Source: Chrysemys picta bellii
Taxonomy: Eukaryota
NCBI RefSeq assembly: GCF_011386835.1
Contig: NC_088801.1
Span: 55,986,001 to 56,050,000 of the forward strand
Length of the DNA stretch: 64,000 nt
Direction of reading: 5' to 3'
The position numbers and the translations under genes are program-made. Below are positions 1 to 64,000 of this stretch, in pieces. A model generated the notes under the pieces. That model saw only the letters and a list, made by a program, of their open reading frames with translations, did not search any database and was not told the origin of the DNA. The first letter of the stretch is position 1. Each line of letters starts with the position of its first letter.

Positions 1-79
1 CGGTCAACCGGGCCCGGCGACGGGGTGCACGGGGGCAACAAGGCGCGCGCACCCGAGCGGGGGTGGCTCCATTTCTCAC

Positions 80-107
80 CTTCGTGGGTCTTGGCGATCT
101 TCGCCAT
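80..107 (-). CDS. SF3B1: SF3B1 (splicing factor 3b subunit 1) first coding exon; gene continues off the left edge
   Basis: Minus strand reads AAAATGGCGAAGATCGCCAAGACCCACGAAG|GTGAGA = MAKIAKTHE plus a phase-1 GT donor. This matches the recalled SF3B1 N-terminus and the SF3B1-COQ10B-HSPD1-HSPE1 gene order. Confidence 0.95.
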
Positions 108-420
108 TTTGTGCAGCGCGAACAACACCGAGACGGAACTGGAGCTCCCAGTCCCCAGCCACTTCCGCTACGAGGGGCGGGGGGAGGGGAGACTCACTGC
201 GCAGGCGCAATGTACGTCAGCTAGCGACGGTCCGAGGCGACGGAGACTCACTGAGCAAGTGCGGTTGCGTCGACGGGGCGGGGGCAACAGTTGCGCAGGC
301 GCAGTGCTGGGCCTCACGGGCGTGAGAAAGCGCCAGGGGGAGTCTAAGGGGACGATTCTTTGTAGCGGGCACCCCCCACACGTTTGCCTGTTACCCTCAG
401 CGTGCTTGGCTTCGCTGTAG
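100..420 (-). promoter_or_regulatory. SF3B1 CpG-island promoter
   Basis: CpG-rich. YY1/TISU-like AAAATGGCG overlaps the ATG, an ETS core CACTTCCG lies at ~160, and two NRF1-like GCGCAGGCGCA motifs lie at ~198-208 and ~293-303. Confidence 0.8.
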
Positions 421-2747
421 CGTGAGGGCTCAGCGCTGGGTGGAGCTTTTCCTAGCTCCGCCCAGTGGGGGATGCCAGAGCCAGATGCCGCTTGCTACGC
501 TGCTTGGCGGGGCTCGGATGTCCTGCTGGGCTCGCCCATGGAGCCTGGGTGCCCGGCTGTGTTCTGCCAGGCGCCGTTCCTCCCTGATTCTGGAGATGAC
601 AGATTGGGGTGCTCTCTGGACCCCCCCCGGCCTGGCACGAAAATGTGATGTCACTCACAGCAAAGTGTGCGGATGCTCATTGCATGGGCCTTTTCTCCTT
701 TCTTACTCGCTTTGAGAGCAGCGAGACAGTTAATGCTGACATTTTAATTCTCATAATTGGATCTCTGAGTTAAAACCTCACTGAGATTAATGAGGCAGTT
801 CACATCCCTCAAAGATATTGTCTCAGGTCCAGAAAACGGAGGCAGAAGTCACTAAATCAGTTAGGCTTACTTTATATTTTGGAAGTTATATTCATAACAA
901 TAAGAGCTACAGACGTTTTCAAAAAAACATTCTGGAGCACAAGATGGTGGATCAGGAATATAGGGAATGCTATGTATTCTCCCCTAGGTCGAGTCATGTC
1001 CATGCTATTGGTGCCAGCTGTTCCTTTGCCTTTCACAGTGCTAGAAGATTGTAGCACCATGCCAAGAAAGTGTCAACTTATCCTCAAACTGTGACAGAGT
1101 TCCACCTGAGTGCCAATGTGCTGACTGGAATGATATAGCACAGTGTGGCAACACGATTGCTCTGCCTGGGACCTGCAAGCAGGCCCAAAACCCACAGCAC
1201 AGGAAATCAGTATAACCCTGAAACGGCTTGGAGAGACATCTGATCTACTCTATCTGTCACTGCTGATCTGATGATGACCCTGCAGTAACACTACAGCAAG
1301 TAGCAGTGCTTGAGGCTGCTACTTTAGAATACAGGAGCATTATTACTTACGAGTATGGGCAGCAGTGTGTCACCACCATGATTTCTGTAATGTTTAAGTG
1401 TTTGGGGATTTTTTTGTGAAAAGTCATGTTGTCCAAGTCTGATCTTATTTGCTAGTTTTACAGTAGTGCAGTTCCACTGACTTATCTGGAGTTACTCCTG
1501 ATTTATGCTGGTATTTTTAAAGGGTATTTAGGCACCCAAAGATGCAGATAGGTACTTAGTGGGATTTTCAAAAAGTGCCTCAGTGCCTAACTCCTGTAAA
1601 AATCTGACCCAAAGTGCCTGCAAATCCTTCTCAATGTGGCTACAGCAGCTGGTCATTGCAGCCACAAAAGTGATTGCTAGACACTGTGTAGGGCGCGCAG
1701 GAATTATGCTAATTCCGTATGTTCCTTTGGGCTGCCTTGGCTGGAAAGGCTTGAAAGAAACCTTAACTAAACTCAGAAACATATTAAGTGGATTTTCTCA
1801 AATTAAAATAAAAAAAAAAACCACCTTTAGACTCAGACCAAACCTGGAAAGTTTCAACCCTAAAGGAAACACGCAGAAAGCTGAATTGGACTTGGACTAG
1901 CAACCTAGGGGTGAAAGGCTCTGTATTCTGTTAAACAAAGAGCAACAGAAAACTGCATGAAATTATAGCAAAAGCTGTGGTGGCTTTTATTTTTATTCTC
2001 CTGAGTTAGCAAGACCACCACCATTTTCACTTAGGCTCACAACGTCTATTAGATTGTAATGGTTTTCAGCCACTCAGTGATACTATGCTGAGATACTACC
2101 ATGATGGGTGCTCTATAAATACAAATAATGGGTAGATTAGCTGGACAGATGTCAGCAACCTGGTCTCACCAGCAAGTAGGTGATCAAAGATGTCATAAAT
2201 CATATCTCCTATTTTCCTGATGTACCAGCAAAGTTTAAATGAATGTATTAGTCAAGCCAATGTTGGCAGTTTGAGTTCGTTAAGGGCACTTTAAGAGATC
2301 CTGTTAAAGTCAGATTGAGATGGATTAGCACAGCTGTTTGGAATTATTATTGGGATAAATGGTGGAGTTTTTAATGGGATAGATGTTGCTATGGGGAGGA
2401 AGTTTATATTTTATTATAGTTTGTTTTCTGTGTTGCAGATAAATTTTGTCAAGCTGTATGGTCTAATTCTGTTTTCATTGGAGAATGATCTATCTGGAAT
2501 GTTATAATTTTTCCATTTATTTGAGCTGGGCATTCAAATAGCTGAAGATGGTGAGGATCTTTTCTTCTCTTCCCTTATTTTTATATTCCCTTTTATCAGT
2601 TCATGTTTTGCTAGACTCTCTTTACTGACACCCCACCCCTTCTTCCCATAGCCACAGAAAGGATTATTTGTTGAGTCTCTTGGGGATCCAGGTCAGGAGA
2701 TCAAGATAGACAAGAATTCAGTGCAGCAGGAGTTTAATGTGTGTAAC

Positions 2748-4139
2748 TGTGATAGTTCTCGAGGTACCCAGGACTGTTAGTCACCTTGTTACCCTCCTTC
2801 CTTCAGCGAGAGAGAGTCTTGCTTATGCTTAACTTGTCAGCTTCCTGACACCTCCAGTCTTTTAGACCTCAAGTCCTTATGATAGATCAGGTTGTCTTTT
2901 TGTTGTTCATTATGGTTACTCATCGTAAACCTTCTTTTATAATATTTCCTTTACTCAAAATACATAAACAGAAAATAATCAGCTGTAACAATTCTATCTG
3001 TTTCCAATCTTCTTACTTCAGTGCTTGGAACATGATCCTTAGCTAACCAGCAAACTGTGGATAAATCCTGCCATGACTATGCCACTGTGATAGTTCTCAA
3101 GGTACTCAGGACTGTGAGTCACCTTGTTACCCTCCTGCCTCTAGTGAGAGAGGGGCTTGCTTGTGCTTTAGTGGAAGTCAGCTCCCTGACGCCTCCAGTC
3201 TGCTAATCACCCAAACAATCTCCTCTGGGCTATGCCAGCCCTTCCTTTGCCTTGCAGGTTAACAATAGGTATACTCCGGTACTTTGAAACATTCCCTTGT
3301 GGTGGCCAGCCCATTATCCACTGAACACTCACAGTAATACCAGGTCTGCTGTCCCTAAAGGAACAGTATACACACCTGCTTGAATGATTCAACTCGGGAT
3401 CAGCTACTTGTATAACGCCACAGCACTAAGATATATTTATAGTTAAAACATAAGTTTTATTGTCAATTATCAAAATTTAAGAGATAGCGAGTAAGAATAA
3501 TGGAAACAAGAGGTTACATATAAAACAAAAGTATAACACATTTTCTAAAGACTAAACTTAACAGGTTAACCTTTAGTCTAAATACATTTAGCTCACCCCA
3601 AATGTCCTTTGCAGCGTTTTCAACAAAGCCTGGTTCAGAGCCCATTTTCATGAAAATAAACGCACTGTCCATTTACTTCCTAGATGCAGGGATAAAGGTG
3701 TCTCCTTTTGCCTTCTCCTTATATCCCCCAAAGTTCATTGTTTGTTCCCAGAATCAGGTTGACCCCTTGTTGTTTATTTTCCGGTTTGCTGACTCCCTGT
3801 TGATTTTGTATGTAAATAGGGCTTCCATTGTGTTGGTTTACAATGCTTAATTTAAATGCAGCCCAAAAGAGACAGGTGAATAAACATATTTCTCTGGCAG
3901 AAGTCTGTTTGTCAATTCTGCCTTGACACAGACTTCAGGAACATATTTTCAGCATGCATACATAACTCCTTACATAGTGTCAGTACATACATTTCACAAC
4001 AATATTAATGACCGATGTCATCCTGGCTTTCTGTAAAGACCTCACGTGATATTCTCTGGTGAACCAGAATGTACATACCAACATCAGGATATTCTTGTTA
4101 CCCCCTTGACAATTGGCACTGAGGAGTTTGCGGGTGACA
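2748..4139 (-). mobile_element. Internally deleted LTR retrotransposon (Gypsy-like): full 5' LTR 4139-3086, PBS, short stub, last ~125 bp of 3' LTR
   Basis: TG...CA termini flanked by a perfect 5-bp TSD GTAAC (2743-2747, 4140-4144). 2748-2873 repeats 3086-~3200. A tRNA-Ser-like PBS lies at 3084-3064 on the minus strand, and minus-strand AATAAA at 3456-3461. Confidence 0.8.
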
Positions 4140-4279
4140 GTAACCAACTGGAGTCATTGTCACGTGATGGTGTTCCCCATAATGATTAGTGTGCAGTGTC
4201 TTTCCTTCTCTTGCATCTCAAGCTTGGCTTCTAATGTCTGTTGTGCTGCAGAGTTAACATCAGCAGCAAGGTTATAAGT

Positions 4280-5014
4280 ATAGCTGGTCAGGAATTTTCT
4301 GACAATTTTGTTGTTGTTGTTGTTGGAAAATGCTAATTAGTCAAAACTAAATGTTTCACAGACATATTTCAGTGTTGATGAACTTCTGCTAATAGACAAA
4401 AAGGGTCCAATGGGATCCTGCCTGGGCAGGGTTCAGTTAGAAACCTGCCTGGTTTCCTGCCACCTCATCCGGCAGGCTGCTGAGGAGCCCAGATTTCTAC
4501 GGTCCATGACTCCAGGGCATCGCCACCATGTGGACAGTGTAAGGACTGGAGCTCCCAGGGTCCATGGCTCTGGGGTGGCCCTGCCACACTGACTGCCCCA
4601 AGGCAGGGAATCCCAGGCTTCTAGGCTCACAGCTCCATAGCAGGGAGCTTGGAAGCTCTGAGATCTCTGGCTTGAGACCCTGACATATAGCTAGGAGCCT
4701 GCTAAAAGTTTCTAGGCACTCTGTTCCTGGGGGGAGACTCCTGTGATTCCAGGGGACTTCCTGGGCCACCCCTGACTTCCTGGGAGCAATCCAGAGAATC
4801 CCCCGGAGTTGAGGCAGTGTGAGAAGACCCTAGAAATCGGGGAAGGACTAATCAAATGGAAATCTTTCAATATTTCCTAAAATAACATTTTTTTTAATTT
4901 CCTTTCCACAGGCAATTTTGAAATTTCTAGTTTTCTTTCTTATTTGGAGTCAACACATTTTCAAAATGATGGAATTTCCCGTGGAACAAAAATTCAGAGT
5001 CTTGACCATCTCTA
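4280..5014. mobile_element. Old non-autonomous DNA transposon with degenerate inverted ends
   Basis: Starts TATAGCTGGTCA and ends TGACCATCTCTA, with a GC-rich interior. TSD not established; boundaries approximate. Confidence 0.4.
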
Positions 5015-5620
5015 GTTACAAATAGTTGCTCTGACTATACATCCTCCAGCATAACAGAGAAATAAGGCATATTTCAATAGTTGAAGAGGACATGACTCCC
5101 AGGAACACTTCTAATAATTCACTTCAGAATAGGCCATCTCCTGTAAACTAGAAAACCTAGCCCCAATTTTGTGTTGTGACTGAGTTTGGTGCAGTCTGAG
5201 GGTGGGAGGCAAGGCTTTCATCCTTCCTCCCCCACAGATTCTGGAAGCAGCAAAGGACTGTTTCCCAGGACCACTCTAACTTATGGCTGCCTACCATGGC
5301 CCCTTCTCTGACACATTCTTTCCTTCCTTTTGTGATATCCCCATCATGCTCCACCAGCTCTATGCCTCCCTCCACCCCACATCAGGGAGATTCTCTGGTA
5401 GTTATTTCTACTGGGTTTATGACTCCTGTATCCCAGTGGAGCTGTCACACAGTAGCCTTATGTAACCCTGAAGAAGGCCTCACATTTTTAAATGTAGTTA
5501 TAAGAAAAAAAATCTGCATGTATGTGTGAGTCTCAGAAGGGCAAGACAGAGAAGGCACTAGGCAACTGATCCTGTTTACTAATATACCCAATGCCAGCCT
5601 TGAAAAAAGTTATACCTGCA

Positions 5621-6480
5621 TGTAACAGGGTGAGCTATCCCCGTTACTGTCAGTGGGAACCTGGGGCCAACCCACCCTGTTCCAAGGCCTGGCCATTTAA
5701 GAACAGCTGCTCAGGAAGGAATAATGGAACCAAGCTGATAATGGGGGACACGTGCCAGTAGAATCACCACCTCCTGAGCATGATAAAGCACTGCTTTTTA
5801 GATAGAGGGGGAGCTGAGACTCAGGAGAGAACTGGAGGAAGGGGTGTCCTGGGGTAAAACAGAATGGGGAAGTGGGAGGAGCTTGCTAGAAATGAAGTTT
5901 CTGGAAGGAGGATTATGGTCCCCCTGCCTTGAGGGAGAAGTTTGAGACCAGGACTGGGGGTAAGGAAGAGAGCTGGGAGAGAATCCAGAGCGAGTAGAAC
6001 AGTGAGTGGAGACTTCAGAGTTTGGTGCTTTATAAAAGAGAAGCAGGGCCGCCAGGAAGGCTTGTAGTATAGGAAGAGGCCCTGGGTGAGAGAAGCAGAA
6101 TAGACTGTGGTTATTGGAGGGGTTTCCAGGCCTGGGACTCTATAGAAGAGGGTGGCCACAGGTTCCTCCTATATTGCTACCCTGTGATGATGTGTAGTGA
6201 CCCCTGTAGATAAGGAGAATATAGGACTGATTAGAGCCTGGGAGAGAAGTGCTGGAAATGAGGTGAAGATGAAGGAAAAGACAGTCCCTCAGGCAGGAAG
6301 AATCTTGCCTGCCAAGATGGGGGTGGAAGACTTGTTTGTATTTTGATACCTTGAAAGGGGTTGATTTTTGTGATTTAGCTGGAGGACTAAGTCACCAAAG
6401 CACCCAAACTGTGCTGAAGGCCCAGATGATCATCTCAGATGAGGGGAAACTGAAGCAGTGTTAGTGCATTGCCCTGTGAG
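5621..6480 (+). mobile_element. Probable solo LTR
   Basis: Starts TGTAACA, purine-rich body, TATAAAA at ~6030, degenerate TGTGA end near 6479. No TSD found. Confidence 0.45.
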
Positions 6481-6678
6481 GTGTTGTGCTCTGGGACTGC
6501 ATTCTACAACACTGCAGAACAGGTACAGCTGGAGGGTATGTGCTGTGACCCCAAGTGTATTAACTTGCAATAAATCCCCAAAGTTTGTTTTGAGGGAAGC
6601 CAATTGAATCTGAATGGAGAAAGAGATAGTTTAAGGCAAGGAGCCAAATCTATGTCTGCTTGCTCTTATGTTTTGTTG

Positions 6679-8137
6679 CAGAGTCATTGGCCATTATCTT
6701 TGAAAACACATGGCGATCGGAGGAGGTCCCGGATGACTGGAAAAAGGCTAATGTAGTGCCCACCTTTAAAAAAGGGAAGAAGGAGGATCCAGGGAACTAC
6801 ACGCCAGTCAGCTTCACCTCAGTCCCTGGAAAAATCTTGGAGTAGGTCCTCAAGGAATCAATTCTGATGCACTTAGAGGAGAGGAAAGTGATCAGGAACA
6901 GTCAGCATGGATTCACCAAGGGCAAGTCATGCCTGACTAACCTAATTGCCTTCTATGATGAAATAACTGGCTCTGTGGATGAGGGGAAAGCAGTGGACGT
7001 GTTATTCCTTGACTTTAGCAAAGCTTTTGATACGGTCTCCCACAGTATTCTTGCCGGCAAGTTAAAAAAATATGGGCTGGATGAATGGACTATAAGGTGG
7101 ATAGAAAGCTGGCTAGATCGTCGGGCTCAATGGGTAGTGATCAATGGCTCCATGTCTAGTTGGCAGCCGGTATCAAGCGGAGTGCCCCAAGGGTCGGTCC
7201 TGGGGCCAGTTTTGTTCAATATCTTCATTAATGATCTGGAGGATGGCGTGGTCTGCACCCTCAGCAAGTTTGCAGATGACACTAAACTGGGAGGAGTGGT
7301 AGATACGCTGGAGGGTAGGGATAGGATACACAAGGACCTAGACAAATTAGAGGATTGGGCCAAAAGAAACCTGATGGGGTTCAACAAGGACAAGTGCAGA
7401 GTCCTGCATTTAGGACAGAAGAATCCCATGCACTGTTACAGACTAGGGACCGAATGGCTAGGAAGCAGTTCTGCAGAAAAGGGGTTACAGTGGATGAGAA
7501 GCTGGATATGAGTCAACAGTGTGCCCTTGTTGCCAAGAAGGCTAACTGCATTTTGGGCTGTATAAGTAGGGGCATTGCCAGCAGATCGAGGGACGTGATC
7601 ATTCCCCTCTATTCGACATTGGTGACGCCTCATCTGGAGTACAGTGTCCAGTTTTGGACTCCACACTACAAGAAGGATGTGGAAAAATTGGAAAGAGTCC
7701 AGTGGAGGGCAACAAAATGATTAGGGGGCTGGAGCACATGACTTATGAGGAGAGGCTGAGGGAATTGGGATTGTTTAGTCTGCAGAAGAGAAGAATGAGA
7801 GAGGATTTGATAGCTGCTTTCAACTACCTGAAAGGGGGTTCCAAAGAGGATGGATCTAGACTGTTCTCAGTGGTAGCAGATGACAGAACGAGGAGTAATG
7901 GTCTCAAGTTGCAGTGGGGGAGGTTGGATATTAGGAAAAACTTTTTCACTAGGAGGGTGGTGAAGCACTGGAATGGGTTACCTAGGGAGGCGGTGGAATC
8001 TCCTTCCTTAGAGGTTTTTAAGGTCAGGCTTGACAAAGCCCTGGCTGGGATGATTTAGTTGGGGATTGGTCCTGTTTTGAGCAGGGGGTTGGACTAGATG
8101 ACCTCCTGAGGTCCCTTCCAACCCTGATATTCTATGA
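6679..8137 (+). mobile_element. CR1 LINE, 5'-truncated, frameshifted ORF2 reverse transcriptase
   Basis: ORFs 6660-6845, 6867-7511, 7355-7720 and 7654-8058 carry CR1 RT motifs ([36 protein letters not shown]). The CR1 3' end with ATTCTATGA tail is at ~8129-8137. Confidence 0.95.
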
Positions 8138-10099
8138 AGATGTACATGGTGCTTTATAAAAGATGGCAACAACTGCCCAAAACCAGGTTATAGAAATGCA
8201 AAGTCCTAATAACTTCTGGGGTATTAAATTGTGACTAAAACCAGGGGTGATGAGAGGGGAGGAAAGTGGGGACAATTGTACCTGAGCTCAGGGCCCCACT
8301 ACCAAAAGTCTGTAACTGGGGTGAAATAGGAAAGGGTGGGGCTTCAAGTTCTCTTTCAACAGGCCTGTCTAGAACTTACAGTTGTGGATCAAGACACCAC
8401 TGTTTGGTGCTGTACAAACATATAGCAGAGATAGTTCCTGTCCTGAAGAGCTCACAATCTGGACCAACAAGATTATTGGATGAAACAAACAAATTGGTCA
8501 GAGTGGGGGAAGGGAGAATAGGGTAACAGTGATGTAGAGCATATTTAGTGTAGGCTAGCTGCACACAGTATAGCAGCCTCTCCAGCCATTATCAGAATTG
8601 AATCTAAAGGAGGGTCTGGGGTGGCTTTAAAAACATTTTTGGGGTGTCTGTGCTAGGCATTTGGGTTGGTATGAGAGAAAACAAGTGTTTGAGGGAGAAG
8701 TGGACAAGTCAGTGAAGGCTTTTTGTTCTATGTCTTTAAAGGTGACTTGCCAAGGAAAAATGAGACTTATAATGGAGGTCCAAAAACTTAAAAACAAAAC
8801 TAGGCTTTTTTTTCTCTCTCTTTTTTTTTTAAGAAGTCTTTTTACAGGATGTGGATTGAGAGCTCTGTAAGGCCTCGCCTACACTACAAAGGGTTTGCTG
8901 GTATTTTTATACTGGCAACACCCCTCATGAAGATGCAGCTTATACAGGCAAGAGTTATTTTTTACTGATATGGCTTGCACCAGTTCCCCAAATGAAATTT
9001 TGCTGGTATAACTGTCTGCTGTAGGCTTTTTTCTGGTATGAAAATGTTGTAAAGAATCACACCTCCACCTGACATTATTATACCAGTAAAAGTTCATAGT
9101 GTAGATCTCATCTAAGACCCCACTCCTGTGATGTCTTAATCGTGTGCTTAACTCTTACACAATGTAAGTAGTTGCATTGACTTCAGTGGGAGTACTCAAA
9201 AGTGCACAAAATTAAATGTGTGCATAAATCTTTGCATGATCAGGCCTAAATCCTTAGTAATCTTTAACAGACATAAAATTTCTTGCATGAGAAATTATAA
9301 GATGTCTGAGTTTAAAAGATCTTCTCATAAAGAAATGAGCCTGAATAAAAAACTCTTCCAGCTGCAACTTCACTTCTATAGTGCCTCAATCTCATAATTA
9401 TCCAGTAATCTATAATTTTCAAGAAAAAACAGTCTAGTTACATCTAACTTCTAATATAAAAGTCAACCAGAAAAGCACATGTCTGAAATAAAAAACAACT
9501 CTTCAGGCCTCTTTTATATATTATAAAGAAGCATGACAGGAGACGAATCCATAAAGATAATGGCTGATATAATTTGCTTTCTCCTCCCTTGGATTCCTAG
9601 CAAATTGCAGAGAGTTGACAACCTAACTTTCTACATGCCCAAGTTGCTGTGTATGCCTTTTGGATGACAGAATCTCTATAATGTGCACAGATGTTGAAGA
9701 GTCCCTGACACGTTTTGAAATTCCACCTATTTTCTCCGGCAACCTTGTTGGATAAAATCGTTCCTTGCCTCGCATCCTGCAGTTGTGAAGCATGTTAGCT
9801 GATGCTCTCCTAATCAGAAGTAGCTGCATTTCACAGTTCCTTATTTATGCATGAAGGCCTTGAACCTACATCAGGATTTGTGAGCAGCACAGACTTCAGC
9901 TCTTGCATAGGACTCTATCTAGGCATAGGCAGTTGTGATAGTGGATACAGATACAGGATAAGGGCCACTATTTGTAAAACACCTTGATATCCTTTGTTGG
10001 GGGACAGGTTGCGTTAGAATACTGAGTGAGATTTTATATAAATATTTAACAAATGATTAATTGCATAATCAATAGATTCTAACTGTTCTTACCGTTATG

Positions 10100-10700
10100 A
10101 CATTGCAATTTTTCCCTCCTTCGCCCAGCAGGTGGCGCTGTAAAGGCACACGTTCTCCGTGCGCTGCTTCCTTCAAGCCTGCAGTGAGCGCCTTGGGGCG
10201 CCGGGCCCCTACCTCTTTGAACAACAGCCGATTGGGGGGCGTTGCTGTCGATCAGAGAGTCTGGGCGGACATCCAGCCCTGTTGGGACAACGGGCTGTCA
10301 GTCAGAAGAACCGGGCGCTGATTGGGCCCTGCCTCTACGGCTTGAGCGGTAGTTGCCCGGGCCAAGGCTTGAGCGGCGATGGGAAGGCGGCGTCCGGAAG
10401 CGTTGGTGCCCGGGGCGTGCTGCCTTTGTTTTACCGGCTCCCCCTGAGCCAGGGAGCCGAGCTCAGGGTCCGCTGCGTGTAAGAGGGGCCCAGGCGCGGC
10501 AGCGGTGGCGGGGAGGCGGCGGTGTGGGAAGGGCGCAGGCCCCCGGCCTGGCGGTGCGCGGGGGGCTCTTCCCGCGCCCAGAGCCTTGGGCGTGGGGCGG
10601 AAAGTGGCGCGCGGAGCCCGGGTGTGCGCGGGGTGAGCTCGCGGAGCCCGAGCTGGCGGGGGTGAGAGGGGGCCCCCAGAGAGAGACCGACTATGGACAG
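10100..10700 (+). promoter_or_regulatory. CpG-island promoter and candidate non-coding exon 1 (donor after 10478), most likely for the transposase-derived gene
   Basis: Isolated CpG island with two reverse CCAAT boxes (10231-10235, 10321-10325), an RFX X-box-like GTTGCCCGGGCCAA (~10352), an ETS CCGGAAG (~10394), then CGT|GTAAGA followed by a G-rich intron start. No other gene in the window accounts for it. Confidence 0.65.
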
Positions 10701-10876
10701 GAGCCAGGACAGGGATAACGCAGGAGAGGGATGATCTAGGTACGGAAATGGCTCCCTAGTGCCGGTCCCTGCCTCAGCCTTCAGAGTATTTATCTCACAT
10801 TTCCACAACACCTGCAGAGGCAGGGAAGGGCAGTTATTCCCATTGTACAGATGGCAAACTGAGGCATAGCGACAGA

Positions 10877-11128
10877 GGCTTCGTCTACACCTAAACATTA
10901 AATTGACCTAACTGCCTTGGTCAGGGCTGTGAAAAACTTCACGTCCTGTTGATGTAGTTAGGTTGATCTAACCCCCACTGTAGAAGCAGCTAGATCAAGG
11001 GACGAATTTTTCCTTTGATCTGTCATCTCCCTGAGAGGTGGATGAACTAAATTGATGGAAAAACCCTTCTGTTGATGTAGGATGTGTTTATGCTGCAGCA
11101 GTGCCACTGTATGATGGTCATACACTGA
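10877..11128. mobile_element. Non-autonomous TIR element (GGCT-CGTCTACAC end type) inserted into a CORE-SINE/MIR-like relic
   Basis: Starts GGCTTCGTCTACAC. MIR-like halves lie on either side (~10830-10876, ~11130-11210). Right end approximate. Confidence 0.4.
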
Positions 11129-11386
11129 CTTACGGTCACACAGGAAGCATCTGACAGAGTAAGAATTGGACTCCTGGTCTCCAAGTCCAAGAACCCTAGC
11201 CACTGAATCACTGTAGTGAAAGCATCTGTAGAACTATTAGCAGGAATTTCATGCCTCTGCCACCACTTCCTAAAAATATAAATAGATGCAATAATACTTC
11301 CAAAACTTACTGTGTATTTTCCATTGAATAGTTCATGTCTATCATAATTTTTCGTTTCACCTGAAAACTTTTCTAATATTCTTGAT

Positions 11387-11589
11387 CAGCGGTTCTCAAA
11401 CTTTTATACTGGGGGACCCCTTTCACAGAGCAAGTCTCTGAGTGCAGCACCCTCCCTTATAAATTAAAAACACTTTTTTATATTTAACACTATTATAAAT
11501 GCTGGAGGCTAAGTGAGGTTTAGGGTGGAGGCTGACAGCTCGTGACCCTCCATATAATAACCTCACGACCCCCAGTTTGAGAACCTCTG
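11387..11589. mobile_element. hAT MITE
   Basis: TIRs CAGCGGTTCTCAAAC / GTTTGAGAACCTCTG with a perfect 8-bp TSD TTCTTGAT. Confidence 0.9.
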
Positions 11590-12591
11590 TTCTTGATACA
11601 TTTAAATTACATCTGAAATGTAGAGATCTAGCTTTGCTTTCAAATTCTAGATGACCTTCCATCAGTTGAACATAATCCAACTCCATTGCTGTCTACTTTT
11701 GAGAGAGTTAATGTTCTCAGCTTCCTTTCTTAGCTTACAATTTCTTATGAAATTTTGCCAATGCTGTATGTATTTTCACAATTAAATACATGATAAAGCT
11801 AGTGAGGAGAGACTTCCTTCCATCTTTGCCCCACCAGAGGGGCTCAATGCCCTAACATCCCCATGTACATGCTAGTGAAGCTCACTTTCTATCATTGTCT
11901 TGTGACTAAAGCACAGGACTAGGAGAAAGGAAATCTGGGTTTAATTTCCAGCTCTGCCACCAATTTATATCACCTTGAAACAGAATGGTTAGTGACTTGG
12001 CCTATTTCCCTGCCTCACAGAATTGTTATATTGGCTTAACAGTTACGTGTAAAGCTTTCTTGGTTATTTAGATGGATGGCACTCTGAAAGTCGTCTTGTT
12101 TATAAAAAAAAAAAAAAAAGCTTTATTATTGCTTTGGCTGCCAATGGCGCATCCCATACAGTTGCACTATTCAGCTATCTATAGAACCAGTTGTAAATAC
12201 AGCATGTTAAAAATGCAATGGTTTTTAAACAGTAATTATCCACTATCACATATGGTCATCTCTGCAAGCTCCAATTAGGAACCACTCTTTGCCCACATAA
12301 AATGACTCTGAAAAGTGTTAGATATTGTAAAAGTATTTTTAACTTACAATTAGAAGGTTGAAATGAATCTGTTAACTTTCTAGTCAGTTTTTCCTCTATT
12401 GCAAATGTATGCTCTAATTTGGTATTATAGGATTGATTGTGCTGGTGGCTTCTCTTTTTTAAAAGGAAAACCAGGTTTAAATAATATCAAAAAAGCTCTC
12501 TGTTGGTCATTAGGACGGTGTGATATAAATGTTTTAATAAAAAAAAAAAAAAGCACCTTTAATGTGGAACTTCCCTACTGGAATAGATCAG

Positions 12592-12756
12592 TAGAGCCCT
12601 GCACAAATACAAAATTTGTATCCGCATCCCATCCGTGGATATAAAGCAGATATCTGCAGATTTGTAGGGCTCTAGATACAAAATTTATATTCACATCTGA
12701 TCTGCGATCTGCAAAAATGGTCTGGGAATATAAATCCACAGATTTGTAGGTCTCTG
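12592..12756. mobile_element. Small hAT-like MITE with a duplicated right end
   Basis: Left end TAGAGCCCTGCACAAAT; right ends ATTTGTAGGGCTCTA (to 12674) and ATTTGTAGGTCTCTG (to 12756). Outer flanks TAGATCAG / TGGATCAA match 6/8. Confidence 0.6.
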
Positions 12757-13865
12757 TGGATCAATCAGGCCAAGACCAAACCTGACAATGTTCAGAGTAC
12801 AAAGCAAAAAACACATATAATGGGTGAATAGGAGGGAATTAAAATAACTGCTAAAAGTAGCAGAGATGAAGTACAGGATCTTTTACAGACAAATTAATGT
12901 GTCTCAATATATATGGGGCTTAGATTCTACTCTTTTTAGGGATTTTTAATGTGACCATCACCTAGATATCAGAGTATATTTACATAAAGTAGACAGCGAG
13001 ACTGCATTTCCTGCTCTTTTCCCTTATAATGATGGGCATGTTAGAAATGTCTGACATAGATGGAAAAATATTTTACAGCTTGTTTTATGATTGTTTCTAA
13101 TTGTTGATTCTTGAGATATGTTGCTGAGAGTTAGGTTGGGTTTTTATTTTTTGGTAGATCTTGATATCTTCTGGTAATGAACAGAGGGAGTGTTGCTGAT
13201 TTCAAAATTTTTCTATGGAGTTGAGTAAGCATTCTACAACAACCGTGATAGAGACACTCCCAGGACACCAAGAGAAATACGGAGAGAAGAGAAAATACTT
13301 GGTGGTCAAGAGGAATACTTGTGAATAAAGAAAAGGTTGGTACCAGAAGAGAAGGAACAGCAGAAAGAAGCTCCTGCTCTGTAAATAACTAAATAAATCA
13401 AGTCTGACGCTCTGAAGGCTTAAAATACTCACCCTTTATTTTTTCTTCCGGTCTTCTATGTATTTTATGTTTCATTGGAGTATTTTTACTGTGTTGAAAT
13501 GTTGTTTCTTTGCACAGATTTCTTGAAACTTTGTTTTATTTATTTAAAAAAGAAAAGAAAATGATGTTGCTGGATTTCGTTTTTTGAATATCCCAGGAAA
13601 CTTTTCTTGGGAGCTGGAAATTAAAAATCAAAGATGTTTACCAACTTCTTTTTTAGATTGATGCAGAAAATAGGATTCTAACCAAGGACATATTGGGATT
13701 TTAACTGAATTTAGTGCTCATGAAAGATGGCCATTGACATCCTTGAAGATGTATTCACAAAAAAAGTACATAGGGATGTTTTTGCCTTCATTACCGGCTG
13801 TCGCTGGGCCTATGCCTTAGTCTTCAGGATCAGTTTTGGGGTGAGAGTGACGTTTAGTCACTGCG

Positions 13866-15334
13866 AGCCAGATCCACAAAACGATTTAGATGCTTAAGGC
13901 CAACGTTTAAGCACCACTGAGATCCTCAAAATCCCTGCTCACCTGCTGCCTCACCAAGTCCCTAGGTGCTTAAATTTCCCTTGGTAAAGTCCCCTGGTTT
14001 TTGCCAGTGAGCACATGCACAGCCACCTCAGTCTAGGTGTCTGGGCACCTGAGCCCTGGGCAGCGTCCTCAAACTAAGTGTTCCTCTGCTTATCTTGCCT
14101 GTAGAGCCTGATCCATAACGTGTTCCTACACAAAAGAGGAGGTGATGGTGGTGCTGCCCCCTTACAATGTTTAGCCCCGTGGTTAGAGCACTCACCCAGA
14201 ATGTAAAAGACCCAGGTTCAATTCTCCCTGAGGTGGAGAAAGGAATTGAATGTGTCTTCCTTTACTTTGTGATTTCCTTAACCACTGGCCCAAGGGGTAT
14301 TCTGGGACATGTAACTCTCTTTCTCTCCTGTTGAAACTGTTCCACTTTTATAAATAATCAAATATGCTGGACTGGAACCTCGGTGTCTCACATCCCAGGT
14401 GAGTGCCAAAGCGACTAACAGCTATAGATCATTCTCACTCTCTTTCTGTTCAACTGCATATTTAATTACTTATATACAGTGGAACAGCTTCCACAGGATA
14501 AATTGAGAGGGGCTCATATCAGATTATGCCATAGCCAGTGATTAGGGTACTCTCATGGGAGACCCAAGTTCAAATCCTTTCTCCACATCAGGCAGAGGGG
14601 GAATTGAACCTGGGTCATCTATATCCTGAGTGAATGGTCTAATCTAGGGGTAGGCAACCTATGGCACGTGTGCCGCCTTTGGCACGCGAGCTGATTTTCA
14701 GTGGCACTCACACTGCCCGGGTCCTGGCCACTGGTCTGGGGGGCTCTGCATTTTAATTTAATTTTAAATGAAGCTTCTTAAACATTTAAAAAACCTTATT
14801 TACTTTACATACAACAATAATTTAGTTATATATTATAGACTTATAGAAATAGATCTTCTAAAAACATTAAAATGTATTACTGGCACGCGAAACCTTAAAT
14901 TAGAGTGAATAAATGAAGACTCAGCACACCCGTTCTGAAAGTTGCCGACCCCTGGTCTAGTCACTGAGTTAAAAATTATTAGGGGAGGTTCTACCACCTT
15001 CTCTGTGGCATGTCTTCAAAAAACAAAACAGCGTAGATACCTACCGTAATTCCAGAAAAGAGTTTTTGGCTAAGAATCCTTAGTGGAGATAGACAGTCTA
15101 GCTTGGACTTGGATACCTAAGTGCCTTTGAGTGGTGGTACCTCTCCTCAGCATTTCCTATTGGCTAATTTAGGTTGGTTCCTACTCACTATTCTGGCTTT
15201 TGTAATCCCATTGTTAGATGTCCAGCTCTTCCCATGTATTGTATAAGGAGCCTACATGCCTGAGCAAGGCTGTGGGTTGCAAGGTACTTAAAAGTTAGGC
15301 ACTGAAATGCCCAAGCTCTTTTGTGGTTCTAGCC
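13866..15334. mobile_element. TIR-bounded element containing several tRNA-like A/B-box modules, with a nested hAT MITE
   Basis: Ends AGCCAGATCCACAAAA and TTTTGTGGTTCTAGCC are inverted. Internal modules include GTGGTTAGAGCACT...GGTTCAATTC in alternating orientation. Confidence 0.6.
14645..14954. mobile_element. hAT MITE (CAGGGGTCGGCAAC family), short form
   Basis: Ends TAGGGGTAGGCAACCT / AAGTTGCCGACCCCTG; TSD GTCTAATC / GTCTAGTC (7/8). Confidence 0.88.
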
Positions 15335-15495
15335 ATGTGACTGATTCTGTCTTTGGCCTCTCTACTAAGACTGCACCAAGTGTAATAGTTGCAGTGATGG
15401 AACTTGTGATGTAGGCAGCTTTGGACTGAAACCATCAACTAATTTCATAGATCACTAAGCAGCTATCAGGCAGCAATGATTTCCAGTCACCAAGT

Positions 15496-15566
15496 GCCAG
15501 ACTTTTAAAGGTATTTAGGTGCCTACGTGTATCTTTAGACATCTAAATACCTTTAAAAATCTGACC
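15496..15566. repeat. ~70-bp palindromic mini-element
   Basis: GCCAGACTTTTAAAGGTATTTAGGTGCC pairs with GACATCTAAATACCTTTAAAAATCTGACC. A related sequence lies at ~1513-1610. Confidence 0.6.
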
Positions 15567-16662
15567 CCAACCAACTTGGAGTTGATTAGAACCAGTGTCC
15601 TCAAGAGTTACAGACCCTTACTAGTCACGTGAGCAGTCTATTCTCCTTTTGCTTTGATATTATAGTTTGTATAATACGACCTGTGGACACTTTTTCCCTT
15701 TAATGCACGGTATGCACTTTTGGGGAAGAGTGGGGATTAATATCTTTTATATGGAGAGTATTTTGGTGATATATTGGGTAATATAAGATTGTAAGATGTT
15801 GTTAAGCTAGACAGTGATTTTTACTTACGTACAGCTTTCCATCCAAAGATCTCAAAACACTTTAAAAACATTAATTAAGACTCAGAACATCTGCATAGTA
15901 GAAAAGTATTGTCCCTATAAATGGATAAACAAAAACACAGAGTTGAGGTTAAAATTTTTAAAATGGTGTTTCTACTCTTAGGCACTTAAATCTCTAATTA
16001 GGCACAAATTCACAAATGGGCTGACCTTCAGAAATGTTGATAATCTTCAAATTCCCCTAAAGTCTGTGAGAGCTTGAGGGCCTCAACACCTTTGAAAATC
16101 AGTCCATTTTTATTTTGGTGCCTAATTAGAGATTTAAGTGAGTTGCCGAAGGTCACAAGAAGTCTGGACAGAGCTGGGAATAGAACCCAGAATTCCTAAG
16201 CCCAGTCTTGGGCATTAGGCACAAGACATTTATTAGTAAAATAGCTTGAGGGAACATGTTAATTATGTCCTATATAACTTTTTTCCCATTTGGGAAGAAG
16301 AAAGCATCCTGGAGTTGTAAAATTTGCTGCCTACCAGTTTTGTTAAAGTAACTCTGAACTTTTTGAACTAGCAGCCCATATTCAGATGAAATTTTAACAG
16401 GTTTGAATATTTGGACCCTGAGTTATACTTTCATATAGAAATTTTTGTTAAGGTTTAGCAAGCCTTTTCCTTTTGAAGAGTTTGAACTGGTTGTCAGAAT
16501 TTATTGGTGAAATCCTTTTCTTTTCTTTTTTTTTTTTAATCCTCCAATAAGGGATTTCAGATTTTTCATGTTACTTTTATCTTGGGAGATTTATAGTAAT
16601 TGACTATTTTTATTTTTAAGGAATCTTATGTTCTTGGGGAAGCCCATAACACATGACCAGAG

Positions 16663-18690
16663 ATGGCACCTAAACCACTTGGGAAGTGGGAAAAGTATGG
16701 AAAAAGATACTGTCGAGATTGGGAAAGGGAAACTGGATTAAAAGAATGGATTCGAAGTGTACCAGGAGATGACACAAAGGCAGCATGCAAATATTGCGCA
16801 TGTGAAATCAGAGCCCATCATAGTGATTTGGTTGCACACAGTAAAACCAAAAAGCACAAGAGACATGTTGCTTTATTTTCATGTTCTTCTGATATGAAAA
16901 AACATTCATTTGAATTTGAAGTTGAAAACCAAAATTCATTTGACGATGATATCACGCAAGCCAAAATGGATCAATCTGTTAATGTGTGTGCACTGAAGCT
17001 AGCGGCACACATAGCTTGCCATATGAGCATTTTTACAGTGGATCACCTAGGCTGCATTGTTGGAGGGATAGCAGAGAAGGACATTAGTCTGCATAGAACA
17101 AAATGCTCCACACTGATTAGAAATGTCATTGGTCCTACTGTACACGAAGAACTTCTGAGAGACATTGGCAATGGACACTACTCGTTGATCATTGATGAAA
17201 GTACAGATGTATCAGCACAAAGGCAACTTTGCTTGATAGTAAGATATTTTAGCAACAAGCTTAAATGTATTGTATCATCCTTTGCAGGGATCATTAACTT
17301 GACTAGAAGTGGTACTATCACAGAAGCCCTCTTGACATTTCTAAATGACAACAAGCTGAACATAAAAAAGTGTGTTGGGATTGCTGCTGATGGTTTCAAT
17401 ACAAGCTTATGTGGAAATAAAAATTCATTGCTCAAAAAGTTTTATGAACTCAATCCTTGTGGAGTTTTCATCAAATATGTAAGTTACTCTCTCTATTTGT
17501 GCTCTTCAAAAGCCATTGATGTGCTTCCATTGAACATAGAGTATATGGTTTCACGGACATACTTGTGGTTTTCCCATAGCACTTTCCACCAGAAGAGGTA
17601 CCATGAACTATATGCTGCCATCAGTGTTGGAGAGAATTTCCTGAAAATACTGCAGCTTACTGAGACAAGATGGCTGTCCATTAGCCCTTGTATTAACAGA
17701 GTACTTGATCAGTATGAAACTCTGATGTTGCACTTTCAGTCTATAAGAGACAATGAAAGGGACTACAGTGCTGAGCTTCTCTATCAAATGTATTCTGATC
17801 CAGTAAATAGACTCTATCTTGTTTTTCTGCAGCCTCTTATTCAGGAAGCTAATAGGATCAACAAGTTATTTCAATTTGAAACAGTTAATCCAGTTAACCT
17901 TATTGCTGAATTAATGCTGTTCTATCAGAATTTGGTGCAAAGAGTCATGAAACCTTGTGTCTTTACAACATGGTCATCCATTGTAAATTATGACATTCAC
18001 TGTAACAGGAACTACATGCCTCTTTCGGAGGTTAACTTTGGATCAGCGTTCTTGTCTGAATTAATAAATGCAAATCTTTCCTCACATACAGTAGAGACCA
18101 TCCAAAGCAGATGTCGAGATTGTATCCTTGAGTTTGCTAAGCAAATAAAGCTCCGACTGCCTCCAAATGTCCATCATCTAGAATCTCTCAGTGCTCTGAG
18201 CCCTTCAGTTGTTCTAAGTCCTACAAAACCTGAATTCTCAACCCTGTCTTTTTTGTCCTTATGTAGAGGGGATCATATCAAGTTGAAACAGCAATGGAAA
18301 AATCTGGATGCTGTCTCATGGACAAACACAGAAGATAGCCAAATAGAACAGTTCTGGATAGAAGTTGCAAAACACACAGATGAAGTTGGTGATAAGGATT
18401 TTGTTGAGCTAGGATTATTTGCCCTTGCCCTTCTCACCTTGCCCTTCAGCACTGCAGCTGTGGAGTGTACAATCTCACAAATGAACTTGATAAAAACCAA
18501 GTTAAAGAACAGACTGCAGGACAGCCTACTTGAAAATATCTTAAGGATTAGGGCCTATATGCACCGAAATAAGATTTGCTGCAACCAGTTTCAACCATCC
18601 AAAGAGATGATATCTTTGTTTAATAATGAGTTTTATGCAATTGCTAATAGCAAGGACACTACAGATGACTCTGAGGAGGATATCTTTTGA
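16663..18690 (+). CDS. hAT-superfamily transposase-derived protein, 675 aa (C2H2/BED-like finger, RNase H-like DDE core, C-terminal hATC dimerisation region); probably domesticated
   Basis: Single stop-free ORF. Motifs: C42-x2-C45...H59-x5-H65 finger, IID178ESTD, AD243G, TR336W337, PFSTAAVE601, KNRL. Polypyrimidine-AG acceptor ends at 16620. Kozak context GAGATGG; an in-frame TGA at 16654-16656 fixes the start. Confidence 0.9.
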   Translation: MAPKPLGKWEKYGKRYCRDWERETGLKEWIRSVPGDDTKAACKYCACEIRAHHSDLVAHSKTKKHKRHVALFSCSSDMKKHSFEFEVENQNSFDDDITQAKMDQSVNVCALKLAAHIACHMSIFTVDHLGCIVGGIAEKDISLHRTKCSTLIRNVIGPTVHEELLRDIGNGHYSLIIDESTDVSAQRQLCLIVRYFSNKLKCIVSSFAGIINLTRSGTITEALLTFLNDNKLNIKKCVGIAADGFNTSLCGNKNSLLKKFYELNPCGVFIKYVSYSLYLCSSKAIDVLPLNIEYMVSRTYLWFSHSTFHQKRYHELYAAISVGENFLKILQLTETRWLSISPCINRVLDQYETLMLHFQSIRDNERDYSAELLYQMYSDPVNRLYLVFLQPLIQEANRINKLFQFETVNPVNLIAELMLFYQNLVQRVMKPCVFTTWSSIVNYDIHCNRNYMPLSEVNFGSAFLSELINANLSSHTVETIQSRCRDCILEFAKQIKLRLPPNVHHLESLSALSPSVVLSPTKPEFSTLSFLSLCRGDHIKLKQQWKNLDAVSWTNTEDSQIEQFWIEVAKHTDEVGDKDFVELGLFALALLTLPFSTAAVECTISQMNLIKTKLKNRLQDSLLENILRIRAYMHRNKICCNQFQPSKEMISLFNNEFYAIANSKDTTDDSEEDIF

Positions 18691-18932
18691 AAAGACTCAA
18701 GTGAAGAGGATCTCTTTTAAAAAAGTAAGCAAGGATTTTCAAAATGGCTCATTGCAATTGAACTATTTGACTCATGCATTTCAAATTTTGTTCTATCTAC
18801 AAATCTGTTTTCCCATTCCTTTAGTAAGAACTACTTTTCATAGAGGAAGATACATTGCATAAAGCCACACAACCCTTTTTAGAAAAGGATTTTTGAAAAA
18901 CTAAAGTAAAATTAATGAGGCATGCTCTGGTA

Positions 18933-19595
18933 CAGGGGTCGGCAACCTACGGCACGTGTGCCAAACACCGCATGCCGATTTTGAGTGGCACGCTGCTGCC
19001 TGCCACGGTCCCAGCCCCACTCAGCCCCCCCGTCCACCGCTCTCCCCTGTGGGGGCGGAGGCAGAAGCTTGGTTCTCCGGCAGCCAAGCTTCCCTCTTCT
19101 CCCAGTGTGGTGTTTTCCTGCCCCTCCTCCTCCCTCTCCCTGCCGCCGATCAGCTGATGGCCCTTGCGAGGGGGAGGAGTGGCAGCGTGCTCCCTGCTCC
19201 GTCGAGGAAGTAGAGAAGAGGTAGGGTCGGGACCTTGGGGAAGGGGACAGGGCCTATCCCTTCCAGCCCCCTGCCATGAGCTGTTCAGGGCAGGGGGCTG
19301 GGAGCACCCCAGCCCTCTGCCCTGACCCCCCCCCTTCTGCCCTGCACCCCCCCCACACTCCCGAGCTGAGCAGGCTGGCAGCATAAGATCAGCATTTTAA
19401 TTTAATTTTAAATGAAGCTTCTTAAACATTTTGAAACCCTCTTTACTTTACATACAACAATAGTTTAGTTATATAATATAGACTTAGAGAGACCTTCTAA
19501 AAAACGTTAAAATGTATTACCGGCACGTGAAACCTTAAATTAAAGTGAATAAACGAAGACTTGGCTCACCACTTCTGAAAGGCTGCCTACCCCTG
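18933..19595. mobile_element. hAT MITE (CAGGGGTCGGCAAC family), long GC-rich form
   Basis: Ends CAGGGGTCGGCAACCT / AGGCTGCCTACCCCTG; TSD CTCTGGTA / CTCTAATA (6/8). Shares both end regions with 14645-14954. Confidence 0.88.
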
Positions 19596-19877
19596 CTCTA
19601 ATAGTAATTCATTTGGTGGGGGGCACACTTGACTGAAGATGCTGATTAGACAGTGCACCAAAAACCTCCTCCCCATTAGCCTATTAATGTAATACAGTCA
19701 TGGCATATTTTTATATTGAGTGATACACAACTTAACAGTACATTTTTATGCCTCAGTACAATACTCTGGCAGGAGCCATGGCTGGGTGAAGATTAAATAA
19801 AACCTGCTTTTTTATATATAAGTTTTGGAGGGCACTACTCTTGAATAATTTGTACTTACAACTCTGTTAAGAGATAT

Positions 19878-21073
19878 TTCTGAGGGCATTTTGTGCCAAA
19901 AAAAATCTACACCAAAAAAATTCTGTGCACAATATTTTAAAATTTAAAAACTCTACACATTTTATTTGTCAGATAAATGTGGAGGCTCCGCATGCATAGG
20001 CCACTGGCTGCACAGAGGTGGGAGATTATTGTGCAGCTACCCCTGGGGATACGGACTCAGTGGTGAGGCTGCACCCAACCCTGACACAGCGCTAGGACTG
20101 GGCCTGCCCCGGACACACCCCAGGGATCTTCCCCTCCATGCCAGGTGCACCAGGTATGGGAGGCAGGAGCCAAGTGTGGCGGGGCTTAGTGTGGAGGAAT
20201 CCAGGGGTGTGTTGAAAAGATTCTGTGTGGGGTAACCTGGGTGCAGGCGACTCAGTGGGGGATCCAAGTGTAGGGGGGAACTGGATGCACAGGGGCTTGT
20301 TGGGGAGTTTTGGGTGCAACGGTAATGGGACTCTGCAGGGGGGGGTAGGTAAAGGTGGTTGGGGCTCAGCAGAGGGGGTCGGTGTGGGGAGGATAGAGCT
20401 CTGTAGAGGGGTTTGGGTGTGTGGGGCTCAGTGGTGGTCAGATGCTGGGGGAGTGGGGTTCAGTTGGATGGGGATCCAGGTGCAGCTGGTTGGGGTTTCG
20501 GTGGGGTGGGGATCTGGGTGTGGGTGGTGCAGGGGGAGTGGGGCTCATTGTGGGGGTTCTGAGTGCAGGGGGTGAGGCTTAGGAGGAGGGTCTGGGTATA
20601 GGGGTTCTAGATCCATGGGGGTTGGGCGGATGGGGGAGTAGTTCCCTGTACAGGGAGCCTTCTCCCTGCAGCTGAGGAGCGATGGGCGCAGGAAGCGGGG
20701 TGGGGCACAGTTTGCAGAGGTCCCTGCAACTGGGGGAGAAATCTGGGGGTGGGTCTGACCTGGCCCCAGATGCCATGCAGGGAAAGAGGAAGTCCTGTCC
20801 AGCCCAGCCCAGCCCAGACTAGCAGCTGAGCCTGGTGCAGGGTTGGAGCCACCAGCCGGGTCTTCCCCAGTCCTGTTCCCTGCCTCACAGTGATTTACCT
20901 CTCTGCCAGCTGCCCTGGATACCTGAAACATATTGCTGGGGAGGGTCACATGACTGCTCTTGTGGCTTCCCTTTGCTTTTCTATCAGAAAGTCAGTTTTC
21001 TGTGGGGAAGCAAAGAAATCTGCTGGGGATGTAAATTCTGCACATGCACAGTGGCACAGAATTCCCTCAGGAG
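19878..21073. mobile_element. Non-autonomous DNA transposon with G-rich interior
   Basis: Inverted ends TTCTGAGGGCATTTTGTGCC / GGCACAGAATTCCCTCAGGA. Confidence 0.65.
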
Positions 21074-22199
21074 TAAAGAGAAGTCTGAAATTCAAAGTGG
21101 CATATTGTACATAAAAAGGCTAAAGATTATTAAAATAATTGTAAGATAGTTGTAATTTCTTAATGGTATTGTCTTGTGCTCTCTTTTGGAACAGGTATTT
21201 TTATTAGATGAATTATGTACAAGTATGAATTAATAACTTAAAATAGTCTGGAATTATAACAGTGTAGGATAACACCATAAATATTTTAACTGTTGTAATA
21301 CCTATTTTGAACCCACTTTTATTAATTTTTAATGTACATTCTAAATTTTTGTAATAAACTGATATAACGTATAATACAAACTTGTAATTCTGCTGTTATA
21401 AACTAAAGTCCTGACTGTGAGAGATGCTAAATGTCCTTAATTCTCAAGGGCATTCAAAATATGGCACTAGTGAACGCTAGCAGTGTAGTTAGTGATGTGT
21501 ATGAAGACAGCTGGTCACCTCAAAGGAAAATAAATCCATAGGAACTCTTCTAATTTGGTTTTTATTGGCAGAGAATATTTTATAGTTCCCTAACTATGGC
21601 AGCTTGTGGAACTGGATCTTCTGAATACTATTCCTTACAGTTCCTAGTATATTAACCACTCCTAAACAGAGCCCAGATACCCGGAAACTAGGCCTACATG
21701 CAGCTTCTGCTTAGGTATGTAACTTCTCCAAGGTTACAATGCTGACTCTCTAACCCTGAAAGCCCCAGAGTTTAGAGGCAGTGACCTTCCTTTGTACTTC
21801 TTGAGTAAAATGCACAAGGTAAACTTATTCCTGGTTATGCACAAAGTAGTATTACTTGGAGTTCAATACACCATCAGTTCTTCTTAGGAATAACAAATAT
21901 AAAAACATTATCACAGGCTGGGTCTGTGGGGAGGGAGCAGGGGTCAGGCAGCAAGGGAGCAGAGTCTGTGAGAACAGGAGCACTGGACACCACAGGGCTG
22001 GGTCTGGATTGTGTGAGGGGGGGGGGGGGTGGAGACTAGGGGCAGGGCCCGTGGAGGGCGCATAGTGTAGTTTGTGAGGCAGGGGGGTATTGTCACCCCA
22101 AAATGCAAGCCTCACAGAATTTGCCCCCCCCCCATTACATAGCCCCATTGACTAGATTGGAGCTGCTCCAAAAATATAGAAGTTAAACTATGCCTGGGT

Positions 22200-22630
22200 G
22201 GGGAGGGGGAGCTGGAGATAAGGGGCACGACCTGAGAGGTGGGGAAGCTGGTGACAAGGGAGACGCATTGGAGGGAGCTATAGGGCAGTGAGGGGTGGGT
22301 GGAGCACGAGACAAGGGGAGGGGGCTATAGGGCAGGATCTGAGGCGGGGTAGGGGGAGCTGGGGACGAGGGAAAGGGGCTCTAGGGAGGATCTGAAGGGT
22401 GGGGGCTACAGGGCAGGATCTGAGGGGTGGGGCCGGGAGCTGGAGACCAAGGGCAAGCCGGGGTGTGGGCTGAGGCGCGGGGAAACGAGACCAGGCCCGG
22501 CAGAGTCTGAGGGGAGGCTTGGAGACGAGGCAGGGTCTAGGCGGTGGGGGGAGCTGGAAGGCGGGAACGGAACGGAAGGCTGGTGGGGGGAATTGCCCCG
22601 CGCGCTGATGCGCGGGAGCTGGAGGTACAC
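22200..22630. repeat. Degenerate G-rich tandem array upstream of COQ10B
   Basis: Recurrent GGGGAGCTGG(A/G)GAC and AGGGCAGGATCTGAGG units. Confidence 0.6.
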
Positions 22631-22679
22631 GCCGCAATACCGTGTCTTGCTCCTCGCGACCCCAGGCTGTGTAACTTTA

Positions 22680-23046
22680 AGGGCTACTGAGTGTCACGCC
22701 ATTCGGCCAATCAACGGGCTGATTCCAGCACTCATCCCGCCCCTGTTGCGCCCATCCTTATGTAACCCCGACAAAGCGAGCCCTAAGCCTTGTGACTGCG
22801 CGCGGTCCCGTAGCTCTGTCTCGCGCTCGCGCACCAGAGTCATGGGGTGGGTGTGGGAGAGGGTGTGTCGAGGGTAGGACACCGCGGATCACATAGCAGT
22901 GACGTGTGGGACTTTGGACACGGTGATTGGCGGCGTCTGGGCGGCTGCTGCGCGGTGATTGGCTTGCTAGAGATGGGGGCGGGTCTGGCGCTGGCAGCCG
23001 TTAGGTTGACTGACTGGGATGGGGAGGTGAGGCAGCGGGGCCGAAC
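22680..23046 (+). promoter_or_regulatory. COQ10B CpG-island promoter and 5' UTR
   Basis: CCAAT at ~22708, two GTGATTGG boxes (~22923, ~22955), GTGACGTG at ~22899, high CpG density. Confidence 0.75.
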
Positions 23047-23120
23047 ATGGCGCGGAGCGGCCGGGCGCTTGGGAAAGTGCTCGCCGAAAGGCTCACGGCG
23101 CCGCACAGAAGCGTTCTCAG
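23047..23120 (+). CDS. COQ10B: COQ10B exon 1 (Arg-rich presequence-like)
   Basis: [24 protein letters not shown], then AG|GTAGGT. Confidence 0.8.
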
Positions 23121-26100
23121 GTAGGTGGGGTCCTCGCGTCCGGCCAGTCACAGGGACATGGGCAGGTTTAAAGGGGCTGGTGACCCCCCCCCCCCCCCGT
23201 TCTTTCCCGTACTGCGAGCGCCTCCTCCCACCGCCTAGGCACTGGGAATCTCCCTTGAGCCGCTCCTCCAGCTCGTGAGAGGCGGCCCCTGCTCGCTCCA
23301 CCCGGCGCCCGGGAGCTGAGTGGTGGTAACTAACAACGTTGACATTCGCCTTGCGATCAGTAGGCTCCAGAGTGAACGCGCTGGCGCTGGGCGGGGAAAC
23401 TGCTCGCTCCTCTCGGAGCCCCCGTCTGGCTGAGGATTTGGGCACTTGGGGTCGTGGGGCTCAAGTCTCTTTCCAACTCAAAGGCAATAAATAGGTAGCT
23501 AGGTACATTCTCTGGGGAAACCCCAACATCACGCTGGAGTTAAGGGGATAATTTAAGGGTGAAATACTGTCACAGGAGTATTGTGATGATTCCAAAAAAC
23601 TTTAGTGCAGATGAAAGGTCTGGTTCTGCTTGAAGGAACTGCAGAACATTAACAGTCTACAAACTGACACACTCTCTAGCTGAACCAATATATATAATTT
23701 TCGGGCACATTTCAAACATATTTCAAGACCTATGTCATGACATTTTAATAAATGTAAGGTTGATTAAGAGTCAAGACCTACCCACTTTGTGTCACAACCG
23801 GTTCTGTTGAACCCAGTCTTTCAATTATAGAGGCAGGTTGTGTGAAAACAAAAGAAAACTTGGAAAGCAAAATGGTCTCAAACTATTTCTCTTAATAAGG
23901 AGTGAAATAATAAAAGGGCTCTTCCAGTCTTTATTGTTATTAGGGAGCTGCTGGTTGTGCCTCCATGTTAAGGTTGAGGTACGGTGTGTGTGTGGTTCCC
24001 CTTTTCCCCGTATTTAAAACTGGTAATAAATAGGCTGGAAGTGAAATCCCTTCATGATGTCATAAACTACATTCAGTTGTTTGACACGGACTGAAGTAGC
24101 AAAATGTGGGATCTTTTTTTTCCCCCTCTTTGGAGGGGAAAAAAATGTAATTTTATGTCCTGTCCCTATTCAAGTGAAGTTTAAGGTGGGCTGGAGATAC
24201 TAAAATAGTTCATCCTTGTTAAATGAAAGTAGCTTTTTAAAATGATTTAATGTGTGTGGTTTGAGGACAAACAACATTCCCAGAAACCGTGTCTAACACA
24301 GAAAAGCCTGTTATTTAGACTCTTGATACCTAGTAACATTTGGTACCTAGTAACATTTGAATATGGTTATAGCCTATCTTAAAGAAACACGTTGTTTAGG
24401 TGCTTTTGATCCAAGTGTAACTTGTCTTAAAATGATAGTGTGTTCAGGACTTTCTGCATTGAAAGTGAGATAAAGAATTAGGGGAGGGTAGCTATTACTA
24501 GGGTTTTTATAAGCACTATGTTCATGATCTACCAAATACTTAGCTATAGATTCAATCTGTACCAAACTTGTATATAAACTTATCTTTAACAACTTGTATA
24601 ATGCATGCACCAAATACATACCTCTATCTATTAATGTTTTAATCAATAACGTGCTATTAATAAAAGAGGGAGAGACATTCAGACCACTTTTCCATAAAGC
24701 ACTTTTTTTCCTTTGTCACCTAGTGCAGAGAGGAGCACTGTGGAAAGCTGCACAATTATGTGAAAAGGAAAGATGTCCATGTGGTATCTTAACACCACGC
24801 AGCTGCTTACAACCTTCTAATGTGTGAGCTTTGTTCTGCCTGTGTGTTGAGTACCAAACTAACTAATGAGGGAGAAATTGATGTCCACTGGGATTTGGAA
24901 TGAGATCAACTTATGTCACATTGATGTCAAAGACCATAAAACAGCCACCAGTTGACATTAACTTGATGAAACTGATATTTGAGAAACTATGAATACGGTT
25001 ACACTGGCACATCCTTAGTACTAATCTCAGTCTTTTTTATCATTTGTTAGATATCTCTTCTTCTAGTACTTGATTCTAATCAACTTTAATCTTAAAACAG
25101 ATCTGTGTTTTTTTTTTTTTTTTGTAATTTAATAAAATCATGGAGTCTGTTATTTGAACATGTAAGATACAGTAGTAACTGTTTACTCCGTGGAGCATGA
25201 AAGCCCTGTGGTACCATAGTTGGTGTCCTAGCATTTGGAGATATCCAATCCAATCATTTGCTGCTTTAATAGTAAAAAAGTATACTAAGATGTGAAAGCT
25301 GGCTGCCCTGTTGCTAGAGAGGGGTGAATGCAGGACTAGAAGCCAAGTACTTCTGAATTCTAATATGGGCGCTGCTGCTATCTGCCCTCTGTGACCTTGA
25401 ACAAATCACTAATATGCTACATCTGTTTCCCTAACTGCAAAATTGGGAATGTTTAGTGTTTGAAGATGGATGAACAATGAGTGTTGAGCACTGTTTTTTA
25501 TATACCTAGACTAAATACTTTGCTACTTACTACATGTGACCTTGAAAGAGTTAAAAGTCTGATTCAAGAAAGCACCTATACTTAAGTCCCACTGGTATTA
25601 CAGTATTTAAGTGATGTCTTCTGTAAGGATGCTTTCCTGTATCTTAGCTGAAGACAGCACATTCTTGATATCTGATTTATCTTCAGATAAAATAAAGAGA
25701 AAATAAACTGATGATGCAGTATTCCATATGAAACTTCCCCAGACTTGTTAACCTTGTAATTTCTTCTTATGTTAATCATGCCTGCCTTGAATGGTATTAA
25801 AACTCTAAACCAGACATTAGCTATCAGCAGTTATTTCTCATTGTTCTTATTTATGTTATTTAACATAAAGGATTGGGATTTGGAAGTTGCAAACCAAGTC
25901 TACCGGAAAAATGGTTTGAAATATTTTTACTGATCATTACAGAAATTTAAATACACATTTATTTTTGACAATGTATCACATACATAGTTAAAAACTCTCA
26001 TGTTTTATTTTTGTCTTTGGTTGAGAGAGGCTAACTTAAATGTAAAATAAGGCCTATCCCAAGTTTTCTGAGTGCATTGACCAGGTTTATAGAAATTTGA

Positions 26101-29100
26101 TAAAATAATTAATAAATCCTTATCCATATCCATCTCTCTGGCACTGCAAGACTGTTTCTCTATGGTACCCCTTGCCGCATCTTGTCACACTGTTGCTAAA
26201 TTATGGGACTGTATTCACATCTTTTGAGATACAACTGTCCTACAGTCTCAAGGGTTTTCCAGATATTCAGCCTAACTTTCCCTTTCCTAATTTCATACCA
26301 ATACTCCTGGTTGTATCTCCGATACAATCCCAAATAATTCTTTTCTGTCTCTGGTGTTTACAGTTTTAAATATTTGTAGTCTATGGTCTTGTTTCACATG
26401 TTTTATTACCTCACAAAATATGTATATATTATCTCTCCAGACTCTGATCGTGTTCTTTGCTCTCTTCTGAAGTCCCTCCCAGATTGGTTTTCGGCCTGCT
26501 AACATGGTGAACCAGATCTAAATGCAAGTGTAGCCCTGGGGTAGTTGTACAATCGAGGGTTAGTATTGCAGTTCTTAGGGGCTTAAGCATTTTTGTCAAA
26601 AGTCTTCACGATAGTTTTGAATAGAATTTAGTTACTCAAGTAGATATTTCCATTATATAAGCTCCTCAAAGCAGGGATTGTGTCCCAAGAATGTTTGTAA
26701 AATGGCTTGTATAATTACAGCATTATTTGAATGTCCTGTAATAAAGCTCCATTGAGGTGAGTGCAGAGCAGGTATGTGATGCTTCCATGGTGGTTTGAAT
26801 GTCTGCCCCATAAGTTTACACTGTTGGTTATTGTAGGACATTATTGGGTGTTTCACAGGCTAGCAAAAGTTAATAGTTTCTTCTTTAAATAGTTGGCAGT
26901 TTACACTTGGTTATCATAACTTGCTAGACTTCAGTGGTTAAGGAGAAGTATGCTATGTTAAAAAAAAAACTTTCAGCTTATTGGGGAAGGTCAGTTCCAT
27001 TTTTAACTCCTCATCCATATGACTGCTTGAATCTAGAGTTACAATTCTGATTGTGTTGTTAGAAATATGATAGAAATAGATAGTTCATTAGATATTATGG
27101 GGAGAGGTACCACTGGTAGATAGTAGAGCTCTGTCTTTTAAATGCATTGATGCCAGGAATCAGGTCTTCCTGAGGTTAACTTTTGTGTAAAATATATTAG
27201 TGCTTTTTAACAATGATAGATCCCAACTTAAGCAGAGTTGAGAATTTAACAGTGTAGATAGATCTATAAATGTGATGATTCACATTTAAAAACTGAAATA
27301 TGCTTTGTATTCTTCCATAATCTTAAATTCATTGACAGAATACAGATATAACCTTTATAAGTATTTCTGAAAAGTAAATGATGAGGTTTTATTTCTGAAA
27401 ACACTTGAGTTCAAGATTATATATGATGATCTCAACTCTTTCAGGAGAAACAAATGTCTAAAGTAGGATAAGGAATGTAGTTTCCTCTCCAAAAGGCCAT
27501 GCACCCAGGAACTTGCTTTTTAAGAGAAATAAGGGGGGAGGAGAAACCAATTTCTTGTAATCTGAAACATAAAAATATGAATGTATTTATAATGGCATTC
27601 AGTTGCGTATCTCACTTCTTTTCCTGTTCACATATTCAGAATGGGACAAAATATTAGAGATGACTTCTGAAAACTATTTATGTATTAGCAGGAAATGCTG
27701 TTCTGCAAGTCAAAGTGAACTCAGTTTAGTGTATGGCCTCAGACTGACTTGAAGCCAAGTCTTAAGGGAAGGCCTTTGTATTTTACTGTGTGCCAATTTT
27801 TTTTCCGTGACTGGGAGCTATTTTTAGTTTCACCAAAGGCAAAAAAAGGTTAACGTTGCATCTTGAACAGCTTACAGACTGTTACGGAGTTCACTTTCAC
27901 ATCTGAATCCAAAATTTTCAGCAATACTGTAGAACAGATTGCCTATATGTCTCACTTTAATGTATGGAGTGTTGTAGCCATGTTGGTCCCAGGATATTAG
28001 AGAGATAAGATAGGTCATGTCATATCTTTTTATTGCACCTCACCCACCTTGTCTGTCTCACTTCATTGCATTAATAATTGTTTTGTTAATCAAAAACACA
28101 CTATAAAAAACATTTTCACAATTGCAGGCACTTGGCTTCATGTGGTATTCTGATGAGCAGAATTCCTCCAATGCAAGCATCTGTAACAAACCGTACCTTC
28201 GAAAGAAGAACTTTCTTCAACATTGCTTCACCGTTTGGAAATAAAAGAAAAGAATATTCTGAGAGAAGGATTATAGGGTTTGTATAATAGAACTATGGAA
28301 ATAGATTTATCTGTGTGCATTTGGTTTCCACAAGTTGTTGTAGATAACCAGAAATACTAGAAATGTTTATGGCTTATGTTTAGTGGTGACTAATGATTTT
28401 AAAGGAGCCCGACTTTCAGAAAGTGCAGAGTCTCTCTCCCCTCAAAATCAGGCCCCTTTTAAGTGCCTCAAATTGAACACCAAAAAATGAAGATACTAAA
28501 AATCACTAGCCAGTTTTGAAAGGTTTATTATGTGACTGTTGTCTTGTCCAGAAATTAAACCTGGTGTTCAAAAAAAATTATAATAAATAAAAAAGCTACC
28601 CCTTCTAGTGGAAAGAATGCCTTAACCATTTAATTTGCTTCTGCAGAAAACTAATTCCAGCAAAATAACAAAGGTATGAACTCAATTAGTTTTTCCTCAT
28701 TTGCTCCAAGAATATGCTGATACTTTCCACTTATATTACACCTTTCATTTGAGGATCTTGAGTTCTTTTAAATTGCTATTGGGTGTGTGGAGAGGAAGCA
28801 TTATCCCTGTTTCATAGATGGGGAAACAAAAGTACAGAGCTACAGCCCAGGGTGAAATCTGGCCCCATTAAAGTCAACAGCAAATCCCCTGTTGATCTTA
28901 ATAGAGCCAGGATTTCATGCTAGGGCTCTTGGCCTCCCAGTCACATGTTCTGGATATGAGACACGTTATTTCCTCTTCAAACACTGCCTTTGCATGAAAT
29001 GGCAAGTGATCCTTGAATTTCAGTGAGCTACATATGTGTAGCCAAAAGAATAACTTGGCCAACAGCTGTTATGTTTATGATCCTTTTTCTCTGGAATGGA

Positions 29101-32100
29101 TTCTCTGTTCATTTTTCCAAAGCAGAACTTTCCTTTTTAGGATGCAGGAAAAACAGCATTCCCTTTCACTTTTGACACATCTCCTCTTTGTAGTTATTGC
29201 AGTGTAGTATCTCTCCTCCTGTAGAGCACCTTTGTTTAATTGATAAACTTGGATACAGCTGAGCAGGAAAAAGGACTACCTCCCAGCTGAAATACTATAC
29301 TTCTTTGGTCTCTTAGTACTGAGGAGTGTTGGCCACAATCCAGATATGTCTCTCACTTGTGTGGGCTTTTTTTTTTTTTTTTTAATTTGTCAGACATATA
29401 ATTATATTTGTTAATGTGACATTATTGCTGGATTCATAAGTCTGCATTGTTGACATATATTTAAAGATGGAATGAAATGTTTTTTAAACATTAAGGAGTT
29501 ACTTTCAATCAGTGGTCCCCAAACTTTTGAAGTTGCCCCCCCCCTTGCCCCCTGTCCCTTCCGCCAGGAACGAGGCTCCGGCTGTGGGGGGTAGACACGG
29601 ACAGGGGTAAAGGGGCCAGGGCTGGGTCCGCAATTGGGGGTGGATTTGTAGCTGGGAATGGGGCCGCTTCCAGGTGCGGCTCTGCTCCTGGCCTTGGCCG
29701 TGGGCCAGGAATGGAGCTGTGGCCAGTGGCTGAGGCTAGGGGCAGGGCCAGGAGCGGAGCTATGCCGAGGCTGGGGACAGGAGCCGAGGATGCGGCTGGT
29801 GGCAGGACTGGAGCTGAGCTGGGGGCAGAGAGGGTTTGGGTGGTGCTCCCTCCCCGCCCCCTGTGGGGGCTGGCCCAGGCCCACCATGCCCCCCGGACAT
29901 CCCTAGTTTAGGGACCTCCATTTTAAATTGATAGGAAGCATGCAAGAGTTCAGGATCTCTTTCGTCTCAATTTGATGACTGACATTGGGACACCTAAAGC
30001 AGAAAAGGCAAAGTGGAACACACAGCCCTTTAATTGTTTGTAATGTCACCAGTTGTTTTAGGAGAAACTCAAGATCAGAATTTTGTTTTTAATTTTTTTT
30101 CCAAATGCTCCTTACAATTTTTTAATCTTTAATTTAAACCCATCCCCATACTTCCTTAGGGTCCAATCCTGCAAGGCACTGTGCACTTTGGAAGTCAGGG
30201 CACTCTGTACTTATCAGGAGGTGCTCAGCACTTTGTGGGTATGGGCTGATCTTACTTACTATTTCTAAAGCATCATAAATGTAATTAACATTTCAGACAA
30301 ATAAGAATGTCCATGCCCCCAGCAATTTGCGATGTGAAGTTTAAACAAGATGTATGAGGGAAGACAACAAAATGCTGGGCACAGGATGAGGGTGATGTGA
30401 GGACAAGGGCTGATGGGATAAGATAATGGAGTTCCTGAGGTAGCTGATAGATGTATCTTGAGGGTTAAACTAGGAAGTTCACAGCATGCTGAAGGATTGA
30501 AGAAATGAAGGGTCTGGAGATGGGATTGAGCTAAGGTTTTCCCACTACGATAAAAGATAATAGGAAAAGGAGCCAGATAAGGGAGAGTGGTTACAGAGTA
30601 AAGAGGAGGTGAAATAGGCAGAAAGGAGGAGTTATGAGTTGAAGGGTTAGAGGCAGATAGAAAAGAGACTACAGCAGCAGGAGGATTCTTTAATTAGATC
30701 TGTTGTTTTCCAGAAGCTCTTGTATACTCATTGTATTGTATATGCACAAAATTTGACTTTCAAAGAGTCATAACTGGTTAAATCAAAATCAGTTTTCTTC
30801 GGAAGACTCTGACAGGTCTCAGTGAGGGCAATTACCATGTCAAATGGCTGCAATATTATTATTATTTGTGTGTGTCTGCAAGTTCGCTTTCTCCCCTTTC
30901 CAAAAGCAGCTGCAATTTCCCCTTCAAACTTGGCATATACTCAACACCCCTTTGCAGCCCTTTCCCCCTTTAAAAAAAAAAAACCACCCCAAAAATCATT
31001 TCCCAACAGAAACCAACTTTGGAGACACTACTGCAGCTTTGCCTTTAGCAGTTGTATCAGCTTTCCTAATAATACAGGATTTTTAAAGTTTGTATATTTT
31101 AAAAGCATATGCAGATCTGCTAAACATTAATGTGGCTGATTTGCTAAAGGGTGGGATGAAAAGATAAAGATCTACAGAATCTGTATCTCTGTAGAATTTA
31201 CTGCAATTTTGCATTTGTCTAGAAGTCTGAACTAGAGGTATAAAAACTGTTCTGTGGAAAATCACTTGTGAAGTATTTGAAGAGCCTTAATGGATAACTA
31301 GGAAAAATAGCAACATTTTTTCCCATCTTCTGATATCCTTGTTTGACCATTACAAATGAAGGTGATATAAATATTTACTCTGGGCTGAAACTTCGTATAT
31401 GGGTCAGAATCAGTAAAAATTCCGTTCCGCATTTACCTAATTTAAAAACTAGTTCAAGACAAGACTAGAATTTCCACTTTGCTTTCACCCTAAGGGTTTG
31501 AATGAGATTCTGAGTAAATGAGTAAAAAGTCGGGGGGGGGGGGGGGGAGGGAGAGGGAGAGGGAGAGGGGAGGTTTTTATTAAATCCAGCATTTTAGCCT
31601 AATGGCTTCCTTTTAGGTTTTTTGTTTCTTTGGTTTTGTTTTTGGTAAAGTCCATTTGATACAGAAGTCGCTGAAAAAGCCCCAAAACCTAAGACTAAAA
31701 GGTTCCCCCCTTTTTGAGACACTTCTAAAATTTAGTACCAACAGTGTTTATCTTGAAGAATTGCATGTTCAGACTGCTTGAAATTGGCTTTTAGCTTGCC
31801 TTTTTTTTTTTTTTTTTTTTTAATACTGAATAACTTAGGCTCCAATCCTGCAAACACTTAACGATATGAGGGACTAGTCATATGCATGAAATTACAAATT
31901 ACTCATTTGTGTGTTTGTAGGGTTGGGACTTTAGCTCTCGAATGCAAGGGACTAATAGCAGCAGCTTGACAGAACAGATGGTGGGTAAGCACTGTGCTGG
32001 CTTCCCCATCTAGTTTTACCAACATACCTCATCCCAACCTGTGGCATCTTATCTATTCCAATGTCTTGCTTCCCTTGGGCAAATATTGATTTGTACCAAA

Positions 32101-35100
32101 TTGCTTACAACTTGTTCTTAACTATTTTTAATTAGCCAAGTTACCTGTACATTTTTTAATAATAGCTATATTGTCTTCAGTTGATTGTATCTTTTGAGAT
32201 TCTAAGTTGTATTATTATTAGAATGGAAATCTTCTTTATTTAGCTTTTTGTAAAGTGTAGTCAGCATTTACAGTGCTGAATAAATTACTGCTAAAATATT
32301 AAAAGGATGTAAGGCTGCAAAGTCAAGAACTCATACATTTTTGAAATACCAAAATTAAAGTTGCCCATGTAACTTATAGTAACTTGGAAAGCTTTTATAT
32401 TTAAATTACTACAGTTTTATAACTGGTAATGTCATGTTTCTATTTTCAGGTATTCCATGCAGGAAATGTATGAAGTGGTAGCTGTTGTGGAGGACTACAA
32501 ACTCTTTGTTCCTTGGTGTAAAAAGTCAGACATATTATCCAAACGTTCTGGATACTGCAAAGCCCACTTAGAAATAGGATTTCCTCCTGTAGTAGAGAAA
32601 TATACATCAGTTGTTACCCTAGTGAGACCTCACTTGGTTAAGGTAATTCTTATTTTGTGTATTTCTTGTGTGTAACTTTTCCTAATATCCGATTGTATAA
32701 ACTTAATACTTTAAAGAAAACAGGAAACTATGACTTCAAAACAAAATTCAAAAATGATTTTGAGTGGTGCTGTATTTTCAAAGACTGTGTGTAGCTTCTG
32801 TTCAAGACCTAATTACAGCTGAGGGATATTGAACATGGTTTTTAAAATGTGAGCTGCAAAGCAGAAAAATCTTTGCCTTATTCTTTTTATTATGTGAGAA
32901 ATAACCAGCCATTTATGTGATATGTGTATATACAGATTCCTGGTTCTCTTCATTATAAGGTGTGTGTGTGTGTGTGTATGTGTGTATGTGTATAATATAT
33001 ATATATAAATAACTTAAAATTAATCTTGACTTACCCTTTTTCTTTGGGGAGTGGGTATGATGCTTCAGACACTTCAGCAAGAACTGTGGCATTGTCATCA
33101 CTTTCCTCCAGCATTCATGACTTACATTATTTGGCTGGAAAGGCTCAAGCCCTTTAATGGTGAAGGCTTGCTCAGTAGCAAGACTGATGAGAAGATGGAG
33201 ACTGTGTCTACTGCTCTGTCTTTCAGGTTAACCTGGTCAGAAGAGAAGGAACCTACCTCATCTTCTTTCACGTTCCAGAGGCAATAACTTTCATCTGTTT
33301 CCTTTTACCCTTCTTCATAACAGTTTCAACCATGGCAGTAACCAAAAAGGCAGATTAAAAGGACAACATTTTAAGCAGAGGTCTGGCACTTCAGCTGCTC
33401 TTTTGTCCTGTACACCTACTCAGGCTCAAATCCAAGGGTTGCTTGGGAACCTAATCTCTATTTCTTTTACGCTTCTTCGTCCCACACCTCTCCTTCACCT
33501 TGGGAATTGTCTCCTCGATTTTCTTGCAGCATGGAGTGGAATTGTCATAGATAACTTGTGTCAAAGATAACTGTTCGGTTAAACAGCCCAAATCTGTTCT
33601 TTCTCCCATCCCCATTCTTTCCAGGGATTCCTTTTATAAAACAGTTAAGAGGAGAAATGGATTCCTTGTTATGTATGGGAGATATAAGATGCCAAGACAG
33701 TACAGTGGGGGGAAGGGCTTTTATTTAAAGTACTTTCTCATTCTGGGGGGAAAAAAGGTGGTCTCCCACCGATCATGGACCTGAGACAGCTGAACAATTA
33801 CAGCAGAAAGTTCAGGTTTCACATGCTGACTGGACTCTCTCCCTGCTGTTTCCCTACAAGACTGGCTCTTGACCTAAAAGATAACGCTGAATGTAGACAT
33901 CAGGCTGCTCATCAACTATCTCTTAATTTACAGCGCACCTTAAAAGAGCTCATCTAGTCTTGGAGAAAACTAGAGCAGGGGTTCTCAATCTTTTTCTTGC
34001 TAAGACCCCCCCCTCAACGTGCTATAAAAACGCCAGAGCCCAGTGGGTTCGGGGGGGGGGGACGGACGGACCCTTGGGCATAGGCATAGTTTTACTTCTA
34101 TTTTTTGGGGGGAGGGAGGGGGAGCAAGTCGGGCTCAAGCCAGCTGTGCACAATGGGGTCCAGGGAGGGAGTGCCACCTCCACCCCTGACTCACTGAGGC
34201 CACCCAGCCTGTCTGGGCTGTGGGGGGATGCAACCAAAAAATATAACTCAAAGAGAGGAGTCAGTTCAAGAAGCTTGAAAACCACTCAGGGTGCAGGGAG
34301 CAGGTAGCTAGGGGCTGTGTGGGGGTGGGGGAGGGGCTCCTAGTGTGGCTCCTGGCTTCAGCCCAGCGCTTCTCCTGGCTTGTGGAGGGAAGGGGGTGCC
34401 AGACTCAGCTCCACACCACTCCCATCTTGAGAGTGAGGGGGGAAGGAGGATGGGGTGTTGGCTTCAACCTTGCACCGCTCCTGGCTTCGGAGCACGCTGG
34501 CTTCAGCCCCACACCGCTCCAGGCTTCAGCGTTGGGGCTCAGTGCACTGGGTTTCAGCCATAGGGCTCCGCGGACCCCCTGAAAGGGCTCGCGGACCCCT
34601 GGTTGAGAACCACTGGACTAGAATACTTCACCCCTAAGAGTGTTGAAGGGAGAAATCTATTTTTGGTGCTTAAGGTCTCTCCCAGACCTACTGTCTTTGT
34701 CTATACGAGGATTTTTTCCCCTAAAAATTCCCACCGTTCAGATCCATCAGTGTTGGCAATGTAGGAATGTTACCGTAAACAAGGAGCTGCTGGCATTCTA
34801 CCTTGTGGTGTTATGGTGGCTAAAACACCAGCAGCGCCTACCCACCATTGCTGTTGCTGACAGAGTTGAATTGTTGATATCAACAGTGGCAGATGTGAAG
34901 GAAAACAATTCTAGTGTTGATGCATCCATTGAGGCTAGAAGAGTTGCCAATTGGGGAGCAGCATTTGGGTGACTCTTGAAGCGGGAGCATTGTTCAGTCC
35001 TTCTCTGCTGGAAGTATGGCCAGCCCAAATCTGGGTTTGGACAGCAAACAAGAGTGAGTGAAAATAAGGGCTACGTTGATCTTCTAATCCCAGAGTGGAG

Positions 35101-38100
35101 GTTATGAAGCCAACACCAGTATGCTCCCCTAATATAAAGCTTTAGGCAAGGACTCTAATCAGATCTACCCTTAAACACTGCTTGCTGGGAACTGAAGCCA
35201 AATATGTACACTTATGGCTAGATTCTGCTATTCTTCTATAGATTAAACCCTTACATTGAAATCAATGAGACTGTTCATTCAGTGAAAGTGGTAGAATATG
35301 TTCCTTAATGACATGTATTTCTCGTGATAGAATATTTGTGAACTCTCAAACTTACAAAGGTGGCTGAACTTGAGACCTACGGTAGTTTAACATACAGCCA
35401 CTAATACTGTTTAGTATCAAAAGACAATATTTACAAATTAAGACTACTTATACGGTGTAATTATGAATATTGGAGGCATTTCAGTGCATATATACAAGAA
35501 ACAGTAAAGGTTAAATATCAGATGCTTTGTTTAAAACTATGGTACTTACAGCACAATGGTACTAAATAATTGCAATTTACAATACTAGGGCACTATTCTG
35601 CTTCTCCTACATACGTTGATCTTAGTTCTGTGCACCTGGTTTGAAATCTGTTCTGTGGATATGAGAACAGAAATTAGCCCTCTCCACACCCTCCTTTTTC
35701 CACCTAAGAACTGCTCCTCATGCAGATAACTTGATTGCATTGCTTTAAATTATTTTAGGTAAACTGATCTTATCTTGGCTTCGATGCAGGAGGAATTCTT
35801 AGCTGCACCATGCCCTTTAACATGTAGTGAAATGTGGAAACATTAACTTTCTTTGTATATTTAATGTACAAGAACTTATTCTAGCTTAACTCGAACTTTC
35901 TTTTAGGCATCCTGCACAGATGGGAAACTATTTAATCATCTGGAAACAGTATGGCGTTTCGGTCCAGGAATCCCAGGTTATCCAAGAACATGTACCTTGG
36001 ATTTTTCAGTAAGTATGGTAATTAAGCTCGCTGACTGCTGGAAATGGGACATGAAATGTACTTAAACACAAATGTGCTGCTACTAATGAAAAATATGCTA
36101 AGCACATGCACTGAAAAATCAAGCTAACTTTACAAAACTTACTCTGTTAAATTTTATCATGTGAAAATTTCCCTTTGTAGTCCTCATGAGAAATACTTCT
36201 TGGATGAAAACATTAGCTTCCATTGCAATGAAGTATTTCAGGGGGTTGAGTATTCTTCCCCCCCCCCCCCCCAAAAAAAAAACCTACTAAACACTTAATG
36301 CTGGTGTTTTCCAGGTTGCCAGACAAACAAATACATATGGGATAATTGTAAGTCAGTGATAGAATAGACCAATGATTCTCAAACTTTTTTACTGGTGACC
36401 TCTTTCACATAGCAAGCCTCTGGGTGTGCATACCCCCCTCCCCCAATCAAATAAAATGCTTTTATATATATTTAACACCATTATAAATGCTGGAGGCAAT
36501 GCGGGGTTTGGGGTGTGGAGGCTGACAGCTCATGACCCCCTATTTAAGAACCTTGGAACCCCCAGTTTGAGAACCCCTGATATAGACCATGTCCCCACAA
36601 ATACAGGATTGTTCTCATGTTAGCTTCTAGTTTTAAATTTTCCAATGGAGAGGATTTCACCACTTCTGTTGGTTGCCTATTCCACAACCTCTAATAGATT
36701 TCAGTCAGGACGTGTGGTATTTTCCCTCTGCTCTTTAGCATGGAGTAGACTCTCTTCCTTTTTTGTGTATAGTCCTTTCTTCCTTCTTTGTACTGCTATC
36801 CAGTCCCTTTTTGGTTGTTTCTTAGCCAAGCTGTATGTAATGAGCTCTTCTGTTCTAATCTTTTCTCAACGTAAGTGCTCCAGCCCCCAATCACTTTTTG
36901 CTCCCTTATGAACTGCCTGCATACCGTTTATATGGTTTGGTAATGAGGTGGCTGCAGTTAGATGTAGTATTCCAGACACAGTTACACTGGAGTTGTATTC
37001 AGGGCAAATAACAACTCTCTGTTCTATGATGGGAAACCACTGCAGTTCAAAACTGTTGTCTCTTTAGAGACAATATCTGATTTGCTAATACTTCTAGGTA
37101 GCTTTTTCCTTGTATTACTGCTTCTGTAGTTTCTCCTATTTATTTTCTCTTTTTAGTTATTCGGTTTTTAAAATTTATCTCCTAATTCCTCTCTCTCTGT
37201 GTGTCTGTCTCTCTATATAGTATGCGTGTGTTTGTTTGTTTGTTTGTTGTCATTCCCAAGCCAGGGACCCACCTGTAAACCTGCACCTCTGTATATAGCC
37301 TGGCCTACAGCAGCAAATGCTGTACTCGAATCTGTGTAGATACTGTTGCCACCTGCTGGAGTTCCCTGATTTAAGAAATAGGAGAAAGCTCTTTTGGTGC
37401 CTCTTGTAATTTGAGACTCTCTTGCTTGGGCTAATCTCCTTCAGTTTACTGGGCTTGGCGACATCACAAGTTCAGTAATAGAAAAACAAGCACATGCCTG
37501 TAAAATTCAATTGGTTCTCTCACAGGACATGCCACTTAATCTTGCAAGATGTATGGACCCCCAAACTCTTTTACTCATAGAACGTAAAAGCTCCCCAGAA
37601 AAATGTATTATTCTAAAGTGCCTCAAAAAAAAAAAAAAAAAAAAAAAGCAGTATGCTCGCTCCCAGTGATGATTATTGTGCAGAAACGCTGAAGGCTTTA
37701 TCCCAAACCTTGTCTGAGTTGAAAAAGTTAGAATGACTGGTTTTAAATCCCATAATCCAGATACCTTGTTCTAAGGAAACAGAAACTAAAAAAAAATCTT
37801 TTTACCTAAACCATTTTATGGCAATCTAGGTTGACACCTTGTTAAAGGGAGTCAAAATTGGCCTTAAAACAGACACTGTTCAACTTTACTTGAACTGCTA
37901 TCATGGCCCTCTGCTATCCACACTATTTTGAAGCGGTAAATGGTTTGTGTCAGTAACAGAAGTAGAGATAGTTTAGTTCATTGGGTGTAGAAAAGGACTC
38001 TGAATGAGGCACTTAGGAATGCTAATCCTTGCTCTGCCACTGACTTGCTGTGTGGCTACAGCGAAGTAATTTAATAAGTCTTTTCCCCATCTGCGAAATG

Positions 38101-40295
38101 AAGAGAATGTGACCAAGTAAAACTAAGTTATTTGCAATAATTGAGGGTTTAAGTGAAACAACTAAAAATTTAGTTTTAGGGATGTAGATTTAGATGCAAA
38201 AATAGAAATCTGAGCTGTGAGCTGCTGCTTGTTCCTACAGGCTACTATGCCAGTCTTCTACCAAGTCAGCAGTGAATTCTGAATGAGAGGTAGTTGAGTC
38301 TAAACTGTGTTATAGCCCTTTTTAACCATTCTTCCTACAGACCTTAAGTACAGCATAGTGTTTGCAGTTCACTGGAAAAATCTGTACTATCAGAAGTTCT
38401 TAAATGAAATTAAACTGATACTTGTTTGCATGACAACTCTGGGTCCCTGCTCTGGAGTTCTTGTTCCCTTAAGAACTTTGAGAGTTGCAAAATGTGCTTG
38501 CCTTAACATCACTCCTACTTTACTCAAGAAAAAAAACCCTTATCCCGTAAACAATCGTTTCTGTGCTGGAATGTGTAAGTAGATTAATATGCAGCACCAT
38601 ATTCACTCAACACCAGATGAAGACTGCTGTATCTATTTGAAGCTGTAAGGACAATTTATAGGCAGGCTATGAGTGCCTCATTTGGAATTTAATGGGGACA
38701 CCATTCTTAACACTGACTCTTAAGAAGAATGACACTGATGTTTAAGCATCTTACAGGAAAGACGGCACCTGCAGCAGCTGAGCACATCATAACACCATGC
38801 TGCAGCTCAGTACTGATTGTAGTAAATTATCACCTACTAAACCCTATGGGAATTTTGTAAAAAGATTTCTCTTACTAGGGTGACTTGTGTATGCAGCCAA
38901 TATAACTGAGTTAAGACACGAGTCCAGTTTATAGTGTAGATAAGTATTCCCTAACTAAACTGAAACCATGGACAGCACAAAGTAATATGACAGGCTATTT
39001 CACGTAAACAGTAACATGGCTGTCATGAGTTATGTAAGCTTCTTCTCATTCTTGTTTTATACCAATATTTTTGGTTTAAATGCAAGAATAGTTAAATGGT
39101 TAGAGAATGATAAGATCCCAAATCTGGTACTGTAGTAGTCTGAGGGCTTGCTGCTTATAACTAGTACATCAGTTCTGTGCAAAATCAGTTGTTCTCATTT
39201 TGTGTTTAAGGGGAAGACCATTCACTAATTGGAATACTTAGATCCAAAGGTGGTGAGAGCAGTGAATGTAGTTTGCAGCAAACTTAAAGCTACAGCCTTA
39301 GGTACTGAAAGATGGATGGGGAAGAGTAGCAGCTGGTCTCCCTCCCTAATTGCCATATTGTTCTTTCCTTGCTTTAAATGTAGCTATAGCATGACAACCA
39401 CCAGTCAAGGTAAAAACTAGATGTAGTGTTAAAATGAAATGTCTTTTATGTTCAAGTGTGTTTACACATTCCCTCTCCATTTCAAGATCTAGCCCCCCTC
39501 CCCCCCTTTTTTCCCTTTTCAGATGGTCTCTGGCTGTAACTCCATGTCTGCTAGCCCTTACTCACCTGACTCTAGGGTGACCAGATGTCCCGATTTTATA
39601 GGGACAGTCCCGATATTTGAGGCTTTTTCTTATATAGGTGCCTATTACCCCCCACCCCTGTCCCGATTTTTCACACTTGCTGTCTGGTCACCCTACCTGA
39701 CTCTAACCAATGCAAATCTCTTTCCACACTTCTAAGTCTGATTTCCTCAGTCACTAACTTATAAGTGCATGCTTTATTCACCCATCATCTTCACTTTTTT
39801 TATAACTATCATGCTTTTGTATTAATAATGAAGTATTCTGGGATGCAGCATGTATGAAACAGTTTATCTAAAAATAAACTGAGTTGAACGGCTTGAGTTT
39901 TCACTTGAAATTTTTTTAGAGTTGTATATAAACTTCATTTACAGAGGGTTAAAGCTCCACTTCCTACAAATTTTTTTTAAATTGCGCTAGATATACAATT
40001 CAAAAATACCAGCCCCACTTCCCATAGAATGCACATTAAGTACATGGAGATGGACTTTTTGATAAAGCAAGACAATTTACTGAAATGGTAGATGCTAGAA
40101 ATATCTTTTTCTTGATCTCTCAAACAGGTTTCTTTTGAGTTTCGTTCACTTCTACACTCTCAACTTGCTACACTATTTTTTGATGAAGTTGTTAAACAGA
40201 TGGTAGCTGCCTTTGAAAGAAGAGCATCCAAAATCTATGGGCCAGAAACTAGTATACCTCGGGAGCTAATGTTTCATGAAATTCATCACACATAA
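23047..40295 (+). CDS. COQ10B: Coenzyme Q-binding protein COQ10 homolog B, mitochondrial; join(23047..23120,28128..28277,32450..32642,35907..36008,40128..40295), 228 aa
   Basis: All introns are GT-AG and the 687 nt join in frame. Motifs [43 protein letters not shown] and [14 protein letters not shown] match the COQ10 START domain. Position agrees with synteny. Confidence 0.96.
28128..28277 (+). CDS. COQ10B: COQ10B exon 2
   Basis: 150 nt, [11 protein letters not shown]...[10 protein letters not shown]. Confidence 0.95.
29508..29920. mobile_element. hAT-type MITE with GC-rich interior
   Basis: Starts CAGTGGTCCCCAAACTT and ends AGTTTAGGGACCTCCA. A related left end lies at ~55550. Boundaries approximate. 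Confidence 0.65.
32450..32642 (+). CDS. COQ10B: COQ10B exon 3
   Basis: 193 nt, [10 protein letters not shown]...RPHLVK|GTAATT. Confidence 0.97.
33976..34615. mobile_element. hAT MITE
   Basis: Ends CAGGGGTTCTCAA / TTGAGAACCACTG; TSD AACTAGAG / GACTAGAA (6/8). Confidence 0.8.
35907..36008 (+). CDS. COQ10B: COQ10B exon 4
   Basis: 102 nt, [13 protein letters not shown]...LDFS|GTAAGT. Confidence 0.97.
36370..36579. mobile_element. hAT MITE, same family as 11387-11589
   Basis: Same interior and GTTTGAGAACCCCTG end; TSD GAATAGAC / ATATAGAC (6/8). Confidence 0.85.
39573..39695. mobile_element. 123-bp hAT (Blackjack-like TIR) MITE
   Basis: TIRs TAGGGTGACCAGA / TCTGGTCACCCTA with a perfect 8-bp TSD CCTGACTC. 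Confidence 0.92.
40128..40295 (+). CDS. COQ10B: COQ10B exon 5 (last coding)
   Basis: [26 protein letters not shown]...HEIHHT-stop. Confidence 0.97.
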
Positions 40296-40997
40296 AGGGA
40301 AAAAAGTTAGCTCTCTATCTTTATTATAATCTAATTTGTACACCTTATTTATAAGAGGTGCTTTTCTCTGTGGGCATCTATTTGTTAACTTAGCATTGTG
40401 TGTAATATACTGCTGTACAAAACATGCACATAATATGGAACCATGTACATAGAATATTAAGCTTCAAGTGCAATTCAGGGTGTGGTGTTTGTAACAAACT
40501 GAGTGGCAGCTACTGTAAGCTAGCCAATCAAGATTGCCTTTACCTTGCCAAACAGTTTGATTATATAATGAACAGCACATCAGCATTACTGCCTTATCTA
40601 AACTGTTAATTTTTTTGCAGTGTTTGTAATAAGTGTATGATGTTTAAGTTATTAGTTTTTGAACATATGTAACTTATTCTCATGATATTAGCATCAACCT
40701 AAACAAGTTCAGGGAAAGTTTAAGACAATTGCCCTTAACTTCCTACTTTTCCCTGCATCAGGAATACTAGTTTTATGCTCCAAAAGACTGAAAGAAGAAT
40801 CCCCTAATGGACAGTTTCAATACATTTTAACTGACAAGGCTCTAGTAGACAAAGCAGTGCCATCTTACATTAGTAGCTGTGGTAAAAATATAAACTGACA
40901 CATTACAGAAGTTAAGAGCAGCAATTACTTGTTCTACAACTTATGAGTTTAAACTAAATCAGTGTGGTAGTGTACAAAGTATATAATTGACTTAAAA

Positions 40998-41003
40998 AAT
41001 AAA
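40998..41003 (+). terminator. Candidate COQ10B polyadenylation signal
   Basis: AATAAA ~700 nt after the COQ10B stop, in AU-rich 3' UTR-like sequence. Confidence 0.4.
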
Positions 41004-42086
41004 AGATCTAAAGGAAGCAATTAAGCTTTTTAGAAGAAATCTACTTAAATTTTCACATTCAGTACTCCCATCAAACAGATTACTATAACATTAAAAGAAT
41101 GAAAGGGGTAAGTTATGCCAAGGATTTTTGAACACATTTGATGAGGCTGGCACTGTTATCTCCAGTCACTAGGGCTATTCCCTTGTGTTATAACTTTCTG
41201 TATTTCCCCCTCCTCTCCAAAAGCAAGCTGGAGCTAAATTGTCTCAAATTAAAGATATAAACTAAGTGAGTGAATAGATCTGCATCCTTTTTCTATTACA
41301 TTAAATTGCCTAATTCCTGTTTTAATTTTAGCATTAGCTCAAGTCTGAAGTTAAGTGAAATGTTTAGCTTCAAATCTAAAGTTTGACTTTTCTGAGAGGG
41401 AAAAGGGGTAAATGTATTAAGTGTACATAAGAGCGGATACCCAGAAAACTTGAATCCCTTCAGATTCTTAAACTGAGTTCATTTAAATCCGTTGCAGGCC
41501 CTACACTGAGTGCACAATTTCCCTCCCCCTAGAATAGCTTCACAGTTTGCTGGGAACAAGGAACCATGAGACTTCTGGTCCTCTGCAAACTTTAAACTGA
41601 AGGAAAACTCTCACTTTCCCTGGAGGACATCATGAGTTACAACATTCTTCAGGCAGCTGCAGCAGTCTAATTCTTTAACTTCAGGTGTTTAAACATATTG
41701 GGCTGTGTATATTTTTACCAGTGACAAATCTCCTCCTCTTTATGTTCCAGTAGATGTCTGGTGATATGAAACTGTTAGTCTTCAATCACAGGGGTACTAA
41801 TTTACTTTTTACAAGACCTGCTAATTCTTCTGTAGACATACAAGATTCAGTGGACTTGGATATGTTTCTCACCAGAATTTTATAACATCAAAACTACCCA
41901 TGGTCTATATTCACTCTCACTTGAGGGGAGGATCGTTTCTTAAACAAATACTCCATCCCTTCCCAGCACTAAAGGTCAGATTTCTAGCAGAGTTTAAATA
42001 TGATCCCTGTATCATTAGGTTTGATTTTTGTTAAAGGTTTGTAGACAGGTGAATAAGGTAATACATTTCATAACTTTGAACAATCT

Positions 42087-42304
42087 TTTATTATAGAGGT
42101 TGTCACATAATTGTATATTTGTCTTTGTACAATTTTTTTTTAGTCTTGCACACAATGGTTTCATCTGAACTTTTCCTAGTAGTGGCAAGCACCAATAAAT
42201 TCTGATTAAACAGAATTTCAAGTGCCTTAATTGATTAAATTTAAAGCAGAACATTGGCATGTGGATCTTGCACCCAGTAGCAGGAATGTACAAATGTCTT
42301 TATT
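42087..42304 (-). terminator. HSPD1 proximal (42299-42304) and distal (42087-42092) AATAAA signals
   Basis: Two plus-strand TTTATT motifs downstream of the HSPD1 stop codon. Confidence 0.75.
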
Positions 42305-42513
42305 GAAAAATACAAAATAAATTATCTGTAGGCATGGACAGTGACTAAACAGTTACATCAGTTAAATTAAATCCAGTAACTAATGGTTACAGTGATTCTT
42401 TTAAACACCAGCCTCACTTCAGTCACTATCCACCCCTGGCACTGACTTCTGAAGTTTTTAACAAACTGTCAGTCTCAACCATCACAGTTCATGATGTTTC
42501 AGTATTCCAGGAA

Positions 42514-60066
<17,553 letters not shown>

Positions 60067-60279
60067 TTCTGAAGAAAAAGAAAAAAAAAACTAAGATACT
60101 ACATTAGTTTTATTGTGGCAGTCCTTTGAACAACCATATTCCTGTGTTTTGTTCTCAAACTCCTCCAAAGATTTAGAGTAAACAACAAGTTGCTAGTAGT
60201 TTTGAGTTTTAAATGAAAGTGGTGACTGATCAAATATTTTAGTGTCGTAATTTTTGTAACAGTTGGATACTAGAGCAAA

Positions 60280-60410
60280 AGTTCCAGGAGTCTAGACCCC
60301 TAGATTCTATTCCCAGCTCTTCCAGTGATTCACTATGTGATCCTGGGCAAGTCACAACTTCTGCACCTCAATTTCTTCTTCTCTAAAATGGGAATAAAGT
60401 TTGAGCTCAT
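60280..60410 (+). mobile_element. Ancient CORE-SINE/MIR-like relic
   Basis: TATGTGATCCTGGGCAAGTCAC...CCTCAATTTC...AAAATGGGAATAA resembles the MIR core. Similar relics lie at ~11900-12060, ~16140-16225, ~25330-25450 and ~37990-38100. Confidence 0.55.
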
Positions 60411-61537
60411 AAGAGCACTGTGAAGTTCACTCTTTGTATGTGAAGAGATTATAGCAACAACGAGTGTTATGAGCATACTAGTATTATGTATGATAAAGCA
60501 GGAAAAGTAGTATATTTTACTGAGACTACTACAGGCTAGAAGAAAGTTTGTCAGAGCTCAGCAGCTTTATCAGCATAAGCATCCTAAAAGTAAAGTTGCT
60601 ATCTCAAAAAGAGAATGTGACAGTGAAAAACGAACACTTCAAGGCTGAGAGCATCTGGTGATAAACTTAAAAAAAAAAAATGCAACAGTATCAACAGCCT
60701 GGCAGAGAGAGCCTGCAGAAACCCAGGCCTATCCCCCTTCCACATGGTTCTCTCCATCAGGACATAACAAGGTCAAGAGACACTCGCCCCCTGCTGCTGG
60801 ATGAGCCAACCTGCACAGGCAGGGGAGCCACCCTCATGGAGGCCCCTTCTCCCAGAGATTATGGGAAAGGCTGTAACTGCAGCCCAGCAATGAACGGCGT
60901 GAAACCATCCTGCTAACAGGGCAGTGCCCCCCTGCCAAGGGGTAGCCAATGGCTGGTAATGCTTCCAGTGCAAAAGAGAGGGGGACACAGTACGTAGGAA
61001 GCCTGCACACGCACCCCGTATGTCTCTCACACACAGTCCCACACCCCCCTCCTAGACTGAAGGCGACGGGGTGTCTCACACACACACACACTCAAGGGCA
61101 GGAGGCGGGAAAAATCTCATACACACACACACACAAAGAAGAGCAGGAGAGAGAAATCGCACACACGAGCAGGCGTTTCCTTTCTCACCCCTCCAAGGTA
61201 GGAGCCGGGGGCCCCCCTTTGTCACACCCCCGCTCTCCCCCCCCCCCCCAGCAGGAGACTGGGGGGAGAGTCTCTCACACGCCCTAGTCCCTGAGACACC
61301 GGGCACGTGCGGGAAGCGGCGTGCGCGCTCCGTGGCGGCGGGCAGGGCTCGGGGAAGCCGCGGGGAGCCGTCCCCTGCCTCCTCAGCGCCGATGGCAGCA
61401 CCGCGCCGGAAGAGGCTGCCCGGTGCCCTGGACGCACATGGCTAGCGGGAGGAGAGGCCCCGGCGCAGCAGCCCCGAGCCCGCGCCGGGCCCCGCCTCAG
61501 CGGGCACAAGCCCCCGAGCCCGCGCCGGGCCGCTCAC

Positions 61538-61680
61538 CTGTGTAAGGCGGGCAAGGCAGTAGTCGGCTCCGCGGTCCGGGTTGGGAGCTGGACGAGCAGC
61601 ACAGCGCGGTGTGACCGAGTGACGGGAGCCAGGAGGGAACACAGCACTCACGGACTCTGCCCCTCCCCCGCTCAGGCAGC
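61538..61680 (-). other. HSPD1: HSPD1 non-coding exon 1 (5' UTR); 5' boundary approximate
   Basis: Minus-strand donor ACACAG|GTGAGC at 61538/61537, inside the CpG island. Confidence 0.75.
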
Positions 61681-62180
61681 GACCCATGTGGGGTCCTGTG
61701 CAGCCGGGCCCCGCAACCAGCATAACAGCATACGTTTGTCCCAGTTGGAGGCGGAGCGCGGCTTTCCGCCAATCGTGCAAGGGCCTAGCCGGGGAGTGGG
61801 CGGGGCCTGCGGGACTATGCGTCCTATGTGTGAGCTCCGGCTACTCGCGTATGAATCAAACAGGTTTCGGGGCCTCCCAATTCCAGAACCTTCTGGAACG
61901 CTCATGCTCGCCACAGGTCAAAGGTGGTATTACGTCACTTCAGGTCGTTGGGCCGATGCTGGGTGTAACGAGGACCTATTGACGCAGGTGTTCGGCTCTG
62001 CTGCATAGAGAATCCGGGTCTAGGGCGTAAAACGCCTGCGAGAGTAAAAAATAAACGTGGAAATAACATTTGTCTTCTAGGGACAACGGAAGTAGCCCCG
62101 CCTTCCGGCGCGCGGCGCTAGAGGGGAGGTGGTGGCGCATGCGCAGTCAGAGTGGCACCCCCCCACGTGTATTAGCTGTG
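61680..62180. promoter_or_regulatory. HSPD1/HSPE1 bidirectional promoter
   Basis: CCAAT ~61769, GC box ~61798, ACTA-type motif 61812-61824, HSE 61880-61899, CRE-like TTACGTCA 61930-61937, ETS CGGAAGT ~62087, NRF1 GCGCATGCGC 62135-62144. Confidence 0.9.
61880..61899. promoter_or_regulatory. Perfect four-unit heat-shock element
   Basis: aTTCcaGAAccTTCtgGAAc: four alternating nGAAn pentamers. Confidence 0.93.
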
Positions 62181-62234
62181 GGTGTGCGGCGCTCTGGACT
62201 CACTGGACGGCGAGCGGGAGGGACTCGGTGCGCC

Positions 62235-62237
62235 ATG
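62235..62237 (+). CDS. HSPE1: HSPE1 (HSP10) exon 1: ATG-only coding part; remaining exons lie beyond the window
   Basis: CGCCATG|GTGAGT, head-to-head with HSPD1. The ATG-only first coding exon matches the recalled mammalian HSPE1 structure. Confidence 0.85.
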
Positions 62238-62410
62238 GTGAGTGTCTCCGTTTCCTCGCGCGGTCTGGCCGTGGGCCCTTCGGCCGGACTTGCTGCGCTG
62301 GGGCAACTAGCACGGGGCAGGCGGGAGGGAAGCAGGTAGGGGCCGCGCTCGTGTTTCTCTCCAGCACATCGTGTGCGGAGGAGCTGCTCCGGGCGCCCCC
62401 GGGGCTGTGT

Positions 62411-62661
62411 GGGGACAGGGCCCCCGGGTCTCCCGCCCTCTTCCCCCCCATTGCAACTGGACGGGGACAGGGGCCCCCGGGTCTCCCCCCCTTCTCCCCT
62501 CCCCCCATTGTAGCTGGCGGGGACAGGGGCCCCCGGGTCTCCCCCCCCCTTTCCCCTCCCCCCATTGTAGCTGGCGGGGACAGGGGCCCCCGGGTCTCCC
62601 GCCCTCTCCTCCCCTCCCCCCATTGCAGCCGGCGGGGACAGGGGCCCCCGGGTCTCCCGCT
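62411..62661. repeat. GC-rich minisatellite, ~4.5 copies of a 51-58-bp unit, in HSPE1 intron 1
   Basis: GGGGACAGGGGCCCCCGGGTCTCCC recurs five times with C-rich spacers. Confidence 0.9.
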
Positions 62662-63424
62662 CTCTTTGCAGTCGGCCTATAGGCACGGACACCCCCAGCA
62701 GCCTCGCAGTGAGGCGCACACGGGGGGGGGGGGGTTAGAGCACGTGGCTACCCCCGGGCAAGGCTGCATTTCATGCCTCGGAGCTAGATAGCGACATGGA
62801 CCTCCAGTCTGTTCCTCGGCGGGCCTGCTGAGCCAGCCCTTCCGCCCCCCTTTGAGAAGTTAAGCCAGTGATCACATATAAATTCCACCTGAATAGGAGC
62901 GAAGACTGTAGAAAAAGACCATGTTCGTGCTGTGTCTAACTTCTGGCTACCATAAGTAGCCGTGAAATGAAAGTGTTTGCTTTTACCAGGCAGCATGCAT
63001 AAGTAATGGAATTTGCTGTCAGGAGCTTCTGAAGTCAACATGTATTTCAAGTTGACCTGTAACTTACCCAGTAACAATCTCTTTTAATTAATATAGTTTA
63101 ATTAATTAAACTATTTTTTCTCTTTTTGGCCTATCCATGAAAGTGACCTTGCATGGTCACAAGGTCATTTAGATACTGATACACCAATAGAAACAGGGAG
63201 AACAAGGATGTCCTTCTGTTCAAATGTTTTTGCTTTGTCACCTATCAGAAACAATGTTGTTGGTTTTCTTCTTTTTTTTTAAAAAAAAAACCTCAATAAT
63301 GTGCGAGAGTGAGCTAATATTCTTAGGCATCTGTAATGTGTCTTTAGACAATGTTAAACCCTACAGAGTTTGAGGAAAAAATTCCTTTCATCTTTTTTCT
63401 GGCTGTGGCTTTCTTATATTGTAT

Positions 63425-63803
63425 CAGAGGGGTAACCGTGTTAGTCTGTATCTACAAAAACTAGGAGGAGTCTGGTGGCACCTTAAAGACCAACAGATTT
63501 ATTTGGACATAAGCTTTTGTGGGTAAAAAAGATGGCCTAATTATCACTACAAAAGTTTTTTTTTTTCTCCTGCTGATAATAGCCCACCTTAACTGATTAC
63601 TCTCCTTATAGTTAGTATGGCAACACTCATTTTTCATGTCCTCTGCGTGTGTGTGTGTATGTGTATATATCTTCCTATTGTATTTTCCACTGCATGCATC
63701 CGATGAAGTGGGTTTTAGCACAGAAAAGCTTATGCTCAAATAAATTTGTTAGTCTGTAAGGTGCCACAAGTACTTCTCGTTCTTTTTGCTGATACAGACT
63801 AAC
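63425..63803. mobile_element. Penelope-like element end in inverted configuration
   Basis: GTGTTAGTCTGTATC...GGTGGCACCTTAAAGAC at left pairs with TTAGTCTGTAAGGTGCCAC...GATACAGACTAAC at right. Confidence 0.7.
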
Positions 63804-64000
63804 TACCATTCTGAAACCAGACTCCTTGTTGTTTCTTATATTGATCCTTCCCTCCTGCTGTCTTTCCTGCCAGAGAAATCACTGATGCAAAAAAAAAAAA
63901 AAAAAAAACACACACACAAAAAAAACAGGAGTTAGTATAAAAGGCCCTAGATGCTTAAATCTGAGTTATTTAAACTAAGTGTTTTCAACATATTGATAGC

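What the first reader, a model, noticed from the sequence alone, without database searches (positions are those of the whole stretch)
16621..18720. Candidate domesticated hAT-transposase gene inserted between SF3B1 and COQ10B
Seen: a 2028-nt ORF with no stop or frameshift, whereas every LINE ORF in the window is broken. It has a strong acceptor 42 nt before the ATG, good Kozak context, and no TIRs or TSD around it. Known: hAT transposases have repeatedly been domesticated as single-coding-exon genes with non-coding upstream exons (the ZBED family, ZNF862, GTF2IRD2, EPM2AIP1-type genes). As I recall, human SF3B1 and COQ10B have no protein-coding gene between them. Inference: this is a lineage-restricted host gene, probably a DNA-binding or chromatin protein, in a conserved housekeeping block.
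Basis: partly seen in the sequence, partly recalled or inferred. Interest (0 to 1): 0.88.

Follow-up and report, generated by a model that had tools for sequence, protein, structure and literature searches.

The report
Reptile gene born from a hAT transposase
The intact 675-codon reading frame is a real, single-copy host gene derived from a hAT "jumping gene"; it has sat between SF3B1 and COQ10B under strong purifying selection since before turtles and lizards split, and nobody appears to have described it.

Summary
Observation confirmed. The ORF is at 16663..18690 (+) and encodes 675 aa. An AG acceptor ends at 16620, 42 nt before the ATG. No TIRs or TSD flank it.

- The protein has a Hermes-like hAT transposase fold of the Buster/DUF4371 branch.
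- It is single-copy in every turtle listed.
- Lizards of five families carry it. In the three fetched lizard loci and two further turtle loci it lies SF3B1(-) / ORF(+) / COQ10B(+).
- Turtle-lizard DNA similarity begins and ends exactly at the ORF.
- dN/dS is 0.10-0.15 pairwise and 0.16 by maximum likelihood (2ΔlnL 540 against neutrality).
- The reptile proteins form one clade that follows the species tree. Its nearest relative is an active fish transposon with TIRs and 8-bp TSDs.
- D178, D243, E601 and R336-W337 are kept.
- Turtles replaced the active-site CxCH with YVSY. Those codons now form a consensus splice donor, used by an annotated truncated isoform.
- The gene appears to have its own CpG-island promoter (10101-10900), a non-coding first exon and an intron of about 6.1 kb.

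No orthologue was found in birds, crocodilians, snakes, iguanians, geckos or mammals. Read laying failed, so expression evidence is indirect.

RefSeq predicts the gene as an uncharacterised LOC, or misnames it "COQ10B isoform X1". No paper was found. Earlier scan notes concern this same stretch only, not other DNA.

Verdict: a new member of a known kind (domesticated transposase).

The parts
75..125 (-). SF3B1 exon 1 (left neighbour, divergent orientation)
   Evidence: 94-95% identical blastn match to the 5' end of the SF3b1-domain gene called in Elgaria L002 and Podarcis L003. A CpG island covers 1-600.
10101..10900 (+). The gene's own CpG island, the putative promoter
   Evidence: GC 0.65 with 61 CpG, separate from the SF3B1 and COQ10B islands. 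An equivalent middle island exists in Dermochelys L004 9701-10500, Mauremys L005 2001-3900, Elgaria L002 7501-8200 and Podarcis L003 6501-7100.
10390..10478 (+). Putative non-coding exon 1. The start is approximate; the donor GT is at 10479-10480.
   Evidence: The Dermochelys gene model starts 5989 nt upstream of its ATG, which maps to about window 10390. The N-terminus MGRRRPEALVPG of the Lepidochelys isoform P0072 is encoded at 10379-10414. The donor GCGT|GTAAGAG is invariant in three turtles. Not confirmed by reads.
10479..16620 (+). Intron 1 (about 6.1 kb)
   Evidence: Inferred from the two splice sites. Of the 20 small runs that hold the whole ORF, only X5 appears among holders of 15000-16600, with a share of 0.26.
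16603..16620 (+). T-rich tract and AG splice acceptor
   Evidence: The sequence ends in TTTTTATTTTTAAG, followed by G at 16621. A pyrimidine tract plus AG lies about 40-48 nt upstream of the ATG in Rhineura, Elgaria and Podarcis, although the flank is otherwise unalignable.
16621..16662 (+). 5' leader of the coding exon, with a 6-codon uORF (16653-16673) overlapping the main ATG
   Evidence: Read from the sequence. The uORF is present in all three turtles aligned, and not in Rhineura or Podarcis.
16663..18690 (+). Coding sequence, 675 aa, of a hAT (Buster/DUF4371-type) transposase-derived protein
16786..16857 (+). N-terminal zinc finger (C42, C45, H59, H65; C-x2-C-x13-H-x5-H)
   Evidence: H59 and H65 are invariant and C42 and C45 are at least 90% conserved in 22 family members. 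The model gives strands then a helix with pLDDT 85-89. dN/dS for residues 1-72 is 0.08. Pfam zf-BED is not matched.
17194..17196 (+). Catalytic D178 (equivalent to Hermes D180)
   Evidence: Invariant in 55 sequences. Profile alignment to Hermes.
17389..17391 (+). Catalytic D243 (equivalent to Hermes D248)
17476..17487 (+). Y-V-S-Y, the turtle replacement of the active-site C-x-C-H motif; the codons TAT GTA AGT TAC contain a consensus 5' splice site
   Evidence: Identical codons in the window, Dermochelys and Mauremys. Lizards and the fish transposon keep C-x-C-H.
17479..18266 (+). Alternative internal intron (788 nt, frameshifting) that gives the annotated 295-aa isoform
   Evidence: Splicing 17478 to 18267 reproduces the length and the out-of-frame tail (two residues differ in this species) of the 295-aa isoform annotated in Chelonia, Malaclemys and Trachemys. 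No reads were laid.
17668..17673 (+). R336-W337 (equivalent to Hermes R318-W319)
   Evidence: W337 is invariant and R336 at least 90% conserved. Aligned to Hermes PTRW.
18463..18465 (+). Catalytic E601 (equivalent to Hermes E572). The family motif ERxFS is ECTIS here.
23038..23123 (+). COQ10B exon 1 (right neighbour, same strand)
   Evidence: blastn match to the start of the Polyketide_cyc gene in L001-L003. A CpG island covers 22301-23600.

Best explanation
This is a domesticated transposase gene. A Buster/DUF4371-type hAT transposon inserted between SF3B1 and COQ10B in or before the common ancestor of turtles and lepidosaurs. It lost its terminal repeats and has been kept ever since as a single-copy host gene.

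Shown: single copy, conserved position, loss of transposon ends, strong purifying selection over the whole protein, and a Hermes-like fold with the DDE and RW residues kept.

Inferred, gene structure: the gene is transcribed from its own CpG-island promoter (about 10.1-10.9 kb) through a short non-coding exon and an intron of about 6.1 kb into one coding exon.

Inferred, function: the protein most likely works as a sequence-specific DNA-binding, oligomerising regulator. It would bind DNA through the N-terminal C2H2/BED-like finger and the helical domain at residues 104-170, and self-associate through the hAT C-terminal region.

In turtles it should not be able to make hairpin-capped double-strand breaks, because the active-site CxxH motif is gone. 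At most it could nick DNA.
For: - Family and fold. DUF4371 and Dimer_Tnp_hAT hits are weak for this protein, but DUF4371 is present in 22 of 22 family members and Dimer_Tnp_hAT in 17 of 22. A family profile hits Hermes at E 1e-9 and aligns D178/D243/RW336-337/E601 to Hermes D180/D248/RW318-319/E572. The AF2 model has pLDDT 81.5 and its top Foldseek PDB hits are all Hermes.
- Single copy. Each listed turtle species carries the protein on one chromosome-scale contig, or on a few assemblies for some species, and the listed full-length forms are all 675 aa. No other turtle paralogue appeared in either search.
- Synteny. The order SF3B1(-) / ORF(+) / COQ10B(+) holds in Elgaria, Podarcis and Dermochelys. 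ORF / COQ10B holds in Rhineura and Mauremys.
- Conservation limited to the ORF. Turtle-lizard blastn similarity (76-78%) starts at 16662 and stops at 18693-18695.
- Selection. Pairwise dN/dS is 0.10-0.15 within turtles, within lizards and between them. ML omega is 0.16, with 2ΔlnL = 540 against omega = 1. By region, dN/dS is 0.03-0.09 in the finger, the helical domain and both RNase H halves.
- Single origin. The ten reptile proteins form one clade (SH-aLRT 100) whose branching follows the species tree.
- Transposon relatives. The nearest outgroup in Pseudorasbora is a 2.9-kb element present at three loci. Copies are 99.6-99.8% identical, with TIRs and perfect 8-bp TSDs. The window has no TIR or TSD.
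- Gene structure.
- Expression. Twenty runs of only 54-224 M letters from 7 studies hold 100% of the ORF words. Of these, only X5 is among the holders of the 1.6 kb just upstream, with a share of 0.26.
- CxxH loss and its meaning. PMC4763223 reports that Kat1 C402A/H405A nicks but cannot form hairpins, and that Hermes H268 mutants are severely defective.
Against: - No reads could be laid. Transcription, exon 1 and both splice junctions therefore rest on RefSeq models in other turtles and on word shares in runs whose RNA status is only guessed.
- The whole catalytic triad and RW are retained, and the RNase H core is as constrained as the DNA-binding parts. That would also fit a protein that still needs catalysis.
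- No DNA-binding or oligomerisation test was done.
- Pfam zf-BED does not match.
- Absence from archosaurs, snakes, iguanians and geckos is inferred from protein databases only. Pseudogenes or unannotated copies would be missed.
Confidence: 0.85

Rival explanations
1. It is a domesticated gene whose selected function is still catalytic: a site-specific nuclease or recombinase, as in Kat1, RAG1 or PGBD5. This would apply at least in lizards, which keep DDE, CxCH and RW. Turtles would retain a nicking or altered activity.
For: - D178, D243, E601 and R336-W337 are invariant in all reptile orthologues. Lizards also keep CxCH.
- The two RNase H halves have dN/dS 0.05-0.09, as low as the zinc finger.
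- Domesticated hATs with retained catalysis exist, for example Kat1 (PMC4763223).
Against: - Turtles lost CxCH yet keep the gene under equally strong constraint (dN/dS about 0.12 within turtles). The conserved function therefore does not need hairpin formation.
- All reptiles changed other positions conserved in mobile copies: ERxFS became ECTIS/ECTVS (EGTVS in Elgaria), HSLQL became HSLYL-type, ATDG became AADG and PRN became PLN.
- The precomputed Pfam lists show PF05699 for many mobile relatives but for none of the reptile proteins.
Confidence: 0.2
2. It is not a separate gene but an alternative 5' part or isoform of COQ10B, as RefSeq names it in Chelonia mydas, Rhineura floridana and Podarcis lilfordi.
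For: The names 'COQ10B isoform X1/X2' are attached to P0003, P0017, P0073 and P0085. The ORF lies 4.3 kb upstream of COQ10B exon 1 on the same strand, so read-through or shared transcripts are plausible.
Against: - The proteins so named are transposase from first to last residue, with no Polyketide_cyc segment.
- Most species' annotations give it its own LOC number.
- COQ10B has its own CpG island at 22301-23600 and the ORF has another at 10101-10900.
Confidence: 0.08
3. It is a transposon copy that is still mobile, or a neutral relic that merely happens to be intact.
For: The DDE triad is intact. Young hAT elements (hAT-6_XT) do exist in this genome (PMC11008031).
Against: - Single copy, no TIR or TSD, and the same position in turtles and lizards.
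- The flanks are unalignable while the ORF is 76-78% identical at the DNA level, and omega is 0.16.
- The chance of 675 open codons is about 3e-12 for the whole window.
- No turtle protein related to this ORF other than its orthologues was found, so hAT-6_XT belongs to another hAT branch.
Confidence: 0.01

Closest known systems
Mammalian Buster/DUF4371-type domesticated hAT genes (ZNF862, FAM200A/B/C, ZBED5, ZMYM1/6, ZBED9/SCAND3, KIAA1586, GTF2IRD2, EPM2AIP1, C17orf113)
   Same: Same branch of hAT transposases and same overall fold (Foldseek E 1e-14 to 5e-21). Same style of gene: single copy, TIR-less, and a whole transposase retained. The single coding exon behind a non-coding 5' exon is stated from general knowledge for several of them.
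   Different: Only 11-18% identical in the structural alignment, so it is not an orthologue of any of them. It sits at a different locus (SF3B1-COQ10B). It is restricted to turtles and some lizards, carries no added host domain (no SCAN, MYM, KRAB or GTF2I), and keeps the full DDE and RW.
The Pseudorasbora parva hAT element (loci L006-L008), with related teleost copies (P0015, P0020)
   Same: Closest sequence relatives (54-59% aa identity) and sister to the reptile clade. Same domain order and a single-exon ORF of similar length.
   Different: The fish element is mobile. It is present at three or more loci that are 99.6-99.8% identical, with 14-bp TIRs beginning CAG and perfect 8-bp TSDs. It keeps CxCH, ERTFS and HSIQL. 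The reptile gene has none of the transposon ends and has changed those motifs.
Hermes transposase (Musca domestica; PDB 2BW3, 4D1Q, 8EDG)
   Same: Best solved structural match. The catalytic D, D, E and RW residues align.
   Different: 12-14% identity. Hermes belongs to the Ac-like branch, has a recognisable BED domain and is an active transposase.
Kat1 of Kluyveromyces lactis (a domesticated hAT that makes hairpin-capped breaks for mating-type switching)
   Same: A domesticated hAT that retained the catalytic residues. It gives the experimental reading of the CxxH motif (PMC4763223).
   Different: Kat1 needs CxxH for its function, and turtles have lost it. There is no evidence here of a programmed DNA rearrangement.

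Membership tests
hAT superfamily transposase (Buster / DUF4371 branch) | RNase H-like catalytic core interrupted by an all-alpha insertion domain (Hermes fold) | tested here: met
   AF2 model with pLDDT 81.5 and pTM 0.73. The twelve best Foldseek PDB hits are all Hermes, E 1e-9 to 3e-7, probability 1.00.
hAT superfamily transposase (Buster / DUF4371 branch) | DDE catalytic triad and the R-W pair | tested here: met
   D178, D243 and W337 are invariant in 55 sequences; E601 and R336 are at least 90% conserved. They align to Hermes D180, D248, E572 and R318-W319.
hAT superfamily transposase (Buster / DUF4371 branch) | C/DxxH motif after the second D | tested here: not met
   The window and all turtles have K-Y-V-S-Y-S. 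Lizard orthologues and transposon copies have K-C-x-C-H-S. The motif is met in lizards and lost in turtles.
hAT superfamily transposase (Buster / DUF4371 branch) | Pfam DUF4371 (PF14291) and the hAT C-terminal dimerisation domain (PF05699) | tested here: inconclusive
   For this protein, DUF4371 scores 22.3 bits (cut-off 32.1) and Dimer_Tnp_hAT 16.2 bits (cut-off 21.4). Across the family, DUF4371 matches 22 of 22 members and Dimer_Tnp_hAT 17 of 22. Precomputed PF14291 and PF27073 hits exist on most full-length orthologues. The family profile matches the Hermes C-terminal region at E 1e-9.
hAT superfamily transposase (Buster / DUF4371 branch) | N-terminal BED-type zinc finger | tested here: inconclusive
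   A C-x2-C-x13-H-x5-H pattern is conserved and modelled as strands plus a helix. Pfam zf-BED matches only 1 of 22 family members, weakly, and not this protein.
Mobile hAT element | Terminal inverted repeats and 8-bp target-site duplication; multiple copies | tested here: not met
   No TIR or TSD around the ORF. One copy per genome. The fish relative meets all three criteria.
Domesticated (exapted) transposase gene | Single-copy orthologues at a conserved genomic position across distant species | tested here: met
   SF3B1 / ORF / COQ10B in the window and five fetched loci: Dermochelys and Mauremys (turtles) and Elgaria, Rhineura and Podarcis (three lizard families). Full-length single-copy orthologues also exist in further turtles and lizards.
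Domesticated (exapted) transposase gene | Purifying selection on the coding sequence | tested here: met
   Pairwise dN/dS 0.10-0.15. ML omega 0.16, with 2ΔlnL 540 against omega = 1.
Domesticated (exapted) transposase gene | Expression as a host transcript | tested here: inconclusive
   Twenty small runs hold 100% of the ORF words, and only one of them appears, at 0.26, among holders of the upstream 1.6 kb. RefSeq models carry an upstream exon and spliced isoforms.
ZBED / FAM200 / ZNF862 and related mammalian gene families (orthology) | Orthologous relationship: high identity and a shared locus | tested here: not met
   11-18% identity to every reviewed mammalian domesticate. No mammalian protein appears among the sequence hits.
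Host-transposase fusion gene (transposase capture) | A transposase domain spliced in frame to host-gene exons | tested here: not met
   The full-length proteins are transposase throughout, including those named 'COQ10B isoform X1'.

The most novel reading that the evidence does not exclude
Lizards would keep a fully equipped recombinase (DDE, CxCH and RW) that still cuts DNA at specific genomic sites.

Turtles would have converted the same gene into a non-hairpinning DNA binder. They rewrote the four CxCH codons into a consensus splice donor, so the locus now also makes a truncated isoform (finger plus half core) that could regulate the full-length protein.

That would be a domesticated transposase caught in two functional states in two reptile lineages.
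Probability: 0.15. Interest if true: 0.8.

Novelty: new member of a known kind. Interest (0 to 1): 0.58.

Why it matters
- Domesticated transposases have given vertebrates V(D)J recombination and many transcription factors. Nearly all studied cases are mammalian or pan-vertebrate.
- This would be an old gene, dating to about the turtle-lepidosaur split (roughly 250-280 My from general knowledge, not computed here). It is reptile-restricted, very well conserved, retains the whole catalytic triad, and seems to have been lost repeatedly: archosaurs, snakes, iguanians and geckos have no hit.
- It offers a natural experiment on what a transposase core is kept for. One lineage has the complete active site and the other lacks CxxH, yet both are under equally strong constraint.
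- It also corrects a database mislabel ('COQ10B isoform X1').

Tried and rejected
There is therefore no junction, strand or depth evidence.
- Single-sequence PDB search found nothing. Only the family profile reached Hermes.
- zf-BED HMM gave no match for this protein.
- TIR search. Inverted repeats around the ORF are chance or other repeats. The fish TIR pattern occurs no more often than in shuffles and not near the ORF.
- Second search with a reptile-only profile found no orthologue in any further lineage.
- Possible link to the published turtle hAT-6_XT horizontal transfers (PMC11008031; scan note s1-318379) was rejected. That element is multi-copy with TIRs and TSDs, and no turtle protein related to this ORF other than its orthologues was found.
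- Literature. No paper holds COQ10B, SF3B1 and transposase together. The transposase-capture survey mentions neither COQ10B nor turtles.
- The donor implied by the Lepidochelys isoform P0072 (after CCCG at about 10410) has no GT in this window, although it does in Dermochelys. I therefore prefer the invariant donor at 10479.
- Complex prediction for homodimerisation was not run. Two full chains exceed the size limit, and the result would not have changed the verdict.
Full report
**Observation.** The window carries one ORF far longer than any other: 16663..18690 on the + strand, 675 aa. The next longest is 290 aa. With a stop-codon frequency of 0.055, the chance of 675 open codons is about 2e-17 per start and about 3e-12 for the whole window. 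A T-rich tract and AG end at 16620, 42 nt before an ATG with G at -3 and +4. The three reverse-transcriptase ORFs in the window are fragments of 214-290 aa. SF3B1 exon 1 lies at about 75-125 (-) and COQ10B exon 1 at about 23038-23123 (+).

**What the protein is.**
- Pfam gives sub-threshold hits to DUF4371 and the hAT C-terminal dimerisation domain. Across 22 relatives, DUF4371 matches all 22 and Dimer_Tnp_hAT 17.
- A profile of 55 relatives finds Hermes transposase at E 1e-9. It aligns D178, D243, R336-W337 and E601 with Hermes D180, D248, R318-W319 and E572.
- An AlphaFold model (pLDDT 81.5, pTM 0.73) has Hermes as its twelve best solved matches.
- Among reviewed proteins, the best matches are the mammalian Buster-type domesticates: ZNF862, FAM200A/B/C, ZMYM6, ZBED5, SCAND3, KIAA1586 and others. 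They share only 11-18% identity.
- It is therefore a Buster/DUF4371-branch hAT transposase and not an orthologue of any named mammalian gene.

**Host gene, not transposon.**
- The protein belongs to a 90%-identity cluster of 23 turtle sequences. The listed full-length members are 675 aa. Each species carries it on one chromosome-scale contig, or on a few assemblies for some species. The cluster includes sea turtles, Macrochelys, tortoises, geoemydids and emydids.
- The window differs from Malaclemys at one residue, so the genome is an emydid.
- Full-length relatives at 74-77% identity occur in Elgaria, Rhineura, Podarcis and Zootoca, and full-length in Hemicordylus. Varanus has a partial protein.
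- In Elgaria, Podarcis and Dermochelys the neighbours are SF3B1 (-) upstream and COQ10B (+) downstream. In Rhineura and Mauremys, COQ10B is seen downstream.
- In blastn of the lizard loci against the window, similarity (76-78%) starts at 16662 and ends at 18693-18695. The only other matches that correspond in position are the first exons of the two neighbours; a few short stray matches fall elsewhere.
- No inverted repeats flank the ORF.

**Selection.**
- Nei-Gojobori dN/dS is 0.10-0.15 for all 15 pairs among the six reptile sequences: within turtles, within lizards and between them.
- A codon model gives omega 0.16. Fixing omega at 1 costs 270 log-likelihood units.
- By region, constraint is strongest in the helical domain 104-170 (0.03), the C-terminal RNase H/hAT region (0.065), the zinc finger (0.08) and the N-terminal RNase H half (0.09).
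- It is weaker in the insertion domain (0.14-0.18) and absent in the linker 73-103 (about 0.9).

**Origin.**
- In a tree of 56 relatives, the ten reptile proteins are one clade (SH-aLRT 100). Inside it, turtles and lizards separate, Elgaria pairs with Varanus, and Rhineura pairs with the lacertids, as in the species tree. The stem is 0.39 substitutions per site.
- The nearest outgroups are teleost copies.
- The Pseudorasbora copy is a textbook mobile hAT. It sits at three loci that are 99.6-99.8% identical over 2.7-2.9 kb. At the two full-length loci the 14-bp TIRs are identical at 12 of 14 positions and begin with CAG, flanked by perfect 8-bp target-site duplications.
- Other relatives form multi-member clusters of full and broken copies.
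- The pattern is one immobilised descendant of a widespread transposon family. It was fixed before the turtle-lepidosaur divergence, roughly 250-280 My ago (a date from general knowledge, not computed here).
- Two protein searches found no orthologue in birds, crocodilians, tuatara, snakes, iguanians, geckos, amphibians or mammals. This points to losses but cannot exclude unannotated or decayed copies.

**Gene structure.**
- Turtles have three separate CpG islands: the SF3B1 promoter, a middle island (window 10101-10900) and the COQ10B promoter. Elgaria and Podarcis have a matching middle island 2-3.5 kb upstream of their ORFs.
- The Dermochelys gene model begins 5989 nt upstream of its ATG, which maps to about window 10390.
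- A Lepidochelys isoform begins with a peptide encoded at 10379-10414.
- A consensus donor (GT at 10479-10480) is invariant in three turtles.
- A pyrimidine tract plus AG lies 40-48 nt before the ATG in all six species, although turtle and lizard flanks do not otherwise align.
- An old Podarcis muralis isoform reads in frame from an upstream exon through the leader.
- The likely structure is a non-coding exon 1, an intron of about 6.1 kb, and one coding exon.

**Expression.**
- Indirectly, 20 runs of only 54-224 million letters, from seven studies, hold all sampled words of 16621-18720. That is not plausible for shallow genomic DNA of a single-copy locus.
- The best holders of the 1.6 kb just upstream are genome-sized runs. 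Of the 20 small runs, only X5 appears there, with a share of 0.26.
- This fits an expressed exon that begins near 16621, but it is not proof.

**Active site.**
- The DDE and RW residues are kept in every reptile.
- Several residues that are constant in mobile copies changed in all reptiles: ATDG to AADG, PRN to PLN, HSLQL to HSLYL-type, and ERxFS to ECTIS/ECTVS (EGTVS in Elgaria).
- Turtles alone replaced K-C-x-C-H-S by K-Y-V-S-Y-S, with identical codons TAT GTA AGT TAC in the window, Dermochelys and Mauremys.
- In Hermes, H268 of this motif is in the active site. In the domesticated Kat1, C402A/H405A still nicks DNA but cannot form hairpins (PMC4763223).
- The turtle protein is therefore predicted to be unable to make hairpin-capped breaks, yet it remains under dN/dS of about 0.12. 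The selected function in turtles does not require them.

**Internal splice donor.**
- The new turtle codons create a consensus donor (TAT|GTAAGT).
- Splicing 17478 to 18267 (acceptor TTATGTAG) reproduces the length and the out-of-frame tail of the 295-aa isoform annotated in Chelonia, Malaclemys and Trachemys; two tail residues differ in this species.
- Sea turtles have a further in-frame donor, made by a K236R codon change, that yields a 376-aa isoform.

**Verdict.**
This is a domesticated hAT transposase gene lying between SF3B1 and COQ10B.
- I favour a DNA-binding, oligomerising regulator. A retained nuclease role, especially in lizards, is a serious rival.
- RefSeq already predicts the gene, as an uncharacterised LOC or under the misleading name 'COQ10B isoform X1'. 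I found no paper on it.
- It is a new member of a known kind. It is of moderate interest because of its age, its patchy retention and the lineage-specific remodelling of the active site.

Noticed in passing
window 3677-10020: About 6.3 kb is present here but absent from the aligned Dermochelys interval. It contains a reverse-transcriptase fragment ORF (6867-7511, RVT_1 E 1e-27) and a strongly G-skewed block (6001-8000, GC skew 0.275). It is probably a LINE insertion between the SF3B1 promoter and the transposase gene's CpG island.
   Followed up: partly
window 14645-14952 and 18929-19593: Two stretches are absent from both Dermochelys and Mauremys. They flank the coding exon and end or begin with complementary sequence (CCGACCCCTG and CAGGGGTCGGCAACC, inverted pair I4). 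They look like two lineage-specific insertions of one repeat family in opposite orientation, not TIRs of the gene.
   Followed up: partly
window 16653-16673: A six-codon upstream ORF (ATG ACC AGA GAT GGC ACC TAA) overlaps the main start codon. It is present in all three turtles aligned and absent in Rhineura and Podarcis.
   Followed up: no
L006:9413-12316, L007:5407-8316, L008 from about 5403: A recently active autonomous hAT transposon in Pseudorasbora parva. It is about 2.9 kb, with copies 99.6-99.8% identical. The two full-length copies have 14-bp TIRs starting with CAG and 8-bp TSDs CTGACAAT and CCCACCAG. The L008 copy is truncated at its right end near 8089. RefSeq calls its product 'FAM200A-like'.
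   Followed up: yes
database records P0003, P0017, P0073, P0085: RefSeq names pure transposase-derived proteins 'coenzyme Q-binding protein COQ10 homolog B, mitochondrial isoform X1/X2' in Chelonia mydas, Rhineura floridana and Podarcis lilfordi. None contains COQ10B sequence. The gene models probably merge two adjacent same-strand genes.
   Followed up: partly
window 15000-16600: A few small RNA-type runs (X39 and X40 at 0.51; X41, X42 and X5 at 0.26-0.31) hold part of the intron just upstream of the coding exon. This could be intron retention, an alternative exon, or words from the MITE-like palindromes at 15498-15563 and 15983-16140.
   Followed up: no
window 60001-62800: A GC-rich block (GC 0.50-0.55) carries ORFs of 190-233 aa on both strands that have no Pfam match. 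It is possibly another CpG-island promoter region further along the gene row.
   Followed up: no
same genome, another piece (scan note s1-322496): The scan lists another candidate domesticated hAT/Buster gene next to CNPY3 in this genome. Neither protein search returned a turtle paralogue of the present protein, so it must be a distant relative.
   Followed up: no
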